From an uncultured virus (IMG/VR IMGVR_UViG_3300025012_000068) (Duplodnaviria; Heunggongvirae; Uroviricota; Caudoviricetes), in the IMG/VR virus record IMGVR_UViG_3300025012_000068, positions 1-64,000 of that record: a stretch of 64,000 nucleotides of DNA. The stretch is one strand, 5' to 3'. The translations under genes were made by a program, and so were the position numbers. The stretch's first letter is position 1. Every line of letters starts with the position of its first letter. This document shows positions 1-64,000 of the stretch, one piece after another. The notes under the pieces are model-generated. The model saw nothing but the letters and a program-made list of their open reading frames with translations, was not told where the DNA came from and ran no database searches.

Positions 1-2
1 TT

Positions 3-677
3 GAGTGTAATAAAACTGGTATAACCTTAATTCACATATTTGAGGATAACTGGGTATTTAAGCAAGATATTATTAAATCACGAATTCTTAACCTTTTAAA
101 TAAGACTCCTAATCGGATATATTCTAGGAAGTGCGGGGTTAGAGAAGTGTCGTTTAAAGAGTCTAATCAGTTTTTAGAAGATAATCATTTGCAGGGAAAG
201 TGCGTAAGTAAATACAATATAGGTTTGTATAACAGGGAGGAGTTAGTAAGTTTGATGACATTTGGTAAATTGAGGAAGTCATTAGGCAGTAAAAATAAGA
301 TTGACGAGTATGAGTTATTGAGGTTTTGCAATAAGTTAAATACTAGTGTAGTAGGAGCGGCCTCTAAACTATTTAAATATTTTATAGAAACATATAATCC
401 ATATAAAATTATAAGTTATGCCGACCAGGGTTGGACAAATTATAAGGATGATAATTTATATATTAAGTTAGGATTTAGGTATGCTAGTACAAGTGGACCT
501 AATTATTGGTATGTTATAGATGGAGTAAGGAGGCATAGGTTTAATTTTAGGAAGGATGTATTAGTAAGAGAAGGATACGATAAGAATATGACAGGGCATG
601 AGATAATGCTAAGCCGGAATATTTATAGAGTGTATGATTGTGGAAATTATAAATTTGAATGGAAAAATGAAAACTGA
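3..677 (+). CDS. Hef/Vsr-like putative homing endonuclease, 5'-partial (frame open from window start)
   Basis: Frame open upstream of 147 (ECNKTGITLIHIFEDNW...); IHIFED, RFCNKLN and YDCG motifs; paralog of the next ORF. Confidence 0.6.
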   Translation, partial: ECNKTGITLIHIFEDNWVFKQDIIKSRILNLLNKTPNRIYSRKCGVREVSFKESNQFLEDNHLQGKCVSKYNIGLYNREELVSLMTFGKLRKSLGSKNKIDEYELLRFCNKLNTSVVGAASKLFKYFIETYNPYKIISYADQGWTNYKDDNLYIKLGFRYASTSGPNYWYVIDGVRRHRFNFRKDVLVREGYDKNMTGHEIMLSRNIYRVYDCGNYKFEWKNEN

Positions 678-2385
678 AGTATTAGAATATTTTATGACTG
701 ATAATAAATCAGGGTGGAAGTGTGTCAGAAAAAAGTTAAATAATAATAATCCTGATTTATTTAATTTAATAGAAGAGAATAGTAAATTAAATGATTTGAT
801 AGATCTATCATTTACACAACAGATTTATCATTATATTTATGAATTGAACTGTGTACCTATATGTAAGTGTTGTAAGATTAATTTCCCTAAATTTAGAGGG
901 TTGTCATTAGGATATTCAGTATATTGTAGTATGAAATGTATTAATAATGATTTAGACGTTAAACTTAAAAAGAAAGAAAAGTATATTAAGAATCATATTT
1001 CTGGAAATCATAAGCATTTAAAAGGAGAGGATAACCCATTAGCGAAAGGAAATACTGCGTATTTAAAAAGAAAAGATACAATTAGAGATAAGTATGGTGT
1101 AGACAATATTAAACAAATTAGTTGGGTTAAAGAAAAAGCATCAAATACTTTTTCAAAAAATTATGGAAAAGGAACTGATAGTAGTATTAAACTAAAAGAA
1201 AAAAAGAGAAAGACATTTATAGAAAAAACTAATGGAAAATATTTTCATCCATTTCAAGTTCCTGAAGTTAGATTAGCTGGAATAGAATCTCTTAAGATAA
1301 ATAGAGAAGAAATTAAAAAGAAAAAACTAGAAAAAACTAGAAAACGAATACTAGCGCAATATCCAAACTTAAATATTATTAATGTAGATTATGATAGAGA
1401 TATAACTATACTATGTGATAAATGTAATACTGAATATATTATTAATAATAATCTTTTACAGCAAAGAGTAGAAAAATATAAAATAGAAACTCCATGCTTA
1501 AATTGTAATCCATTAAGCTCAAGTATTTGTCAAACTGAAATTTATGAATTTATTAAAAATAATACTGACTTTAATGTTATTCAAAATAATAGAACTGTTA
1601 TTTCACCAAAGGAATTAGATATTTATATACCTGAATTAAACTTAGCATTTGAATATAATAGTTTTTATGCACATAATAATGTAATACTAAAAAATAAAAA
1701 TTATCATTTAAATAAAACCGTTAATTGTATAAAACAAAAGGTCCATCTAGTTCATATATGGGAAGATGATTGGTTATATAGAAAAAATATTATTAAATCA
1801 CGTATACTTAACCTTTTAAATAAAACTCCTAATAGGATATATTCTAGGAAGTGTGTGATACGAGAAGTATCGTTTAAAGAGTCTAATAAATTTTTAGAAG
1901 ATAATCATTTGCAGGGCAAGTGTATGAGTAAATATAATATAGGTTTGTATTATGGAGAGGAGTTAGTTAGTTTGATGACATTTGGAAAGATTAGGTATGG
2001 GAATAAAAACAAGGAAAAATATGATTTAGAGTTGTATAGGTTTTGTAATAAGTTGAATACTAATGTTATTGGGGCAGCTAATAGGTTATTTTCTTATTTT
2101 ATTAATAAGTATAGTGAAATTAATTTGGTTTTAACGTATTCTAATAGAGATTGGGCGTTTAGATTTGACGAAAATGTTTATATTAATATGGGGTTTGATT
2201 ATTTAGGAGAGTCTAGACCTGGGTATTTTTATACTAAAAATTATAAGAGGTATAATAGACAAGTTTACGTTAAGCATAAATTAAGTAATTATAGTATTGA
2301 TAAAACGGAGTTTGAGATAATGCATGGATTGGATTATAAAGAATGTTATAATAGTGGTAACTATATTTTTGTTTGGAAAAGATAG
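667..2385 (+). CDS. Hef/Vsr-like putative homing endonuclease with Zn-binding CxxC pairs
   Basis: ELDIYIPELNLAFEYN and HIWEDDW nuclease-type motifs; likely ATG at 667 overlapping the previous stop. Confidence 0.6.
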   Translation: MKTEVLEYFMTDNKSGWKCVRKKLNNNNPDLFNLIEENSKLNDLIDLSFTQQIYHYIYELNCVPICKCCKINFPKFRGLSLGYSVYCSMKCINNDLDVKLKKKEKYIKNHISGNHKHLKGEDNPLAKGNTAYLKRKDTIRDKYGVDNIKQISWVKEKASNTFSKNYGKGTDSSIKLKEKKRKTFIEKTNGKYFHPFQVPEVRLAGIESLKINREEIKKKKLEKTRKRILAQYPNLNIINVDYDRDITILCDKCNTEYIINNNLLQQRVEKYKIETPCLNCNPLSSSICQTEIYEFIKNNTDFNVIQNNRTVISPKELDIYIPELNLAFEYNSFYAHNNVILKNKNYHLNKTVNCIKQKVHLVHIWEDDWLYRKNIIKSRILNLLNKTPNRIYSRKCVIREVSFKESNKFLEDNHLQGKCMSKYNIGLYYGEELVSLMTFGKIRYGNKNKEKYDLELYRFCNKLNTNVIGAANRLFSYFINKYSEINLVLTYSNRDWAFRFDENVYINMGFDYLGESRPGYFYTKNYKRYNRQVYVKHKLSNYSIDKTEFEIMHGLDYKECYNSGNYIFVWKR

Positions 2386-2401
2386 CATTTAAATATAACA
2401 C

Positions 2402-2905
2402 CTATTTTTGTTTTATCAATAATATAGATACTTCTATATTATAATTTTCTTGGTGTATATTAGTTAATGTGATACTATTAATTAGGCCTATATTTAATAG
2501 TATTGTATCAGTAGTTGGTGGCATTAAGTTAACATATAAATTATGTATTTTTTGTCTTACATACATAGACGGACTACTGGGTAAATTATCATCATATATA
2601 TCCATTTGCAAGTATTGTTTTTCAAGTGGTATATATTGCTTATTATCTTGTAAAGGATAATTTACTTTAATAATTATGCCTTTGACTTGTTTAGTTAAAT
2701 TGGTATTATCAAAAAGATTTATAGATTGGTTATATGTAAGGGTATCTGAAATATATTCATAAGAATCAACTGGATATACAAATCCAGCCATTAAAAAACT
2801 AAAAAGCACCTTATCTTTTAAAATAATATCAAAATTATTATTTTGAATAATTAGTTTTTTAATTGTATCTTGACTATCTGCACAAATTCTAGTTATCTGA
2901 GCCAT
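2402..2905 (-). CDS. hypothetical protein
   Basis: 167-aa ORF tightly packed in an operon. Confidence 0.6.
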   Translation of the reverse strand: MAQITRICADSQDTIKKLIIQNNNFDIILKDKVLFSFLMAGFVYPVDSYEYISDTLTYNQSINLFDNTNLTKQVKGIIIKVNYPLQDNKQYIPLEKQYLQMDIYDDNLPSSPSMYVRQKIHNLYVNLMPPTTDTILLNIGLINSITLTNIHQENYNIEVSILLIKQK

Positions 2906-2906
2906 A

Positions 2907-3530
2907 TTATTGCATATAGGGTTCGCCTATAGTATTATTTTTTCCATCTATTGTTTGTATAGTTTCTTCTGGTTTATTTATTTCAAAATTAGGTAGTATA
3001 GTATCTTCAGTTTTTACTACTATAACTGGTTCTATTATTTTTTCCTGTTTAGGTAATATGTCATCCTCTTCTTCGGATATATAGTCTACTCCAGATTTCA
3101 ATAAAATTAATGATATTAATGGTATAGGCAATCCTATTAATATTGATACAATAAACTTACTCATTTGTAAATCTAATGCACCTAGCATCATATCCATGAA
3201 TGTATCTAGCCAAGTTGGGTCTTCCATTAATTTATGGCGTATATAATCATATGACGCATAAACATTACCAAAGGCTTGTAAAATAAAAAGAATTAAGAAC
3301 ATTAAGATAACATAACTCTTTTTAATTTTTTTCAATAGAGTTTTGCCGCTACCAACTATAAATGACACAAGAGACCCTAGTTCAAACGTAGTAGCGAGTA
3401 ATACAGATAGAAAGAAAGGATTAGCTAACCCAGCGAATGATATTAAATGTATAGTTGAAAGAATACTAGAGATGAAGGGTACAGCAAAGAAAATAAAAAG
3501 AATATTTTTACTAGAAAAATGTTTTATCAT
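2907..3530 (-). CDS. multi-pass membrane protein
   Basis: About 4 hydrophobic segments and an acidic tail. Confidence 0.6.
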   Translation of the reverse strand: MIKHFSSKNILFIFFAVPFISSILSTIHLISFAGLANPFFLSVLLATTFELGSLVSFIVGSGKTLLKKIKKSYVILMFLILFILQAFGNVYASYDYIRHKLMEDPTWLDTFMDMMLGALDLQMSKFIVSILIGLPIPLISLILLKSGVDYISEEEDDILPKQEKIIEPVIVVKTEDTILPNFEINKPEETIQTIDGKNNTIGEPYMQ

Positions 3531-3866
3531 TTATTCATTAATTTTTTTATTAATTTCGTTAATCCTTTGATCAATTTCGTTAATCTTTTGGTCTGGCCTA
3601 TTTTTAGTAAGAACTATTTGATTCATATTAAATAGTGTAGTTTTTTCCATATAATATGACTGTTTTTCAAACAATAAGTCTAATTGTTTTTTAGTATAAG
3701 TCGACTTTTTTAAATCTATAATAATATTTATTAAACTATCTTGAATTTTAATAGTAGTTTCGTTATTATTATTAATTTTAGTATAAGTTCTACACGAAAA
3801 ACACCCACTCATCATACAAAAAAATATACTTACTCCAACTAATGTATATAATAATTTTTGTTCCAT
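3531..3866 (-). CDS. membrane-anchored or lipoprotein-like hypothetical protein
   Basis: N-terminal hydrophobic segment with Cys; coiled-coil-like C-terminus. Confidence 0.5.
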   Translation of the reverse strand: MEQKLLYTLVGVSIFFCMMSGCFSCRTYTKINNNNETTIKIQDSLINIIIDLKKSTYTKKQLDLLFEKQSYYMEKTTLFNMNQIVLTKNRPDQKINEIDQRINEINKKINE

Positions 3867-3950
3867 TGTTTTTAAAAATGTTTTATTTTATTATTTATTC
3901 AAAAATAAAAATATTTTTATTAATGTGCAATTATCCTAATTCTATTTAAG

Positions 3951-4325
3951 TTAGCCTTCTACTATTTCAGGATTATCAAAAATATTGCCAATAACTCTAT
4001 TTAATATGTCATCGTTCTCATACCAGTTAGTGTCTCCATTGCAGCTTTCTCCTGAATGAGTACAATAAAATTCAAATGAAGCGATATCGTCATTCCAACG
4101 AATAGATAAAAAGTCTTCTACAATGTCATGCTCGTAAAACTCAATACCATTTCTAATTGCAACTAATTGGCAAAGTGTATCAATTAAAATATCGCTTTCT
4201 AATCCAGTTTCTGGATTGTGTATTCTAAATTCGTTTGAGCATCCTTTAAATCTTTTAGAATGGATAAAATTACCATAAACCCACTCATTTGACATATCTT
4301 TTGCTCTGTACTTTATTGTTCTCAT
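3951..4325 (-). CDS. YopX-family phage protein
   Basis: MRTIKYRAK...WVYG start and VIGNIFDNPE end. Confidence 0.75.
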   Translation of the reverse strand: MRTIKYRAKDMSNEWVYGNFIHSKRFKGCSNEFRIHNPETGLESDILIDTLCQLVAIRNGIEFYEHDIVEDFLSIRWNDDIASFEFYCTHSGESCNGDTNWYENDDILNRVIGNIFDNPEIVEG

Positions 4326-4338
4326 TTTTTTAATTTAG

Positions 4339-4545
4339 CTATAACATTTCAACATTATCTGCAACTTCTAATATAAAAGCGTCATCACTTTTTATTACAA
4401 ATTTGTGAAGTTTATAATGGCGATCTGAGTATTTACCATTTTCAATAAATGCATAAATAAACACACGGTTATTATTTGGAAGAGACTTTTTCCATTCTAA
4501 TATTTTTTCTTTTTCCTCATTACTTAAATTTAATTCAAGCCTCAC
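4339..4545 (-). CDS. hypothetical protein
   Basis: 68-aa ORF co-oriented with neighbours. Confidence 0.4.
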   Translation of the reverse strand: MRLELNLSNEEKEKILEWKKSLPNNNRVFIYAFIENGKYSDRHYKLHKFVIKSDDAFILEVADNVEML

Positions 4546-4650
4546 GTTATTTTATTTTTATAACTTATTAATTTAGTATTAACAATATTGCAGACAATCA
4601 TATATCATAAATTCCACAATACTTTATTTTTATCTTTTATTAATTTAAAA

Positions 4651-5244
4651 TTATATTTTTTTAGTATTAAATTCAATGGCCTTATCTTTAAGTTTTTTTA
4701 TAGTATCATCAACTGCCATTTTTTTAATTGCCGATTTTAATGTTTTATTACAGTTTTTATATTCGCCAAATTTAGAAATCTCTTTTCTAAATCTAAATTT
4801 TGCCATACGAGATTGACTCCATAATATATATGGCTTTAATTTTTTTAGTTTATGTTCAGCTATCATGTTAAAAATGTCGTCATTAGTTAGCTTTAGCAAT
4901 AAATCTTTACATTTAAATATTGTTTTTATTTGGGCTTTAGATAAAGATAAATCGAAAATGTGTTTAATAGATTTAAAATAGTCGTTATGATTAAGATAAA
5001 ATTGTTCAAACACTAAATTCTTTTTTAATCTTTTTTTAGCTACCCATTTTTTATGTAAACTATATAATTTATCTTTATTTTTTTCTTTCCATTTTTTAAA
5101 ATAGTCTTTATCATATTTAGGAGATTTTTTATATTTTTCTCTTCTTCTAGCTTTTGCACATTCTTTACATATAAAAACTTTAGAGCTATAAAAATAAAAT
5201 TCAGTTTCTCCATGCTTTTTGCATTTTCTTATAATTGTTTCCAT
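4651..5244 (-). CDS. basic hypothetical protein with N-terminal Zn-finger-like motif
   Basis: CKKHG...CKEC. Confidence 0.5.
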   Translation of the reverse strand: METIIRKCKKHGETEFYFYSSKVFICKECAKARRREKYKKSPKYDKDYFKKWKEKNKDKLYSLHKKWVAKKRLKKNLVFEQFYLNHNDYFKSIKHIFDLSLSKAQIKTIFKCKDLLLKLTNDDIFNMIAEHKLKKLKPYILWSQSRMAKFRFRKEISKFGEYKNCNKTLKSAIKKMAVDDTIKKLKDKAIEFNTKKI

Positions 5245-5281
5245 GATTAAAAAGTATTTAAATTAAATAACATATACACTA

Positions 5282-6022
5282 CTAAATTGTTTTACTAATA
5301 ATATTATCTTTATTAACTACATCGATATTATTTAAACGTAATAATAATTGGCAAGATGCTATAACATCTTTTCCACAATACTTTGATATTTTATTAAGAG
5401 AATTTATTTTATTGTCTGATGAATAATATGTTTCATGGACTTCATGGCCATGAATATCATCTTTAGGGGTATCAATATTTAGTGACGCTAATACTAATTC
5501 AAATGGTATTAATTTTTTTTGGCCAAATGACCACATTTCAAATAAATCATAACATGATATTTCCCATGGCTTTTTGTTATAGTTATCTAATAAATTTGGT
5601 AAATCTAATCTATTAATTAAAAATCGTTTTGATAAAAATGGTATATCAAAATTTTTAATATTATACCCACATAATTTACCATTTTTAAAAATAGATGAAA
5701 AGTCATTTAATAATTTACTCACTTTTTCTAAAAGAATCTTTTCATTTTCATCTGCTATATTAATTAGACTAATACTACTAATATTTTCATCAAACTTAAT
5801 CATGGCAAACGACGCACATATTATTTTACCATATTCAGCATATAAGCCGGCATTTTTTAAATACCCTTCGTTTTCATCTTTATACTCTTCTTTAATTTTT
5901 TGCCAAGTTCTACGTATAAATATATCTTGTAAAAGAGGAGGTAATCCAAATAACTCCTTAGATTGACCACATGTTTCTAAATCAAAAAGTAATACTGATT
6001 TAATATTATCTTGTGTAAGCAT
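5282..6022 (-). CDS. stand-alone 3'-5' exonuclease (PolB-related DEDD family)
   Basis: FDLET, GYNIKNFDIPF and YCGKDV motifs. Confidence 0.8.
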   Translation of the reverse strand: MLTQDNIKSVLLFDLETCGQSKELFGLPPLLQDIFIRRTWQKIKEEYKDENEGYLKNAGLYAEYGKIICASFAMIKFDENISSISLINIADENEKILLEKVSKLLNDFSSIFKNGKLCGYNIKNFDIPFLSKRFLINRLDLPNLLDNYNKKPWEISCYDLFEMWSFGQKKLIPFELVLASLNIDTPKDDIHGHEVHETYYSSDNKINSLNKISKYCGKDVIASCQLLLRLNNIDVVNKDNIISKTI

Positions 6023-6090
6023 ATTTTTAATTGTTTTTAAGTTTTTTCTATTATTGGAGTTTAATTAGTATTAAAACTAATATTTTTTTT

Positions 6091-6906
6091 TTAAATTGGT
6101 AATTTAATCTTATTTAAGATATTAGTTGATATGTGAGTATAAATTTCTGTAGTTTTTATTGATGAATGCCCTGCTATTTTTTGAATTATTCGTATGTCCG
6201 TTCCATTTTCTAAAAGATTTGTAAAGCATGAATGCCTCAATGTATGAAAAGTTGAATTTTTATTAATTTTAAAATTATTCCAAATTTGCCTACAACTTGA
6301 AGTAGAATATTTAACTCCATGAGCATAGCTTTCAAAAAGATAAAACTCAGGTTTGTATTTAAGATAGTATTTTCTTAAAAGCCCTAAAATATGATTTGAA
6401 AGAGGTACAACTCTATCTTTTCTTCCTTTTCCTGATTTAACTAAAATTAGCATTCTTTTTGAATCTATGTCTTCTAATTTAAGATTACATATTTCTGAAA
6501 CTCTTAATCCACTACTATATGCTAGCGATATGATAGCTTTATGTTTTAAGTTTTGTATTTTGGAAATTGATTGCACAATTTCATCATGCGAAATTACTTG
6601 TGGTAATTTCTTTTCTCTTCGTGGTCTTTTAATTTTAATTAAATGTTTTATTGATTTTTTTAAAATTAATAAATAGAATATTTTTAAAGAATTAAGTATT
6701 TGATTTTGCTGTGATACTGACGAATAATTAAAATTAAATAAATAGTTGTTTAACTGTTCTAAATTTAAATGGTATGGATCATTGTTTATTTCTATTAAAA
6801 AGTTATAAAGACAACTTTTATAATTATTAATAGTACATGTTGAATAATTTTTTATTATCAGAGTTTTTTCAAATTTTCTGATAATACAATCAAATTTAGT
6901 ATTCAT
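6091..6906 (-). CDS. tyrosine recombinase/integrase of the cassette array (likely start MNTKF at 6906)
   Basis: SGLRVSE, KSGKGRKDR, HTLRH, GHSS, TEIYTH catalytic set; SAM-like N-terminal domain. Confidence 0.9.
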   Translation of the reverse strand: MNTKFDCIIRKFEKTLIIKNYSTCTINNYKSCLYNFLIEINNDPYHLNLEQLNNYLFNFNYSSVSQQNQILNSLKIFYLLILKKSIKHLIKIKRPRREKKLPQVISHDEIVQSISKIQNLKHKAIISLAYSSGLRVSEICNLKLEDIDSKRMLILVKSGKGRKDRVVPLSNHILGLLRKYYLKYKPEFYLFESYAHGVKYSTSSCRQIWNNFKINKNSTFHTLRHSCFTNLLENGTDIRIIQKIAGHSSIKTTEIYTHISTNILNKIKLPI

Positions 6907-6909
6907 ATT

Positions 6910-6949
6910 CAATATATTAAGCGTACTTGTATATATATAATAGTTAGCG
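6910..6949 (+). other. attI-like primary recombination site (core GTTAGCG at 6943, no hairpin)
   Basis: ATATATATAATA-GTTAGCGGTAATG immediately upstream of the integrase start; first cassette body starts here and ends in the complementary CACTACCGCTAAC (to 7150). Confidence 0.6.
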
Positions 6950-6955
6950 GTAATG

Positions 6956-7210
6956 TTAAGACCACTCGAAACCTGACCATCCTTTATTCCACTTTGACAG
7001 CTTGAAAGAAAATGAAAATCCGCAATGGTTGTCTTCAAGTGCTTTTGTTGCTAAAAATGCGTGTGTATCTACTATCTCACATTGTTTATTTTCTTTCAAT
7101 GCTTGCAGTAATTCGTGTCCATTCTTCGGACGAAAAACACTACCGCTAACACTCGATATAAGTAATGGCGGGTTAGTGCTTTCTTGATGTTCTGTGCTTT
7201 CTATTGTCAT
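6956..7210 (-). CDS. cassette ORF (MTIEST...; start inside hairpin loop)
   Basis: ATG at 7210 within site 7144-7273; reads through GTT AGC GGT AGT (VSGS). Confidence 0.65.
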   Translation of the reverse strand: MTIESTEHQESTNPPLLISSVSGSVFRPKNGHELLQALKENKQCEIVDTHAFLATKALEDNHCGFSFSFKLSKWNKGWSGFEWS

Positions 7211-7273
7211 TTGTGCTAAATTTAAAGTGAGTAGTTCTAAATCCGCCACTACTCATAGCGGATGCCGTTATAT
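7144..7273 (+). repeat. attC-like hairpin site
   Basis: CGCTAAC..TATAAGTAATGGCGG / CCGCCACTACTCATA..GTTATAT. Confidence 0.85.
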
Positions 7274-7489
7274 GCAATGTTTTCTTTCCTCGCTCAACTC
7301 ACTATTACATTTATCACATATTCGTTCTCTAACATCATAAGTTAGATTTTCTTCATTCTCTTGAATTGTGAGTTCCGACCCACAAACACAACACATAACA
7401 TCAGATAAACTCAATTTTTTATCGAGCAATCCAACTTTATTTAAGTGCTGATTTAACCAATTGTTTTCGTAATATATTTTCTTTTCCAT
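7268..7489 (-). CDS. cassette ORF, small Zn-ribbon protein
   Basis: CxxC...CxxC; stop TAA lies in the TAAC core; start in hairpin. Confidence 0.65.
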   Translation of the reverse strand: MEKKIYYENNWLNQHLNKVGLLDKKLSLSDVMCCVCGSELTIQENEENLTYDVRERICDKCNSELSEERKHCI

Positions 7490-7522
7490 AATAAAAACTG
7501 AGTTTATCTGTAGCCGTTATAT
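7393..7522 (+). repeat. attC-like hairpin site
   Basis: ACATAAC-AT-CAGATAAACTCAATTTTTTAT / ATAAAAACTGAGTTTATCTG-TAGCC-GTTATAT. Confidence 0.85.
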
Positions 7523-7678
7523 TTAATACAAAAATAAGAAATATTTTTGATATATTAACACGTTTAGTACTTTATTTTTGAACTAAATATAATAAGTAAA
7601 TATAATTAATTGATAATCAATCTACTAAATTATAAATGACAGTACTCTTCAACTAATCATATTTACAGAACGTTAGCA
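7516..7678 (-). promoter_or_regulatory. ORF-less putative promoter cassette, copy 1 (complete, with own hairpin 7587-7678)
   Basis: Repeat found 5 times; minus-strand TATTTTTG (TAnnTTTG) at 7529-7536; arms GTAAATATAATTAATTGA / TCAACTAATCATATTTAC-AGAAC-GTT. Confidence 0.7.
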
Positions 7679-7687
7679 AACATAAAA

Positions 7688-7906
7688 TTATTTAGATAAG
7701 TCGTTATCATCAAATAACAATTTCAACTTCTCTGCTAACTTTTCCATAAATTCTTCTTTACCATCAATCCAACTTTCAAGTCCTAATACAGTTTCAGCAC
7801 AAGAAGTTGAAATTTCTTCGCTGAATGTTTCTTCTACTAATTTTAAAATATCTTTCTTAGTCATAATTTTACGATTTGCTAACAGCGTATATGTGAAATA
7901 CGCCAT
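7688..7906 (-). CDS. cassette ORF, hypothetical (start 7906 or 7864)
   Basis: Body bounded by GTTAGCAAA (7672) and TTTGCTAAC (7883). Confidence 0.6.
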   Translation of the reverse strand: MAYFTYTLLANRKIMTKKDILKLVEETFSEEISTSCAETVLGLESWIDGKEEFMEKLAEKLKLLFDDNDLSK

Positions 7907-7970
7907 TAAGGTTTGTATTTAATTTCAAGTTTCTGCTATGCGTACTTCACATATACGCAAAACGTTAGGC
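7877..7970 (+). repeat. attC-like hairpin site
   Basis: TGCTAAC-A-GCGTATATGTGAAATACGC / GCGTACTTCACATATACGC-AAAAC-GTTAGGC. Confidence 0.85.
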
Positions 7971-7976
7971 GTAAGG

Positions 7977-8321
7977 CTACTGCCACACACCATTGACGCG
8001 AACAACCTGTGAACGCTCAATCCAAATAGATTGCTCTGTATCTTCATCCTTAAATTCTTCCTTCCAATGAATACGCCCAATTAATCGCTTTTCGGTTTTC
8101 TTTGGTCGCCTTGAAATTGTTATTTCTTCTTCCGTTTCCTCAAATCTTTGGTGGTCATCACACAATAGAAGTTCCTCTTTTTTCAAGGCAACTATTTCTG
8201 TTTTGATTTGAGCGATTAATTCCCATTTTTCGGCAATCTCCTGATTGATGTCCGCCCTACGCCTAACAGTACCTTGAACGCTATTGGCGGTTTCGTTGTT
8301 AATTGAAGTTTTCGTTTCCAT
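7977..8321 (-). CDS. cassette ORF, hypothetical
   Basis: Body bounded by GTTAGGCGTAAGG / CCCTACGCCTAAC; start in loop. Confidence 0.65.
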   Translation of the reverse strand: METKTSINNETANSVQGTVRRRADINQEIAEKWELIAQIKTEIVALKKEELLLCDDHQRFEETEEEITISRRPKKTEKRLIGRIHWKEEFKDEDTEQSIWIERSQVVRVNGVWQ

Positions 8322-8392
8322 ATTTACTTTTGTTGTTTAATTAAAATTCGTGTTTCAAATCGCCAACAGCGTCAAGCTGCGGCACGTTATAA
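8261..8392 (+). repeat. attC-like hairpin site
   Basis: GCCTAAC..CTTGAACGCTATTGGCG / CGCCAACAGCGTCAAG..GTTATAA. Confidence 0.8.
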
Positions 8393-8401
8393 GTAATAAA
8401 A

Positions 8402-8659
8402 CTACTCATTTCTTTCTATTAATTCTTTTATATTTTCAATAACATAATAAAAGTTTTCACAAGTATCTTTTAAATCATCCCAATCTGTTCTACCCTCTAC
8501 AAAATCCTCTCTATTATTGAAAATATAAAAATACCCTCTATCATCTAAACTTTTTATCAATTTTAGAATTTCTTCCTTAGTTTTACTACTTATAACATCA
8601 GATATATTCAATTCTGATGTCTTATCTTCAAATGTTTTTATATGTTTTCTATCTTTCAT
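8402..8659 (-). CDS. cassette ORF, hypothetical
   Basis: Body bounded by GTTATAAGTAATAAAA / TTTTACTACTTATAAC; start in loop. Confidence 0.65.
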   Translation of the reverse strand: MKDRKHIKTFEDKTSELNISDVISSKTKEEILKLIKSLDDRGYFYIFNNREDFVEGRTDWDDLKDTCENFYYVIENIKELIERNE

Positions 8660-8722
8660 CTTATTAATTTATTTTAGTTATATATTAAAATCAGAACTGA
8701 ATATATCTGATGAACGTTAGCA
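8590..8722 (+). repeat. attC-like hairpin site
   Basis: TTATAAC-ATCAGATATATTCAATTCTGAT / ATCAGAACTGAATATATCTGAT-GAAC-GTTAGCA. Confidence 0.85.
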
Positions 8723-8731
8723 GCAATAAGC

Positions 8732-8902
8732 CTATATCCGTTTAATAACATCACACATCTTTGAAAATTTATCTGCATCTATAATCACCTTCTTCTTTTT
8801 TGAGGTCGGCTTACTGCTTATAACAACATGTTTATTCAATTGCTGGCTTTCGTAGTCTGCAATTAACTTTTTCGCTTTTAAGTATTGTTTTTCTGTTATC
8901 AT
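8732..8902 (-). CDS. cassette ORF, 56 aa (MITEKQYLKAKKLIADYESQQLNKHVVISS...), below ORF-track cutoff
   Basis: Translated by hand; N-terminus paralogous to 21133..21375. Confidence 0.6.
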   Translation of the reverse strand: MITEKQYLKAKKLIADYESQQLNKHVVISSKPTSKKKKVIIDADKFSKMCDVIKRI

Positions 8903-8952
8903 AATTTTTCGTTTTTAAAGTCGCAACTAAATAAACCTGCAAACTGTTATAT
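8818..8952 (+). repeat. attC-like hairpin site
   Basis: TTATAAC-A-ACATGTTTATTCAATTGC / GCAACTAAATAAACCTGC-AAACT-GTTATAT. Confidence 0.8.
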
Positions 8953-9060
8953 TTAATACAAAAATAAGAAATGTTTTTGATATATTAACATTTTTAGTAC
9001 TTTATTTTTGAACTAAATATAACAAGTAAATATAATTAATTGATAATCAATCTACTAAAT
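8946..9060 (-). promoter_or_regulatory. putative promoter cassette, copy 2 (right hairpin arm lost)
   Basis: Near-identical to 7516-7630; intact ATATAAC at 9017-9023. Confidence 0.7.
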
Positions 9061-9115
9061 GATAAATATAATACTCTTTGTGTATTATATATGGGTGAGG
9101 CTAAACTGAATAGTT

Positions 9116-9343
9116 TTATTGTGTTGCTTTACTAAATAAGTTTAGGTCTTTACTTTTCACTAATTCATTACACTCGCATTGACCCATTTGGAGTCCATTT
9201 CCACCATGTATCATTTCCACTTTATCGCCTCGCCTAACATATTGTTTTAGGTTTTTAAGCCAGTCAGTATCAGTGTAGCAGTGAGGTTCATGGCATGCTG
9301 CAAATATTTTATCACAACATGCATATTTAATAACTTGTATCAT
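9116..9343 (-). CDS. small Cys-rich hypothetical protein
   Basis: 75-aa ORF coupled to the upstream gene. Confidence 0.55.
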   Translation of the reverse strand: MIQVIKYACCDKIFAACHEPHCYTDTDWLKNLKQYVRRGDKVEMIHGGNGLQMGQCECNELVKSKDLNLFSKATQ

Positions 9344-9741
9344 GTTAGTTTTATTATTTTTTCTAATTTATATATATTGTCATTATATGAGAAGCATATA
9401 TAAACTGTTGAATTATTTACATTTGAACTTTTAATTTTTTCAAGGTCATTTTGTATTTGGTCATTTAAACAATTAAGATTTTTAATTCTTTTTACTTTTA
9501 CTTCTATTATATTGCCCCTATCTGTTAGTAAATCTGTATAAATGTCATTTGTAAATTTATAATTGAAATTTTCATATAACCATACTTCAGCCGTTTTACC
9601 TAATTTGACATTATTGGATATTATGTCATAACTTCTATGCCTTCTTGCAATACTAGAATTAAATATCCTATCAGCCTCTTCTTTTATTAATTTAGATAGT
9701 AAGGCTTTATCTTTAATATCTTCATATTTAAAACAAATCAT
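9340..9741 (-). CDS. putative PD-(D/E)XK nuclease-like protein
   Basis: GKTAE...TDL...IEVK pattern. Confidence 0.45.
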   Translation of the reverse strand: MICFKYEDIKDKALLSKLIKEEADRIFNSSIARRHRSYDIISNNVKLGKTAEVWLYENFNYKFTNDIYTDLLTDRGNIIEVKVKRIKNLNCLNDQIQNDLEKIKSSNVNNSTVYICFSYNDNIYKLEKIIKLT

Positions 9742-11431
9742 TAAAATACATTACATTTTTTTCTATTAATGGCATATCCATAGCTTCTAGAGCCCTATTC
9801 AATGGATTTAAAATAATAACATTAAATTGCTCATCATAATCTACGTGAGGCGCAAACTCAATTGGAAATTTTCCAGGTAAATAACTAAATGCATCTATCT
9901 TATACGTATCATCAGGCATACAATTATAAAATCTAACCTTATCTCCGGTTCTTACCTTTTTATATTTTTTGCGTATATTATCAGTTTGCTTATATAATAA
10001 ATGGTTATAATAACCAGCGGACCTTGGATAGATAGATGCGCCTTTTGCAAATACTAATTGATCGTCATCTTTAATGACATATTTTTTAAATGTTCGTAGA
10101 TTAAAATTCATACTAAACTCATCAGGGTGTAGCCCTTTAAATTCTTCTTTATATTCTAATAATTTATTTAATATCTCATCCATATTTAAAGAGTCGCCAT
10201 TCTTTAAAATAATCTTAATTAATTCTGTACCTTTAGCCCGTGCCCATTTTGGTAAAGACGCTTTTACTAAATCAAACCCCTTAGGTAATAAATACGACTC
10301 AGGTAATAGTCTATCCTCAAATGCAACATCTAATATATAATTTTTTTTTGCAATAAAAATACCACTATTACTAATATGCTCTAATTTAAAATCATGGGTG
10401 TTTATTGCATTATACGACTTAGCGTATTCTTCAAATTTATTATTTAAATAAGAATTCATCCTATATTTAATTATATCAGCTGCAAATAATATAGGACTTA
10501 TTTTTAATGTATCAAACCCCTCTATCGACTTTATAATATAATCATAATTAATATAACCAGAATTGTGAACTAAAATATCATTAGCAATAAACGTATGAGT
10601 TGCATCATCCATTTCAATATCATATACCCACTCATCTTCGAATTCACCTATACATTTACATTCAGATATATCTTCAAATTGATAATTAAAATTTAAGTCT
10701 AATTCGTTAATTGTTAAAATTTTATCAATTTTTGTATTAATTTCAGATGGCTTAATTTTTAATTGTATTCCATCGTGAAATACAATTAGTGAATGATCTT
10801 CTGTGCATATTATTGATTTTCCAGACTTAGACCTCAATAACCATTTTTTCTTTTTTACTTTATGCCTAATCAGTTTTTTAGGTTTTGCATAATATAAGGT
10901 ATTATTAAAATTTAATATTCTAAAATTAGAAATACCAATTATCTCATTCCCATTTTTTAATTTAATAATACTATTAATTTTATAACATAATTTAAAAAAA
11001 TCTTTAATTTTAATTTTTCCTATATTTTTTACATAAATTATTGAATTTTCGTTGACGCTATCCGTGTCAACATATATTATAGGTGGCCCTTTTGTTATTT
11101 TTATAGGATTAATTTTTAAATGATCTATACTTAATTTTTTATGAAGCTCTTTATCAAGATGCCACTCATTAATAAAATAATGTTCTATTACCTTATCCGT
11201 ATACTTAATAATATCTTGACCTTGCAAAGTTATTGACGCCGCTATGTCTAAATTGAAAAATGCGAAGGAATTTTGACCTGATGAACCATAATAGCTATTT
11301 AATATAATCTTAAATGCACTATCTTGCAGTTTGAGTTTATTAATTAATGCTTTAAGTTCGTCTTTAGTTAAAGTATTAATATAATCTTGTCTAGTATTAT
11401 GATCTTTAAGTAAGTTTAAATCTATTGCCAT
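9728..11431 (-). CDS. gp43: family-B DNA polymerase, C-terminal half (motifs B and C, thumb), intein-containing
   Basis: KIILNSYYG (motif B), YVDTD|S (motif C), KKNY; no exonuclease domain or motif A. Confidence 0.9.
   Translation of the reverse strand: MAIDLNLLKDHNTRQDYINTLTKDELKALINKLKLQDSAFKIILNSYYGSSGQNSFAFFNLDIAASITLQGQDIIKYTDKVIEHYFINEWHLDKELHKKLSIDHLKINPIKITKGPPIIYVDTDSVNENSIIYVKNIGKIKIKDFFKLCYKINSIIKLKNGNEIIGISNFRILNFNNTLYYAKPKKLIRHKVKKKKWLLRSKSGKSIICTEDHSLIVFHDGIQLKIKPSEINTKIDKILTINELDLNFNYQFEDISECKCIGEFEDEWVYDIEMDDATHTFIANDILVHNSGYINYDYIIKSIEGFDTLKISPILFAADIIKYRMNSYLNNKFEEYAKSYNAINTHDFKLEHISNSGIFIAKKNYILDVAFEDRLLPESYLLPKGFDLVKASLPKWARAKGTELIKIILKNGDSLNMDEILNKLLEYKEEFKGLHPDEFSMNFNLRTFKKYVIKDDDQLVFAKGASIYPRSAGYYNHLLYKQTDNIRKKYKKVRTGDKVRFYNCMPDDTYKIDAFSYLPGKFPIEFAPHVDYDEQFNVIILNPLNRALEAMDMPLIEKNVMYFNDLF
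10562..11059 (-). mobile_element. mini-intein (166 aa) in polymerase motif C
   Basis: Starts SVNENS after DTD; block B CTEDHS; ends VYDIEM...FIANDILVHN before Ser. Confidence 0.85.
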
Positions 11432-11496
11432 ATGACTTAAATTTTTGGTATTAGGTATCTAAAATAAAATAGGTTTACTATATTATAAAAGATAAT

Positions 11497-11964
11497 TTAC
11501 AAAAAGATAGTGTATAGTTTTATTAATAGGCCAATTAAGAATACTATGTATAATACCCATATTATATTTGTTTCATTCCATTTATATTTTATTTTTATTA
11601 TAAATGCGTAATGGTCTTTAGTACATATTTTTTCCGTTTTCATTTTAATTAGGTCTAGTATTCCGTATTCTAAAAAAACGTCATTATATTTTTTAAATTC
11701 ATGTTTAAGGTATTCTACCTCTAATCTATTTAATTCTTCTTTATTTTCTTCTTCTATAAGAAATTCAGGAGGTAAATTAATAACAGAGTATAGCCTATTA
11801 ATATAGTCTTTTCTAAGTTCTAGGGTATCCCCTATTATTTTATTATTTTTCATCTGTTTTAATGCAGATATATATTTTAAGTAAATATTTACTTCTAAAA
11901 CAATATTATAAAATTTGTTAATTATAAAGTTAGGATTTATAAAATTAGGTATAGAAAGTCTCAT
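11497..11964 (-). CDS. hypothetical protein with C-terminal transmembrane segment
   Basis: 155-aa ORF. Confidence 0.55.
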   Translation of the reverse strand: MRLSIPNFINPNFIINKFYNIVLEVNIYLKYISALKQMKNNKIIGDTLELRKDYINRLYSVINLPPEFLIEEENKEELNRLEVEYLKHEFKKYNDVFLEYGILDLIKMKTEKICTKDHYAFIIKIKYKWNETNIIWVLYIVFLIGLLIKLYTIFL

Positions 11965-11972
11965 AATTTATT

Positions 11973-12578
11973 TTATTTTAAAATTTCATTTGCTAGTTCT
12001 ACTATATGTTTTTTCTCTGATAATTTAGCTAAAACCTGTATTCGTGATTGACGAATTAAGGTTTTAATAGTATCAATATTTATATTATATTTAACCGATA
12101 TATCCTTATATTTCATTCTATTTATTTCCCTGTCAATAAGAACTTCCTTTTTTCTACCATTTAATTTAAGTATTTCTGAAACTACTGTATTATATAAAGT
12201 TTCGAAGTCTTTTTCTGAATTAAAGATTTCAAAGCTATTAAACTCTTTTTTAGAGCCGGTATCATGAAAAATAGTTAATGTGACTGTATTTTTTTTATAA
12301 TTTATAAATTGTAAGGCGTCATACCTAGCTATACTATATATCCATGTACTAAATCTCCAATTTTCATTATACATATCAATTTTTTGCCAAAGCTTAATCA
12401 TAACTTCTGATGAAATATCATTAGAGTCGTCATAGTCTTTCACTATTTTATATATATATAACTGAACTTGCGGTAATATTAAGTTATATAGTTTATTATA
12501 AACTAATTTAGATTTTGTTCTTTTAAATTCAATAGATAATTCTTGTATTAATTCATTTTTTTTTACAGGTAGTTTCAT
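11973..12578 (-). CDS. ECF-type RNA polymerase sigma factor
   Basis: Region 2 (KLWQKIDMY...FSTWIYSIARY) and region 4 (MKYKDIS...NIDTIKTLIRQSR). Confidence 0.85.
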   Translation of the reverse strand: MKLPVKKNELIQELSIEFKRTKSKLVYNKLYNLILPQVQLYIYKIVKDYDDSNDISSEVMIKLWQKIDMYNENWRFSTWIYSIARYDALQFINYKKNTVTLTIFHDTGSKKEFNSFEIFNSEKDFETLYNTVVSEILKLNGRKKEVLIDREINRMKYKDISVKYNINIDTIKTLIRQSRIQVLAKLSEKKHIVELANEILK

Positions 12579-12594
12579 ATAATGGTTTTTAAGA

Positions 12595-13373
12595 TTAAAT
12601 TAAATTTGTAGTGTTTAGCATTCCATCTAAATGTAATAATGATATTTTATTTTTTAATAACGTCTCACTTAAGTTTTTACTATTAATATATTTAAAAAAG
12701 TCGCAGTCTAAGGCTCTTCCAGTTTCTTGTAAATATTCAAGACTAGGTTGTGATTTAATAATAAACTCATAAGATTCTTTATCTAATTTATATCCTCTAT
12801 TCAAAAACTTAATTATTCTTTCAAAGTATATAAATCTATTATTTTTAATTTTTGCTAATTTAATTATTTTTTGTTGTAAATCATTAATTGAATTATCAAA
12901 GTAATATATATCATTTCCATCAAACCCAAACTGGCATATGGTAAAATCAAAATCATAAATACAAGACTCTATAGTGGGATAGTTTTGGCCTATCATTACT
13001 TGAATATGATTATCGTTATTGATAAAATCTAATTTATACACTCTTGGATCATTACGTAAATTAAGTAGAGGTTTATGGTTTTTAGTAGAGACTTCATCTT
13101 TAATATATTTAATAAGATTTCTTTCTTTTTTATTTTTAGAATGTTCTAAAGAAATCTCATAAGTATCTAGCAAATTATTGTTTATTATAAAGCGTATAGA
13201 GTCTTCTCTATTTTTTGAAAAAATATCTATATCATTATATTTAGTATTATCTAAAATATCTCTAATACACCCTCCTGCTATCCAATTATTTTCGTATTTA
13301 AATTTAGGTATTAAATTATGTATTAAATTACCATCTTTTTTTGCAGACAGTTAGTCTCAATATCAGTATCCAT
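12595..13373 (-). CDS. PolyA-polymerase/CCA-type nucleotidyltransferase-like protein; apparent 1-nt frameshift near the start
   Basis: In-frame upstream extension WIAGGCIRDIL...DIDIF and downstream FDFTICQ; ATG 13373 is out of frame across the T7 run at 13336-13342. Confidence 0.65.
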
Positions 13374-13419
13374 TAAAAAACGATTTAGTAAATAGTTTTT
13401 GTAAAAGTATAAAAATAAA

Positions 13420-14010
13420 TTAAATAAAAATATATTTTATTCCATTAATATTAAAATAACACTCTAAGTCTTCAGGTAAGTACTCGGTGCTATTTATCAG
13501 TTCTTTACCAATTTTTATAGATTTTTGATTTTTTCTCCATAGAAAAATACCATCTCTTTTTTTAGTAAACCCATATATAAATTTAGTTTGTTTATTTGAT
13601 TCTACTATAGATTTAATCATTCTTAAAAAATTAATATCTGACATTTCTTTAGGTTTCAATATAAAAATATTTTGTTCAAATTTAAGTTTTTGTCTATCTC
13701 CTATATTATCTTCAGCTCGCGTTACTCCTTCTTGTACTGCAAATTTAAAATTAAGTTTTAATAAATTTATAGAAAGTTCTTCTATTAATAATTTGTTATC
13801 AATTTCTTTATTTTTATTATTCCAAACTGTTATAATTGTAAACGGTATTTTTTCTTCTATTGCATTTTTAATTTCATAAAAACCAATAGGAGATAATGTG
13901 TTATTATTTCCATTAACTGCAGAACTAAATTTTTTGTCTTTACTATAAACTCGAGGTAGTGGAACATTTATAATATTATGGTAAGCTTCAAATAATTTAA
14001 CATATTCCAT
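13420..14010 (-). CDS. hypothetical protein (late-type, YVKLFE N-terminus)
   Basis: 196-aa ORF preceded by GAATAAATAA. Confidence 0.55.
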   Translation of the reverse strand: MEYVKLFEAYHNIINVPLPRVYSKDKKFSSAVNGNNNTLSPIGFYEIKNAIEEKIPFTIITVWNNKNKEIDNKLLIEELSINLLKLNFKFAVQEGVTRAEDNIGDRQKLKFEQNIFILKPKEMSDINFLRMIKSIVESNKQTKFIYGFTKKRDGIFLWRKNQKSIKIGKELINSTEYLPEDLECYFNINGIKYIFI

Positions 14011-14049
14011 GTTATTATTTATTCAATTTTTAAATTAATAGAATTTTAA

Positions 14050-14367
14050 TTATTCTAATTTATCAAGTTCTTCTTTCAATCTTTCAAGAAAAGACTCTTC
14101 TCCATCATCTCCAGATAATAACCAATCAATTCGGTGAGCGTATATTGCAGCAGTTCTTAGTATTTTTATAGCATCTTTCATTTTTTCTTGAATTTCAATA
14201 GGATAAGCTGCATAATATTTTTCATCAGGATATTTACTATAATACTCATCGGTATAATATAGCTCATCCTTTGGTTTTAAAGTACCCTGTTTATTAAGTT
14301 CATTTTCAATAGAATCTGCAATATTACTAACATGATATTGCTGGTAATCAAAGTGTCCGCCTGACAT
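14050..14367 (-). CDS. conserved phage hypothetical protein
   Basis: MSGGHFDY...RIDWLLSGDDGEESF. Confidence 0.6.
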   Translation of the reverse strand: MSGGHFDYQQYHVSNIADSIENELNKQGTLKPKDELYYTDEYYSKYPDEKYYAAYPIEIQEKMKDAIKILRTAAIYAHRIDWLLSGDDGEESFLERLKEELDKLE

Positions 14368-14405
14368 ATTTTAAAAAATTAGAATTTATAATAGTTTATT
14401 TAGAA

Positions 14406-14612
14406 TTATTGTTCTTGATTTAGTATTTTAGTTATTTTAGAATTAATATCCGACATTTTTTCAAAATATAGGCTTTCCTGTTTTTTAAGACTTATTTTTT
14501 CATTAGGGTCATCTGATAATAATCCCTTTATTTTAAATTCATTACTTTTAGCTCTATATTCATCTTGAGTAGAATATAAGTTTTTTATGTGTTCTAAGGT
14601 TTCAGTAGTCAT
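14406..14612 (-). CDS. hypothetical protein
   Basis: 68-aa co-oriented ORF. Confidence 0.45.
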   Translation of the reverse strand: MTTETLEHIKNLYSTQDEYRAKSNEFKIKGLLSDDPNEKISLKKQESLYFEKMSDINSKITKILNQEQ

Positions 14613-14623
14613 AATATATTTAT

Positions 14624-14860
14624 TTATAATGGATGGTAGTTTGTAATTTTGAATTTAATAAAATCTAGTTTTTTATCTGTACAGTTTTCGCAAAGGTGAG
14701 CGTTCCATTCTTTCAAATCTTTAGAACTTCCAAATCCCCAATTTGCACTTAATTTTAGATATTCAAATCCATACTCCGTATTACACATTTTACCACATGA
14801 GTCACACACTATATCTTTAAGTACGTCTACTTCTTTTAATTCTTTAGTTATTACTTTCAT
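14624..14860 (-). CDS. small Zn-binding hypothetical protein
   Basis: CDSC...WGFGS...LCENC. Confidence 0.55.
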   Translation of the reverse strand: MKVITKELKEVDVLKDIVCDSCGKMCNTEYGFEYLKLSANWGFGSSKDLKEWNAHLCENCTDKKLDFIKFKITNYHPL

Positions 14861-15494
14861 TATTAGTATGTATTTTTAATATTTCATTAATATTAAGCTT
14901 AGGTATACCTAATACTTTACTATTTTCACTTAAATTATATAAATTTACATTTTTTATTTTGAAAGCATTATATAAATTTATATAATCATTATTAATTTCA
15001 TTCAGTCTATTTGCTTTAATTAAATTATGTTCACCATCTTCTGCATAAAAATGATTTAATGTAAAATCTACTCCAATTAATGCGATTGTATGACACCCCA
15101 TTTTATATGCAATAATACATGCCATATATGGAGAGTTATTACTATAATCTATAATATTATTTTTATCATAAAGATTTTCTAATTTAGATTTTAATCCAAG
15201 TTTAAATAATACTTTTTTTCCAGATTCAATTTTCCAATCAACGATTTGTGTAAAAATATAGCTACTACTTTTTGTAATAAGCAAGTTTCTATTGTTAGTA
15301 AATCTATTAGGAGAATCTACAACCACCGTATAAGTAGGAGTAAATAATTTAGCAACATCATTTACTCCTATTGTAATTATATTCTCATTATTTAGTATAT
15401 CTACTCGGTCTTTAATAAGATTTAAAGACTGACCACACCCACAGATTATTGCAGTTTTATCAGTGTGTATATTAATAAATTTATTAAATTCCAT
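14844..15494 (-). CDS. DUF115/Maf-like putative glycosyltransferase-related protein
   Basis: IICGCGQSL, IGVN and LIGVDF motifs. Confidence 0.6.
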   Translation of the reverse strand: MEFNKFINIHTDKTAIICGCGQSLNLIKDRVDILNNENIITIGVNDVAKLFTPTYTVVVDSPNRFTNNRNLLITKSSSYIFTQIVDWKIESGKKVLFKLGLKSKLENLYDKNNIIDYSNNSPYMACIIAYKMGCHTIALIGVDFTLNHFYAEDGEHNLIKANRLNEINNDYINLYNAFKIKNVNLYNLSENSKVLGIPKLNINEILKIHTNNESNN

Positions 15495-15560
15495 ATACTA
15501 GACTCTATTATAACTAATTATTTTTAATGTATCAAAATAGTTTTTTACATTACGTTAAAT

Positions 15561-15632
15561 ATATAAGTTTTTGTTTACAAATCTTTATAATTTTTTCGTT
15601 CATACTATTGATTTTATTATAGTTTAAACATA
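15561..15632. repeat. about 70-bp repeat (second copy at 33191-33261), possible 5' remnant of an integrase gene
   Basis: Near-identical copies; minus strand encodes MNEKIIKICKQ; both abut the left end of an array. Confidence 0.6.
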
Positions 15633-15670
15633 CATGTATATATATATATATATAATATTTATGTGTAATA

Positions 15671-15967
15671 CTACTCATGTTCTCCGAAATATTCCTTTTC
15701 ATCAAAGTTTTCATCGTTATCAAAATCATAAACACACTTAAATTTTAAAACTCTACCTCTCCAAGATTGTTCTACCACTAATGTGATTTCACTAGTCGTT
15801 TGAGAATTAAAGTCAGTTAATTCCATCATTCCGTTTTCACGTTTATATTTCTCATATTCAACGTCATTACTACCACTTTTCCAAACATATTCATCAAACT
15901 TTTCTGATGAAATGTCTGGTAATTTATATTCATTTCCACTTTCTAATTTAATTTTTATTGTATCCAT
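15671..15967 (-). CDS. cassette ORF, hypothetical
   Basis: Body bounded by TTATGTGTAATAC / GTACTACACATAAC. Confidence 0.6.
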   Translation of the reverse strand: MDTIKIKLESGNEYKLPDISSEKFDEYVWKSGSNDVEYEKYKRENGMMELTDFNSQTTSEITLVVEQSWRGRVLKFKCVYDFDNDENFDEKEYFGEHE

Positions 15968-16000
15968 AAGTTTTAAAATTTAAGTTTAACACCGTACTAC

Positions 16001-16130
16001 ACATAACAAGGTGTATATGTAATGTGAGGTTCAGTGGTATATTCAACAATCCTACTTCTAATCATCATTTGTGGTTAATTCAAGTTTAGTGTTTCAAATC
16101 TCACATTACATATACACCCAACCGTTATGT
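16001..16130 (+). repeat. attC-like hairpin site
   Basis: ACATAAC-AA-GGTGTATATGTAATGTGAG / CTCACATTACATATACACC-CAACC-GTTATGT (19-bp perfect stem). Confidence 0.9.
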
Positions 16131-16165
16131 TTAATTGTTCGCTTCTCACAACTATACTTCGTTAA

Positions 16166-16456
16166 ACATAACAAAGTATAAATTCAATAAAAAATAATAG
16201 AATTTTGTTTGTTCTTCCAATTAGTAAAAGATTTTTGATCAACCTTACACTTTTTCAATTCTGTATTTATAAATGGATTTTCCAAGTTTGTAAGTAATTC
16301 ACATTCTATAATAAAAAAATCTTTTTCTACTTTAACGTTAAATCTACCAAATGGTTCTCCCATTAGTCTTGGTTCTTGTTCATAAACAAAATTCCAAAGT
16401 TTATCTTTATTCTTCATTTGTATTATTTTTACTAAATTTATACTCATCCATTAGCA
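16166..16456 (+). repeat. attC-like hairpin site with a very large, gene-containing loop; core ATT
   Basis: ACATAAC-AA-AGTATAAATTCAATAAAAAATAAT / ATTATTTTTACTAAATTTATACT-CATCC-ATTAGCA. Confidence 0.7.
16184..16417 (-). CDS. hypothetical protein encoded within the hairpin site
   Basis: MKNKDKLWNF...NSIIFY; start 16417 (alternative 16447). Confidence 0.55.
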   Translation of the reverse strand: MKNKDKLWNFVYEQEPRLMGEPFGRFNVKVEKDFFIIECELLTNLENPFINTELKKCKVDQKSFTNWKNKQNSIIFY

Positions 16457-16684
16457 GTAATTTAGTTTAGCCTTTAACCTATCAATTTCTTTATATGTTG
16501 CTTCTAACTCTTCTTTTAATTCCTTTTTATCGTTTTGTATAATTCGCAATAGTTCTAATGTATTCCCGTGTGATTCAACAGCAACATTATATTGAAACAA
16601 AGGAATATGAGTTAAACTACCGCTAACAACATGTATATCCAATTGCTGCTTTTGTTCTTCTAATTTACTTTTATCTGTTTTCAT
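16451..16684 (-). CDS. cassette ORF, coiled-coil hypothetical
   Basis: QQLDIHVVSGS leader from the hairpin. Confidence 0.6.
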   Translation of the reverse strand: MKTDKSKLEEQKQQLDIHVVSGSLTHIPLFQYNVAVESHGNTLELLRIIQNDKKELKEELEATYKEIDRLKAKLNYC

Positions 16685-16750
16685 ACTTTATCGCTTTTAA
16701 TTAATTTTATATGTTATTTACGCAACTATATATACCTGTGGACGTTATAC
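16621..16750 (+). repeat. attC-like hairpin site
   Basis: CGCTAAC-A-ACATGTATATCCAATTGC / GCAACTATATATACCTGT-GGAC-GTTATAC. Confidence 0.8.
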
Positions 16751-17056
16751 GCAATATTTTTTACCCACCACAACTAAAGGTTTCAATTTAATTGTTGGTA
16801 ATTTATTACCTCTATTAAATCTTTCATCATATTCAAATAAATTAAAATGGCTTTCGTTTAATGTTATTAATTTTAATGGTACTTTTGGATATTCACCTTC
16901 CTTTTCAATTACTTCACCCATTAACATCGCCATTAATACAACTTCACCAATTTGTTTTTCTTCACCATTAAAATATGTTTTAACTTGTAATTTTTCTAAA
17001 ACATCTTTTGTTAATGGTTGTGTTCCGTTTAATTGTTTTTCAAATAATTCTTTCAT
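16745..17056 (-). CDS. cassette ORF, hypothetical
   Basis: Stop in TAAC core; body bounded by GTTATACGCAATATTTT / AAAATACTGTGTATAAC. Confidence 0.6.
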   Translation of the reverse strand: MKELFEKQLNGTQPLTKDVLEKLQVKTYFNGEEKQIGEVVLMAMLMGEVIEKEGEYPKVPLKLITLNESHFNLFEYDERFNRGNKLPTIKLKPLVVVGKKYCV

Positions 17057-17125
17057 AATTTTTATTTTTTTTGTAAATATGCTAATTTATTTTTAATTTG
17101 TCAAATCCCACCAACAAAATACTGT

Positions 17126-17256
17126 GTATAACAACATGTTTAGTTAATTGTTTTTCCCCTGCTTTTAAATAAGTTTTTAATCCAATTTATCATCCATGTT
17201 TCAATTTAATTTTGTAATATTTTCACGCAACTAACCAAAATGGGGGTACGTTTGTA
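17126..17256 (+). repeat. attC-like hairpin site (degenerate)
   Basis: GTATAAC..CATGTTTAGTTAATTG / CAACTAACCAAAATG..GTT at 17250. Confidence 0.6.
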
Positions 17257-17472
17257 GCAGTATTTACAATTTCCCTTGTGAGAAAACATATACCCTCTTT
17301 GATAGCCATTATACTTTACAATATACTCACAGCTATCTACAACAATTGTTCTATATTCTATTTCTCCATTCACTGAATTTTCACCGTTTCCACAACCGCA
17401 AAAAATAACAGCTACTAATAAGGCATAAAAGAAATGCCGAGCTCCTACTAAAATTGATGTTTTGTTTTTCAT
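17206..17472 (-). CDS. cassette ORF, putative lipoprotein
   Basis: Hydrophobic stretch followed by FCGC; VDSCEY...HKGNCKYC. Confidence 0.6.
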   Translation of the reverse strand: MKNKTSILVGARHFFYALLVAVIFCGCGNGENSVNGEIEYRTIVVDSCEYIVKYNGYQRGYMFSHKGNCKYCYKRTPILVSCVKILQN

Positions 17473-17541
17473 ATTTACTTTTGTTTTAAATTGATAATTT
17501 GTACTTCTAATTTCGGCATTTCTTTTATGCCCATGTTATAT
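17413..17541 (+). repeat. attC-like hairpin site (AAT instead of AAC)
   Basis: GGCATAAAAGAAATGCCGA / TCGGCATTTCTTTTATGCC perfect 19-bp stem, then GTTATAT. Confidence 0.8.
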
Positions 17542-17680
17542 TTAATACAAAAATAAGAAATATTTTTGATATATTAAATTTTTTAGGTACTTTATTTTTG
17601 AACTAAATATATCAATTAAATATAATTAATTGATAATTAATATACTAAACGATAAACGGTCATAATCTTCAACTAATTAC
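17535..17680 (-). promoter_or_regulatory. putative promoter cassette, copy 3
   Basis: Similar to 7516-7660, including partial right arm CTTCAACTAAT. Confidence 0.65.
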
Positions 17681-17908
17681 GCGTACAACTTCTGAATCAT
17701 TATTTTTACCGGAGAAAACAAAATTACAATACTCTTTAAAAGTAAGAATGTTGTTTTTTCTTAATCTGGTTTGCAAACGTACCTGTAACATGCTTTTTTA
17801 GATACAGTATATTTATACCATAATGTGAACGTATAAACTCACTAAGTTTTACAAAGTCAGCATCACTTAATTCTTTGCTAGGTGTATCAATTTTCAGAAT
17901 AACCCCTA
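17675..17908 (-). pseudogene. frameshifted fragment resembling the CheR methyltransferase N-terminal domain
   Basis: ELSDADFVKLSEFIRSHYGIN / SMLQVRLQTRLRKNNILTFKEYCNFVFS...EVVR in two frames. Confidence 0.65.
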
Positions 17909-17911
17909 GTT

Positions 17912-18742
17912 TTAAAATAATGAATTAAAAATACTTGGTTCAAATACGTGAGACCATTCATTAAATTTCTTAAGTATTGAATTAAATTTATATTCTTCAA
18001 ATAAAGTTTTTATATTTTCTTTATTAAAAGTATATTCAGTATTCTCAATTTCTAATCCTGAAAAATCTAATAAGGTAAAATCAATTAGTGTAATATTTTG
18101 GATATATTGCTTTAGTTGGGCGTCACTCGCTAGGCTTTTCCATTTATCTATGCCATTTGCTGCTTTAAACGCTTTAGACTCACTTAATATTTTAATTATA
18201 TTGTCACTAGGATCTCCTGTTAAAGCCTTATAATCTGTAAATTTACCCGTTAATTTATCAGGAAGTTCTCTAAAACAATTATTAATCGGGTCATATATTT
18301 TAATATTATTAAATTGTTGTTTTAATTGAATAAAATCTTTATCATTACTTATAATAAAAATTTCATGGTATTTTGAATTTAGATTTTTACATAAGTAGTA
18401 TATAATATCGTCAGCTTCTCGATCTTTACAATATGCAGTTTTAATAGGAAAATTAGTAAGAATAGACTTCATTTTATTCATCTGTTGATAATATATATTA
18501 TCTAATTTCTGTCTATTTCCTTTATATTGAGAATATTCAGACTTTTTTTGTATAGGTGATCCATCTAATACAAAAAATAAATCTCGGCCTTCATTATCTT
18601 TATATAATTTATGGAATATATTTACAAATAAATATACTGCGGCATTACTATTAGGATCATTCTTAACACTATTCCATGCAAAAGGGATACGTAATGCCCG
18701 GTGCATTAAATTTGAAGCATCAATAAATACTGCAGATTTCAT
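17912..18742 (-). CDS. rnh: 5'-3' exonuclease / T4-type RNase H
   Basis: IDASN, YKGNR, EADD, SNDKDF and GDPSDNI motifs. Confidence 0.85.
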   Translation of the reverse strand: MKSAVFIDASNLMHRALRIPFAWNSVKNDPNSNAAVYLFVNIFHKLYKDNEGRDLFFVLDGSPIQKKSEYSQYKGNRQKLDNIYYQQMNKMKSILTNFPIKTAYCKDREADDIIYYLCKNLNSKYHEIFIISNDKDFIQLKQQFNNIKIYDPINNCFRELPDKLTGKFTDYKALTGDPSDNIIKILSESKAFKAANGIDKWKSLASDAQLKQYIQNITLIDFTLLDFSGLEIENTEYTFNKENIKTLFEEYKFNSILKKFNEWSHVFEPSIFNSLF

Positions 18743-18743
18743 T

Positions 18744-19100
18744 TTAAAATTCTAAGGCTTTAAATTTTTCCTTTTTTAATTCTATGGAAATAATTTCAAA
18801 AAGTATTTCTAAAGTATCTCTATTAGGAATAGATTCTATAGATGACCCTATTATATTTGATTTAATACTAATGCTATCATAATCATGTGATGTAATTGTA
18901 AAACCTGTATTATCTAGATTAGATAATGTAGTATTTAAAAATTCTATTATGATTTTATAGTCATCTAGTTTTTTAATATTAAATTTACCATATTTATTAT
19001 TAAAAAGATAAGATTGTTCTTGTTTTGACTTTAATAATTGGATAGTATTAACCCAAATATTGTCTTTTAGCTCTGCTTCTTTTTTATGTTCTATAAACAT
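18744..19100 (-). CDS. hypothetical protein
   Basis: Coupled ORF. Confidence 0.5.
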   Translation of the reverse strand: MFIEHKKEAELKDNIWVNTIQLLKSKQEQSYLFNNKYGKFNIKKLDDYKIIIEFLNTTLSNLDNTGFTITSHDYDSISIKSNIIGSSIESIPNRDTLEILFEIISIELKKEKFKALEF

Positions 19101-19103
19101 TGT

Positions 19104-19760
19104 TTAAAAAAAATCGTTAAAATTATTATAATTATTTAAAATATTATATTCTTCGTTTAATTCTAAAATTATTAGTTCTTTATATTGATAATCTAAAAAA
19201 TCAAATAATTTTTTATAATTGATATTAGTATATTTACTTACTGTATCAAATATACTAATAAATGTATAATCATTGCATATTGGTTTAACTTCAGCAAGAA
19301 TCATTGAAAAAATAGTATTGATTTCTTGTTTATTAAATTTTCTTTTTTCTAATGTTTTATTTAAATTTAATAAGGTTCTAATATCTTCATTATTTTCTAT
19401 ATATGACTCTATATGTTTTTGCGAGATGTTATTAATAATAAATTTAGCAGGTTCATAATTTTCCATATATAAATTTGAGTAAGACGCGTCAATTTGAAGT
19501 GACTTACCGTATTCATATTCACATGGATCTTTTAAATTATTTCCGTCATTATATGACGTATTATAAATTTTATTATGCTTTGCTTTTTCTAAATGTATTT
19601 CCCAATTTAAATCAGATACCTCTTCAATAGAGGTATGTCTAGAATAGTCTATATCAGTTTCGGGCAAATTATGAATATCGTTGGATGGATCAGTTTCAGC
19701 ATTTCTGTTATTTAATTCATCAGTTTCTTTATTACTATTATAATCGAATTGATTTACCAT
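19104..19760 (-). CDS. hypothetical protein
   Basis: 218-aa ORF. Confidence 0.55.
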   Translation of the reverse strand: MVNQFDYNSNKETDELNNRNAETDPSNDIHNLPETDIDYSRHTSIEEVSDLNWEIHLEKAKHNKIYNTSYNDGNNLKDPCEYEYGKSLQIDASYSNLYMENYEPAKFIINNISQKHIESYIENNEDIRTLLNLNKTLEKRKFNKQEINTIFSMILAEVKPICNDYTFISIFDTVSKYTNINYKKLFDFLDYQYKELIILELNEEYNILNNYNNFNDFF

Positions 19761-19836
19761 TTATAATTAAAGTTATTTTTAAGCTAAAATAACAAAGGTT
19801 AATTTAACATTTACTCAAAAATTTTATTAAAAACTG

Positions 19837-20211
19837 TTAAAATTGTTTTAAATAGGAATCTAATTCTTTAAAATTATTAATTGCTTTATCGTCTATGAAA
19901 ATATCATAATTAGGTTTTGTTAAATCTATTTTATGATATTTAACTCCCCATCTATTAAACTGTTTTATAGTTTCAACAGTCCAATCTATTTTAGAAGATG
20001 CGCCTCGAGCTGAATAAAATGTTATAGTATTTCCAGCATCATATAACTCATTTACTATTTCTATATTTTCTATAATAGGCTCGCTCTTAGAATAATCTAA
20101 TCCATATTTATCAATATCTAAAATTGCAATTGTTTTATCAATATCAATAAAAATATTTAATCCAGACGGATATTTTTTATTTTCTTTAATATAATTTATA
20201 AAATCTTTCAT
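19837..20211 (-). CDS. HAD-family phosphatase (capsule-biosynthesis phosphatase-like)
   Basis: DIDKT, YSARG and KP.YDIFIDDK motifs. Confidence 0.75.
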   Translation of the reverse strand: MKDFINYIKENKKYPSGLNIFIDIDKTIAILDIDKYGLDYSKSEPIIENIEIVNELYDAGNTITFYSARGASSKIDWTVETIKQFNRWGVKYHKIDLTKPNYDIFIDDKAINNFKELDSYLKQF

Positions 20212-20252
20212 ACCCTGTCCAATTTAATCAATCTCCTTCTACTGTATAAATG

Positions 20253-20573
20253 CTAACTGATGTTTTTACCTATCATATTAATTCTATAATAATCATTTAA
20301 ATTTAAAAATATATTAAATAGGCTGTCTATAATTACTATTTTTTCATCTTTGCTAATGTATTGTTCTAATTCATAAAAATCAGTAGTCTCTTGGCCAATG
20401 CCTTTAGTATTTAACTCTTTTTTAAATTTAATTAATTCATCTTCTACAGATTCTCCAGATTTAGATTTTCCGTATTTTAATAGCCAGCCTATAATTTCAG
20501 TTAAATCTTCATTATAAATATTATTGGCGGAGTCTTTTATAAAATCTTCAAAGATTTTAACATATTTTTTCAT
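20253..20573 (-). CDS. hypothetical protein (YVKIFEDF N-terminus)
   Basis: 106-aa ORF with AATAAATAA upstream. Confidence 0.5.
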   Translation of the reverse strand: MKKYVKIFEDFIKDSANNIYNEDLTEIIGWLLKYGKSKSGESVEDELIKFKKELNTKGIGQETTDFYELEQYISKDEKIVIIDSLFNIFLNLNDYYRINMIGKNIS

Positions 20574-20694
20574 TAAATTAATCCCTTTCTTTTTATTTAT
20601 TTAGATTACTATTTTTATTTTGCTTAACTTTTTAGGATTCTTAAATGTTAAATCATATTATCTTTTATAATTATTTGTGATGGCAATAAACGCT

Positions 20695-20825
20695 CCATAA
20701 CATACAATAACAGCAAGTGGGGGCTTGTGTCACATTGAAGCTATCTTGTGTCTAATGAAGCTTATCGTCAAGTGAAAGTACGGTGCATTTAATCCCCACC
20801 TGACTGTTAGTGTCATCAGTTAGTC
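20695..20825 (+). repeat. attC-like hairpin site
   Basis: CCATAAC-AT-ACAATAACAGCAAGTGGGG / CCCCACCTGACTGTTAGTGT-CATCA-GTTAGTC. Confidence 0.8.
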
Positions 20826-21107
20826 ACAATTGTCTGGGAACATATAGTTACCAACGTATTTTAGCTGTTTCAACTTTACACAGTCATCGCATATAGCCAA
20901 AACATACATATCTCCATCAAGTAAACTGCCATACCCAGCACTTATCTTTTCAACTATTCCACCATTCCACATACCTTCCCAATCCTTATCTTTTGGCAGT
21001 CCATCAAGTTTCTTTATTTCTTTTCCGCAACAAATACAATTGTGGCTAACCTCACTTATATTCAATTGCGTTTTTTGTGGTTCATTCAAGTTTTCGTTTT
21101 CTAACAT
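20820..21107 (-). CDS. cassette ORF, Zn-binding hypothetical (start MLENENL)
   Basis: Body bounded by GTTAGTCACAATTGT / ACAATTGTGGCTAAC; CICC...GYGS..D...ICDDC. Confidence 0.6.
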   Translation of the reverse strand: MLENENLNEPQKTQLNISEVSHNCICCGKEIKKLDGLPKDKDWEGMWNGGIVEKISAGYGSLLDGDMYVLAICDDCVKLKQLKYVGNYMFPDNCD

Positions 21108-21132
21108 AATTCTGTTTTTATTTTTTAAGTAT

Positions 21133-21375
21133 TTAATTATTAAACATTTGACAAATAAAAGCCGATTGCATAACACAATTCTTGCATTTAAATATCTTAT
21201 GAGTAACACCCATTCTTCCACTCCCATCCTTATTACTGGTGTTTTTATAAAATATTTCTATATCTTGGTTGTCGCAGCACTTCATATGGCTTATACTAGC
21301 AGGTTTATTCAATTGCTCACATTCATATGCTTCAACAATCATTTTTGCTTTTAAGTATTCTTTTTCTGTTATCAT
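21133..21375 (-). CDS. cassette-derived ORF sharing the MITEKxYLKAK leader
   Basis: N-terminus similar to 8732..8902, unrelated body. Confidence 0.55.
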   Translation of the reverse strand: MITEKEYLKAKMIVEAYECEQLNKPASISHMKCCDNQDIEIFYKNTSNKDGSGRMGVTHKIFKCKNCVMQSAFICQMFNN

Positions 21376-21737
21376 TTTTTATAGTTTTAAATCACCCCTA
21401 TATATAACGTAGTAAAGAAAATATCTATGATAATACTCTGAAATGACATTTTTGACACCATTAAGTTTCCGTTGCAACTTGCTATTTATAATCAATAGTT
21501 GGTATTTTTATCTTTTTTATAAAAACCATGTGTATATTGAAGTAATATACAGCGATAATTCCGCACAGGTTTTCAAATTAAGGTTAAATTCTAGTCTTTT
21601 TAAGTTTAACACAGCACTAGAATATATTATTAAAACTAAAAGTATAGTCCATAAAATAGACCAAACTTTTAAAAAGAAAATTATTAGTTCTATAATCATT
21701 TGAATTTAACTATTGGTATACGTATAAGCATTAAAAT

Positions 21738-21770
21738 AAAAATAGCCTAATTAAAAATTAGGCTATTTTT
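21738..21770. terminator. intrinsic terminator-like hairpin
   Basis: AAAAATAGCCTAATT / AATTAGGCTATTTTT downstream of 21791..22012. Confidence 0.7.
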
Positions 21771-21790
21771 ATAAATTTAAAAAATACTCA

Positions 21791-22012
21791 CTATTTTCTG
21801 TTTTTAATAACCGTAGCGGTGTATTTCATAATTTCTCCTGATGGATTACTAGACTCTCCATTAATAACTCTCCATACATGGCTGTAGTCATACCCAGTCG
21901 CTCTAGCAATCTTAGTATAATCACCTACTTTAATCTTACGAACTACGTCACTACTTCCTTTTGTTACTTTTGCAACGGCTTTAACAGCAGTTTTCAGTTT
22001 GTTTGTTTTCAT
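21791..22012 (-). CDS. small basic HTH-like DNA-binding protein
   Basis: YTKIARATGYDYSHVWRVING; own promoter motifs and terminator. Confidence 0.6.
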   Translation of the reverse strand: MKTNKLKTAVKAVAKVTKGSSDVVRKIKVGDYTKIARATGYDYSHVWRVINGESSNPSGEIMKYTATVIKNRK

Positions 22013-22050
22013 TTTTTAATTGTTTTAAGTTAATAATGATTGTTATACTG

Positions 22051-22081
22051 CAAATATATTAATTTATCTTTAATTTGTTTC
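22051..22081 (-). promoter_or_regulatory. promoter with TAnnTTTG and GAAAC-N18-TATA elements
   Basis: Minus strand GAAACAAATTAAAGATAAATTAATATATTTG. Confidence 0.5.
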
Positions 22082-22124
22082 ACCTATTTTTAAATAAAAA
22101 TATAACTAATTGATATTAAATTAA

Positions 22125-22529
22125 TTATTTTTTATATTTAATTAAGGTTTTTAATTTAAATTTAGTCATTTCATGTTCGTTATATTCAATTGCCATATAA
22201 AATCCATCAGGGTCTGTGTATTTAAAAGGAAAAGACTTGATATTATTAATTTCAATTATTTTTATATTTAAAGATTCTAGTAGAGTGAAGTCTAATATAA
22301 TTGGTGAATCATGTAATTTACCAAATATAGCATTATTATAAAAATATGTTGGGGTAGTTATAAAAATAGAATTACCTTTAACACTAACTATTTTAAAAAA
22401 AGAGCTGAATCCAAGACCCAGTGGGTATTGCGTCATAGCATTGGTACATCCGTTTAATGTAACAAAGTTTTTTGATGTATAATAAATTTTATTTTTTGTA
22501 AAATCATTTATACTTTTTATAAATTTCAT
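22125..22529 (-). CDS. hypothetical protein
   Basis: 134-aa ORF. Confidence 0.5.
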   Translation of the reverse strand: MKFIKSINDFTKNKIYYTSKNFVTLNGCTNAMTQYPLGLGFSSFFKIVSVKGNSIFITTPTYFYNNAIFGKLHDSPIILDFTLLESLNIKIIEINNIKSFPFKYTDPDGFYMAIEYNEHEMTKFKLKTLIKYKK

Positions 22530-22531
22530 AG

Positions 22532-23404
22532 TTATGCAATAACTGAACTTAGTATTGTATTATCTATATTATTATAGTCATATAAATCTTGATAAGTTAA
22601 AAGAAGAGTGTTTCTGTATATATTTATTTTTATATAGTTTTTATCAAGTAGTTTAAACTTATTAATACAATCCGTAATTTTAATAAAGTCATCAATTTTT
22701 ATTTTAATAGAAAACGATTCATTCTTAAATGTTTTTATATCAAAATTTTTAAATATTATATCAGATTTAATTTTTTCATCTTTTACTGATAATAATTTAT
22801 TGTCAATAGATAAAATTATCACGTTATCATCATCTCCGGCTCTTGTTGTTTTTATAATATCTATTGAGTCTATTAAATCATTTATATGTTCGGCATTTAA
22901 TAATAGTTCGGCATATAAATCTTTTATATTTAGGTTTTCCCAATTTAAAAAATTTAACATTTTTTGATTATCAATTGGAAAATATTCAGAATATCCTAAA
23001 CTAATATTATAATTAAATTTATGAGTAGAACTATCTAATATTAATGAAATAAATCTAAGCTCATTACTATCAGAATCATAATTAAGTATAAAATTTAATA
23101 ATTCCTTTTTCATAGTTTTCTTAATAAAGTTTAGTATCTTTATAGATTCTTTATTAAGATTTAAAGTAGAAGAAAATAATCCAGTATTAGTGTCTTTAAT
23201 ATAGTTACTTGAATAATTATTAAGATTAAATTTAATGGTTCTAACACAATTTTTTCCTGTACCAGATAGTAATATTAAATAATCATTATCTTTATCCAGG
23301 CTTAATGTAAACTTAGTAGTTTCACCTAATTTATTAAACGATTCTATACATGAAATTAAATTAGATAATTGTTTTTGGTCAAACTGAATTATTTTCTGTT
23401 TCAT
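22532..23404 (-). CDS. hypothetical protein, possibly sliding-clamp-like
   Basis: Size, apparent two-domain alpha/beta pattern and replication context only. Confidence 0.3.
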   Translation of the reverse strand: MKQKIIQFDQKQLSNLISCIESFNKLGETTKFTLSLDKDNDYLILLSGTGKNCVRTIKFNLNNYSSNYIKDTNTGLFSSTLNLNKESIKILNFIKKTMKKELLNFILNYDSDSNELRFISLILDSSTHKFNYNISLGYSEYFPIDNQKMLNFLNWENLNIKDLYAELLLNAEHINDLIDSIDIIKTTRAGDDDNVIILSIDNKLLSVKDEKIKSDIIFKNFDIKTFKNESFSIKIKIDDFIKITDCINKFKLLDKNYIKINIYRNTLLLTYQDLYDYNNIDNTILSSVIA

Positions 23405-24048
23405 ATTTCGATAATTACTCCATTATTTGATTTTCTATAATATAAATTTAACACTGAGGCATTAATAAATTCAGTATTACAATTGTCTATTTTTTTAGTT
23501 TTGCCACCGTCTTCGTGAATATGACCAAATATATGGTATTTTGGTTGTATTTCCATTATCTTTTCATATAAAAATTCACACCCGACTGACTCATTAGTCG
23601 TAATAGTAAAATCTAATATACCTTTAGGCGGTCCATGAGTTATTAATATATCAGTATTACTAGGTATTTCATCCCAATACGGTTTAAGCTTATTTCTTGG
23701 TACATTAAACCCCCAGCCATGTCCAAATGATGGAGTATATGGACTACCAAATACATTTAACCCACTAATTTCTTTTAACTCATGTTCTAAATAAATAATT
23801 TCTTCTGGAATATCTCCTCTTAAAATTAAGCCAGTGTCTATACTAGTATCATGATTTCCAGCAGAATATACTTTATATTTAATAGGTAAATTTTTATACC
23901 AATTAAAAAAGTCTTTTAATGGAGCTTCATTTAATGCTGGGTTTCGGCAGGTTCCAGCATCTCCTGCGCAAATTACCATATCAACATTATTTGGAATTTC
24001 TAATTCATTATGCTCATTATGAGTATCACTTATACACCATATTTTCAT
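23401..24048 (-). CDS. calcineurin-like metallophosphoesterase
   Basis: SDTH, AGD, GNHD, THGPP and GHIHE motifs. Confidence 0.85.
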   Translation of the reverse strand: MKIWCISDTHNEHNELEIPNNVDMVICAGDAGTCRNPALNEAPLKDFFNWYKNLPIKYKVYSAGNHDTSIDTGLILRGDIPEEIIYLEHELKEISGLNVFGSPYTPSFGHGWGFNVPRNKLKPYWDEIPSNTDILITHGPPKGILDFTITTNESVGCEFLYEKIMEIQPKYHIFGHIHEDGGKTKKIDNCNTEFINASVLNLYYRKSNNGVIIEI

Positions 24049-24050
24049 AG

Positions 24051-25593
24051 TTATAGTTTTATTTTATGTTTAAAAATTTTGAAATTTTGTTCTTTATAAA
24101 TTTTTTCTCTTTCTTTAGAATGCTTATTTGAATATCCGTCTAAATCATCTATTATATCAATAATTTTAATTTCAGTTTTTCCTGTGTAATTTCTAAGTCC
24201 TCTACCTATGCTTTGACGAATTAGTACTTCACTTTTATAAGATTCCGCGAAAATTATATTAAATAAATTTTTAATATTAATACCAGTAGAAAACGTTGGA
24301 AAACTTGCAACAATAACTATATTATCTCCGTTCTCCATTTCTTTTATATATAAATCTCTATCATCTTTTGAAACTGAGCCGTCAATATATCTGCACGTTT
24401 TATGTTTTATTAATTCATCTTTAATTTGTAATCCATAACCATCCTTAATATTACTAAATAATACTAATGTATTTTTAGTTGTCTTTTTTAAGAAATCAGT
24501 TACCCATTTAAATCTACTGTCATTCTGTATTACTAAGTCTTTCTCAGTTTTATATAAAAATTGACCAAATTTGTTTTTATCTTTGAACATAGTATGTCCA
24601 TTATCTTTTATATTTAAATAATTAGCAATTACCGGATCAGTTTTGTCGTACTCGAGAAACATTTGATGTATATTAACATTTGGACTTATTTTTTGCTGTA
24701 TTAAATAATCAGTTTTAACTATATATACAATTGGTCCAATTGTTTTTTGTATTTTAAAATATGTAGAATCATCTGTTTTTAAATCGACTGTTCCGGATAA
24801 ACCTAACAGTATATTAGGAGATTTAATCTTTTCTAATATTTTAGGAATACTATCTGATTTACTTCTATGGCATTCATCAATTATAATATTATTAATTTTT
24901 TCATAAAAACCTTCTTCTAAATTAATAAGGGTTTGATATGTCGCTATTATAATATTTGAATTATCTAATTCATCTTGACTTGGCTTTTTATGGCCGCCTC
25001 CAATTTTTACTACATTTAATGGCAAAATTTCATTATTATATTCTATCCACTCATTTTCAATTTGGCCAATTAAAGTTTTATTGGGTACTATTATTAATAG
25101 TTTTTTATCTTTTGTTATTTCTCTTTTATGATGTAAGTATGCATATATTATAAATGCAATTAAAGTTTTTCCAGCAGACGTTGCAAGCTCTCCTATACAA
25201 TACTTATATTTAAGCATTTTATATGCTGCTTGAATTTGGTATGGCCTATCTGACGGGTTTATTTTAGAATTTTTAAAAAATACATCACTAAACTTATTAA
25301 TATCATCTTCAATAACGTTATTATCGAATATATCTTCTAAACCTTCTATTTGTACTTCTATATTATTAGATTCTGAAAAACGAATTACTTCAGCCCAAAA
25401 ACCAATAGACACTTTTCCATCTTCATAAAAATTGTCATAGCCGTCCCATATTTTTTTTTTTGAACCGCCAGTCGAAAAAATATCCTGGGGCTCTCTTTTT
25501 AAAATGAAGTTTAAAAGCGTTTAGCTCTTGTTTAAACTCGTAATGTATTAATTGTAAGTATGACTTACAATCTGAAACTCTAAGTTTTATCAT
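24051..25593 (-). CDS. uvsW: UvsW-like SF2 helicase; frameshift in the T11 run at 25451-25461
   Basis: RPYQ, ATSAGKT, DECH, SGT and QSIGRGLR motifs; upstream frame from ATG 25593 joins at FKKKIWDGY if one base is removed. Confidence 0.85.
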
Positions 25594-25647
25594 TTATTTT
25601 TATATAGGTATTATTTGAGTAGTTGTTATAAGGTATATACTTAATGA

Positions 25648-26103
25648 CTATCTTCCAGGAACGGCCCCAAACATTGATTCAATATCTAATCTCATTTTTA
25701 GTCCAAATAACGCTGAGTCTAGAGTTTTTATAGTTCCTTCATAAAAATTTATTTGATTTTCAAATAAATCTAATTTATGTTTAAGTTCAGAATGAGTTCC
25801 TTCTATAATTGCATTTTTTTCATTTTGCTGATACCTATATTGAAAAGACTCTCCTAATTTTTTAAATTCTTTTTGTTTCTCTTCTCTAAATTTCTTTTGT
25901 AATAAATTATATATGTCATATAATTCATGGTTTTCTTCTATTAAGCGTTGTCTAAGTGATAATAGATTAATTTGTATATTAACTAAGTTCTTAATATCTT
26001 TTAATGATGATATATTAATATTAATTTCTTCATTTATTTCTTTATGTTTCTTCTTTAATTTATTTTCTAGTGAGTCTTTATTATTTTTTACTTCGTCTTC
26101 CAT
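25648..26103 (-). CDS. UvsY-like recombination mediator (helical)
   Basis: Coiled-coil protein of typical size adjacent to uvsW. Confidence 0.5.
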   Translation of the reverse strand: MEDEVKNNKDSLENKLKKKHKEINEEININISSLKDIKNLVNIQINLLSLRQRLIEENHELYDIYNLLQKKFREEKQKEFKKLGESFQYRYQQNEKNAIIEGTHSELKHKLDLFENQINFYEGTIKTLDSALFGLKMRLDIESMFGAVPGR

Positions 26104-26234
26104 CTTTTTGTATTTTAAAATTATTTAATAAATTTAAGTTATCATCAATTTTTATTTTAAAGCCTAGGTCTTCTGATATTTTTAATTTAGATTTTAATTC
26201 AGATAGTTCCTCTAATATTTCTGTTATTTTAACA

Positions 26235-26705
26235 TCATTCATCAATTTTATTTATTAGAGTATTTAATTTGCGCTTAGCTGTACTAACGCTTATAAAATT
26301 TGATTCTTTAACTGGTATTTGAAAAAATGAAGTTTCAATAATTTCAACACTGCCATCTTTATTAAAAATAGTTTCGTGGTATGCGTTACACTTACCTTTT
26401 ATATAATAAATGTGTTTAATTTTATTATATTCAGCTAATGATATTTTAAGTAAATACATTTTTTTCTTGAAATCCCCAATTATTTCTCCAGTAAGAGTAA
26501 TGTCGTCGTCTTCTTGTATATTAAATTTAAAAGTACTTTCATAATACCCATAATTAAATTGTACAACATCTCCGACTTCATATTTAGATTTAACATCTTT
26601 ACATTTATATGAAACTTGCTCTTTTATTTTATATGATTTTAATTTATTTTTAATATCACAATTTTTTAAAGAACAATATCTACAATTATAAATACGTACT
26701 GACAT
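26235..26705 (-). CDS. hypothetical protein
   Basis: 156-aa ORF. Confidence 0.5.
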   Translation of the reverse strand: MSVRIYNCRYCSLKNCDIKNKLKSYKIKEQVSYKCKDVKSKYEVGDVVQFNYGYYESTFKFNIQEDDDITLTGEIIGDFKKKMYLLKISLAEYNKIKHIYYIKGKCNAYHETIFNKDGSVEIIETSFFQIPVKESNFISVSTAKRKLNTLINKIDE

Positions 26706-26725
26706 TTAAACGGTTTATCTTATTT

Positions 26726-27898
26726 TTATAAAAATAATAAGTCAAATTTATTATTACTGAAAAACTCCTGTATAATTTTATTAAATTCTACGTAATTTGT
26801 TTTATTCCATTTAAATAACCATTTAAATGCATCATTAATATCTTTTATTTTATTTAATTCTAATTTAGCAGTAGGGCTAGAAACATTTTTATATTTAGAC
26901 AGTAGTTTTTTCCATAAAAAAACATGTTTCCCATTTTTAAGATATTCTATACTAGCTAAAATACCTTCTTTATCATTATCTAATAATAAATAATAATTAC
27001 TTATTTTATTTAATAATTCATGCCCCTTATTTACTCCAGTTATACATAATGAGTTATATACGAACGGATAATCAAATGTCCCTTCTGCTACATATACCCT
27101 TTCTTTAAAATTAACATTTAAAATATTCCAATATTGATTTATATTACCAATTAATACTAACTCATCTTCATTAAATAAATCCTTTGATTCCTTAAACCAA
27201 TCTTCTATTATTTTATCATAATTACATATTATATATTTCTTATATGTAATTGGCCTAATTGTTACTCCAATAACTTTTTTAGTGTTAATATCAATATTAA
27301 ATGAGTATATTTTTGAATCACTGGAATCGGCGTATATAAAATTAGAGGTAAATTCAATGGGTATTTCAGTAAGGCACCTAGATTCCAAAAATTTATAAGC
27401 TTTACTTTCTTTATTTAATTCAATAAGTGAAATTAAATTTAATTTTGCTTTAAAATCATCTATAGTAAAAAGTCTTTCAAATATTTTTTTATTTTGTAGT
27501 TGCCGAATTACTGGATTATCACTAGAATAAAAATCAGTTTCTTTAAAAAAGTTATCAGACTCAGACTTAATTTCTTCATCGGCCTCAGATATAAATGTAT
27601 TAATTTGATCTAATGAAAAATATGAAGATAAATTTATGCTTAATTTTTTGGAAGTATTTAATAAAAATTTATTAAGAGAACTAAAATGCCCACAATTCCA
27701 ACATTTATATGTTTTACTTTTAATATAAATATTTCCTCGTTTTTTAGTTGAATTATTTTTAGAATCTCCACAAATTGGACACGCTATGTCAATTCTTTTA
27801 TGTGAGGTTGCTTCGTCTAATTGCTGTTTTTTAGAGTCATTAGGAAATTTTCTCTTTAAAATTTCCTTAGTTATTACTTTAACAAAATTAATATCCAT
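26726..27898 (-). CDS. gp61: DNA primase (T4 gp61-like)
   Basis: CPICGDS...KKRG...CWNCG zinc domain; EGTFD and LDNDKEG TOPRIM motifs; KDIND. Confidence 0.85.
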   Translation of the reverse strand: MDINFVKVITKEILKRKFPNDSKKQQLDEATSHKRIDIACPICGDSKNNSTKKRGNIYIKSKTYKCWNCGHFSSLNKFLLNTSKKLSINLSSYFSLDQINTFISEADEEIKSESDNFFKETDFYSSDNPVIRQLQNKKIFERLFTIDDFKAKLNLISLIELNKESKAYKFLESRCLTEIPIEFTSNFIYADSSDSKIYSFNIDINTKKVIGVTIRPITYKKYIICNYDKIIEDWFKESKDLFNEDELVLIGNINQYWNILNVNFKERVYVAEGTFDYPFVYNSLCITGVNKGHELLNKISNYYLLLDNDKEGILASIEYLKNGKHVFLWKKLLSKYKNVSSPTAKLELNKIKDINDAFKWLFKWNKTNYVEFNKIIQEFFSNNKFDLLFL

Positions 27899-27944
27899 TT
27901 ACTCTTATAGTAGATAATAAGATTAATGTTTTAAAAATAATTAA

Positions 27945-29774
27945 TTAAAAAGCTCCGGTTGTTTCAGATCCAGCTTCAGCTGTTTCAGATCCACCACCCG
28001 CTCCAGCAGTTTCTGTTCCAGGAGCTGATACCTCAGCTGTTCCAGTTGGAGTAGGCTCTCCTCCTAAATCAGGCCCAGCTAGGCCTTCTCCTCCAGCTGT
28101 AGTTTCTGGAAATCCGCCGCCAAATTCTCCGCCTAATTCTTCAGAACCTTTTAGTTCTTCATCAGGCCTTAAAAAACGTCGTTTATATGCATCATTTTGT
28201 TTTATATCATCATCAGTTAGCTTACCAAATTTTCTTAATAAATATTCTGTTGAAAAATATGGCTGGCCAATATCATTTTTAACAGCCGATAAATCATTAA
28301 CTGTAGCAACTCTTAATTTATTTACTTCAGCGTCTTTCATTTCTTCAAATAAGTTATCATTATTAAATCTAACGCCTATACTATTTTTAAATTCAGCATC
28401 ATTTTGTAAAGCGGGTATATCAATGCACATCTGTAAATATACAGGCTTTAGTATTATCTCTTGAAATACTGTCCTAAGCCTTCTTATAAATTTGCCATAC
28501 CGTATTTCATCTCGACTAATGCCATCAGCTCCAATTTTCCATTCTCCCATACCGCTTTTAGAATCAAATCGGCTAAACGGTATTTTAGTATCCATTTTTA
28601 ATTTATTACTAAAATAATTTAATAACTGAGAATCACTTAAATTTGGTCCAGGATATTCTAAAGCTTCTATATTAATATTCTGCCCTTGATCATTTTGAGG
28701 TATTACATAGTTTTTATAATATAAAAGTTTAGCCTCTCCGTCTACTGTAACTTCTCCGCTATCTTGATTAAAGAAAATATCTTCTTTATATAAATTTTTG
28801 TATTCAACAACATCTTGCCACGCTTTTTGAATTGACTTACTTCCAATAGGAACAGTAGTTTTTAATCGTATTGGGGCATTCATCGTATGCCAAATAATTT
28901 TACTATTTTCTACTACCCTAACTAAATTGAAAGATCTAATTAGCCGTTCAACATAACTAATTCTTCTAGTTTTAAATGCATTAGAAAATGATATATATAT
29001 AATTTGACTATCTTTTAATATTATCTGTTTTCCTGTTGATTTGTCTAACTGTATCCACTCTAAATGTAGTTTTCCATTAGACCCCTTCTCTACTCTCGGT
29101 GATACTGTACTAGGATCAATTTCTTTAAATCCAATTATCTCCTTTGGATTAGACGGATTATCATAAATTATCTCAAATGTTAAAAAACCATCTATTAAAT
29201 ATTGATACGCATACATCCATGCGCTGTCGCCAATATTAAATCCCCATGCATTATATATTTTATCAAATGCCCTCTCATATCCTTCTAATACTTTATCAGA
29301 AAATTTAATTTTCTTTTTATCTATTTCTTTCTCTTTACCAACCTTATGAGTTTTAGGTTTTTCTCCTTTATCCAATTTTTCATCAAATCCACCTGTTAAA
29401 TCGATTGGATAACAAAACCTATTATTATCATCATATACAACTAAATCATTAGCAATAGTCTCTATCGCAAACTCAATCTCAGAATTTGATGCAACCTCTC
29501 TTAATCTTTCTATTCTACTCTTATAATCTAATTGAAAAAATGCAATAGCCTTATTCTTTAAAGCACTAGTCGTATCACTTAATGCCAAAGTATACTTCAA
29601 TAAATCATTACCAACATACTGACCTGACATCTTGGCCTTTAATTCTCCCTGTATGTAACCAATTGATTTTGAATTAGTTAGTAGAAGGTCGTCATATTTC
29701 ATTCCAAATCTAGATAATTTATCTAATGCATTGCCAAAGGATGTACTGCTAAACGAATCAAAGAATCCTGCCAT
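27945..29774 (-). CDS. gp20: portal protein (T4 gp20-like)
   Basis: EIEFAIETIAN, IDG, KIPFSR and ISRDEIRYGKFIRRLR motifs; acidic Gly-rich tail. Confidence 0.85.
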   Translation of the reverse strand: MAGFFDSFSSTSFGNALDKLSRFGMKYDDLLLTNSKSIGYIQGELKAKMSGQYVGNDLLKYTLALSDTTSALKNKAIAFFQLDYKSRIERLREVASNSEIEFAIETIANDLVVYDDNNRFCYPIDLTGGFDEKLDKGEKPKTHKVGKEKEIDKKKIKFSDKVLEGYERAFDKIYNAWGFNIGDSAWMYAYQYLIDGFLTFEIIYDNPSNPKEIIGFKEIDPSTVSPRVEKGSNGKLHLEWIQLDKSTGKQIILKDSQIIYISFSNAFKTRRISYVERLIRSFNLVRVVENSKIIWHTMNAPIRLKTTVPIGSKSIQKAWQDVVEYKNLYKEDIFFNQDSGEVTVDGEAKLLYYKNYVIPQNDQGQNINIEALEYPGPNLSDSQLLNYFSNKLKMDTKIPFSRFDSKSGMGEWKIGADGISRDEIRYGKFIRRLRTVFQEIILKPVYLQMCIDIPALQNDAEFKNSIGVRFNNDNLFEEMKDAEVNKLRVATVNDLSAVKNDIGQPYFSTEYLLRKFGKLTDDDIKQNDAYKRRFLRPDEELKGSEELGGEFGGGFPETTAGGEGLAGPDLGGEPTPTGTAEVSAPGTETAGAGGGSETAEAGSETTGAF

Positions 29775-29775
29775 G

Positions 29776-30831
29776 TTAATTATTTTTTATTATTTTATTT
29801 ATTTCATTTATTAAATTATCAATTTGAACTGGAGTAATTGTAGAATAAAAATTATATTTCCATCTCCAATCTAAATATGTATCGTATATTAAAAGTGTAG
29901 GTTTATTCATACTTGCACTTAAATGTACAGTAGAGGTATCAACTGATATTATTAAATCCATTTCATTTATTATAGATGTTGTATCTTGAAAATTATTAAT
30001 CGTATGTTTAATCATCCAATCTATATTTTCATCTTTTTGTAGATTATGATATTCTATAGTATTAAATGATAATTGTTTTTTTATTTTTTCTAAAGAGATT
30101 GACCTTAAATTTGAATTAGGAGATATTGCATTAGTTTTCCAAACAATACCTATCTTTTTAATATTAGACTTGTTTGTTGTATTATTAAAAGTATAATGTC
30201 GTGTACCATAGTTTAATGTATATGAGCTAAAAAGATCTCCTGATGCTATCCATCCATCAAACTGTTGAATAAATTTTAAATCAAATTGTCGTTCTTGAAA
30301 AAGAGTTATATTATTTAATTTAAAATTATTTTGAAATAATGTAAACATTTCTGGATAAATCTGATAATGACAGTTATTTACTATTGTATCTAATGTTGGT
30401 AATACTCTAGAAAATAATATTTCATCACCAAATCCTTGTTCATTTAATACTAAAACGTTTTTATTTTTTAGTTGTTCAATATTTGTAAATTGGGTAATCG
30501 GTAATCTTGGAAATTTAAATCTATCTCCGTAATATCTATACTGGTATAATGATAAACCTTCATTTAATTTATTATTAAACAAATAAGACAAGGCAAGTTC
30601 ATATCCAGACGATTTATAGTCATATTCATAAAAAGATTTTTTAAATAAGCGTTCTGCATTATCATAAGAATATAATGATAAATAGCAAAGTCCCATGTTA
30701 TAATATAGTATTCCTAAATCATTATAGTATAGATAGGGTATTGCTTTTTTATAAAAATTTAAAGCTTCTTTATAATTTCCAGTATGGTAGTGGGATATTC
30801 CTAGTTCTACTAGTTTTTTTGGATTTTTCAT
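29776..30831 (-). CDS. TPR plus glycosyltransferase family 9-like protein
   Basis: N-terminal TPRs; EQGFGD, DLIISVDTSTVHL and DWRW motifs. Confidence 0.75.
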   Translation of the reverse strand: MKNPKKLVELGISHYHTGNYKEALNFYKKAIPYLYYNDLGILYYNMGLCYLSLYSYDNAERLFKKSFYEYDYKSSGYELALSYLFNNKLNEGLSLYQYRYYGDRFKFPRLPITQFTNIEQLKNKNVLVLNEQGFGDEILFSRVLPTLDTIVNNCHYQIYPEMFTLFQNNFKLNNITLFQERQFDLKFIQQFDGWIASGDLFSSYTLNYGTRHYTFNNTTNKSNIKKIGIVWKTNAISPNSNLRSISLEKIKKQLSFNTIEYHNLQKDENIDWMIKHTINNFQDTTSIINEMDLIISVDTSTVHLSASMNKPTLLIYDTYLDWRWKYNFYSTITPVQIDNLINEINKIIKNN

Positions 30832-31445
30832 TAACTGGCATTCTTTAAAATCATGTCATAAATTTGGTTAATTCCAATGTTTTTATGTGTGACTATACTT
30901 TTAGTATATAATAGCGGTAATATAGTTAAATCTTCCCATTCTAATATTTTAAGTTTAACCATTTTCTTTTTATCATATGAGTTTATAGCAGGTCCTAAAT
31001 TAATATTAAATAAATCTAAAATTGTTTTTTTATTTATAGGTACAATTTTCCAGTTAGATAATTCTTCGTCTATATTATATGAAATATATCCTTTATACAT
31101 AGTTTTCCAGTATATTGTTAATAATTTTAGTTTAAGAGGATATGGAATAACATTAAAGTTTAATCCTATCTCTTTACCTGATTGGTCTTTTCCTAAACTT
31201 AATATAATTGGTCTTTTGTCTATATACTTGTTTTCAGTTTGAGCAAGGGCTATTGAATCAATTTTTTCATTATAATAAAAAGTATAAAACATGTTACTTA
31301 TAAGTTTAGAAGGTAAAGTTTTTATATAGTTTTTTCCGTTATTTACGTATTTTTCGTTATATATTTTTTCAGATTCGTTTTTTGCCGCTCCAATGGATCC
31401 TGACGCATCTATAAACTCTTTAAAAAAATCATCAAATCTTTCCAT
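30831..31445 (-). CDS. DNA end-protector-like protein (T4 gp2-like)
   Basis: YTFYY...DKRP...GLNFNVIP; adjacent to the gp4-like gene. Confidence 0.5.
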   Translation of the reverse strand: MERFDDFFKEFIDASGSIGAAKNESEKIYNEKYVNNGKNYIKTLPSKLISNMFYTFYYNEKIDSIALAQTENKYIDKRPIILSLGKDQSGKEIGLNFNVIPYPLKLKLLTIYWKTMYKGYISYNIDEELSNWKIVPINKKTILDLFNINLGPAINSYDKKKMVKLKILEWEDLTILPLLYTKSIVTHKNIGINQIYDMILKNAS

Positions 31446-31984
31446 TATCCTATTGTGAAATTACCCGTTTTATCTTCTGTTAAAACTCCAAATTTCATAT
31501 TTTTTGATTTAGCGTATTTAAGAGCAGCTTCAAATTTAGCTTTGTTTACTAAATATGTAATCATATCTTTATTATAATTATTGATTTTTTTGGTAGTAGT
31601 ATTTCCTTTTATATTTTCAGGTTTTTTAGTTTGTTTAAGAGGTTTTATTTCAACTAACCATGTAACATTGGTATCATTTGGAGTTTTTACTTTTATTATA
31701 AAGTCTACATAATAATTTCGGTATTTAATATCTTTGTATGTTGGAGTTAAATTTTCTTTTATTATATCTATAGGCGAAATATAAGGTATTGCAATTTTTT
31801 CACTACTCCATTTTACAATATTAGGATTCATATCACAAAAATGCATAAACTTATATTCCCAGGATGACCTATATATCGGGAGGCTAGACAAGTCCCCACT
31901 ATATTTTTCTTTATTTACTGGATTAAAAAATCCTTGATTAAATCTACCATTTTTATTTGGCTTTAAGTCTTTAATATTTCTCAT
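31445..31984 (-). CDS. gp4: head completion nuclease (T4 gp4-like)
   Basis: YRSSWE, WSSE, YYVDF, EIKP and NKAKFEAA motifs. Confidence 0.85.
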   Translation of the reverse strand: MRNIKDLKPNKNGRFNQGFFNPVNKEKYSGDLSSLPIYRSSWEYKFMHFCDMNPNIVKWSSEKIAIPYISPIDIIKENLTPTYKDIKYRNYYVDFIIKVKTPNDTNVTWLVEIKPLKQTKKPENIKGNTTTKKINNYNKDMITYLVNKAKFEAALKYAKSKNMKFGVLTEDKTGNFTIG

Positions 31985-31995
31985 TATTCAAATTT

Positions 31996-32406
31996 TTAAA
32001 TTGAGTATATTTCATCATCACCTGATAAATTTAGTGAGATATGCTTAACTGGACCGTCTGATCCCTTTAGTTTATACATTTTATTATATGATAAAGCAAA
32101 TGCATTATTTACAACAGTTGTAAAATATGAAAAAGCATTAGGCCCATATTGAGAAACAGTTGGATCAAAATTTCTCCAATACTTTAAACAATTTTCAAGA
32201 GCAGTTTGTATACAATCTTCCATATCTTCTTGATTTTTATGATGAAGCCTTTTTGTTCGTATTGTACGATTTGCTAATTTTATAAAAAAATTAACAGCAG
32301 CAGGTGTCAATTCATTTTTCTCTTTACATAAAATAATCTCATCGCTAAATTCTTTATTTGAAATATAATATTTATCAGTTTTAACTAGCCGTTTTCTTTT
32401 AACCAT
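31996..32406 (-). CDS. gp55: late-transcription sigma factor (T4 gp55-like)
   Basis: YISNKEF, KYWRNFDP and NAFSYFT motifs. Confidence 0.75.
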   Translation of the reverse strand: MVKRKRLVKTDKYYISNKEFSDEIILCKEKNELTPAAVNFFIKLANRTIRTKRLHHKNQEDMEDCIQTALENCLKYWRNFDPTVSQYGPNAFSYFTTVVNNAFALSYNKMYKLKGSDGPVKHISLNLSGDDEIYSI

Positions 32407-33085
32407 TATTTTTTATATTATTTTTAATGCTCTTAAAAAGAGTCAATACTCCTAAATATGAGTCAATTAAGTCATTTATTGGGCTTTCTATTAATTTACC
32501 ATTATTAATTCGGTCTTCATTTTCTATAATAAATTTATAAAGCTCTGACTTTTTTACAGTATCTAATTCTGGGTCAACTTTAAATTTATTAAAAATTGCA
32601 AATTTATCAGCATTACCTTTGCATGTCATAGCATTTTTCATTTCACCTGGTGAAAAAATAAAAAGTCTTGATGAATCATTATTTAATAATTCAGTCAAGA
32701 CTTTATACCGCAAAATACCAGTAGAAATAGATAAATCAATTAAAATATTACCTTTAGACGCAAATGAAATTCCTTCAATTGCTACAATAGGAAGTTTACC
32801 ATTTAAATTAGATTTAATTAAATTTATAAAATGTGTAATATTCTTTGAATATCTATCTAATTTAAACCTTTGTTCAGCTGAATATGTAACAAAGTGAGGC
32901 TTAGTTTCCTCACATATTTTTATAGAAGTATCAGATAATGAATCTAACTCTTCTAATAATCTAGTTTTATTTTTTGTGAATTTATAATCAGATACTATTG
33001 AACCCCACTTAAAAGTAGTAAAGTCAGTGCAGCAAAAAGAAGAGTTTTTTATTGAATAATCAATGCCTATGAAAATAGATGACAA
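32399..33085 (-). CDS. RuvC-like Holliday junction resolvase
   Basis: IGIDYS, AIEG, KGNADK and DLIDSY motifs. Confidence 0.7.
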   Translation of the reverse strand: MSSIFIGIDYSIKNSSFCCTDFTTFKWGSIVSDYKFTKNKTRLLEELDSLSDTSIKICEETKPHFVTYSAEQRFKLDRYSKNITHFINLIKSNLNGKLPIVAIEGISFASKGNILIDLSISTGILRYKVLTELLNNDSSRLFIFSPGEMKNAMTCKGNADKFAIFNKFKVDPELDTVKKSELYKFIIENEDRINNGKLIESPINDLIDSYLGVLTLFKSIKNNIKNNG

Positions 33086-33190
33086 CTACATTTGAATAAT
33101 TTTAAAAATTATTATATTAAAAAAAATAATATTTGTTTCATTATTTTAAATTTAATTAGCGCTTCATAAAAAAGGTGTAAATCATAGTGT

Positions 33191-33261
33191 ATATAAGTTT
33201 TGTTTACAAATCTTTATAATTTTTTCGTTCATAATACTGATTTTATTATAGTTTAAACATA
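33191..33261. repeat. second copy of the about 70-bp array-flanking repeat
   Basis: Matches 15561-15632. Confidence 0.6.
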
Positions 33262-33339
33262 TCGTCAGCCATTATAAACAAGTGCTACATTTCGTTCCCA
33301 AATAGAGTTCCTGCCTGTGAATCTTTTTCTTTTTTTTTT

Positions 33340-33585
33340 CTACCCTCTCTTTTTTTCTTTAAATGCGGATTTTGTTTTATCAGAAAATTTCTTCAAATCC
33401 TCTAAATTTAATCCAAATTTTAGTTCAGAAAAACTTTCAATAGCCCCAATTAAATCGGTCAATTCGCATATTTGAAGAACTTTATCTTCTTATTCAACCG
33501 CATCTTTTAGTTCTTCCATTTCTTCTTGTATTTTAGAATACTCACCTAAAACTCCTTTTGTTATTTTTCTTTTATGATAACCCAT
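33340..33585 (-). pseudogene. small helical (MazG-like?) ORF with an internal TAA
   Basis: MGYHKRKITKGVLGEYSKIQEEMEELKDAVE*EDKVLQICELTDLIGAIE...; stop at 33490-33492. Confidence 0.55.
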
Positions 33586-34123
33586 TTTTATACAAATTAA
33601 TTATTTTACTCAATCTTGGTTCAGCACAACCAGTTGCATATATCCATTTCAAAAACTCATTTTCTCTTATTCCGTATGAACCTAATTCATTACCTTTATA
33701 CTCAATATCAAACCCTATGCTAGTTTGAATTATTTCTATTTCAGGTATACATCCTTTCAAAAAATTAAAACAATATTCTACTACTTTATCAAGTTCAGCA
33801 TTATTTACAACATCGGTTTTTATTAGTTCATTTTTAATAAAATACTTAGTGTGTGAATAGTCAAAACTTTCAAATCTAAAACATGGTGTTGTTGTTTGAA
33901 ATTGTCCCTTTGGTAAGAAGTCTTTTAAATATAGGTATAAAAAACTCTGTTCGCCAGAAGCTACTAAGCACTTACTGTTATGTTTTAATTGAAAAGATAA
34001 CATGTCTTTTGGCTTAGTTAAATTATCAATATACTCTGAAACAGTCCAAGGGGTTTCAATCCTAATAAACCCTTTACTTTCATAGTAATTAATTGAATCT
34101 GATATTATTTTGTAATCAATCAT
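33572..34123 (-). CDS. class II aminoacyl-tRNA-synthetase-like catalytic fragment
   Basis: GFIRIETP (motif 1), SGEQ, PCFRFE...F...EL (motif 2), ELGSYG...GCAEPRL (motif 3); no anticodon-binding domain. Confidence 0.65.
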   Translation of the reverse strand: MIDYKIISDSINYYESKGFIRIETPWTVSEYIDNLTKPKDMLSFQLKHNSKCLVASGEQSFLYLYLKDFLPKGQFQTTTPCFRFESFDYSHTKYFIKNELIKTDVVNNAELDKVVEYCFNFLKGCIPEIEIIQTSIGFDIEYKGNELGSYGIRENEFLKWIYATGCAEPRLSKIINLYKNGLS

Positions 34124-34156
34124 ATTTTTATTTTATTTTCCAACTGCACCCAACAC

Positions 34157-34384
34157 TCAAATTTGGAATCCCTCTGGATATTTAGTTGGGGTCCTTTCAA
34201 TTTCACCGCCTTTACTTATCGTTGATTCACCGCATTTTTTACACTTCATATTTGGTATTACATTGTCGTGATAATATCGGTCATCATAACCTGAATTATC
34301 CATTTCTTGATGTTGGCAAAATTCACATTCCATTAAGGCGGTGAAATCCCTGCGGTGTTGGCTGATAAGTTTCTTAATTTTCAT
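34157..34384 (-). CDS. cassette ORF, Zn-ribbon hypothetical
   Basis: QHRRDF...CEFC...GYDD...CKKCG. Confidence 0.6.
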   Translation of the reverse strand: MKIKKLISQHRRDFTALMECEFCQHQEMDNSGYDDRYYHDNVIPNMKCKKCGESTISKGGEIERTPTKYPEGFQI

Positions 34385-34430
34385 TTTGTAAATTGTTTAA
34401 TTGCCACACTAAATTTATTTTTTTACAGAC

Positions 34431-34529
34431 ACCTAACATCAGGTAGGCGATATTGCCGTTATGAGCCTGAGTGCTTTGATTTAAACTTTGTGGTAAGCCT
34501 CACTATCGCCTACCTGCAAAACGTTATAT
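34431..34529 (+). repeat. attC-like hairpin site
   Basis: ACCTAAC-AT-CAGGTAGGCGATATTG / CACTATCGCCTACCTG-CAAAAC-GTTATAT. Confidence 0.85.
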
Positions 34530-34637
34530 TCAATACAAAAATAAGAAATAGTTTTGATATATTAAAATATTTAGTACTTTATTTTTGAACTAAATATAAC
34601 AAGTAAATATAATTAATTGATAATCAATCTACTAAAT
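34523..34637 (-). promoter_or_regulatory. putative promoter cassette, copy 4
   Basis: Near-identical to 8946-9060. Confidence 0.7.
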
Positions 34638-34651
34638 AATAAATGATTACG

Positions 34652-35401
34652 CTATAAAGTTTTAAGTTCGTTAAATAAATTTATAAAATATGAAGTTAAT
34701 TTATGTCTTACAATATCACTATTTGTTAATTCGACTGCTCCAACCCCATCCATTGGATTTTCATTTATTTTTTTATGAATAAACTCTAAAGAACTATCTT
34801 TTTTATTTTTAATATCTATTTGGTCAGTATCCCCTAAAATAATAAATTTACTATTTTGTGACATTCTAGTTAATAGAGTTTTAGCGTTATCATGATTAAC
34901 ATTTTGAAATTCATCACTTATTAGAATAACATTATCAAAAGACCGTCCTCTTAATGTACCTAGAGCTTCAAATTTAATTAGGCCTAACTCAATTAATTTA
35001 TTAGTTAAGTACTCACCAATTAATTTATTAAATGAATCCATATATGATGCCATATATAATTTTAATTTATCTTTCTCATCCCCTGGTAATATTCCTATAT
35101 CTTCATTACGAAGTTGAGTTATAGATTTAGTTAAAACAATTTTTGAGTATATGTCTCTATGTGTTTTTAATAAAATTAAAGCTTCCGCACATGATAATAT
35201 AGTTTTACCACATCCAGCTGGTCCTATACATATAGTAACATCATTTTCTTTTATTGAATTTAATAATTTCTTTTGATTTTCTGATTTACATTTTATTTCA
35301 ATATGTATACTTGATAAAATGTCTGGATTAAATGTTTTATTAGTTATTTCTAATAATTCTTGTTCATCTTCTCGGGTTAATTTCTTTTTTTTAGGTTTCA
35401 C
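34652..35401 (-). CDS. phoH: PhoH-family ATPase
   Basis: GPAGCGKT, LRGRSF, DEFQN, LLTR, GDTDQID and DIVRH motifs. Confidence 0.9.
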   Translation of the reverse strand: MKPKKKKLTREDEQELLEITNKTFNPDILSSIHIEIKCKSENQKKLLNSIKENDVTICIGPAGCGKTILSCAEALILLKTHRDIYSKIVLTKSITQLRNEDIGILPGDEKDKLKLYMASYMDSFNKLIGEYLTNKLIELGLIKFEALGTLRGRSFDNVILISDEFQNVNHDNAKTLLTRMSQNSKFIILGDTDQIDIKNKKDSSLEFIHKKINENPMDGVGAVELTNSDIVRHKLTSYFINLFNELKTL

Positions 35402-35461
35402 ACAAAAAAATATTTTTTATAAATTTATTTATTTCAAAATACTTACTGATTCTTTTAATTG

Positions 35462-36031
35462 CTAAATCCCAGCATTACCTTTACACTTGTCAAGTCCGCC
35501 GCTGTTATCAGTTTCTTCTTTTTTAAATTGAACTTCACAATGTCTCAAAAAAGATTCCATTTTATTAATAGAGGGTAAGTGTCCTTTTCTAATGTTTTCA
35601 AGTAGCATGTTATTTTTTCCATTAATTGATTTACCCAAATTTAACCATTCAGTTAATCGTTCTTCAATTTCTTCATCAAACACAATTTCTTCTCTATGTT
35701 TTTTTGTACGTAAAAAATAGTACGCATCTCTCACTGTTGGACTTCTATTAACTCCAGCATGACAATGAAGTAATACAGAAGCTCCCTCTTGTTCGACTTG
35801 CCATATTATTTTTAATGCTGCATATAAACTGTTTAAACCCATATCACCTACTCGCTCATTCATTGGAAACCAAAAATATTTAATACCTCTTTCCATTGCA
35901 GTGTCATGGCACTCACCTGAGTATTCATCACTAACATTAATAATGTAGTCATAGTGTGCTTTTAAAATTTCAGAAGGTAATGGAAACTTATTAACAATTA
36001 ATCTAGTAGTAAACCAGTCGTTAAATTTCAT
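35462..36031 (-). CDS. dual-specificity protein phosphatase
   Basis: HCHAGVNRS (CX5R). Confidence 0.8.
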   Translation of the reverse strand: MKFNDWFTTRLIVNKFPLPSEILKAHYDYIINVSDEYSGECHDTAMERGIKYFWFPMNERVGDMGLNSLYAALKIIWQVEQEGASVLLHCHAGVNRSPTVRDAYYFLRTKKHREEIVFDEEIEERLTEWLNLGKSINGKNNMLLENIRKGHLPSINKMESFLRHCEVQFKKEETDNSGGLDKCKGNAGI

Positions 36032-36033
36032 AT

Positions 36034-36375
36034 TTAAAAATTATTTATTAAATTAAAAAAAGACTCCCAATCTGGCTTATCTTCTAATACGCTAATCTTC
36101 CTATCGCTTTTTTCTACAATATTATTTAAAACTCTAAACCCAAATTGAGTAGCTAATCCATATGTTTTTTTGTGACACTTATAGCAGCTTCCACTAAACC
36201 CAATAAAATAATAATACTCATCATCCGTATTAACTTTATCAATTCCAGAATTGAGCTTCCACTTATCTGTACCTAAATACCCACCTGCCCAAGTACTAAA
36301 TACTTTATAAAATGTTCCAATAGGGCCATCTATTTTTATAATTACCCATTTTTCAGGTATATCACTTATAGTCAT
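36034..36375 (-). CDS. conserved phage hypothetical protein
   Basis: PEKWV...WAGGY...WKLNSGI...GFSGS.Y.C. Confidence 0.6.
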   Translation of the reverse strand: MTISDIPEKWVIIKIDGPIGTFYKVFSTWAGGYLGTDKWKLNSGIDKVNTDDEYYYFIGFSGSCYKCHKKTYGLATQFGFRVLNNIVEKSDRKISVLEDKPDWESFFNLINNF

Positions 36376-36441
36376 ATGTTTTTTTGATAAATACTTCCAT
36401 AGTTATTTTTTTAATAAGGTAAAAACAAAAATAATACATAC

Positions 36442-36497
36442 TGCTAACATCGTATAAAAAACATTAAAACGATTTTTTATACGCAAAACTGCTAGTT
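36442..36497 (+). repeat. short attC-like hairpin site (core GCT)
   Basis: TGCTAAC-AT-CGTATAAAAAA / TTTTTTATACG-CAAAACT-GCTAGTT. Confidence 0.7.
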
Positions 36498-36502
36498 GCA
36501 AT

Positions 36503-36838
36503 TTAAACGAACTCCCAACTAACAACTTCATCCATATCTAAATAAATCCTTTCTTTAAACATTCTATTAATCACGAATTGAGTATCACCACAATTATTTA
36601 TACTCACTAAAAAAGATTTATATTTTTTACCATTTTTTAATGTTATTTCAACATCCATCCAACAAGGCGGTAGTTTAGGAAAATCTTCTGCTTTGTTTCC
36701 TGATTTTAACCACAAATTACATATTTTTTTATGCACAGATAAATCTTTTTTTGTAACATAATCAGCAATCGTTTCCAAAGATAAACTGCCACTAACATGT
36801 GTTTGGCAAAATGAATGTTCAGTAATTCTATTTGTCAT
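36503..36838 (-). CDS. cassette ORF, hypothetical
   Basis: FCQTHVSGSL leader from the hairpin. Confidence 0.6.
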   Translation of the reverse strand: MTNRITEHSFCQTHVSGSLSLETIADYVTKKDLSVHKKICNLWLKSGNKAEDFPKLPPCWMDVEITLKNGKKYKSFLVSINNCGDTQFVINRMFKERIYLDMDEVVSWEFV

Positions 36839-36915
36839 TTGTTCTTAATTTTAAAGTTTAGTTATTCTATTTAGCTTCAGGTTTAATCACTTCGCCAAGC
36901 CTGACACCATTATAA
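36790..36915 (+). repeat. attC-like hairpin site (core ATT)
   Basis: CACTAAC..TTGGCAAAATGA / TCACTTCGCCAA..ATTATAA. Confidence 0.65.
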
Positions 36916-37036
36916 GCCATTGGCGAAAAACCAACTGTTCGCTTCGCCTTATAACACAGGCTCGGCAAAAAGGCTTACTTTATCACGTCGTATTATCATT
37001 TCTTTTAAAAAATTTAATAAATAAAAAGCCTACACC

Positions 37037-37450
37037 CTATTTGTTATAACTTCCTTGATAGTAATGAAACTGTTTTAATTTTCCTTCATGTTCCCATTTA
37101 TGTAATCCCAATTTATCAATTACTTTCATAATTATTTGGCTTTCTTCCTGTACAGTATATGATAATATATCAAATGTTTTTTCAAAATCTTCTCGGCTCA
37201 TCTCTTTTAATTTTGGGTTTCCAATATCCTTTGTTCCTGCTAATGGTAATTGCCAATCTTTTCTAATATCCGAAATCATTACTGTAATATTTTCATTAGG
37301 TATTGGGTATTTTGTTTCAATCATCAATGGTTTGTCCACCTCTTTTTTGAAAGCCAAATACACATTTGTTGGTTCTGCAGTTTTACAATATTCTTTTACA
37401 ATTTCTGTAATTTGTAAAACTGTTTTTTCTCTTAAATTATTTGTCGTCAT
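37037..37450 (-). CDS. cassette ORF, hypothetical
   Basis: 137-aa ORF between sites. Confidence 0.55.
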   Translation of the reverse strand: MTTNNLREKTVLQITEIVKEYCKTAEPTNVYLAFKKEVDKPLMIETKYPIPNENITVMISDIRKDWQLPLAGTKDIGNPKLKEMSREDFEKTFDILSYTVQEESQIIMKVIDKLGLHKWEHEGKLKQFHYYQGSYNK

Positions 37451-37519
37451 CTTTTTTTTGTTTTAAATAGTTTTGTTTAAATTTTTAATTAACATTCTAC
37501 TAAACTAACCACACCGATT

Positions 37520-37615
37520 TTATAACAATTACTTTATACAAGTTTGTCATCAACTCTACTGCTAAATGTTAAGTGTCCGTATGGCAAACTGGGCATAAAG
37601 TACCGGCCGTTATAT
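37520..37615 (+). repeat. attC-like hairpin site
   Basis: TTATAAC-AAT-TACTTTATACAAGTTTGTCAT / ATGGCAAACTGGGCATAAAGTA-CCGGCC-GTTATAT. Confidence 0.8.
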
Positions 37616-37657
37616 TTAATACAAAAATAAGAAATAGTTTTAATATATTAAAATATT
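37609..37657 (-). promoter_or_regulatory. putative promoter cassette, copy 5 (truncated)
   Basis: GTTATATTTAATACAAAAATAAGAAATAGTTTTAATATATTAAAATATT. Confidence 0.65.
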
Positions 37658-37766
37658 TTCCCAAATTAAATATAATAGTATACTATAAATGATTGGCATT
37701 TAATACATTATATTATTTAATTATACACATTATTTCTAAAAACGCTAAAATTTTATAAAACATTGT

Positions 37767-39065
37767 ATGAGTTTTCAAATATATTGTTTCAAAAAAAGTG
37801 TTATGAAAGTATTTTATGCTACTCAAATAAGTAATAATGATGGAAAGAACTTTATACTAAGTACAGACGCATGTATGAATATATGTATTGGAATAATATC
37901 AGAAATTTTAGAAAATGATAGTAATATATCTTTTTTAATTGCTATTCCAGACATTAGATTATCCAAAGAGTATTGGACATACTATAGTATGTTTGAACAA
38001 AAATATCACTCTAGAATAACTTTTATAGAATTTGATTCTCCAGTTGGGCCGTCTAATACTAGATACCATTTTGATTATATATTTTGGAAAAAACAATATA
38101 ATTTATTAAAAGAATGTGACGTAATGATTAATGACCAAAATACATTAACTAAAAACTGGAATACTTTATTTTATGAATTAAAATTAAATATTCCAATTGT
38201 TAGTACTAATTATTTTATGGATACTCCTGTATCTAAAAAAGTGTCAGAACAGATTACATATTTTGAAAGACAAATGGAAAGCTTTAATAATTCAAATTTA
38301 ACAGCATTTCAATCTAAAGAAAATGAAAGAGAATCGTTAGACGCGTATGATACATTTTATAAAAATAGAAATTTAATTAAAAAAACAACAAGCTGGAATA
38401 TTGGGGTATGGGCTAAAGAAGTATTAAAATATTCTAGTGTTTCGAAATTTGATGAAACAACTATCTATTTTGGTAATAGAATATCAGATTCAGCGAATAG
38501 ATATAATAATTATCATAAGTTCGCTGAAGCAGTAGGACTTGCAAAATCTAAAACTAATATACCATTTAAAGCAATAATGCTTAATCCAACTAGAAAGGTA
38601 ACAGAAGAACAATTAAGTTTAATTAATACTTTATCTAATAATACAGTAGAGGTACTACCTAATAATTTAAATTGGTCAAGAGAAGATTATTTAACTTTTA
38701 TAAATAGAGCACGTGTGAGTTGTAATTTATTTACAAATGAGGTTCATGGCGGAGTAACTCATTGTGAAGCCCTAATAGCAGGAAATATTACAATTATGCC
38801 AAAAGTTAATAATTATTGGTATAAATTTAAACATTCAAATAATACAAATTACCCATTCTTTTGTGAAGTAAATGAATCTAATGAAATTGAGGTTAACTCA
38901 TTATCAGAATGTATTATAAAAGCAGTTGAAATAATAAATACAAATAATACCGAGTATACTAACTATAGTAGTCTTTGTAAAAAAATAGGATATGATTACG
39001 AGTCATATGAAAAGTCAGCTCATATAATTATTAATGATTTAAAAGAATTAATTAAAAACAAATAA
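37767..39065 (+). CDS. putative GT-B glycosyltransferase (possibly DNA-modifying); start may be 37803
   Basis: Size; IYFGNR and REDYL...GGVTHCEALIAG C-terminal GT-B-like pattern; cluster context. Confidence 0.55.
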   Translation: MSFQIYCFKKSVMKVFYATQISNNDGKNFILSTDACMNICIGIISEILENDSNISFLIAIPDIRLSKEYWTYYSMFEQKYHSRITFIEFDSPVGPSNTRYHFDYIFWKKQYNLLKECDVMINDQNTLTKNWNTLFYELKLNIPIVSTNYFMDTPVSKKVSEQITYFERQMESFNNSNLTAFQSKENERESLDAYDTFYKNRNLIKKTTSWNIGVWAKEVLKYSSVSKFDETTIYFGNRISDSANRYNNYHKFAEAVGLAKSKTNIPFKAIMLNPTRKVTEEQLSLINTLSNNTVEVLPNNLNWSREDYLTFINRARVSCNLFTNEVHGGVTHCEALIAGNITIMPKVNNYWYKFKHSNNTNYPFFCEVNESNEIEVNSLSECIIKAVEIINTNNTEYTNYSSLCKKIGYDYESYEKSAHIIINDLKELIKNK

Positions 39066-39066
39066 C

Positions 39067-39228
39067 ATGAAAAATTTATTAAATACTATTATTTTAAGTT
39101 TAGTAGTACTACTAGACATTTATGTAACTCTAAATCTTTTAATGTATGGAGTTCAGCCAACTAATTACGAAATGTTAGTTATCATTTCGACAACACTCAT
39201 AGCGTATTCATCTGAAAAACAAAAATAA
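39067..39228 (+). CDS. small membrane protein (53 aa)
   Basis: Two hydrophobic segments; fills the operon gap. Confidence 0.45.
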   Translation: MKNLLNTIILSLVVLLDIYVTLNLLMYGVQPTNYEMLVIISTTLIAYSSEKQK

Positions 39229-39233
39229 AAAAT

Positions 39234-40325
39234 ATGAAAAAGAATAAAGTATGTATAGTAACTGGATCAGGCGGATTAATTGGGTCAGAGGCTGTTGATT
39301 TTTTTATTAATAAATTTGATATTATTATTGGAATAGACAATAATATGCGTGAAGAATTTTTTGGTAAAACGGCTTCTACCTTATGGAATACGAATAAATT
39401 AAAAACGAAATATCCAGAAAAATTTATTCACTATAATATTGATATTAGAAATGTTGAACAATTAAATAAGATATTTGAATTATATAATTCAGATATACAT
39501 TTAGTGGTTCACACGGCAGCACAACCGTCACATGATTGGGCAGCGACGGACCCTATTAAAGATTTTAGTGTTAATGCACTAGGAACTTTATATTTATTAG
39601 AGGCAACTAGAACTTATAGTAAAGATGCAGTGTTTATATTTACAAGTACAAATAAAGTATACGGGGATACTCCAAATTATCTTCCATTAATCGAGAAAGA
39701 AAATAGATTTGAAATAGACCAATCACATAAATTTTATAAAAATGGAATAGACGAATCTATGTCTATTGATAACAGTAAGCACTCTGTATTTGGTGCATCT
39801 AAAGTTTCAGCCGATATAATGTGTCAAGAATATGGTAAATATTTTGGAATGAATATTGGTATATTTAGAGGCGGGTGTTTGACTGGCCCGGCCCATTCTG
39901 GAACTGAATTACATGGATTTTTATCATATTTGGCTAAATGTGTAATAACAGGAAATCATTATAATATTTTCGGAGATAGAGGAAAAAGAGTTAGAGATAA
40001 TATACATAGTTATGATTTAATAAATATGTTTTGGAATTTTTATCAAAATCCTAAACAAGGCGAAGTATATAATGCAGGTGGCGGGCGCGGAAATGAATGC
40101 TCAATTATAGAAGCTATAAATATAATGAATTCATTTAAATATGTAAAAGAATGGAATAACTACACTTTTTTAGATGACCCTAGAATAGGCGACCATATTT
40201 TTTATGTAACTGACTATTCTAAATTTCAAAAAGATTATCCAAATTGGAAAATTACTATTTCATTACATGAAACTATAAAACAAATTTTAGAAGCCCAACA
40301 CAATAGAACTATGATTAATGCTTAA
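39234..40325 (+). CDS. NAD-dependent nucleotide-sugar epimerase (CDP-paratose/tyvelose epimerase-like)
   Basis: TGSGGLIG, HTAAQPSHD, STNKVYGD and FGASK motifs. Confidence 0.85.
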   Translation: MKKNKVCIVTGSGGLIGSEAVDFFINKFDIIIGIDNNMREEFFGKTASTLWNTNKLKTKYPEKFIHYNIDIRNVEQLNKIFELYNSDIHLVVHTAAQPSHDWAATDPIKDFSVNALGTLYLLEATRTYSKDAVFIFTSTNKVYGDTPNYLPLIEKENRFEIDQSHKFYKNGIDESMSIDNSKHSVFGASKVSADIMCQEYGKYFGMNIGIFRGGCLTGPAHSGTELHGFLSYLAKCVITGNHYNIFGDRGKRVRDNIHSYDLINMFWNFYQNPKQGEVYNAGGGRGNECSIIEAINIMNSFKYVKEWNNYTFLDDPRIGDHIFYVTDYSKFQKDYPNWKITISLHETIKQILEAQHNRTMINA

Positions 40326-40908
40326 GACTTTACAAAATAAAATATTAAAATGTAAGAAATGTCCTAGGCTAAACCAAAATAGTATTTTTTCATTTCCGCA
40401 TGTTTATTTTAATGACAATTTAAATGAAATAGAAATTTTTATAATTGTTCAAAACCCAGGAATAGAACACGATTATACCGCCATTACAAATAGTAATGAA
40501 TTTTATGAAAAGTATAAATTAGATTGGCTTAATTGCAAATTAGGAAAATACCTAATAAGTGAATTAGGAATAGAAACTATAATGACAAAAGTATTTTTTA
40601 CAAATTTATGTAAATGTTCTTCTCCAAATAATTCAAATTTAAATTCAACTGAAATTTATAATTGCTGTAACTTTTTATATGAACAAATACAGTTAGTAAA
40701 TCCTAAAAAAATATTTTTATTAGGAAATGAAACAACTAATCACATTTTAAATAAAAATATAAAGTTTTTTGAAAAAACTATAAAATCTATAAATAATATA
40801 GATTATGAATTTTATAAGCTTTATCATCCATCATACGTAAAAAGATTTAATGATAAGGATAAAAATATTAAGCAATCAATAGAATTAAAAAAAATAATAA
40901 ATTCATGA
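40318..40908 (+). CDS. uracil-DNA glycosylase family 4-like
   Basis: CKKCPRL, QNPG, TNLCKC and YHPSY motifs. Confidence 0.75.
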   Translation: MLKTLQNKILKCKKCPRLNQNSIFSFPHVYFNDNLNEIEIFIIVQNPGIEHDYTAITNSNEFYEKYKLDWLNCKLGKYLISELGIETIMTKVFFTNLCKCSSPNNSNLNSTEIYNCCNFLYEQIQLVNPKKIFLLGNETTNHILNKNIKFFEKTIKSINNIDYEFYKLYHPSYVKRFNDKDKNIKQSIELKKIINS

Positions 40909-41222
40909 AAATACAATTAGATACAATAGAAAAAATTATAAGAATTGAAGAATCTATAAATCTAGGAGAATTTTATAATACTATAAAAAAACTTCTTCCT
41001 GATAATGAATGGAAAAACTTTAAAATAGAAACTAATAATACTATTAACTGGGCTAATCCTATTGTAATTAGAGATTACCCTTATAATCCAACTCCAGTTT
41101 ATCCATGGTGGAATACTCCTAATATTACGTGTGGAACATCTTCTACTTCAACTGGAATAGCGTCGTCATCAATTAAAACAACTATTGATTTAAACTCAGG
41201 AGTATACAATATAGAATGCTAA
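40905..41222 (+). CDS. hypothetical protein
   Basis: Coupled ORF. Confidence 0.55.
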   Translation: MKIQLDTIEKIIRIEESINLGEFYNTIKKLLPDNEWKNFKIETNNTINWANPIVIRDYPYNPTPVYPWWNTPNITCGTSSTSTGIASSSIKTTIDLNSGVYNIEC

Positions 41223-41725
41223 ATTATAACTTAATAATTTTTTGTGGAGCTGATAATACTGGAAAAACCACAATATCAAAGAAATTATCCAATATTTTAG
41301 GTTGGAAATATTATAAAAATACATTAGAACACTCTTTATTTAAAATAGAAAATCATAAAACCCATTTTGAAAATCATGCTCCTTTTTTGTTTGATTTTAT
41401 TAAACAAACTCAAACTAAAAATATTATATTTGATAGGCATAATATATGTGAATATGTATATGGAAAATGTTTTAACCGAAATATAAATGAACCCCTTATT
41501 TTTGAATTAGACAAATTATACGCAGAATATAAAACAATAATTGTTTTTTGTTATAAAGATAATTATAAAGAGTATAATGATGAGATAATACCTTTAAATA
41601 AAATAAAAGACATAAATTCATTTTATGAAGAATATTTAACAAAAACTAATTGTAAATATTTAAAGGTAAATACTGAATCCGAAAATTTAAATGAACAACT
41701 TACTTTTATAATAAACAATCTATGA
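41216..41725 (+). CDS. dNMP (thymidylate-type) kinase
   Basis: GADNTGKTT P-loop and FDRH..EYVYG. Confidence 0.75.
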   Translation: MLNYNLIIFCGADNTGKTTISKKLSNILGWKYYKNTLEHSLFKIENHKTHFENHAPFLFDFIKQTQTKNIIFDRHNICEYVYGKCFNRNINEPLIFELDKLYAEYKTIIVFCYKDNYKEYNDEIIPLNKIKDINSFYEEYLTKTNCKYLKVNTESENLNEQLTFIINNL

Positions 41726-42300
41726 TTTGGTTTACTTCCGACTTACACGCTTATCATAAGAATATTTCTGGCCCGACTATATCTGAATGGAAAACTGGAT
41801 ATAGAGATTTCGTTGATGAGATTCAAATGACTAATTTCTTTATAGAAAAAATAAATGAAAATGTAAAAGATAATGATATTTTATATTTTTTAGGTGATTG
41901 GTCATTTGGCCATCCATATAATATTAAAAGATTTAGAGACCAAATTAACTGTAAAACTATACATTTTATTTTAGGCAATCATGATTCATACATACGAACT
42001 AATAAAAAATTCATAATAGAAACTGGAATTATTTATGCTAAAGACTTATTTTCTTCAGTACAAAACACTTTATCAATTACTCATAATAATATTAATATAT
42101 TTTTAAGTCATTATTCACATAGAGTATGGCCTACTTCACATAAAGGAAGCATTCATTTATTTGGGCATAGCCATGGAGCATTGCAAGGAATAGGAAAATC
42201 AATGGACGTAGGTATAGATAATGCTAAAAATATTTTAGGAGAATATCGGCCATTTAATATTGATGAAATACTTATTTTATTAAATAATGATAAAAACTAA
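41722..42300 (+). CDS. metallophosphoesterase
   Basis: SDLH, LGD, GNHD and GHSH motifs. Confidence 0.8.
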   Translation: MIWFTSDLHAYHKNISGPTISEWKTGYRDFVDEIQMTNFFIEKINENVKDNDILYFLGDWSFGHPYNIKRFRDQINCKTIHFILGNHDSYIRTNKKFIIETGIIYAKDLFSSVQNTLSITHNNINIFLSHYSHRVWPTSHKGSIHLFGHSHGALQGIGKSMDVGIDNAKNILGEYRPFNIDEILILLNNDKN

Positions 42301-42940
42301 TACATTTAAAAATTCATCTGACGCGTTCTTAACATTATATAATACTATAATGGCACAAGGAATATCTTTTGATAATACAAAGGCCCTATTTAATACTGGC
42401 TTTTATTTATTAAATCCATTAGATAATCTAATAGAAGTTCCATGGAGAAAATGGAAAAAAGATTACGCTGAATATGAATGGCAATGGTATTTATCAGGAG
42501 ATCCGTCGGCCATAGAAATTGCTAAAAAAGCGAAAATTTGGTATAATATGATGGATGATGCTGGAAACGTAAACTCAAATTATGGGTATCAATGGTCCAG
42601 GAATAGCCAGTTAGATAAAATAGTAGATATATTAAAAAACAAAAAGGATACTCGCAAAGCATCCATATCAATTTATGATGCTAAAGAAATAGAATTATAT
42701 AGTAAAGATACTCCATGCACATATTCTATTAATTTTACTATAATCGATAATAAATTATGTATGTCAGTATTAATGAGGTCGTGTGATTTAGTCTATGGCT
42801 TTTGTAATGACCAGTATTGTTTCTCTAAATTACAAGAATTAGTCTCTAATAAATTAAGTATAGAAGTTGGATGGTATTACCATTTTATAGTAAATTTACA
42901 TATTTATAAAAAACATTTTAATTTAAATGAACGACTCTAA
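42287..42940 (+). CDS. thymidylate-synthase-superfamily enzyme, dCMP hydroxymethylase-like
   Basis: DTPCT, MRSCDLVYGFCND and NLHIY motifs; Asp at the specificity position. Confidence 0.75.
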   Translation: MIKTNTFKNSSDAFLTLYNTIMAQGISFDNTKALFNTGFYLLNPLDNLIEVPWRKWKKDYAEYEWQWYLSGDPSAIEIAKKAKIWYNMMDDAGNVNSNYGYQWSRNSQLDKIVDILKNKKDTRKASISIYDAKEIELYSKDTPCTYSINFTIIDNKLCMSVLMRSCDLVYGFCNDQYCFSKLQELVSNKLSIEVGWYYHFIVNLHIYKKHFNLNERL

Positions 42941-43364
42941 TTTTTATAAAAAATATAGGCATGTAGGGTATTCATATCCAAGTGTTCCCAAGGGATGGAA
43001 GCCTATTGTAAAAAATGCAATAGTAGAAATAGAAAAAGAAATGTGGCCAAGATGGATTCCGTTTTTTATAAAAAAAGCTATACATTATTTAGCTACTGGA
43101 AATTCAGTGGTTCAAATAAAGTATCAATGGGCTTATAAATTAAGATCTAAGTTAACTGATAGTTGCATGATTTCTGATATTAAAGAAAAATATGCAACAC
43201 TAAGGATATATACATACGGTAATGAAAAAATAAATGCAATTATAGAAATGGCCGAAAATCTTTGTGATACTACTTGTATGGAATGTGGAAGTATGACTGA
43301 CGTAGAAGTAGTAAACAGTCGCTGGGTATCTATTTTATGTAAAAAATGTAAAAATAAAAAATAA
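42927..43364 (+). CDS. conserved phage hypothetical protein
   Basis: GW...IKEKYATLRIY...CMECG...LCKKC. Confidence 0.6.
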   Translation: MNDSNFYKKYRHVGYSYPSVPKGWKPIVKNAIVEIEKEMWPRWIPFFIKKAIHYLATGNSVVQIKYQWAYKLRSKLTDSCMISDIKEKYATLRIYTYGNEKINAIIEMAENLCDTTCMECGSMTDVEVVNSRWVSILCKKCKNKK

Positions 43365-43375
43365 TAGCACTACTT

Positions 43376-43828
43376 ATGAATCAGAAATTAAAATATGTAA
43401 AAACCAGAGATGTGAAAGACCCATCAATAGGAACATCAGACTCTGTTGGAATTGATATGTATGTTCCAAACGATTTTCAACAAAAAAGTTTATTACCAGG
43501 AGAAGACGTACTAATACCGTCTGGAATTAAATTTAATATACCAATTGGAACATGTCTATTAGCAGTAAATAAAAGTGGAGTTGCTACTAAAAAACGACTG
43601 CAAGTCGGAGCGTGTTTAATTGATCCAGATTATCATTTAGAAGTACACTTGCATTTATATAATACGAGTAAATATAGTATTGATATTAATCCGGGAGAAA
43701 AGATAATTCAGTTTATGTATTTACCATATATTAAACCTAGTTTAATTAAATGTAAAAATGATGATGAATGTTTTGCATTTCAAAAAACAACAAGAACTGG
43801 CGGTTTTGGAAGTACAAATCATATTTAA
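43376..43828 (+). CDS. dut: trimeric dUTPase
   Basis: GIDM, KSG, LIDPDY and RTGGFGST motifs. Confidence 0.9.
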   Translation: MNQKLKYVKTRDVKDPSIGTSDSVGIDMYVPNDFQQKSLLPGEDVLIPSGIKFNIPIGTCLLAVNKSGVATKKRLQVGACLIDPDYHLEVHLHLYNTSKYSIDINPGEKIIQFMYLPYIKPSLIKCKNDDECFAFQKTTRTGGFGSTNHI

Positions 43829-43842
43829 AAATAAGATAAAAA

Positions 43843-44190
43843 ATGGCTAAAAAAATAAAAAAAGACTCATCTAATAATAATTCAAATATGCATATTAGAA
43901 ATGATAGTGCTTTAATTTCAGGAGATACTCGTACCCATACTTATATAAGTGATAACAATAGAGTTATTCCTACTTATAATACTTCAATAGGTAGTGTAAT
44001 CAGCACATCCAGTCATACACCTAGTTCTATAGGAACCTATCATTATAACCCGGCTAGTGAAATGCTTTTAGCTGACGAAGACGGAGATGCCTGGAGTTTA
44101 AAAATTTCAAGAGATGGAACTCTTAAAGTTAAACCATTAAATGAATCTAAAAAGACTAAACTTAAAGTAAAGATATTATTGGATTTTTAA
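43843..44190 (+). CDS. hypothetical protein
   Basis: C-terminus paralogous to the next ORF. Confidence 0.5.
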   Translation: MAKKIKKDSSNNNSNMHIRNDSALISGDTRTHTYISDNNRVIPTYNTSIGSVISTSSHTPSSIGTYHYNPASEMLLADEDGDAWSLKISRDGTLKVKPLNESKKTKLKVKILLDF

Positions 44191-44246
44191 AAATAATTAA
44201 AAATGGATAATCATTTCTTTAAAATAATGAATTTATCAGACCCCCT

Positions 44247-44447
44247 GTGTTTTCAGTAGATAATGACAGAAATGTCCATATACTAAGTGAAAAATCTGGC
44301 ATTATAATGAGAGATGAAACGGGTAGTACTTGGAAAATTACAATAAATTCTAACGGTAAAATATTGGCTGAACCAATATGCCCAAATAAAAAATTAAAGC
44401 TTAAATTAAAAAATACTAAAATAATCCATGGAAGTTATTTTTGGTGA
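44247..44447 (+). CDS. hypothetical protein
   Basis: DETGSTWKITINSNGKI resembles DEDGDAWSLKISRDGTL. Confidence 0.45.
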   Translation: MFSVDNDRNVHILSEKSGIIMRDETGSTWKITINSNGKILAEPICPNKKLKLKLKNTKIIHGSYFW

Positions 44448-44637
44448 TACTGACGAACCTAATTATATAATTGGCAAAATTTTTTTTGATAAAAGTACTA
44501 AAAACTATAAAGTATTTGATGGAGATGACGTTACTACAGATTTTAATAATCGTATAGAAGAAATAAAAAATAAAATAATATTAAAAGAAAAATTAAAAAC
44601 CTTAATTAATTTAGAAAATAATGGTAGTAGGAGTTGA
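44428..44637 (+). CDS. hypothetical protein
   Basis: Overlapping co-oriented ORF. Confidence 0.45.
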   Translation: MEVIFGDTDEPNYIIGKIFFDKSTKNYKVFDGDDVTTDFNNRIEEIKNKIILKEKLKTLINLENNGSRS

Positions 44638-46057
44638 ATTTAATAAGTATAAAAGTAAAATGTATATATCATACATTAATAAAAATAAAGAAATAGACTT
44701 TATTATTAAAAATATACCAAGTTCTGATTTATATAACTACGAATATTGTGAAGAAAATACTGGATTAAAAAGTTGGGATAATAAAAATGTAAGAAAAAAA
44801 CCTACAGAGTATTTAGGACGTTTTAGACAAGAAGAATTCTTATATAATAATCTCACACTAGATGAAAAAAATAAAATGTCAGAATTTAATACTCCTAAAA
44901 AATATTATTGTGATATTGAGACTGAAACTGGAGAAAATAATGAATTCCCAGAACCATCAGAAGCAAAATACCAAGTTCTTCTAATATCAGTAGTAAACGA
45001 ATCTAATATTGCATATATATTGTCGTGTCGAGAAGACTTGAGAAGTCAAGAACAAGATATGGAAAATGAAATGAATACATATCTTAAAAAAAGTAATCCA
45101 AATTTAAAAACCTATACTTTAAAATATCTTTGGTTCAAAACTGAAATAGAAATGTTAGAGTATTTCTTTCATAAATTTCTACCAAAAATACCGCTATTAA
45201 CTGGATGGAATTTCTTAAATTTTGACTGGCAATATCTAATGAAACGCTGTGAAAATTTAAAAATAAATCCAACAAAAAATATAGCAACAAATAAAAGAGT
45301 AACAAAATATTTAGTTCCAGCTCATACTGCTGTTATAGACTACCTTGAACTATTTAGAAGCAGGTCGCCATTAAAAATTGTAGAGAATTATACATTAGAC
45401 TATATTTCAAAAGAAGTACTTGGAGTTAAAAAATTTAAAAATGATAATGAAAATATACTAGAAATGTATAAAACAAATTATCGCAAATTTGCAATATACA
45501 ATGCTATCGACTCTATTTTAGTAAAAGAAATAGAAGACTCTAAATTTCTTCTTGATGTTGTATTTGAAATGGTAAACTTAAGTATATGTGATATTAATAA
45601 ATATAATAGCCCAGTATTTATAAGTGAAATTCTAATATTTAGAAAATACATAGAACAAAATTTAAAAGTACCTGAAAAAACAGAAGAAGAAAAACAACTA
45701 ATATATAACTCAAAGTATCAAAAAAATGAAGGTGGCCCAAAATATGAAGGCGCATTCGTTAAGGAACCGATTCCTGGATATTATAAAACTGTAGTATGTC
45801 AGGACTTTTCTAGTCTATATCCGAACATAATTTGTAGCAATAATATATCACCTGATACATATTTAGGGAAAGGCCTTAATTTATCTATTGAGGAGCTAAT
45901 AGATAGAAAAATATGTAAAACGGCATTTGATACATATTTTAGGATGGATATTGATTCAGTCTCACGAAAAATATTAAATTATTTTTATAATGAAAGACTC
46001 GAAAATAAAGCTTTGCGTAAGGCATTGTCTGATAGGCTAAATGAATTAGATAAATAA
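44621..46057 (+). CDS. gp43: family-B DNA polymerase, N-terminal half (exonuclease, motif A, first finger helix)
   Basis: DIET, GWNFLNFD, YNAID, YEGAFV and DFSSLYPNII motifs; ends after ERLENKALRK. Confidence 0.9.
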   Translation: MVVGVEFNKYKSKMYISYINKNKEIDFIIKNIPSSDLYNYEYCEENTGLKSWDNKNVRKKPTEYLGRFRQEEFLYNNLTLDEKNKMSEFNTPKKYYCDIETETGENNEFPEPSEAKYQVLLISVVNESNIAYILSCREDLRSQEQDMENEMNTYLKKSNPNLKTYTLKYLWFKTEIEMLEYFFHKFLPKIPLLTGWNFLNFDWQYLMKRCENLKINPTKNIATNKRVTKYLVPAHTAVIDYLELFRSRSPLKIVENYTLDYISKEVLGVKKFKNDNENILEMYKTNYRKFAIYNAIDSILVKEIEDSKFLLDVVFEMVNLSICDINKYNSPVFISEILIFRKYIEQNLKVPEKTEEEKQLIYNSKYQKNEGGPKYEGAFVKEPIPGYYKTVVCQDFSSLYPNIICSNNISPDTYLGKGLNLSIEELIDRKICKTAFDTYFRMDIDSVSRKILNYFYNERLENKALRKALSDRLNELDK

Positions 46058-46118
46058 ATTTATAAAACATTTTACTATAAATCTAGTATAAGATATTGTA
46101 TAAATTTTAATTGATAAA

Positions 46119-46928
46119 ATGAATTATTATATAGCTATTCCTGATATACATGGAGATATTTTCAAATTAAATTTTGCATTAGAAACATGTAATGCCTGGG
46201 TAAAATTTCAAAGAAAGTTTGGTATAATATCTAAATATGATACTATTCAGTATGTATTTTTAGGTGACTATATTGATAGAGGTAATCATTCAGGTGCAGT
46301 ATTAAAAAAGATTGAAGACTATGTTATTAATAGGAACGCAATATGTTTACTTGGAAATCATGATATGTTTATTATAGGAACGGCTGAAGATACTTCAATA
46401 TTGTTAGATAATAAACTCATAAAATGGAGTGATTTATGGGAGTATAATGATGGAATTATAACATGCAAAGATTTATTTGGCGTAGTATTTGATAATCATT
46501 ATAATATTTCAAGTAAAGTGAGTGATTGGAGAGAAAAAATATTAAATAGTGAATATTATTCTTTTTTAAAGAAATATGGAAAAACTAGGTATTCTACTAA
46601 TACTATATTTTTTAGTCATGCTCCTCTTAGTGATATAAAAAATATAGGTGATTCTGACTTATTATGGGGAAAATCCTCGGATTTTGGAAATCAAAAGAAA
46701 GATACTATATTTAAAGTACCTGAACCATATTTGGTGTCAGTACACGGACATTATAATAGATTAGACGAAGGAATAAATTTTCCAAGATTTCATAACTATA
46801 TACACAGTGGCGTACCTAAAACAGTAGTATTAGCCGACAGTGGGTGTGGATATTCTGGAATAGGAGAATTACATCCAGTTGTAATAGGTGAAAATGACAG
46901 ATATACTAACATTTGTGCAATACTTTAA
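46119..46928 (+). CDS. Ser/Thr phosphatase-like metallophosphoesterase
   Basis: DIHG, GDYIDRG and GNHD motifs. Confidence 0.8.
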   Translation: MNYYIAIPDIHGDIFKLNFALETCNAWVKFQRKFGIISKYDTIQYVFLGDYIDRGNHSGAVLKKIEDYVINRNAICLLGNHDMFIIGTAEDTSILLDNKLIKWSDLWEYNDGIITCKDLFGVVFDNHYNISSKVSDWREKILNSEYYSFLKKYGKTRYSTNTIFFSHAPLSDIKNIGDSDLLWGKSSDFGNQKKDTIFKVPEPYLVSVHGHYNRLDEGINFPRFHNYIHSGVPKTVVLADSGCGYSGIGELHPVVIGENDRYTNICAIL

Positions 46929-47513
46929 ATGATTAAAAATAATGATTTTTTAATAAACTTCCTAAAAAAAATATTTAAAATGAATTTAGAAACTAATACT
47001 AAAACCACAGAGTTAAGAGAACACTATATTGGAAAATCATTTCAATGGACTAAACCAATAGATCCATTAAAATTAGGTATTATTGTTAAATGTAATGATG
47101 TTAAAAATTCTCAAGGAATGACTAGATTAATATTTGAGGATGGCTCTAAAATAAATTTAGAAATACTAAGCGACCATTTAACTGAAGTTTATGATATTAA
47201 CAATCCGCCTATTGAAACTCCAGTTATGAGTAAGAATTTAAATGATGCTATTAAAAAAACAATTCAAAATACCACGACTAAACCTGAAATTAAAACAGAA
47301 AATAAGGTTGATATATTTGATATGTTTCAAATTAATGAATTTGACTTTCCTATTAAAATAAAATCAAAATTACCTCCAATTGATGTTTTAAAAATGATGT
47401 ATAATTCAAGTGAAAACAAAGACGAATTTTTAAATATAATAACAAACAAATTAATTAAATCAATTAATGAAGACTCATTAAAAGATTCTATTAAAAATTT
47501 AATAACACAATGA
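46929..47513 (+). CDS. hypothetical protein
   Basis: 194-aa ORF. Confidence 0.55.
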   Translation: MIKNNDFLINFLKKIFKMNLETNTKTTELREHYIGKSFQWTKPIDPLKLGIIVKCNDVKNSQGMTRLIFEDGSKINLEILSDHLTEVYDINNPPIETPVMSKNLNDAIKKTIQNTTTKPEIKTENKVDIFDMFQINEFDFPIKIKSKLPPIDVLKMMYNSSENKDEFLNIITNKLIKSINEDSLKDSIKNLITQ

Positions 47514-47689
47514 TAACTGAAATTCTTAGGAGATTAACTCCAGCCATAGAAAATATAGATGGGAAATGTCCATACTGCATACGTGAGTTTATAAAAGATG
47601 TTAATATTATTTTAATTGAGTATGGAGTAAAATTTGTTTATGATGAGACTACACATTGTGTAACATTAAATGTATTAAATAAAAAATAA
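47510..47689 (+). CDS. small hypothetical protein (59 aa, CPYC)
   Basis: Exactly fills the gap with ATGA/TAATG overlaps. Confidence 0.45.
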   Translation: MITEILRRLTPAIENIDGKCPYCIREFIKDVNIILIEYGVKFVYDETTHCVTLNVLNKK

Positions 47690-48822
47690 TGATTAAATTA
47701 GATAAAATTAAAAATTTACATTTAGTTGGAGATTTACACTTTGGAATTAGAAGTAACTCATCTGAATGGTTAAATATTCAATTGGATTTTTGGAGAAATT
47801 ATTTTATTCCTACTATTATAAAAACATCTGATTATAATAAAGATGAGGACACTTTATTTTTAATGGGCGATATTTTTCATTCAAGAGAATTTTTAAATAT
47901 TAAGGTGTTATACGAAGCTCAAAAATTATTTAAAGAGTTATCTGGATATTTTAATAAAGTAATTATTATTTTAGGTAATCATGATTTGTTTAATAAGTCC
48001 ACGACTGAAATTAATTCAGTTAAGCAATTTGAATTATTATCTACTAATATTCATGTTATTGAAAGTTATGATATTCTTGAAATTAACAATAATAAATTTT
48101 TCATGATGCCATACGAACATGACTATGAAAAATTTGAAAATATAATTAATGAATATAGTAAAGATTGTGAGTATTTATTATGTCATGCTGATATTCAAAA
48201 TATGAAATTTGATAAAAGTAGAATAATAGACCAAGGATTAAACCTAAAAAATATACGTAAATTTAAAAAGATATTTTCTGGTCATATTCATTATAGACAA
48301 GAAAAAGATTGGGTAGTTTATACAGGTATTCCATACGCAATGGAAAGAAGCGATTGTAATAATCAAAAAGGATGGTATACCCTTAAATTTACTGGTAATA
48401 ATTTTAAAGAAGAATTTATAGAAAATAAGTATTCACCAGTTTTTATTAAAACGAATTTACATGATTTAATAGAATTATCTTTAGAAGAATCCGAGTCCTT
48501 ACTAAAAAATAATTTAGTTGATATTTATGTAGATAATAAGTATAGTGGAAAATTTATAATAAGTCAGTTTTTAGAATTAATTAAAGATTTTAAAATTAGA
48601 AAAATAGATTTTTTTCCTTATGATAGTGAAAAAAATATTGAAATTAATGACGCATTAAAAAACGTTGATATAAAAAATTTAAATACATTTGATGCTGTTA
48701 ATTTATTTTTAGATTCAATTAAAGTAGATACTGATACTAAAACAATTGTATCTAATTATTTTGAAAAGTTATATAAAGAGGCTAGCGAAATGAATAAAAA
48801 CCTAATAATGTCTGAGGAATGA
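47689..48822 (+). CDS. gp47: Mre11/SbcD-like recombination nuclease
   Basis: GDLHFG, GDIFH, GNHD and SGHIH motifs. Confidence 0.85.
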   Translation: MIKLDKIKNLHLVGDLHFGIRSNSSEWLNIQLDFWRNYFIPTIIKTSDYNKDEDTLFLMGDIFHSREFLNIKVLYEAQKLFKELSGYFNKVIIILGNHDLFNKSTTEINSVKQFELLSTNIHVIESYDILEINNNKFFMMPYEHDYEKFENIINEYSKDCEYLLCHADIQNMKFDKSRIIDQGLNLKNIRKFKKIFSGHIHYRQEKDWVVYTGIPYAMERSDCNNQKGWYTLKFTGNNFKEEFIENKYSPVFIKTNLHDLIELSLEESESLLKNNLVDIYVDNKYSGKFIISQFLELIKDFKIRKIDFFPYDSEKNIEINDALKNVDIKNLNTFDAVNLFLDSIKVDTDTKTIVSNYFEKLYKEASEMNKNLIMSEE

Positions 48823-50492
48823 AACTATTAGAAGTATCTTGGAAAAATTTTGCATCATATGGAAATAAAAAACAGACAATATATTTCAATACTGATAAAG
48901 AATTTAATGTTATATTAGGCCAATCTGGAAGCGGGAAAAGCTCAATTTTAGATGTTATTTCATATGTTTTATATGGCAAATGTGCTAGTCGTAAAAACAA
49001 AGATTTACCAAATCGAATTAATAAAAATTTATGGTGTTATACTAAATTTATTTCTAAATCTTCACAAGTAATAGAAATAGAAAGAGGGTTAGACCCTGGA
49101 TTTTTATTACTTAAAATAAATGGAGAAGTTTATGATATACCAGATAAAAGAAATATTAATAGTTATATAGAGAATGAATTATTAAAATTACCGTTTAATA
49201 TATTTACAAATACAATTTCTCTTTCAGTTAATGATTTTAAAAGTTTTATTAAACTTAATAATACTGACAAAAAAAAAATAATTGATAAGATTTTTGGGTA
49301 TGACCTTATTAATTTAATGAATGATATTTTAAAAGAAAAAGTAAAAGACGTTAAATCGTCTATTAATAAAATAGATATTCAATTAGACTCAAATACAACT
49401 CAAATTAGTAGTACAATACAAGAAAAAGAAAATCTTATAAAACAAGTTGAAGATGGATTAGCAAAAGAAAAAGAAGAATTATTAAATAAAAAAAATGAAT
49501 TAACTAATACTAAAAATATAATTGCCAGTGAATATACTGAATTAAATAATAAAGTTAATAAAATAAAAAGCGATATTAATATAATTACAAAGGAAATTAA
49601 TGAATTAGAATATAAAAATACATCAGATAATAATAAATTAAAATTTCTAGAGCAAAGACAGTGTCCACATTGCCAAAGTGATTTGCATGGCGATTTCCAT
49701 GAAGAAATACGCAAGTCAATTAAAGAATTTATAGAAGAAAGAAAAAAGAATATTTCCAAATTAAAACTATCTTTAACAGATTATGAAAAAAAATTAGAAA
49801 CTGAAAATAAAAATAAAAATATAAAACAAGAAGAACACTGGAAAACTGAAAGTTCTATAAAACAAATTATTAATAGAGTTGCTGAAATAGATTCTAAGAT
49901 TAATACGAATGAACAAGTTAAAAGTCTAAATAATATTATTTCTAATTTAGAAAATAAACAAAAAGAATTAAAAAAATCAAAAACAATAATAGAACAAAAG
50001 AATAATATATACTCTATTACTGGAGAAATACTTGGTGAAAATGGAATTAAAAAAATATTGTTATCACAAATACTTCCAACGTTTAATACCTATATTAAAG
50101 AGCTAATAGACAATCTAGAATATGAATTTGATTTTTTCTTTGATGAAGAATTCAATCCAGTAATAAGACAAATTGGATTTGAAATTTCATCAGACTCATT
50201 ATCAACTGGACAAAGAAAAAAGATGGATATTATTATTATTATATCTATTTTGAAACTTATTAAAATGAAATTACCATCAATTAATTTATTATTTTTAGAT
50301 GAAATATTTTCTAGTTTAGATCATAGAAGTATAGAAAAAGTTAGTTTAATATTAAAAGATTTTATAAACACTACTGATATGAACTTATTTGTAGTAAGCC
50401 ATAATATTTTACCAAAAGAACTTTTTAATAAACAATATAATATAATATACGAAAGAAATTTTAGCGATATTGAAATAGAAACAAATTTATAA
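48819..50492 (+). CDS. gp46: Rad50/SbcC-like ATPase
   Basis: GQSGSGKS, CPHC hook, LSTGQ, FLDE and VSH motifs. Confidence 0.9.
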   Translation: MKLLEVSWKNFASYGNKKQTIYFNTDKEFNVILGQSGSGKSSILDVISYVLYGKCASRKNKDLPNRINKNLWCYTKFISKSSQVIEIERGLDPGFLLLKINGEVYDIPDKRNINSYIENELLKLPFNIFTNTISLSVNDFKSFIKLNNTDKKKIIDKIFGYDLINLMNDILKEKVKDVKSSINKIDIQLDSNTTQISSTIQEKENLIKQVEDGLAKEKEELLNKKNELTNTKNIIASEYTELNNKVNKIKSDINIITKEINELEYKNTSDNNKLKFLEQRQCPHCQSDLHGDFHEEIRKSIKEFIEERKKNISKLKLSLTDYEKKLETENKNKNIKQEEHWKTESSIKQIINRVAEIDSKINTNEQVKSLNNIISNLENKQKELKKSKTIIEQKNNIYSITGEILGENGIKKILLSQILPTFNTYIKELIDNLEYEFDFFFDEEFNPVIRQIGFEISSDSLSTGQRKKMDIIIIISILKLIKMKLPSINLLFLDEIFSSLDHRSIEKVSLILKDFINTTDMNLFVVSHNILPKELFNKQYNIIYERNFSDIEIETNL

Positions 50493-50509
50493 ACTAAAAA
50501 CTAAAAACA

Positions 50510-50809
50510 ATGAGAAGATATGTTACAGTTGAAGTAGACACTGAAGTAGAGGTCTGTCTAGCTGATATTGATACTACTGACTTAGTATCAGAAATAGCCG
50601 ACCGCTTTAGAAAAAATAATATTTCTAAATCCTTAATAGAAGAATTACGAGATGCAAACAATAGTTTAAATGAATTATTTAGGAATGTTGCTAGTACTAA
50701 GTATCAGATAAAAATAGAAAATTTAAATGATTTAATGAAATACGAGCATCTTGCTAAAGTTTTTAATAAGTATTCATTAGATAAATTAGAAACATTATTA
50801 CCAGAATAA
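50510..50809 (+). CDS. hypothetical protein
   Basis: 99-aa ORF. Confidence 0.55.
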   Translation: MRRYVTVEVDTEVEVCLADIDTTDLVSEIADRFRKNNISKSLIEELRDANNSLNELFRNVASTKYQIKIENLNDLMKYEHLAKVFNKYSLDKLETLLPE

Positions 50810-51318
50810 TGGACATTATAAAAAATTTTTACAGTAGGTCTAGTAACGATACTATAAAATCGTTAATTGCTGAAAATAATATAATTTGCGAAAATTGTAT
50901 TGAGGAAAAGCAATTAAATAAACATATTAGATATTTGCAAATGTGTAAAATATGGTCAGACAACTCATACGCTACACGGCTAAAAGTTGGATCATTATTA
51001 GTAAAGAATGGCAATATTATCTCAGATGGATATAATGGAACACCAAGCGGGATGCCTAATATTACAGAAGATGAAACTGGAAATACCTACTGGTATACTT
51101 TGCATGCTGAAGCTAACTGTATTTTAAAGGCTGCAAAAAATGGAAATAGGACAGATGACTCTATTTTATATATTACATCATCACCATGTAAAGAATGCAG
51201 TAAATTAATTATACAGTCTGGAATAACTGCTGTAATATTTTCAGATTTTTATAGAGATTTAGAAGGGTTAGATACTTTAAATAAAATAGGTATATCATTA
51301 ATTTACATAAAAATTTAA
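50809..51318 (+). CDS. dCMP deaminase
   Basis: GYNGTP, HAEAN and SPCKEC motifs. Confidence 0.9.
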   Translation: MDIIKNFYSRSSNDTIKSLIAENNIICENCIEEKQLNKHIRYLQMCKIWSDNSYATRLKVGSLLVKNGNIISDGYNGTPSGMPNITEDETGNTYWYTLHAEANCILKAAKNGNRTDDSILYITSSPCKECSKLIIQSGITAVIFSDFYRDLEGLDTLNKIGISLIYIKI

Positions 51319-51325
51319 TAAAAAT

Positions 51326-51571
51326 ATGAAAACTGTATTTGGATTTTTGCTAATTATTTTAATATGGATAAGTATTCTATTTATGTGTTCAATACCTCTA
51401 AGTTTTATATTAAGTATGGCAATAGATGTATCAATTCTGGAAGCGTTTTATTTTTTATTAGTAATATTTATAATAAAGATTGCATTAAACCCCATATCAA
51501 TTATTACACATTTATCTCCGAATGATATAAATAATTATGCAGATTCTTTTAAAAAGTCTAAAACTAAATGA
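51326..51571 (+). CDS. small membrane protein
   Basis: Two hydrophobic segments. Confidence 0.5.
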   Translation: MKTVFGFLLIILIWISILFMCSIPLSFILSMAIDVSILEAFYFLLVIFIIKIALNPISIITHLSPNDINNYADSFKKSKTK

Positions 51572-52065
51572 AATCTATTTTAATTATTCCTTATAGTAGA
51601 ACTTTACCAAATAAAATAGAAAATCCTAAAAATTATAGTAAATGGCAAGATTTAATTAATTTACTTATAAATGATAATTTTAAAGTATATCAATTAGTAT
51701 TTGGACAAGATGAACCCACCTTTAATAATGTTGAGATGTTATGTAACTATGACGAAGATAAACAATACAATATTCTATTACAAGTCAATTGTTGGATTTC
51801 TGTTGATTCATATTTTCAGCATTTTGCTAAATATTACAATATACCGGGAGTAGTAATTTGGACATTAAGTAATCCAACAATATATGGGTATCCAGAAAAT
51901 ATGAATTTGTTTAGTAATTCTAATTTTTTTATAAAAGAAGAAGATATGTATTTAGATTGGGTAAGTATCTCAAATAAGTATGTTGATACTATAAAAAATT
52001 TAAAACATCTAGACCCTACTTTTATTTTTAATAAAATTAAAGAATTTATTTTAAAAAATAATTAA
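51568..52065 (+). CDS. GT9/heptosyltransferase-like single domain
   Basis: ISVDSYFQH...GVVIW...YGYPEN. Confidence 0.6.
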   Translation: MKSILIIPYSRTLPNKIENPKNYSKWQDLINLLINDNFKVYQLVFGQDEPTFNNVEMLCNYDEDKQYNILLQVNCWISVDSYFQHFAKYYNIPGVVIWTLSNPTIYGYPENMNLFSNSNFFIKEEDMYLDWVSISNKYVDTIKNLKHLDPTFIFNKIKEFILKNN

Positions 52066-52071
52066 GATACT

Positions 52072-53139
52072 ATGGATTTTAATATAGACAAAATAAAATT
52101 TGATTTAAATGACATTTTAATAATGCCAGATGCCATTTCTAAAATAAATTCAAGAAAGCAAGTTAATCCATATTATAATCACTTAAATTTAATATGTCAA
52201 AATTATTTACCTATTATAGCTGCTCCAATGGATACTGTAATAGATAAAAATAATATTGATATATTTATTAAGAATAAAATTCCAGTTTGTATTCCAAGAG
52301 GATGCAATATAGATATATCAAAGCTAATGACTACTATGCCAATTTTTAAGTCATATTCATTAGATGAGTTTACTACTTTATATATTCGTAATAAAATAAC
52401 GATAGACCATAAATATATTTTAATAGATATGGCAAATGGGCATATGTCCAAGTTATTAGAAATTGTTAAATTAGCAAAAGACATGTATGGAAATTCTATT
52501 ATGCTAATGGTTGGAAATATCGCTAATCCTGAAACTTATAGAATATTAAGCGAAGCTGGTGCTGATTATATACGGTGCGGAATCGGGTCCGGTGGGGCAT
52601 GCACGACGTCCTCTAACGTTTCAATTGGTTATCCAATGGGATCTTTAATAAAAGAATGCTATGATATAAGTTGTACGTTAAGCTCACCTGCTAAAATTGT
52701 GGCAGATGGCGGCATGAAAAATTTCAGTGATATTATAAAAGTAATATGTCTAGGAGCCGACTACGTTATGGTAGGTTCTATTTTTAATAAATCAATAGAA
52801 TCATGCGGAGATACTTTATTATTTAAAAAAATAAAAATTGATAAATTTCCAGATATTAAACATTTTTTATTTAAAAATAAAATTCCTCTATATAAAAAAT
52901 ATAGAGGAATGTCTACTAAAGAGGTTCAACAATCTTGGGGTAAACTTAAATTAACTACAAGTGAAGGCATAGTAAAATATAATAAAGTAGAATATACAGT
53001 AGAAGGATGGACTAATAACTTTGTTGATTATTTAAAATCAGCAATGAGCTATTGTAATGCTAAAACCTTAAAAGATTTTGTTGGTAAAGCAAAATACAAT
53101 TTAATATCATATCAATACTTTAATCGATTTAATAAATAA
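52072..53139 (+). CDS. GMP reductase / IMP dehydrogenase family enzyme
   Basis: AAPMDTV, DMANGH, GIGSGGACTT, ADGG and YRGMS motifs. Confidence 0.85.
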   Translation: MDFNIDKIKFDLNDILIMPDAISKINSRKQVNPYYNHLNLICQNYLPIIAAPMDTVIDKNNIDIFIKNKIPVCIPRGCNIDISKLMTTMPIFKSYSLDEFTTLYIRNKITIDHKYILIDMANGHMSKLLEIVKLAKDMYGNSIMLMVGNIANPETYRILSEAGADYIRCGIGSGGACTTSSNVSIGYPMGSLIKECYDISCTLSSPAKIVADGGMKNFSDIIKVICLGADYVMVGSIFNKSIESCGDTLLFKKIKIDKFPDIKHFLFKNKIPLYKKYRGMSTKEVQQSWGKLKLTTSEGIVKYNKVEYTVEGWTNNFVDYLKSAMSYCNAKTLKDFVGKAKYNLISYQYFNRFNK

Positions 53140-53280
53140 GTTTCTTTAATTTACTAATGATTTTAGACGTTTTTACCCATGTAAAAACTATTCCATAATA
53201 GAAATCACACAAAAAATCATTTATTAATATTTTTATCATTTTTTGAATTTTATTAAAATGTATAGCAAATTATGCTGGCA

Positions 53281-53308
53281 AAAGAACGAGTAAAAATACT
53301 AGTTCTTT
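53281..53308 (-). terminator. terminator-like hairpin
   Basis: AAAGAACGAGTA / TACTAGTTCTTT immediately after the stop of the small lipoprotein gene. Confidence 0.5.
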
Positions 53309-53309
53309 G

Positions 53310-53480
53310 TCATTTTATAGCAGAAGTATCAAGCTTAATACTATCAGTTAAAGGAATTTCTAATTTAATAGAAGTATCTACACAAGGCGTAGTAGTAGAG
53401 CCATTAACAGCAGTATTTGTTGTTTGATTTGAATTACATGCAGTAAGTGATACTGTAATTAAAAATAATAGTTTTTTCAT
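53310..53480 (-). CDS. small lipoprotein (56 aa)
   Basis: MKKLLFLITVSLTAC lipobox; AATAAATAA upstream. Confidence 0.6.
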   Translation of the reverse strand: MKKLLFLITVSLTACNSNQTTNTAVNGSTTTPCVDTSIKLEIPLTDSIKLDTSAIK

Positions 53481-53530
53481 TGTTTTTGTTTTTTTTACTA
53501 TTTTATTTATTCAAAATACTATAAAATGTT

Positions 53531-54343
53531 TTAAAATCCACCATTATTTATAAATTCTAATAATATATAAAGGATGTCATTATCGAAACCTTTTGTTTCA
53601 AAAATTTCATCTAAATTTCTATTTAAAAATAAAATATCTCTAATTATATAGATTATATCATTATAATTAATAGCAGATTCATTATTTACTATTATTATAT
53701 TATTATTATTAATTTTATTTTCAATATTCTTTAATTTATTAACATATTGCGATAATTTAGTATAATTAGAATTAGAATCTTCTTTTATAACATCTATAAA
53801 TTTAATAGATGACATAAAATTACACCGTTCATCTATTTTTATTCTCCATATTTCTGAATATAAATTTGGATTACTTTTGCAGAATATATAAATGTCGTCT
53901 GTTAAATGTATTTGTTTATTCTTAACAAGAAGATTTAACCCACCATATACTTTAATATGTTTTTCTATTGCCTCAATGAAAACATCTCTTAACTTTTCCT
54001 TTATCCAATTGTATATATTAATAAGGTATTCTCGTTCTGATGTATCATATTTTAAAATATCTATTATTTTTGATAAATCTTTATTAGTATAAATATCATG
54101 TGACTTGTGTTTTTTATCAAAAATTATACTAAGGTTAATTAAAGACGACAGATTAAAATAATGTAAAAATATTTCACTGAATACTTGTATATTATTATTA
54201 TCTAGTTTTTCTTTATATTTTTGTAATGCTCCTAGTATAGTATATTCTAACCATTCTTTATCAGTTGAGCATTTTGAATTAATTAAATATAACGGATCTA
54301 ATACTAATGAATATGTAGATTTATCTATTTTTGCGGTTTTCAT
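53531..54343 (-). CDS. hypothetical protein
   Basis: 270-aa ORF. Confidence 0.55.
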   Translation of the reverse strand: MKTAKIDKSTYSLVLDPLYLINSKCSTDKEWLEYTILGALQKYKEKLDNNNIQVFSEIFLHYFNLSSLINLSIIFDKKHKSHDIYTNKDLSKIIDILKYDTSEREYLINIYNWIKEKLRDVFIEAIEKHIKVYGGLNLLVKNKQIHLTDDIYIFCKSNPNLYSEIWRIKIDERCNFMSSIKFIDVIKEDSNSNYTKLSQYVNKLKNIENKINNNNIIIVNNESAINYNDIIYIIRDILFLNRNLDEIFETKGFDNDILYILLEFINNGGF

Positions 54344-54355
54344 ATTAATATTAGA

Positions 54356-54787
54356 TCATTTTTTAATTCCTTTCATAAATTCTTCAAACTTATTTAGCTC
54401 TAATATTATGTCAGTATTAAATAATTTAAATGCATCGTTTAATTCTTTTTTACTTATTTTATTATATTCTAAATATTTTTTTATAATATCGTCTTGATAA
54501 TTTTCTATTTTTACAGTTATGTCTTCTTTATCAGTCTTACTAAATTTAGTTTTGGTCCATACCCATCCTGGCACTTTAAAATATTGTTTACTCATTACAT
54601 CATGCCACCAATCTATTGCTCTATTTTTATTTATATACATTAGGTTTAAGTCATTCGCTAAAATAGGATGCTTAATACTCATCATTCTATTTAATATTAT
54701 ATAAAAACCATCTTTATCTTTAGAAGATATAGAATTCCATTTATTATAATCTTTATTGAAAAATTTATTAATAAAGTCGCTTAGCAT
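54356..54787 (-). CDS. clamp-loader small subunit-like protein
   Basis: FYIILNRMMS...ANDLN...WVWTK pattern resembling gp62. Confidence 0.45.
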   Translation of the reverse strand: MLSDFINKFFNKDYNKWNSISSKDKDGFYIILNRMMSIKHPILANDLNLMYINKNRAIDWWHDVMSKQYFKVPGWVWTKTKFSKTDKEDITVKIENYQDDIIKKYLEYNKISKKELNDAFKLFNTDIILELNKFEEFMKGIKK

Positions 54788-54832
54788 ACCTTTTTATATT
54801 AAAAAAAATAAAATTGTTTTAGTGTGTAAAAC

Positions 54833-56194
54833 TTATTTGGAAGGCTTTGCTTTATCTATAGTTTCTACTGAAAAAAGTACTAATTCAGTATCATCATCAA
54901 TTATGGTATATAACCCCATATTTCCGGCTCGTATAATACTTTTTTTAATATTTGCCCTAATTTCTAAATCCTTTTTATTTGAAATAAATGAATTAATAAT
55001 ATCATTAGTATAAGTATTAAATATGCAGTCTTTTATATATGAGTTTTTAATTTCGTTATTCGAAATTAAATTAGAATTAATAATCCGGCTTGAATTTATT
55101 TTGCAATTATGAAATTTACAATTTTCAAAATCTCCATCTAATTGTGAATCAAAGAACTCGATATTATTTAACATAAAACCTTTTTTAATAGTAGTGTCTT
55201 TAACTTGTAAAATACCAGTATCTGAATTAAAATTTATTACTCCTTTTTTAATATTACCATATATTAAAAGTTCAAGTATTATATTTTTAATTTTATCATA
55301 AAAAAAATTAATTGTATTAGGATCCTGCTTTAAATCTATATAAAGCTTTATATCTTTATAATTAAATTTTAATAATTCATAGGTTTTAATATTATACAAA
55401 AAGTCCTTTTGCTTTTTAAGTATAATTTGAATTTCATTTAATTCTTTTTGTGAGTATACTACATTATTATTTAAAACTTCATATAATTTAATTGCAGTAT
55501 AATTAATTATTTTAATAGTTTCATTTAATTTTAAATGATAGTTTTTACCACCTACATATCGTACCTCTAAATACCCGCCAGATTCGCTATTTAATTTATT
55601 AAAATTAACTCCAAAATACTTACTACTTGGAAAAATAAAGTCTAAATGATTCATATTTTTTATAGCACTAATATCATAAGTACTTAAAAATTTATTCCTT
55701 GGAAAAATATAGTAAATACTATTTTTATAAATCTTTTGAATAGATTCCTTATTAGGAAATAGTTTTAGTATCTCATCTTCATTATAATTAAGTATAAATT
55801 TAAATACATTAAGATTTTCCGTTTTATATTTTAAATTTAATCCAAAATCATTTAATGAAATATTAATATGACACCCGCTTTTTTCATTAGTAAATCCGTA
55901 TTCATCTATAAATTTATAAACCTTAATTAAAATATTAATAGCTTCAAAATAACTTAATGGACCTGTTATTAACTCGTTCATTCTCTTGCCCCCAGAGTAG
56001 TCGGGTTCTATCTTAAATATAAAATCACTAACTTTAATATTAGAGTGATACACATCACTCGCAATGACTTTTTTATTAAGCAATTTACTTAATTTACTTG
56101 CTAATACTTTACGGGATAGCGGCGAAAAGAATTCAAATTCTAGTCCAACTATAGTATTTTCATATACTTTATGATTAGTAATGTCTTTAAACAT
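54833..56194 (-). CDS. putative amidoligase-family enzyme with C-terminal beta-helix-like repeats
   Basis: GLEFEF, EPDYSG, ELIT, GCHINIS, KYFGVN and LEVR motifs. Confidence 0.65.
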   Translation of the reverse strand: MFKDITNHKVYENTIVGLEFEFFSPLSRKVLASKLSKLLNKKVIASDVYHSNIKVSDFIFKIEPDYSGGKRMNELITGPLSYFEAINILIKVYKFIDEYGFTNEKSGCHINISLNDFGLNLKYKTENLNVFKFILNYNEDEILKLFPNKESIQKIYKNSIYYIFPRNKFLSTYDISAIKNMNHLDFIFPSSKYFGVNFNKLNSESGGYLEVRYVGGKNYHLKLNETIKIINYTAIKLYEVLNNNVVYSQKELNEIQIILKKQKDFLYNIKTYELLKFNYKDIKLYIDLKQDPNTINFFYDKIKNIILELLIYGNIKKGVINFNSDTGILQVKDTTIKKGFMLNNIEFFDSQLDGDFENCKFHNCKINSSRIINSNLISNNEIKNSYIKDCIFNTYTNDIINSFISNKKDLEIRANIKKSIIRAGNMGLYTIIDDDTELVLFSVETIDKAKPSK

Positions 56195-56214
56195 ATAGTT
56201 TTATTTATTTAAAC

Positions 56215-56246
56215 TTTAAAAGCTGGTAATTTTACCAGCTTTTAAA
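56215..56246. terminator. intrinsic terminator-like hairpin
   Basis: TTTAAAAGCTGGTAA / TTACCAGCTTTTAAA. Confidence 0.75.
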
Positions 56247-56519
56247 TTATTTAAAGTTACTAGGAAGAGATGGCATGCTTGGCGGTTTAATATTACTAAT
56301 ACTAGGCATATTTTTCATTGCTTGATTTTGCATTTGATTAATATTAGGCATTTGGTTTGTATATTCACCGTCTTTTCGTTTTTGTTTTTCAGCGTCCTCT
56401 TTTATCACTTCCAATAGGAAGACATATTCATAAAAAGGCAAAGAATATATTGAATCAAAGTTCTGATTAAGCTGTTCGGCTATAATCTTATTAAGTTTAA
56501 TTATCTCCATTAAATCCAA
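56247..56519 (-). CDS. baseplate-hub assembly (gp51-like) small protein
   Basis: IYSLPFYEY pattern; follows the gp26-like gene. Confidence 0.4.
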   Translation of the reverse strand: MDLMEIIKLNKIIAEQLNQNFDSIYSLPFYEYVFLLEVIKEDAEKQKRKDGEYTNQMPNINQMQNQAMKNMPSISNIKPPSMPSLPSNFK

Positions 56520-57522
56520 TTGAAAGAGAGAAAAGATCTTTGATTTTAAATCCTCCGCGAAAAAACAAAGGAGTCTCCAATTGAACTGAGCACTTAGGAC
56601 ATTCCTTTGACACTACTCCTCTTGCACTCTTTTCTATTTTATCAATAAATGAAGAGATTAATAGAAATTTATCCTTGCCCCATAGTAATGACTCTTGTTG
56701 CATCCTATCTAATTCATTATTATTAAGTGTTTGATATTTATCAATTATAAATGGAGATAACCTAATAAACGCCTTATCTATAAAAAGATTATTATCTTGT
56801 TTATTTTTCACATATGCTTTAATTTTCTGAGATATTCCAAGTGATGGAATAAATATTTTTTGAGGTTTTCCTATTCTAGGATCATTTAATATAAAACATT
56901 TATCCTCTTGACTATAATATTGCATTAAAGCATTATCAAAATCAAATAGGCTAAGCATATTCGATTCCATTTTAACTTTTTCAGAATATTGGCCATCTCC
57001 GGCACAACTTTGATTACATTTAAAAGTAATCATTAATTTATTCTCGCCATTTGGAAATGTAATTTCATGTATTAAAAAAGCTAAGGCAATCCTATCTATT
57101 TCTTTAATATCTTTCCATGATAAGAATTTAGGAGTATCTCCTTTTTTACGAATACGAACACACTTTTCCATTATAATATTAAGCTTATCATCAATATCTA
57201 CGAAATCGTTTTCATCTATAGTAGACCATTGCCGTATTTCTCCAACTGACGCTGATTTAATCGTAATTTCAATATCATCTTCATAAAATAATCCTTTTGT
57301 TTCTAAGTTTTCTAATGGAATATTTTTCCATCCAGCATCGGCAACACTTGATATATTAGACCCAGTTTGTGGTTGTAACTCTTTGATTTTTCCTAAACCA
57401 TTGGAAGTTTTATCTACAAATTTAGATTCAATATCATTTAATTTAATAGTTTGTGATAACTCTTTATCTTTTTCAGACAAAAATTTAGCAGCGTCTTCAT
57501 CAGAAATTTTTGTATTATCCAT
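56497..57522 (-). CDS. baseplate hub / tail assembly chaperone (gp26-like)
   Basis: L.TKGLFY; two Cys pairs ending CPKC. Confidence 0.5.
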   Translation of the reverse strand: MDNTKISDEDAAKFLSEKDKELSQTIKLNDIESKFVDKTSNGLGKIKELQPQTGSNISSVADAGWKNIPLENLETKGLFYEDDIEITIKSASVGEIRQWSTIDENDFVDIDDKLNIIMEKCVRIRKKGDTPKFLSWKDIKEIDRIALAFLIHEITFPNGENKLMITFKCNQSCAGDGQYSEKVKMESNMLSLFDFDNALMQYYSQEDKCFILNDPRIGKPQKIFIPSLGISQKIKAYVKNKQDNNLFIDKAFIRLSPFIIDKYQTLNNNELDRMQQESLLWGKDKFLLISSFIDKIEKSARGVVSKECPKCSVQLETPLFFRGGFKIKDLFSLSIGFNGDN

Positions 57523-57583
57523 TAATAAATTGGGTTTTTTGTTTTATATAAAAAAAATATAAAATTGTTTTCAATAAAGAAAA

Positions 57584-57997
57584 CTATTCGAAGTATTTAT
57601 TGTATTTTTCTAAAGTTTCTGGGTATACTTCAAATTTTTCTAAAGTAGAAGGTTTAACTAAAAATACTCTAAGTGTTTTATTATCTAAATCCACTTTTAT
57701 TTCTTTAATATTTCCATAAACATAATCAGTTTCATTATACCCTTTTTTAAATGGAGCATTCATTCTAATAGCTTTTACTTTTTCTCCAACTCTAAAATTT
57801 AAGTTAAAATTATTTATAGTTTGCTCAAACTCTGTTCTTTCATACTCTTGAGGTCTTGCTAAATCTTTTAATTGTAGAAATTTAGACTTAATTGCGTCAG
57901 TTGGATTACCTGTCCAAGTATATGGAAAAAGTCTATTTACTTTTTGAGTAACAAATTCATTATATTCTAATATTAAATATCTTTTCATTTTAAACAT
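57584..57997 (-). CDS. hypothetical protein
   Basis: 137-aa ORF. Confidence 0.5.
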   Translation of the reverse strand: MFKMKRYLILEYNEFVTQKVNRLFPYTWTGNPTDAIKSKFLQLKDLARPQEYERTEFEQTINNFNLNFRVGEKVKAIRMNAPFKKGYNETDYVYGNIKEIKVDLDNKTLRVFLVKPSTLEKFEVYPETLEKYNKYFE

Positions 57998-58562
57998 AAA
58001 CTTTTCCTTTTACATCAACTACTTTTCGTACTTCTTCTTCTGTAAATTTTTTAGTATTATTAGAACAACTAAAACTTCCTCCTACTGTACTAGGACCTCC
58101 TTCAAGACTAGTTAACTTATTATAAGAACAATCAAAATCTCCAGTAACTATATTAGGACCATCAACTAAACTAGTTAAATGACTACGATAGCAATAAAAA
58201 TTTCCATTTATTATTTTAGGTACCCCTTTTAAATTAATTAGATCAGTAGCAACACAATCAAAATCTCCTGATATTTCTTCTATATTCAATATACTTAAAT
58301 CACTTATTCTTTTTATTTCAATATTACCAATTATAACTTTAATATTCTTAAATTTCTCAATATTACCCATATTTATAATAAAAGTTTCATCAATTGGTTT
58401 CACTACAAATATTTGTTCTTTAGTATAACCTTTATTTAAGTAAGGAAGTAATAAGTCATCCCATCTTTCTTTAAGCCTTCTAGGTATAAATATATCTTTA
58501 GCGCTTGGCTTAGGAGTTTCTTCTTCAGATATAAATTGTTCAAATAATTTTATATAACTCAT
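57990..58562 (-). CDS. protein with 22-aa LRR-like repeats
   Basis: Repeated G.F.C....LTSL.G.P units; MSYIKLFEQF N-terminus. Confidence 0.65.
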   Translation of the reverse strand: MSYIKLFEQFISEEETPKPSAKDIFIPRRLKERWDDLLLPYLNKGYTKEQIFVVKPIDETFIINMGNIEKFKNIKVIIGNIEIKRISDLSILNIEEISGDFDCVATDLINLKGVPKIINGNFYCYRSHLTSLVDGPNIVTGDFDCSYNKLTSLEGGPSTVGGSFSCSNNTKKFTEEEVRKVVDVKGKVYV

Positions 58563-59373
58563 TCTTTATTTTTTTTAATTTTTTCTCGTCGTATATGTCA
58601 TATATTGTATTATTTATCTCGTTTTTTATTTTTTGAAGTTTAATTAATTTATTTTTATTTATTTTACTATTTAATAAAATAATTTCAAATCTATCTCTAA
58701 TTCCATTAAAAATGTTCAAAACTGCACTATACGATATTCGTATATCTGTTTTATTACGGTTATGTTTTTTCTTAAATTTTATTTTATTATGCCATTCTTT
58801 AAGTGATTCATTTAATAGAGTAGTTGAATCAATATGTTTAGTTTTAATAATATAAATAGTATTTCTTTTTTTATTAAACCAAACGGCAGAAAGAGAAAAA
58901 GTCCTATTAGATAGGACTCCGAGTTCTTTATTTAGAATATCTTTTATTTTGCAATAGTTTGAATCTGATTCAAATACAGTATAGTCATTTAATATTTTTA
59001 ATATATTATTATTAATTGTATCTAAGCCATATGCAGCGTATATTAATGATGTAATTTTAGTAGAAGTAGTATTTAAAGTATTTTCTAAATTAGTAGAATT
59101 AATACTACTTTTTACACTAATAAATTCATTATTTCTTTTAATATCATAAAAAATAGTATTTCTATTTGTTATTTTAGCATTATATAAATTAGAAACTAGG
59201 GTCTCTGTAAAAATAGATAATTCACGAGAATCTTTTAATGTAAATATTAGAGATAATTTATTATTTAGGCTTTGTATTTTATTTTGACAAATATCTGTCC
59301 TATTTAAAAATGAATTTAAATCAATTATTGATCCATTTGATTTATTAGAAATTAATTGAAATAAATAATTCAT
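58540..59373 (-). CDS. hypothetical protein (possible PD-(D/E)XK fold)
   Basis: YDI...ISVKS pattern only. Confidence 0.45.
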   Translation of the reverse strand: MNYLFQLISNKSNGSIIDLNSFLNRTDICQNKIQSLNNKLSLIFTLKDSRELSIFTETLVSNLYNAKITNRNTIFYDIKRNNEFISVKSSINSTNLENTLNTTSTKITSLIYAAYGLDTINNNILKILNDYTVFESDSNYCKIKDILNKELGVLSNRTFSLSAVWFNKKRNTIYIIKTKHIDSTTLLNESLKEWHNKIKFKKKHNRNKTDIRISYSAVLNIFNGIRDRFEIILLNSKINKNKLIKLQKIKNEINNTIYDIYDEKKLKKIKNELYKII

Positions 59374-61322
59374 TCATTTATCTTTCTCAGGGTATTCTTA
59401 TAAAAGAATCGTTGGTCTTCTGTTAAATCTGAGTATTTAGTATTAATTAAATTTTTCCAAACTTCAATATTTTCAGTTTCGTTTAATAAATGAGTTAAGC
59501 TTTCCATTAAAATATTATATTTGGCTTCTATATTAGTTGATTCAAACATTCCTTGTTTAGGAGAAGCATTTTGAATTTCTCTGTATAAGTATGGAAATTC
59601 ATTATGTAAAAATTCTGGCATTAACTTTTTATATTCAGTATAATTATTTTCCGTTATATATTGCCTAACTAAATTGCTTGATGTATACTTTGGTAATTTA
59701 TATAATTTAAAATCTTTATTTAGGTTTAAGTCAATTTTTTTATTTTTAGCATATTCAACTTGTAATTTATATGATCCAATTTTATCTTCGCCTGACCCCC
59801 ATAATATAGGTTCATAAGTTGGTCTTACTAATTTCAATAAGTCTTCAATCCATCCACGTTTAGTATATAAAACAGTTTCTATTAAATCTTTATGATTATC
59901 TTTTACTTTATTAAATATTTTTTCTTGAGCACTTTTATTAAAAGGAAATTTATCATTATTCTTATCTTGCTTAATACATATTATAATCGTAGGTAATCCA
60001 TTTTTATTTTTTAAAAGTTCTAAACTTTTTAAATGACCAATATGAAATGGCTGAAATTTACCTACTAAAATATTTACATTTTTAGTTTCTACTGGATTAA
60101 TTTCAATTGACTCTTCTATATAGTTATTTACTTTAATTAAATCATCATCTATCTCGCTAGTTACAAATTCGTTAAATAATGGAAAGTATCGTTCGTATAA
60201 TTCGTTCTTTCTTAAGAAAATATTTATTTTGTCTATTAAGCTATTAAATTGTATTAATATGTTTTTATCAAAAATTTTACCACTGGTTTTTTTACGTTTT
60301 TTTCTAAAAAAATTTAATAATATTTTATATATCTCTTTATAATTGTCATTTTTATTTAAATTATTAATTACACCAATATCTCTAATATAGTTTATATTAA
60401 TTTGGAAATTGTCGGTTCTTAAAAACTCTGGAACGTTTATTAAAATACTTGAATATTTTTCGCCATATTCATTTATAAATTCGTTAAATACATAATTACA
60501 GAATTCAATATATTTATCTTCAAATTTTTCTGAACCTAAAAATATTTTATTAAAATCTAAAGTTTCAATAAAATTTAATAAGTCTATAATAATTAAATAT
60601 ACATAGTCATCAGTACTTTCTTGTTGTACATTTTCTATTTTTCTTTGTTTAAATAATGGGTCAACTATTTTTGCTAAAATTGTATTTTCAGTATTATCAC
60701 CAATAAATCTAAATATTAATTCATTAAATTTTCTAATATCTTTTATTTTTATCTCTTTACATAATAACTTTACTATAAATGTACTAAAATCCTGTAGTTT
60801 AAATTTATCTTTTAGTTGCTCAACTGGAGTCTGTATAAATTCTAAAATTTGATTCTTTTGTTTATCTGTTAGTTTTCCTTGAAATATAATACGAGGCTTG
60901 CTTATTCCTAAAGTATCTGACCAATAATCTAATTGTTTTTTATCATGAATAGTATAGTCTGCGTCATTCTGGTCGTTTAAAACATGAATATAATTTAATA
61001 GTAAGTTATTTGGTAAAATCGAAGAGTCTGGACTATATCCTGTCCCAAATATAAAATTATGAGGTAATTTGTTTTTTATTTCTACTGGTAAATTCTCAAT
61101 ATAATTAATAGGGGTTTCATAAAATTTACTAATAATTCTGTCTATATTAGTAATCTCTTTATCTTTTTTAAAAAATTTAAAAGTATTATCACTACATTTT
61201 CTAAATGAAAAACTAGAAAAATTATTTTTTTCATTTATAATTACCTCTTTATTAAAAAGTTCATAAATAAAGTCATTTCCTTTTTTTTCTAAAATATCTT
61301 GTAAATGTAAAATACTACTCAT
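59370..61322 (-). CDS. multidomain protein with C-terminal HIGH-motif cytidylyltransferase-like domain
   Basis: GKFQPFHIGH, GEDK and SSNLVR motifs; N-terminal NEKNN..SFSF...AKIVD is RNA-ligase-like. Confidence 0.65.
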   Translation of the reverse strand: MSSILHLQDILEKKGNDFIYELFNKEVIINEKNNFSSFSFRKCSDNTFKFFKKDKEITNIDRIISKFYETPINYIENLPVEIKNKLPHNFIFGTGYSPDSSILPNNLLLNYIHVLNDQNDADYTIHDKKQLDYWSDTLGISKPRIIFQGKLTDKQKNQILEFIQTPVEQLKDKFKLQDFSTFIVKLLCKEIKIKDIRKFNELIFRFIGDNTENTILAKIVDPLFKQRKIENVQQESTDDYVYLIIIDLLNFIETLDFNKIFLGSEKFEDKYIEFCNYVFNEFINEYGEKYSSILINVPEFLRTDNFQININYIRDIGVINNLNKNDNYKEIYKILLNFFRKKRKKTSGKIFDKNILIQFNSLIDKINIFLRKNELYERYFPLFNEFVTSEIDDDLIKVNNYIEESIEINPVETKNVNILVGKFQPFHIGHLKSLELLKNKNGLPTIIICIKQDKNNDKFPFNKSAQEKIFNKVKDNHKDLIETVLYTKRGWIEDLLKLVRPTYEPILWGSGEDKIGSYKLQVEYAKNKKIDLNLNKDFKLYKLPKYTSSNLVRQYITENNYTEYKKLMPEFLHNEFPYLYREIQNASPKQGMFESTNIEAKYNILMESLTHLLNETENIEVWKNLINTKYSDLTEDQRFFYKNTLRKINE

Positions 61323-61392
61323 ATTGTTATTTATTTATCCTACTTTTAAATAGGGCGAAACTTTTTTATTTTATTCCGCGACCTTTCACTAA

Positions 61393-61443
61393 TAAAAGCC
61401 TAATAAATATTATAGAATATATTTAATATGTATTAGGCTTTAT
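61393..61443. terminator. long hairpin after the SSB gene
   Basis: TAAAAGCCTAATA / TATTAGGCTTTAT. Confidence 0.55.
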
Positions 61444-61458
61444 ACAATTCTAATTATC

Positions 61459-62478
61459 TTAGAGCGAATCTAATAAGTCTTTATAACTATTTTCAGAAGG
61501 CTCATCAGCTTCAACAACTGGTTCTTTTTCTTTTTTAGTTTTTGTTTTTTCAGAAAGACTTTCATTTTCTTTTTTAATTGAATTTCCTAATTCTGTAGCA
61601 GTGACTACTTCTTTTTTAGATTCTGAAGGTACTGCCGCTAAATTATCATTTCCTTTCTTAAAAGAAGATGAAAATACTTCGTCTTTAATTTTTTGATATG
61701 GTATAATTGATTCTAAAAATTCTCTAGTCTTTTGGTCCATACCTTCTTCAAGTTGTTTAGGGTAATACTCCATTAAGTTTGGTGAATTATCTTTTAAATA
61801 TGAAAATACATCTTTCATACCTTTTTCAGACATTTCAGTAGGATTACCATTAAACTTAAACGGAGTTAATTCATTAATAAATTTACTACCATCATAATTA
61901 TTGTATTTTCCTTTTTTAGAAACTACCAAAAGAAAATCTTTACCTTTTAATAAATCATATGGATTTACACTTACGGTATCTAATAATCCGTCTGTTGCTG
62001 GATTAATTTCAGTTTCAATTAATTTATTAATATTAAAACCAAAATTAAATACTTTAATTTTTCCTTCTAAATCTGGACGATTTGGGTCCTTTACTATTTG
62101 TACTAATGAGAAAAACTTAGAAAAACGAGAAAAATTCTGTCTTAATTCATTTACTAAATTTGCATCATCTTTTGCTAATTTCTTAAGTATAATATCATAT
62201 TTAAGAGTTAAACTAAACTGACCAAATGCAGATGGGTCTTCAATAATTAGTCTTTCATTAGAAATTGAGTTTTTCATAATACAGATGTCCTTCTGAAATT
62301 TACTTTTATCAGGATCTGCATAAAATGGTATAAACCGTATAACTGATTTATACACTTTTTTGTCTACTGACTGCTCTGGTTCTGGAGAATAAAGATTTTC
62401 ATCTACTTTACGGTCATCTTTCTTTTTTTCACTGAACTGATTGCTGTTCAAATTAAATAATTTTTTGTAATCTTCCAT
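61459..62478 (-). CDS. gp32: single-stranded DNA-binding protein (T4 gp32-like)
   Basis: VIRFIP, VKDPNRPDLEGKIKVFNFG, PYDL..GKDF and NYDGSKF motifs; acidic tail. Confidence 0.85.
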   Translation of the reverse strand: MEDYKKLFNLNSNQFSEKKKDDRKVDENLYSPEPEQSVDKKVYKSVIRFIPFYADPDKSKFQKDICIMKNSISNERLIIEDPSAFGQFSLTLKYDIILKKLAKDDANLVNELRQNFSRFSKFFSLVQIVKDPNRPDLEGKIKVFNFGFNINKLIETEINPATDGLLDTVSVNPYDLLKGKDFLLVVSKKGKYNNYDGSKFINELTPFKFNGNPTEMSEKGMKDVFSYLKDNSPNLMEYYPKQLEEGMDQKTREFLESIIPYQKIKDEVFSSSFKKGNDNLAAVPSESKKEVVTATELGNSIKKENESLSEKTKTKKEKEPVVEADEPSENSYKDLLDSL

Positions 62479-62799
62479 TTTGTTTTAGTTTTTTTAAAGT
62501 TAAACAATGTTTTTAATTATCATCAATTAATATAACAAATTGATAAAAATGTTTTAAAATTAAACAAAAATAATTAATGGAATTTTACTTCAATTACTGA
62601 CTTTTTTATCCTAAAGACTATAGGACAACCCTAGAAAGAAATATTTTTTATAAAACTGCATACCATGTCAAAATTCCAGACTTATAAATTTGCTTAACTT
62701 TAAAATATTGTTTTTACTATTTTTTATTTATTTTAAAAATATTTTTTCGAAAAAGATGAAAAAAACTAAAACAAATTCATTTTTTTTAATAGAAGTGAT

Positions 62800-63040
62800 A
62801 GAGTGCTTGCTAAGTCTAATTAACTCTTAAGTTTCTAATTATAAAAATAATACTTAAAAAAATAAAGAATATATTTTTAATATTAAAACAAAAATTAAAA
62901 AAACTAAAAAAACAAATTATAAATTAAAAAATACTTTTAATATTAAAAAATAAAAATTAAAGATTAAAGAATATATTTTTAATATTAAAAAAATAAAAGA
63001 TAAATTAAAATTTAGAACTTAAGTTTTAAATTAGCACTTC
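62800..63040. repeat. A-rich intergenic region with direct repeats
   Basis: TAAAGAATATATTTTTAATATTAAAA at about 62863 and 62965, partial copy at about 62935. Confidence 0.55.
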
Positions 63041-63083
63041 AAAAGCGTAAGCTATGTTTATTTTAAAGTAAAATAAACTTTTA

Positions 63084-63335
63084 ATGACACCTATTGAAAT
63101 TCCTCATATTTTTAATAAAACTGTAACTAAATACCTTTTATCATTAACTGATAAAATATATTTTGGTAAATATAAAAATTTAACTATAGAAGAAATTATT
63201 ATTATAGATTACCAATATATAGACTTTTTAATTAAAAATTCAGGAAAAGTTTCTTTTACAAAAGAAGTTAAAGATAAAATAAAATTTAATATTTCTAGTA
63301 AAAAATCTTTAAAATCTTTATTTAAAAATAAATAA
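63084..63335 (+). CDS. small protein with FGKYK motif (DUF3820/ExoX C-terminal-like)
   Basis: IYFGKYKNLTIEEI...DYQYIDFL. Confidence 0.5.
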   Translation: MTPIEIPHIFNKTVTKYLLSLTDKIYFGKYKNLTIEEIIIIDYQYIDFLIKNSGKVSFTKEVKDKIKFNISSKKSLKSLFKNK

Positions 63336-63341
63336 ATGTAA

Positions 63342-64000
63342 ATGGATGAAGAATTAAATAAACTTCTACAGGAACTACTTTTAGAACATTGTAAAATACA
63401 AGATAATACTTTAGCATCTAATGATATTTTAAATAAAGCTTTAACTGAATGCCAACTTAATGGTATACCTTTTTCTGAATTAAAAGAACCTATTGAACAA
63501 TCTGAATTTACTAAACAAGACTCTACTCGTGAATCTTTAGAAAAAGAATTACAAGATAATATGAGTCAATTAGACTTATGTTTAAAGGATATTAATTCTA
63601 AAACTAAAGACCTTGCATCAAATATTAATAAAAATTTAATAGTTGATGCTACTTTATCTAAATTAAAAGAATATAAAGATTTATATGAACCGATATATCA
63701 ATACCATTTTGAATTAAAAAACCAAGCAGATCTTCTTTTACAAAAAAGACAAACCTATTTAGATAGTATTAATGTAATAAGAACATCTATAACAAATATT
63801 TCTAATACTATAGATAATAAAACTCTTGAAAGAGATAAATATTCTACTACTGATAAAACTTTATCAGATAATATACAAAAAGAAATAAATTCATTAAATT
63901 TAAAAAAGAATGTATTAAAAACTAAATTAGAGTATTTAGTAAATAGAGAAAAAAATAAAATAAAGTTTGACTCTATTTTAAATACTGAATTTATTATAGA
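63342..64000 (+). CDS. coiled-coil hypothetical protein, 3'-partial
   Basis: MDEELNKLLQELL...; frame appears to run off the window end. Confidence 0.55.
   Translation, partial: MDEELNKLLQELLLEHCKIQDNTLASNDILNKALTECQLNGIPFSELKEPIEQSEFTKQDSTRESLEKELQDNMSQLDLCLKDINSKTKDLASNINKNLIVDATLSKLKEYKDLYEPIYQYHFELKNQADLLLQKRQTYLDSINVIRTSITNISNTIDNKTLERDKYSTTDKTLSDNIQKEINSLNLKKNVLKTKLEYLVNREKNKIKFDSILNTEFII

What the first reader, a model, noticed from the sequence alone, without database searches (positions are those of the whole stretch)
7516..7678. A mobile ORF-less promoter cassette, five copies, capping the arrays
Seen: an element of about 115-160 bp at 7516, 8946, 17535, 34523 and 37609, always beginning exactly at the GTT core of the preceding hairpin. 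It has cassette anatomy: complementary ends (GTTATATTTAATACAAAAATAAG / CTTTATTTTTGAACTAAATATAAC) and, in copy 1, a full hairpin ending at GTT 7672. It has no ORF but carries TATTTTTG on the minus strand. Established: TAnnTTTG is the Bacteroidota housekeeping -7 element. Inference: the promoter is itself a shufflable cassette, so expression is set by where it inserts, replacing the fixed Pc of classical integrons. Caveats: there is no clear -33 TTTG, and the motif also occurs on the plus strand.
Basis: partly seen in the sequence, partly recalled or inferred. Interest (0 to 1): 0.88.

Follow-up and report, generated by a model that had tools for sequence, protein, structure and literature searches.

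The report
Promoter-like cassette in a jumbo phage
A short gene-less repeat lying just upstream of small genes in a giant bacterial virus looks like a portable promoter, built like the gene cassettes of an integron-like system that this virus and many related viruses carry.

Summary
The repeat is real. There are five copies in the window at the stated places and 17 in a near-identical 246-kb phage genome, G001. The window is a jumbo phage with a T4-type portal, not a bacterial chromosome.

All 17 copies share a 42-45-nt core. It sits in non-coding DNA and carries TAnnTTTG in 15 of 17 copies. An ORF reads away from its GTTAT end within 11-163 nt in 15 of 17.

Ten copies start at GTTA next to a TAAC...GTTA hairpin; seven have neither. 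Three long copies run from GTTA to GTTA, have their own hairpin, and fit the cassette end-pairing chain.

The cassette logic is independently supported:
- A 237-nt gene module has three 99% identical copies whose identity stops at GTTA.
- In relatives, own-end complementarity averages 4.48 of 7 against 2.4 for controls.
- 172 hairpins lie upstream of a Xer-like recombinase and 1 downstream.

The recombinase lacks the integron-integrase insertion. Promoter activity is inferred only, because no RNA data were available. Promoter cassettes are known in bacterial integrons and PeSLs in T4-like phages, so this is a new variant in a seemingly undescribed phage setting.

The parts
7516..7675 (-). Element copy 1, long form. 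It runs GTTA to GTTA (156 nt plus cores) and is gene-less. It sits inside array 1, two cassettes upstream of the recombinase.
   Evidence: It is 99.4% identical to G001 159791-159952, with unrelated flanks beyond each GTTA.
7516..7560 (-). Conserved core of about 45 nt, read on the minus strand. It is the putative promoter, with a -7-type box TATTTTTG at 7536-7529. Conservation ends at the cassette boundary.
   Evidence: Present in 17 of 17 copies, with TAnnTTTG in 15 of 17. All 19 PWM hits lie in non-coding DNA.
7590..7675 (+). Copy 1's own attC-like hairpin: TAAT (TAAC in the sister copies), AA, arm 7596-7612, 37-nt loop, arm 7650-7666, AGAAC, GTTA 7672-7675.
   Evidence: The sister copies were detected as 86-nt hairpins with arms pairing 16 of 18.
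7396..7519 (+). 124-nt TAAC...GTTA hairpin abutting copy 1. Its loop holds the start codon (7489) of the 73-aa gene 7268-7489 (minus strand).
   Evidence: (I22).
8946..9075 (-). Element copy 2, truncated form. Its own distal arm and GTTA are replaced by other sequence. It caps the promoter-side end of array 1.
8716..8949 (-). Small-gene cassette of about 55 aa with its hairpin at 8821-8949, lying directly downstream of copy 2. G001 holds three 99% identical copies, at a different position in each array.
17535..17690 (-). Element copy 3. Its own hairpin is decayed (distal arm 12 of 17, no GTTA). It caps a recombinase-less cluster of hairpin genes at about 15,970-17,540.
   Evidence: hairpin I13.
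34523..34650 (-). Element copy 4, truncated form, upstream of hairpin 34434-34526 and of the gene 34157-34384 (minus strand).
37609..37658 (-). Element copy 5, core only (about 50 nt). It lies in a divergent gap, upstream of an imperfect hairpin at about 37522-37612 and of the gene 37037-37450 (minus strand).
   Evidence: (D3).
6091..6906 (-). Xer-like tyrosine recombinase, 271 aa counted from the ATG at 6906. It is the last gene downstream of array 1. The final cassette boundary (TAAC on the minus strand) lies at 6943-6946.
   Evidence: G001 holds two further copies or remnants, each behind its own array. End-pairing of the last cassette is shown.
6947..9075 (-). Array 1 as a whole, in order: capping copy 2, four ORF cassettes, element copy 1, two ORF cassettes, then the recombinase. 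All genes lie on the minus strand.

Best explanation
The element is an upstream regulatory module of a jumbo phage that probably infects Bacteroidota. It is most likely a promoter read on the minus strand.

Its invariant core of 42-45 nt contains ATATATCAAA, about 5 variable nt, and then TTTCTTATTTTTGTATTAAATA. This ends exactly where gene-specific sequence begins, so transcription would start within the last few bases. It would then run through the adjoining 5' hairpin into the small genes downstream, and in three arrays on to a Xer-like recombinase gene.

In its complete 156-nt form the module is itself a gene-less cassette of the phage's integron-like system. It starts and ends at the GTTA core and carries its own attC-like hairpin. 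Its two ends pair with each other, as the ends of ORF-bearing cassettes do. Most other copies are truncated cassettes fixed at the far end of arrays, or bare cores in front of ordinary genes.

Shown: repetition, placement, orientation, boundaries and cassette anatomy.
Inferred: promoter activity, the start site, and movement by the recombinase.
For: Repeat family: there are 5 copies in the window and 17 in G001, which matches window 1-58555 at 99.98%.

Placement and orientation:
- An ATG-ORF of 40 aa or more starts 11-163 nt beyond the GTTAT end and reads away from it in 15 of 17 copies. One more starts at 340 nt, and one copy has none within 400 nt.
- Only 4 of 17 copies have an outward ORF start within 170 nt of the other end.
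- The part kept by all 17 copies, including the four shortened ones, is the 42-45 nt next to the downstream gene. TAnnTTTG is present in 15 of 17.
- A weight matrix of that core hits 19 places in 246 kb (17 copies and 2 weak). All 19 are non-coding, although 87% of the genome is ORF. Both weak hits lie 41-42 nt before a co-oriented ORF.

Host:
- Shine-Dalgarno-like words occur before only 11 of 300 ORFs.
- By my count of record titles, about 65 of 80 bacterial relatives of the recombinase are labelled Bacteroidota.
- The portal is nearest to huge uncultured phages and to Prevotella Lak phages.
- The introduction of PMC7366714 (passage read) gives TAnnTTTG as the -7 consensus. [quoted passage not shown]

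Cassette status:
- The three long copies (G001 76731, 159950, 235014) share sequence from GTTA to GTTA and diverge immediately outside.
- In arrays 2 and 3 their own hairpins have the standard geometry of TAAC, 5 nt, arm, loop, arm, 2 nt, GTTA.
- The 7 nt after the element's inner GTTA (TATTTAG) pair with its last 7 nt (TTAAATA) at 6 of 7 in arrays 1 and 2 and 5 of 7 in array 3. The 7 nt before the element pair with the preceding cassette's own start at 5-6 of 7 in arrays 1-3.

The system is real:
- G001 has 9 strict hairpins against 0 in 5 shuffles.
- A 237-nt gene module has three 99% identical copies whose identity stops at GTTA on both sides.
- In recombinase-linked loci (80 fetched; 78 used here), own-end complementarity averages 4.48 of 7 (n=91), against 2.46 for the adjacent end (n=156) and 2.37 for random pairs.
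- Across the 80 loci, 172 hairpins lie in 341 kb upstream of the recombinase and 1 in 430 kb downstream. All 173 have the same polarity, and 53 of 80 loci have at least one.
- G001 has three arrays, each followed by a recombinase gene or a remnant of one.
Against: - No expression data exist: no RNA run holds the stretch.
- The minus-strand core has no TTTG about 19-21 nt upstream of the box.
- TAnnTTTG is not enriched upstream of this phage's genes in general: 21 sense against 24 antisense in 16 kb of gaps. The two weak core matches lack the final G. The conserved core may therefore be a binding site for something other than the host sigma factor.
- The plus strand of the element also carries promoter-like words. 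These are TTGAAC, 17 nt, TATAAT (10 of 12) and TTTG, 23 nt, TATTTTTG.
- 7 of 17 copies have no GTT core and no hairpin, and only 3 (plus one variant without GTTA) keep their own hairpin. Copy 1's first core reads TAAT.
- No population variant shows the element present in one genome and absent in another. The lineage has no close relative in the collections searched, and the contig laying was uninformative.
- In relatives, TAnnTTTG does not abut the hairpin. It lies inside cassettes after the hairpin, so a promoter cassette is not a general feature of the system.
- The recombinase lacks the integron-integrase insertion.
Confidence: 0.55

Rival explanations
1. The element is a fixed phage promoter/regulatory repeat of the PeSL kind. 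It is the phage's standard promoter of one temporal class. It spreads and stays uniform by homologous recombination and gene conversion, not by site-specific movement. GTTA at its edge belongs to neighbouring cassettes that happened to insert beside it.
For: - 7 of 17 copies lie outside any hairpin context, and homology ends at about the same base even there.
- Copies are 83-100% alike and could recombine with one another.
- PeSLs in T4-type phages are repeated promoter-plus-stem-loop motifs upstream of ORFans in plastic regions (PMC2839356, abstract and section 13; PMC4122927, abstract).
Against: - The three long copies have exact GTTA-to-GTTA limits with unrelated flanks, their own hairpin of standard geometry, and own-end pairing that fits the cassette chain. 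Homologous exchange does not predict these.
- No G+C-rich terminator-type stem-loop was found in 6800-9300 (0 found).
Confidence: 0.2
2. The element is the attI-like landing site of the system, possibly together with a promoter. The recombinase inserts incoming cassettes at its terminal core, which is why hairpin cassettes abut it.
For: - 10 of 17 copies are directly followed by a hairpin cassette.
- Truncated copies sit at the promoter-side end of all three recombinase-linked arrays. New cassettes inserted there would be expressed at once.
- The core holds a long conserved sequence that could bind protein.
Against: - The 7 copies without a cassette lack the TAAC/GTTA core that an empty site should keep.
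- The conserved sequence lies on the side of the core where a cassette start lies, not where the conserved part of a classical attI lies (recalled from integron literature, not tested here).
- The final boundary of array 1 lies 37 nt before the recombinase gene (6943-6946) without any element there.
Confidence: 0.1
3. The element is regulatory but not a minus-strand promoter. It could be an operator or insulator, a plus-strand (antisense) promoter, or a small structured RNA acting on neighbouring genes.
For: - The plus strand has TTGAAC, 17 nt, TATAAT and TTTG, 23 nt, TATTTTTG.
- A perfect palindrome, ATTGATAATCAAT, lies in the extension kept by 13 of 17 copies.
- The 22-23-nt inverted repeat could fold.
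- Two copies sit in divergent gaps with a plus-side gene 43-47 nt away.
Against: - The plus-strand motifs are lost in the four shortened copies, while the minus-strand core is kept in all 17.
- Sigma-70-type matches are not enriched: 14 found against 13.9 expected.
- No Rfam family matches.
Confidence: 0.1
4. The element is a miniature inverted-repeat transposable element (MITE) moved by a transposase encoded elsewhere.
For: It is short, gene-less and multi-copy, with a 22-23-nt inverted repeat.
Against: - The inverted repeat is not terminal: the conserved unit runs 45-75 nt beyond one arm.
- No target-site duplication is visible in the printed flanks.
- All copies lie in one orientation relative to genes and none lies inside an ORF.
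- The limits coincide with cassette cores.
Confidence: 0.02

Closest known systems
Promoter-bearing gene-less (ORF-less) cassettes of bacterial integrons: Vibrio superintegrons (PMC11014356) and Treponema-type oral integrons (PMC6557892). Abstracts read.
   Same: Both are cassettes without an ORF, bounded by the recombination core and carrying their own hairpin site. Their proposed job is to drive neighbouring cassettes, and some also act on the other strand.
   Different: - Here the carrier is a jumbo phage and the recombinase is Xer-like without the IntI insertion.
- The cassette genes lie on the strand opposite to the classical one, with their start codons inside the hairpins, so the promoter fires out of the cassette end that abuts the next hairpin.
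- The same core also occurs outside cassettes (7 of 17 copies).
- Activity is untested here, whereas those papers measured it.
PeSLs, the promoter-early stem-loop 'mobile regulatory cassettes' of T4-type phages (PMC2839356, abstract and section 13; PMC4122927, abstract).
   Same: Both are repeated short regulatory motifs upstream of small ORFans in plastic regions of phages with T4-type genes. Both are proposed to carry a promoter and to mediate shuffling, and small circles were reported for PeSLs.
   Different: - PeSLs are sigma-70-type promoters with G+C-rich terminator stems that exchange by homologous recombination between copies.
- Here no terminator-type stem was found and the motif is Bacteroidota-like.
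- The limits are exact 4-nt cores with attC-like hairpins and own-end pairing, next to a tyrosine recombinase.
Integron platform promoter Pc with attI
   Same: The truncated copies at the far end of each array sit where a fixed array promoter would be needed.
   Different: They lie at the end of the array distal to the recombinase gene, and transcription runs towards that gene. Classical Pc lies beside or inside intI and reads away from it (recalled, not tested here).
Integrons and clusters of attC sites reported in phage genomes (PMC9892861; abstract, section 3.4 and passages read).
   Same: attC-type hairpins and cassettes occur inside phage genomes, including virulent phages and one phage of a Bacteroidota host.
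   Different: - That survey found 3 complete integrons, 1 integrase-only element and 17 attC clusters, giving 21 phages in all.
- It did not report a Xer-like recombinase family with arrays in many large phage contigs, gene starts inside hairpins, or promoter cassettes (not in the parts I read).
- Its supplementary tables were not examined.

Membership tests
Integron gene cassette (gene-less, promoter type) | Bounded at both ends by the recombination core (G|TTRRRY-type) | tested here: met
   Met for the 3 long copies, which run GTTA to GTTA with unrelated flanks. Not met for the other 14: 7 have the core at one end only, and 7 have it at neither end.
Integron gene cassette (gene-less, promoter type) | Own attC-type imperfect hairpin at the cassette end, with inner and outer repeats and an unpaired spacer | tested here: met
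   The long form has TAAC, AA, a 17-nt arm, a 37-nt loop, a 17-nt arm (15 of 17 paired by eye), AGAAC and GTTA. The two sister copies were detected at 86 nt with arms pairing 16 of 18. Window copy 1 reads TAAT for TAAC. This was not scored with the attC models of IntegronFinder or HattCI, which are not on hand.
Integron gene cassette (gene-less, promoter type) | The start of the cassette is complementary to the flank of its own hairpin (the signature of a circular intermediate) | tested here: met
   For the element, TATTTAG pairs with its last 7 nt at 6 of 7 in arrays 1 and 2 and 5 of 7 in array 3, extending to 22-23 nt. For the system, the own end scores 4.48 of 7 against 2.46 for the adjacent end and 2.37 for random pairs.
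Integron (platform) | Integrase of the IntI clade with the additional domain between patches II and III | tested here: not met
   The best solved relatives are archaeal XerA (129 and 123 bits). Against Vibrio IntI4 (2a3v) the match splits: query residues 180-203 stand opposite chain residues 180-249, so about 46 residues are missing. The score of 169.8 bits against TIGR02249 is below its cut-off of 265.
Integron (platform) | Recombinase-dependent excision and insertion of cassettes | not testable with these tools
   Only indirect evidence exists: a three-copy module and three long-form copies with exact core limits at different array positions.
Bacteroidota primary-sigma promoter | TAnnTTTG at about -7 | tested here: met
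   Present on the minus strand in 15 of 17 copies. Two copies end the box in A. The consensus is taken from a passage of PMC7366714.
Bacteroidota primary-sigma promoter | TTTG at about -33 | tested here: not met
   There is no TTTG in the 25 nt upstream of the minus-strand box. An invariant ATATATCAAA stands there instead. [quoted passage not shown]
Bacteroidota primary-sigma promoter | A mapped transcription start downstream of the box | not testable with these tools
   No RNA holder was listed.
PeSL (T4-type phages) | Promoter joined to a stable G+C-rich stem-loop that terminates transcription | tested here: not met
   No terminator-like sites were found in 6800-9300. The element's inverted repeat is A+T-rich and has no T-run after it.
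PeSL (T4-type phages) | A repeated motif just upstream of small ORFans in plastic regions | tested here: met
   Of 22 neighbouring ORFs scanned, 21 have no Pfam family above its cut-off, and one is ClpS-like.
MITE | Terminal inverted repeats at the true ends, plus a target-site duplication | tested here: not met
   The repeat is internal to the unit, and no duplication is visible in the 17 printed flanks.

The most novel reading that the evidence does not exclude
Jumbo phages of Bacteroidota carry their own integron-like gene-capture system. It is run by a short Xer-type tyrosine recombinase that lacks the IntI domain. Its cassettes hold small genes on the 'wrong' strand, with their start codons inside the attC-like hairpins. 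Because such cassettes cannot use a platform promoter, this phage has packaged a promoter as a cassette, placed once inside each of its three arrays and, in truncated form, at each array's head. Expression of captured genes, and of the recombinase itself, would then depend on where this cassette sits.
Probability: 0.45. Interest if true: 0.88.

Novelty: new variant of a known kind. Interest (0 to 1): 0.72.

Why it matters
If the reading holds, a virulent-type giant phage shuffles its regulatory signals as well as its small accessory genes, using site-specific cassette recombination.

That would extend the integron principle in three ways:
- to phages;
- to a recombinase outside the IntI clade;
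- to an inverted gene layout in which promoter cassettes are needed rather than optional.

The recombinase family with upstream hairpin arrays occurs in at least 53 of 80 fetched phage loci, and 219 contigs encode a relative. The phenomenon may therefore be common in environmental jumbo phages, and it could explain how their many small ORFan genes turn over.

It also supplies defined parts that can be tested directly: a 45-nt core, a 156-nt cassette and a 271-aa recombinase.

Tried and rejected
Searches that found nothing:
- RNA evidence: no RNA holder was listed for 6900-9400.
- Laying contigs of four DNA runs (X1, X3, X5, X6) on 4000-23000 gave only short-sided joints at repeats, plus low-depth identical pieces. 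No usable presence/absence variant emerged.
- Rfam found no family at E up to 1, and no tRNA or tmRNA was found.
- The element has no match in the GenBank phage collection.
- Exact-word scans found it only in G001, in one 31-kb record and in one 3.3-kb contig.
- The flanking PolB fragment has no close relative that would allow a locus comparison.

Ideas tested and dropped:
- TAnnTTTG as a general promoter word of this phage: not enriched upstream of genes. 7-mer enrichment in upstream gaps gave A-rich leader words, TAAATAA/ATAAATA, and hairpin-core words such as TGTTATA, GTTATAT and TTGTTAT.
- A promoter abutting the hairpin as a general design in relatives: not seen.
- Sigma-70-type promoters: not enriched.
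- Window as a classical bacterial integron: rejected. The genes are those of a phage, including a T4-type portal, PhoH, a split PolB with an intein, sigma factors and nucleotide metabolism.
- Hairpins as purely RNA-level features: this does not explain own-end complementarity or the exact module limits. An additional RNA role is not excluded.

Other:
- Literature: searches found no paper on integron-like arrays in jumbo phages.
- One malformed search term was corrected.

Full report
**What the window is.** The 64-kb window is 24.8% G+C. It encodes a T4-type portal, PhoH, a helicase, a 5'-3' exonuclease, two sigma-like factors, a family-B DNA polymerase split into two distant genes, and nucleotide-metabolism enzymes. 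Its portal is nearest (30-40% identity) to huge uncultured phages and to Prevotella Lak phages. The record is a 73.9-kb virus fragment. A 246-kb record, G001 (92% complete by the tool's table), matches window 1-58555 at 99.98%. I used G001 as the whole genome. The "arrays" of the finding therefore lie in a jumbo phage, not in a bacterial integron.

**The observation.** The left-end 23-mer occurs at 7516, 8946, 17535, 37609 and, with one mismatch, at 34523. Chance expectation is 0.02. Four copies are about 122-160 nt long; the one at 37609 keeps only about 50 nt. All five begin at a GTTA that closes a TAAC...GTTA hairpin just to the left. The complementary ends are a 22-23-nt inverted repeat. 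Copy 1 carries its own hairpin ending in GTTA at 7672-7675. No ORF of 20 aa or more overlaps it. TATTTTTG is on the minus strand at 7536-7529 and twice on the plus strand.

**The family in the whole genome.** G001 has 17 copies on both strands.
- Aligned in the direction of the flanking genes, all 17 share the 42-45 nt nearest the downstream gene: ATATATCAAA, about five variable bases, then TTTCTTATTTTTGTATTAAATA. TAnnTTTG is present in 15 of 17.
- Thirteen copies also keep an 80-nt upstream extension, which holds the second arm of the inverted repeat and a perfect palindrome, ATTGATAATCAAT.
- An ATG-ORF of at least 40 aa starts 11-163 nt beyond the GTTAT end and reads away from it in 15 of 17 copies. 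At the other end an outward ORF start lies within 170 nt in 4 of 17.
- A weight matrix of the core finds 19 sites in 246 kb, all non-coding, although 87% of the genome is ORF. The two weak extra sites lie 41-42 nt before co-oriented ORFs.
- This placement and strand bias is what a promoter, or another 5' control element of minus-strand genes, would show.

**Which host, which promoter.**
- Only 11 of 300 ORFs have a Shine-Dalgarno-like word.
- By my count of record titles, about 65 of the 80 best bacterial relatives of the neighbouring recombinase are labelled Bacteroidota.
- One phage sigma factor scores best against a Bacteroidetes-type model, below its cut-off.

So the minus-strand box is a fair -7 candidate, with the boundary a few bases downstream as the likely start.

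Against this reading:
- There is no -33 TTTG.
- TAnnTTTG is not enriched before this phage's genes in general (21 sense, 24 antisense).
- The two weak core sites lack the final G.
- The plus strand also has promoter-like words.

No RNA run holds the stretch, so promoter activity is an inference.

**The cassette context.** The hairpins are not noise: G001 has 9 strict sites and five shuffles have none. Read on the gene strand, each is TAAC, about 5 nt, a 17-24-nt arm, a loop, the other arm, about 2 nt, then GTTA. Lengths cluster near 88 and 124 nt. The long ones hold the start codon and about 20 codons in the loop.

Three results show that these sites bound mobile units:
1. A 237-nt module (window 8715-8951, a gene of about 55 aa with its hairpin) has three 99% identical copies in G001. 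Identity stops exactly at GTTA on both sides, with unrelated flanks.
2. Relatives of the adjacent tyrosine recombinase (50-57% identity) are encoded in 219 viral contigs. In the 80 fetched loci, 172 hairpins lie in 341 kb upstream of the gene and 1 in 430 kb downstream. All 173 have the same polarity, and 53 of 80 loci have at least one.
3. The 7 nt after the GTTA of a hairpin are complementary to the 7 nt before the next TAAC, which is the unit's own far end. The mean is 4.48 of 7 (n=91). It is 2.46 for the adjacent end (n=156) and 2.37 for random pairs. This is the signature expected if units circularise at the core, as integron cassettes do.

G001 has three such arrays, each followed on the same strand by a recombinase gene: one full copy, one copy at 50% identity, and one 49-aa remnant.

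**The recombinase.** With the likely start at 6906 it is 271 aa. It is closest to archaeal XerA structures. Against Vibrio IntI4 it lacks about 46 residues where the integron-specific insertion lies, and it scores below the cut-offs of the XerA and IntI models. The system works like an integron but fails a defining feature of the family. The layout also differs: all cassette genes lie on the strand that reads towards the recombinase, antisense to the classical orientation.

**Is the element a cassette?** The long form is.
- Copies at G001 76731 (window copy 1), 159950 and 235014 share sequence from GTTA to GTTA and diverge at once outside.
- In the sister copies of arrays 2 and 3 the own hairpin has the standard geometry (86 nt, arms 16 of 18).
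- The element's inner flank TATTTAG pairs with its last 7 nt (6 of 7 in arrays 1 and 2, 5 of 7 in array 3). The 7 nt before it pair with the preceding cassette's own start (5-6 of 7 in all three arrays).
- In array 2 the chain is unbroken over four successive boundaries at 6-7 of 7, with the element as one link.

On the gene strand the 156-nt unit is therefore hairpin, then a 70-nt body holding the conserved core, then the boundary. The putative promoter points out of the cassette into the next one.

Each of the three arrays has the same plan: a truncated copy at the far end, cassettes, the long form, one or two cassettes, then the recombinase. The 55-aa module sits at a different place in each.

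The remaining copies are not cassettes. Seven abut a hairpin but lack their own distal arm or core. Seven have neither GTT nor a hairpin and stand before ordinary genes.

**Verdict on the interpretation.** The "mobile ORF-less cassette" part is supported for the long form and for the system as a whole. The "promoter" part is well supported by position but untested. "Always follows a hairpin GTT" holds in the window (5 of 5) but not in the genome (10 of 17). "Replacing the fixed Pc" overstates the case, because truncated and apparently fixed copies head the arrays. I could not show movement directly. The lineage has no close relative in the collections, and the contigs laid were uninformative. 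In related phages, TAnnTTTG lies inside cassettes after short hairpins rather than at the end of a separate cassette. The promoter cassette thus seems particular to this lineage.

**Comparison with what is known.**
- Gene-less cassettes with measured promoter activity are described in Vibrio superintegrons and in oral Treponema-type integrons (PMC11014356 and PMC6557892, abstracts).
- T4-type phages have PeSLs, repeated promoter-plus-terminator motifs that shuffle ORFans by homologous recombination and form mini-circles (PMC2839356, abstract and section 13; PMC4122927, abstract).
- Integrons and attC clusters have been reported in 21 phages (PMC9892861; abstract, section 3.4 and passages).
- Three full-text searches found nothing on recombinase-linked hairpin cassette arrays in jumbo phages.

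I therefore rate the element a new variant of a known kind, set in a system that itself appears undescribed.

Noticed in passing
window 44621-46057 (+) and 9728-11431 (-): The family-B DNA polymerase is split into two genes about 33 kb apart on opposite strands. The C-terminal piece also matches an intein splicing domain, below Pfam's cut-off.
   Followed up: no
G001 77209-78153, 233723-234583, 161142-161291: G001 holds three copies or remnants of the Xer-like recombinase. Each lies just downstream of its own hairpin array and on the same strand.
   Followed up: partly
L112 2205-2353; L126 4101-4312: Some cassettes in related phages hold no ORF but carry several tRNA T-arm-like words (GGTTCGATTCC-type), inside or after the hairpin. 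They may be tRNA-derived cargo.
   Followed up: no
L097, L098, L112, L124 (cassettes with 48-nt hairpins): A class of very short hairpins (48-49 nt, 12-nt arms, a shared loop word) is followed within 30 nt by TTTG...TAnnTTTG-like words and then a start codon. These cassettes seem to bring their own promoter.
   Followed up: partly
relatives, e.g. L081 4289-4361, L067, L136, L070, L104: Several conserved 70-90-nt blocks recur between the stop codon and the cassette end in different phages. Their function is unknown, and no TAnnTTTG is visible in the examples I read.
   Followed up: no
window 7268-7489, 8402-8659, 8736-8903 and G001 paralogues: The GTTA core inside cassette genes is usually read in frame as Val followed by Ile, Met or Ser, after a leader of about 20 aa (for example ...SDVISS...HVVISS...YFVSKR). 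The recombination core therefore constrains, or doubles as, a protein motif.
   Followed up: no
window 58055-58555 and many G001 sites (89-95 kb, 130-152 kb, 164-168 kb, 187 kb, 209 kb): A large family of repeat-containing paralogous genes is present. The window and G001 join differently at one member: window 58109-64000 maps to G001 209689-203798. This is an assembly or rearrangement difference.
   Followed up: no
L167, L171, L211, L218, L221, L224 (bacterial contigs): Among 80 bacterial relatives of the recombinase (41-50% identity, mostly labelled Bacteroidota), only 6 show strict hairpins. There the hairpins lie downstream of the gene with the opposite polarity, which is a different platform layout.
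   Followed up: partly
window 15569-15632 and 33198-33261: A separate 64-nt repeat (97% identical) lies in two regions and is unrelated to the element (D10).
   Followed up: no
window 17206-17472 (-): The first cassette gene behind copy 3 encodes an 88-aa protein with a signal-peptide-like start and a Cys-rich lipobox-like stretch, so it may be a lipoprotein.
   Followed up: no

Follow-up and report, generated by a model that had tools for sequence, protein, structure and literature searches.

The closest described counterparts of the locus analyzed here are integrons, in which a tyrosine recombinase gene lies beside an attI site, cassettes each carry one hairpin (attC) bounded by AAC and GTT, and the routine crossover falls at the AAC of the bottom strand. 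Chromosomal integrons with homogeneous attC sites carry one hairpin family on unrelated genes. The integrase IntI holds extrahelical bases in its I2 insertion, as described in the cited section of PMC4792948. Recombination at the opposite, top-strand (R'' box) AAC is known from laboratory strand-delivery assays, in which IntI1 recombined delivered top strands (about 251/607 recombinants; PMC4792948); the cited sections treat this reaction as disfavoured and do not present it as a natural source of chimeric cassettes (Bouvier 2009, PMC2727003; Escudero 2016, PMC4792948). At phage attC sites supplied with IntI1, top strands were likewise found to recombine less than bottom strands (cited part of PMC9892861). 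Cassette creation itself is described in the cited part of PMC4792948 as a subject without a reliable model.

Clusters of attC-like sites (CALINs) also occur in the genomes of virulent phages, including a Polaribacter phage (Qi et al. 2023, PMC9892861). The stretch of DNA analyzed here (the window; 64,000 nt, positions 1 to 64,000 of IMG/VR record IMGVR_UViG_3300025012_000068, from an uncultured virus of the Caudoviricetes) holds integron-like cassette arrays of a T4-like jumbo phage. Unlike the CALINs of virulent phages, this phage has its own recombinases, and its loop-encoded leaders and re-pairing of hairpins with bodies are not described in the cited part of that study. No published description of such a hairpin-leader cassette system was found in the literature searched.

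Results

Organization of the cassette arrays

As in integrons, a tyrosine recombinase lies beside an attI-like GTT, followed by an array of cassettes with one AAC/GTT-bounded hairpin each.

6091..6906, minus strand: short IntI-like tyrosine recombinase, 271 aa (Pfam Phage_integrase, E 3e-38; Phage_int_SAM_4)
6943..6948, plus strand: attI-like GTT core lacking a hairpin, 37 nt before the recombinase start codon; ends the array
7147..7270, no strand assigned: attC-like hairpin, leader of ORF 6956-7210
7396..7519, no strand assigned: attC-like hairpin, leader of ORF 7268-7489 (z -3.4)
7880..7967, no strand assigned: short 88-nt hairpin whose loop has no start codon (z -3.9)
8593..8719, no strand assigned: hairpin holding the leader of ORF 8402-8659 (z -3.9)
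8946..9023, minus strand: promoter cassette without an ORF (body); TAnnTTTG motifs face outward at 8966 (minus) and 9003 (plus)

The recombinase differs from integron integrases in lacking the I2 insertion, since its residues 179-204 cover residues 179-250 of VchIntI4 (2a3v), about 45 residues fewer, and in scoring 170.7 bits in two stretches against the NCBIfam integron integrase model TIGR02249, below the cut-off of 265. The GTT core adjoining its gene corresponds to attI. In the comparison sequence G001, arrays stop at a similar attI-like site before two other copies of the recombinase; two of the G001 recombinases are intact and one is broken.

The hairpins are attC-like in being imperfect inverted repeats bounded by AAC and GTT, with structure kept over sequence: among 19 hairpins of the MITEK family, to which that of the ORF at 8902 belongs, two-sided changes were found in 10 of 17 stem pairs. 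Cassette ORFs begin inside the ~125-nt hairpins, which encode the first ~26 amino acids. Whereas integron ORFs lie on the top strand between sites, with a promoter near attI, the phage ORFs are on the opposite, recombining strand and start in the hairpin loop. A read-through start is present in 71 of 105 long hairpins, and the core is in the Val frame in 56 of those 71. On the gene strand, a cassette runs from TAAC through the 5' arm, a loop with start codon and leader, the 3' arm and GTT (a Val codon) into the body, its stop codon and the next TAAC. The promoter-cassette body has more copies near 7516, 17535, 34523, and 37609, and its TAnnTTTG motif is one that we take to be the Bacteroidota -7 element. 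The array at 6.9-9.0 kb adjoins the recombinase; the clusters at 16.0-17.6 kb and 20.7-21.4 kb are decayed and lie 9-14 kb from it, CALINs being defined as attC clusters that have no integrase close by. Positions 8700-8960 had no match among GenBank phages, and Rfam returned one chance hit only (E 0.74).

Movement of hairpins with their own bodies

8716..8949, minus strand: intact mobile cassette, hairpin 8821-8949 plus body; three G001 copies and family stem covariation

The ORF of this cassette (8732-8902; MITEKQYL..., 56 aa) reads the GTT core at 8822-8824 as Val27. Its hairpin is not outstanding in single-sequence folding (z -0.5), and support for it comes from covariation. The G001 patchwork and the window are in part not collinear (25,501 of 45,327 compared bases differ), and therefore only hairpins within directly fetched loci were used. 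Three near-identical G001 copies of the cassette have unrelated flanks and at most 2 mismatches per pair between both AAC cores; their limits fall at the gene-strand AAC, matching a crossover at G|TT of R'. The cassette also occupies the corresponding attI-like site of a second G001 recombinase. Furthermore, 99 long hairpins included 10 same-body pairs; the upstream neighbor differed in every one of these, and the hairpin was kept in 8 of the 10. By this comparison, the routine mobile unit is the hairpin together with the gene it starts, exchanged at the gene-strand AAC, as for the bottom strand of attC. The first-pass annotation had proposed exchange at the AAC-side core (the gene-strand GTT) as well; the routine exchange point, as the three copies show, is the other core.

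Two pairs of related leaders within the window

21133..21390, minus strand: decayed MITEK cassette with ORF 21133-21375; retains the loop and 3' arm but has lost the 5' arm; core AGT
21158..21174, minus strand: start of a second body, fused directly into the 21375 ORF at GTT (21172-21174); natural C-terminus replaced
8264..8389, no strand assigned: hairpin with the METKTSI leader of ORF 7977-8321; core 8265-8267 read as Val
17206..17538, minus strand: immobilised lipoprotein cassette (MKNKTSI...), ORF 17206-17472, hairpin 17416-17538 (z -6.4)

The ORFs at 8902 and 21375 had been described as alike up to the core and unrelated beyond it, and this was confirmed. Positions 8816-8918 and 21289-21391 are 78.6% identical over 103 nt (E 7e-20, BLASTN against the 73.9-kb record); aligned from the ATG, 10-nt bins have 6-10 matches through +89 and 2-5 afterwards. 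Homologs of the 21375 body (P0013, P0015-P0017) have zero overlap with those of the 8902 body, and the bodies are thus unrelated. However, the pair is a weak example of core exchange, because 21375 has decayed to a relic and does not group with 8902 as its sister: the 5' arm is absent, the region is not predicted to fold (-5.1 kcal/mol, z +0.6), AGT replaces GTT at 21295-21297, and the sequence forms a long branch in the tree. The pair does not support a recent swap within this genome. As part of the overall explanation given below, and with the same slight preference, we regard the two ORFs as probable members of one hairpin family that were re-paired long ago, 21375 having decayed since. The 17-mer at 21158-21174 follows a hairpin arm in 11 of 17 other viral matches, homologs of 21375 have different endings past CKNC, and the whole 21375 ORF used as a query matched only itself. 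The collapsed region at 21050-21390 resembles the fused cassettes of class 1 integrons, where partial loss of attC joins neighboring cassettes; there, according to the cited part of PMC8876359, the site is deleted, whereas in this phage intact hairpins are joined to other bodies and provide the start codon.

The proposed relationship between the loops at 8320-8360 and 17470-17510 also held (8301-8360 versus 17452-17511, 80% over 61 nt, E 1e-8), but not as evidence of core exchange. The likeness spans the loop only, starting 30 nt ahead of the ATG and ending 20 nt past it, and the 3' arms match at 1-5 of 10 positions per bin, so that similarity ends ~33 nt short of the core. The cores are, moreover, in different reading frames (54 versus 53 nt from the ATG). 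A single relative (42%) was found for the 8321 body; it begins with a start of its own and does not share the leader. At 17472 the core is mutated to ATT (17417-17419) through a synonymous change; the hairpin of locus L134 is 91% identical to the 17472 hairpin and has GTT intact. Hairpin and body trees of 19 lipoprotein cassettes (one row of the set, L132.2, being a false hit) had 1 and 2 starred branches of 16, support too weak for incongruence testing.

Re-pairing of hairpins and bodies at the GTT core

Across relatives, the MITEK hairpin precedes 15-21 unrelated body clusters among 39 sequences. Plotted across the joint, mean family identity drops sharply right after GTT(A), from 1.00 at -1 and 0.85 at +3 to 0.45 at +4 and 0.29 at +5, a step and not the gradual decay that would have spoken against exchange. 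Thirty-six pairs combine hairpins of 85% or greater similarity with unrelated bodies; counted from the core G, 33 of them stay identical for just 3-6 nt. Bases +4 to +9 agree with the far end of the body itself in 18-28 of 29 cases, against 9-15 of 29 for the end before the hairpin; in integrons, too, pairing is extended past the core by the cassette's own ends, over 9-11 nt (cited part of PMC2727003). A further hairpin of the window has a twin that heads a different body.

16004..16127, no strand assigned: hairpin 86% identical to its twin at G001 179599-179722

One body is also found behind different hairpins. At loci L201-L214, one gene lies behind four hairpin types, with body and hairpin similarity uncoupled (0.93 and 0.60 for L203/L210; 0.92 and 0.49 for L204/L214; 0.78 and 0.91 for L201/L202; shuffled null, 0.40-0.49), and L134 and L142 share 0.88 of the body and 0.69 of the hairpin. 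In P0006, the 8902 body (identical at 25 of 26 residues) follows an unrelated leader from a 49-aa-leader family; this leader family has Val at the joint in 24 of 32 members and 15 body clusters. The P0006 case is one protein, encoded on two short contigs and seen at the protein level only; a DNA pattern from the 8902 body found only 4 copies, all already known. Among the first 85 hairpin-body records, a leader-picked set clustered by body, no same-body, different-hairpin case exceeded 90%; samples were chosen by leader or core-side patterns, and rates are thus not readable from the counts.

The sharp fall past GTT and the presence of one body behind different hairpins together indicate that hairpins and bodies were re-paired many times over evolution, with joints falling between about -2 and +3 of the AAC-side core (gene-strand GTT), a conclusion well supported across relatives. 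Unrelated proteins therefore have leaders in common, and bodies change leaders. Exchange at this core, as proposed in the first-pass annotation, thus finds support at the level of the family; the first pair above does not support a recent swap, nor the second an exchange at the core.

That no exchange occurred, with arms drifting fast by compensatory change and bodies diverging past recognition, is very improbable. Thirty-one pairs do have the same loop but different arms; yet hairpins 91% alike over bodies 78% alike, against 49-60% over bodies 92-93% alike, largely refute this reading. Bodies that differ in length and content and the step-like fall at the core also argue against it. Cassette creation alone, in which a family hairpin is attached once to a new body by some process with no later exchange at GTT, we consider unlikely. 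It would account for one hairpin on many bodies with a sharp joint and for the same hairpin on two bodies in one phage, and attC homogeneity within taxa has been linked to cassette genesis (cited part of PMC8352920), but P0006, L201-L214, and L134/L142 would require that one gene, each time with the same terminal repeat, had been made into a cassette more than once.

Proposed role of the recombinase

The likeliest maker of the joints, to which we give roughly even chances, may be occasional opposite-strand recombination by the short recombinase. This reading is favored because I2 is absent, both strands of 7 of 8 intact hairpins tested fold at similar energy (within 0.7 kcal/mol), IntI1 recombines top strands, and 56 of 71 cores are in the Val frame; the inferred crossover position is that of the top-strand AAC in attC recombination. 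The recombinase would act on the hairpin of the opposite strand, making GTT-side joints. In one excision between neighboring hairpins, the array would retain body 2 joined to hairpin 1, and the excised circle would carry body 1 joined to hairpin 2. Two chimeric genes would arise together, in frame provided that each core is in the Val frame. Several observations count against this reading. All 31 neighboring hairpin pairs are in one orientation, and mixed-strand reactions are therefore rare or purged; the arms are clearly asymmetric, with spacers differing by 3-4 nt, and strand choice thus exists. Contigs of 4 runs, which drop rare variants, contained no GTT-core joint; the joints listed in them are at repeats or of unknown content.

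Alternatively, hairpins and bodies could be re-paired by homologous recombination or single-strand annealing within the conserved 3' arm and short post-core tracts, the enzyme acting only at the routine core. Past the core, same-body cases are identical over 17-29 bases, a length sufficient for exchange by homology, and such tracts are common to unrelated or related bodies; 20-30 identical bases precede the core in 6 of the 36 close-hairpin pairs. In L051 the arms are mismatched and of two subtypes, a sign of crossing inside loops, and 5' arms are replaced in L119, L122, and L145. The collapsed junctions at 21172-21174 fit as well, and G001 encodes a RecA/UvsX-family protein; G000 itself had no Rad51/RecA match. 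The short runs after the core G in most close-hairpin pairs argue against this route, as do arms that usually change together and stay paired, which implies that whole hairpins move. We judge it improbable, if marginally less so than creation alone.

Taken as a whole, the explanation combining routine AAC exchange, re-pairing at the GTT core, and opposite-strand joints made by the recombinase is one that we slightly favor for these arrays. Its stronger form we put forward tentatively, as the less probable side of the question: the I2-less recombinase may use both hairpin strands, so that hairpin-leader and body would be separately shuffled modules and opposite-strand excision would circularly permute cassettes with two in-frame chimeras per event.

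Discussion

In contrast to integrons, hairpins and bodies are re-paired here at the R''-side core, so that what is otherwise a side reaction yields chimeric proteins. The peptide encoded by the hairpin serves as a readable tag: protein sequences preserve each hairpin-body joint, and the joints can be counted in metagenomes. Should the recombinase prove to make them, a small enzyme and two oligonucleotide hairpins would suffice to test a route of cassette genesis in a laboratory strain, and phage accessory proteins would gain or lose signal-like leaders, such as that of the 17472 lipoprotein, by a defined reaction. If both strands are indeed used, new cassettes and N-terminal domain shuffling would have a natural source driven by an enzyme, and there would be a first concrete model of how unrelated genes come to carry one attC family. 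The hairpin heads usually travel with their own gene, and their repeated re-joining at one fixed spot would offer a testable route to new mobile genes.

Architecture of the hairpin cassettes

The cassettes are organized around hairpins mostly 124 to 129 nt long, listed here with the associated recombinase and a repeat termed D1:

6091-6906, minus strand: tyrosine recombinase, 271 aa, with two stretches that match the integron-integrase model at a score below cut-off
7147, 7396, 7880 (88 nt), 8264, 8593, 8821, 16004, 17416, 20698: hairpins bounded by TAAC and GTTA
7516-7675, 8946-9067, 17535-17660, 34523-34650, 37609; 159791-159950 in G001, a longer related record: copies of the D1 repeat

On the minus strand, a loop ATG reads through the 3' arm and then GTT into the body, and in the 6.9-9.0 kb array each body has its own inverted repeat at both ends. 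The 219 sequences yielded 143 distinct hairpin-body records, in which a read-through start was present in 71 of 105 long hairpins versus 4 of 38 short ones; in those 71, GTT was a Val codon in 56, lay in a Leu frame in 15 and never in the third frame. In 19 hairpins with the leader of ORF 8732-8902 (8902; the MITEK family), two-sided changes were found in 10 of 17 stem pairs. Across 26 sequences, 36% of single-base codon differences in the loop were synonymous versus 16% expected (pairs not independent; search-pattern region left out), a mild sign that the loop may be translated.

At locus L038 (G001 158020-158410), the hairpin arms are ~300 nt apart with a whole ORF in the loop, followed by a body of only ~47 nt, so that the loop appears able to take the place of the body as cargo space, and vice versa. 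At locus L117, a relative (42%) of the body at 8321 begins at a start codon of its own after a hairpin; one body family therefore occurs with a loop leader as well as without one. D1 is a cassette that lacks an ORF; it carries an 86-nt hairpin and, at either end, outward-facing TAnnTTTG motifs. About 16 copies, complete or incomplete, occur across the window and G001, and they often stand at the head of an array; D1 is predicted to be a mobile promoter. Gene-less promoter cassettes are reported from Vibrionaceae.

Phage, host and recombinases

G000, the 73.9-kb record of which the window is part (G+C ~25%), encodes a T4-like portal. G001 is 246 kb long, and its DNA around the 8902 feature is the same as in the window (locus L001 is identical). 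The TAnnTTTG motifs in the window are presumably the Bacteroidota promoter element, and the MITEK leader has three matches in genome contigs whose titles name Flavobacterium or Sediminibacterium; together, these point to a Bacteroidota host. The window also holds a DNA polymerase-like ORF with a putative intein-like insert, judged from translation (9728-11431); 63-nt tandem units coding leucine-rich-repeat-like proteins (57990-58562; G001 has them at several places, in many copies); and a 248-nt repeat (84%) common to two adjacent ORFs at 147-2385, which are likely paralogous homing-endonuclease-like genes.

Residues 179-204 of the recombinase align across residues 179-250 of VchIntI4, and it therefore lacks the IntI insertion. 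The cassette system is a real feature that varies the integron design; by this lack and the below-cut-off match, its integrase places it outside integrons. In the accessible text of the literature, integrons and CALINs in phages are already described. G001 carries a second intact recombinase, 52% identical, and a third, broken copy; its three recombinase-array loci lie at 77341, 161196 and 233723, one recombinase being broken by stops, and the 8902 cassette is found in all three arrays.

Any two of the three G001 copies of this cassette show at most 2 differences from one AAC core to the other, and their flanks are unrelated; therefore, the hairpin and its own body move together. One copy occupies the second recombinase's attI-like site. 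Comparison of the copies shows routine exchange at the gene-strand AAC, with the gene strand seemingly behaving as an attC bottom strand.

Hairpins and bodies are re-paired

A 29-nt leader pattern retrieved 71 loci (16 viral, 55 metagenome), 50 of them distinct. An in-frame GTT(A/G) followed 75-81 nt past the ATG in 41; the other nine were two truncated loci, the copy at ORF 21133-21375 (21375) and six others. After two further loci without flanks were dropped, the 39 MITEK sequences compared formed 15, 18 or 21 body clusters, depending on the threshold. The first-pass annotation had proposed plotting where leader similarity ends, and a sharp fall after GTT was indeed observed: of 741 pairs, the 719 whose bodies are unrelated had an identity of 1.00 at -1, 0.85 at +3, 0.45 at +4 and 0.29 at +5, the value of 1.00 at GTT arising by selection of loci. 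Small identity peaks up to +11 in these 719 pairs come from terminal-repeat classes in common. Where hairpins were at least 85% alike and bodies unrelated, the identical run from the core G was 3-6 nt in 33 of 36 pairs, and post-core bases paired with the body's own far end at 8.0 of 11 positions versus 4.2 for other bodies (n = 33). Unrelated bodies also occurred within starred clades of the hairpin tree, and in one phage a single hairpin type (86% alike) heads two bodies, at 16004 and at G001 179599.

One body may likewise follow several leaders. P0006, seen at the protein level alone as a single sequence from two short contigs, has the 8902 body (25/26 residues) behind a 49-residue leader of a separate family, with Val at the joint in 24 of 32 members and 15 body clusters. 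At the DNA level, one gene lies behind four hairpin types at 7 loci (6 distinct), the joint being located only within ~20 nt because the search pattern was the first 17 nt past the core. Its body and hairpin similarities are uncoupled (0.93 with 0.60, 0.92 with 0.49, but 0.78 with 0.91; shuffled null, 0.40-0.49). The lipoprotein cassettes L134 and L142 (body, 0.88; hairpin, 0.69) are a weaker case. Comparison thereby shows repeated re-pairing within roughly -2 to +3 of the gene-strand GTT. No account of it or of loop-encoded leaders was found in the accessible text of the literature searched (including PMC9892861, PMC2727003, PMC4792948, PMC8352920, PMC8876359, PMC8618304 and PMC8138268), subscription journals being mostly outside its scope.

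The re-pairing originally proposed from 8902 and 21375 thus holds across relatives and not from that pair. The two are similar as described (78.6% over 103 nt; E, 7e-20), with the similarity ending ~9 nt past the core. The 21375 copy, with an AGT core, no 5' arm and no fold, is a relic; its leader is 77% identical to that of 8902, about the family median (0.75-0.78), and it forms a long terminal branch in the tree, where 8902 groups with L059 (support, 95/91). The likeness of the pair is that of two family members, one cassette live and the other dead. Four homologs of the 21375 body are known, and they carry other leaders or no leader. At 21172-21174 a 17-mer has taken the place of the natural end of 21375; among 17 further viral matches to this 17-mer, 11 (10 distinct) have it directly after an arm of a hairpin. 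The joint arose either on the GTT side, at a secondary site, or by deletion through microhomology. For the loops 8301-8360 and 17452-17511, the claimed relationship stands (80% over 61 nt), but the similarity ends ~33 nt before the core, and arms and frames differ; such a loop is carried by 13 of 143 hairpins, with several arm types. The core of 17472 (ORF 17206-17472) is ATT, a synonymous change from the GTT in the 91%-identical hairpin of L134. In these cassettes distant from the recombinase, cores at 17417-17419 and 21295-21297 were lost by point change, one synonymous. Such loss suggests that the phage may domesticate cassette genes.

A candidate enzymatic route

The second joint, at the gene-strand GTT, would correspond to cutting the opposite-strand hairpin at AA|C, and a single opposite-strand excision between neighboring cassettes would yield two chimeras. 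Top-strand recombination by IntI has been placed at the R'' box (PMC2727003) and happens when the top strand is delivered (PMC4792948; PMC9892861), and the I2 domain of IntI holds the extrahelical bases (PMC4792948). Strand choice may be less strict in a recombinase without I2. However, all 31 of 31 neighbor pairs are in the same orientation, with none inverted; contigs of 4 runs contained no GTT-side joint; G001 encodes a RecA-family gene; and L051 shows signs of crossing inside loops. Recombination at short homologies is an improbable source of the GTT-side joints, and it is similarly doubtful that hairpins are joined to bodies solely at cassette creation. Opposite-strand recombination stands at roughly even odds as the candidate step, and this enzyme step is cheap to test.
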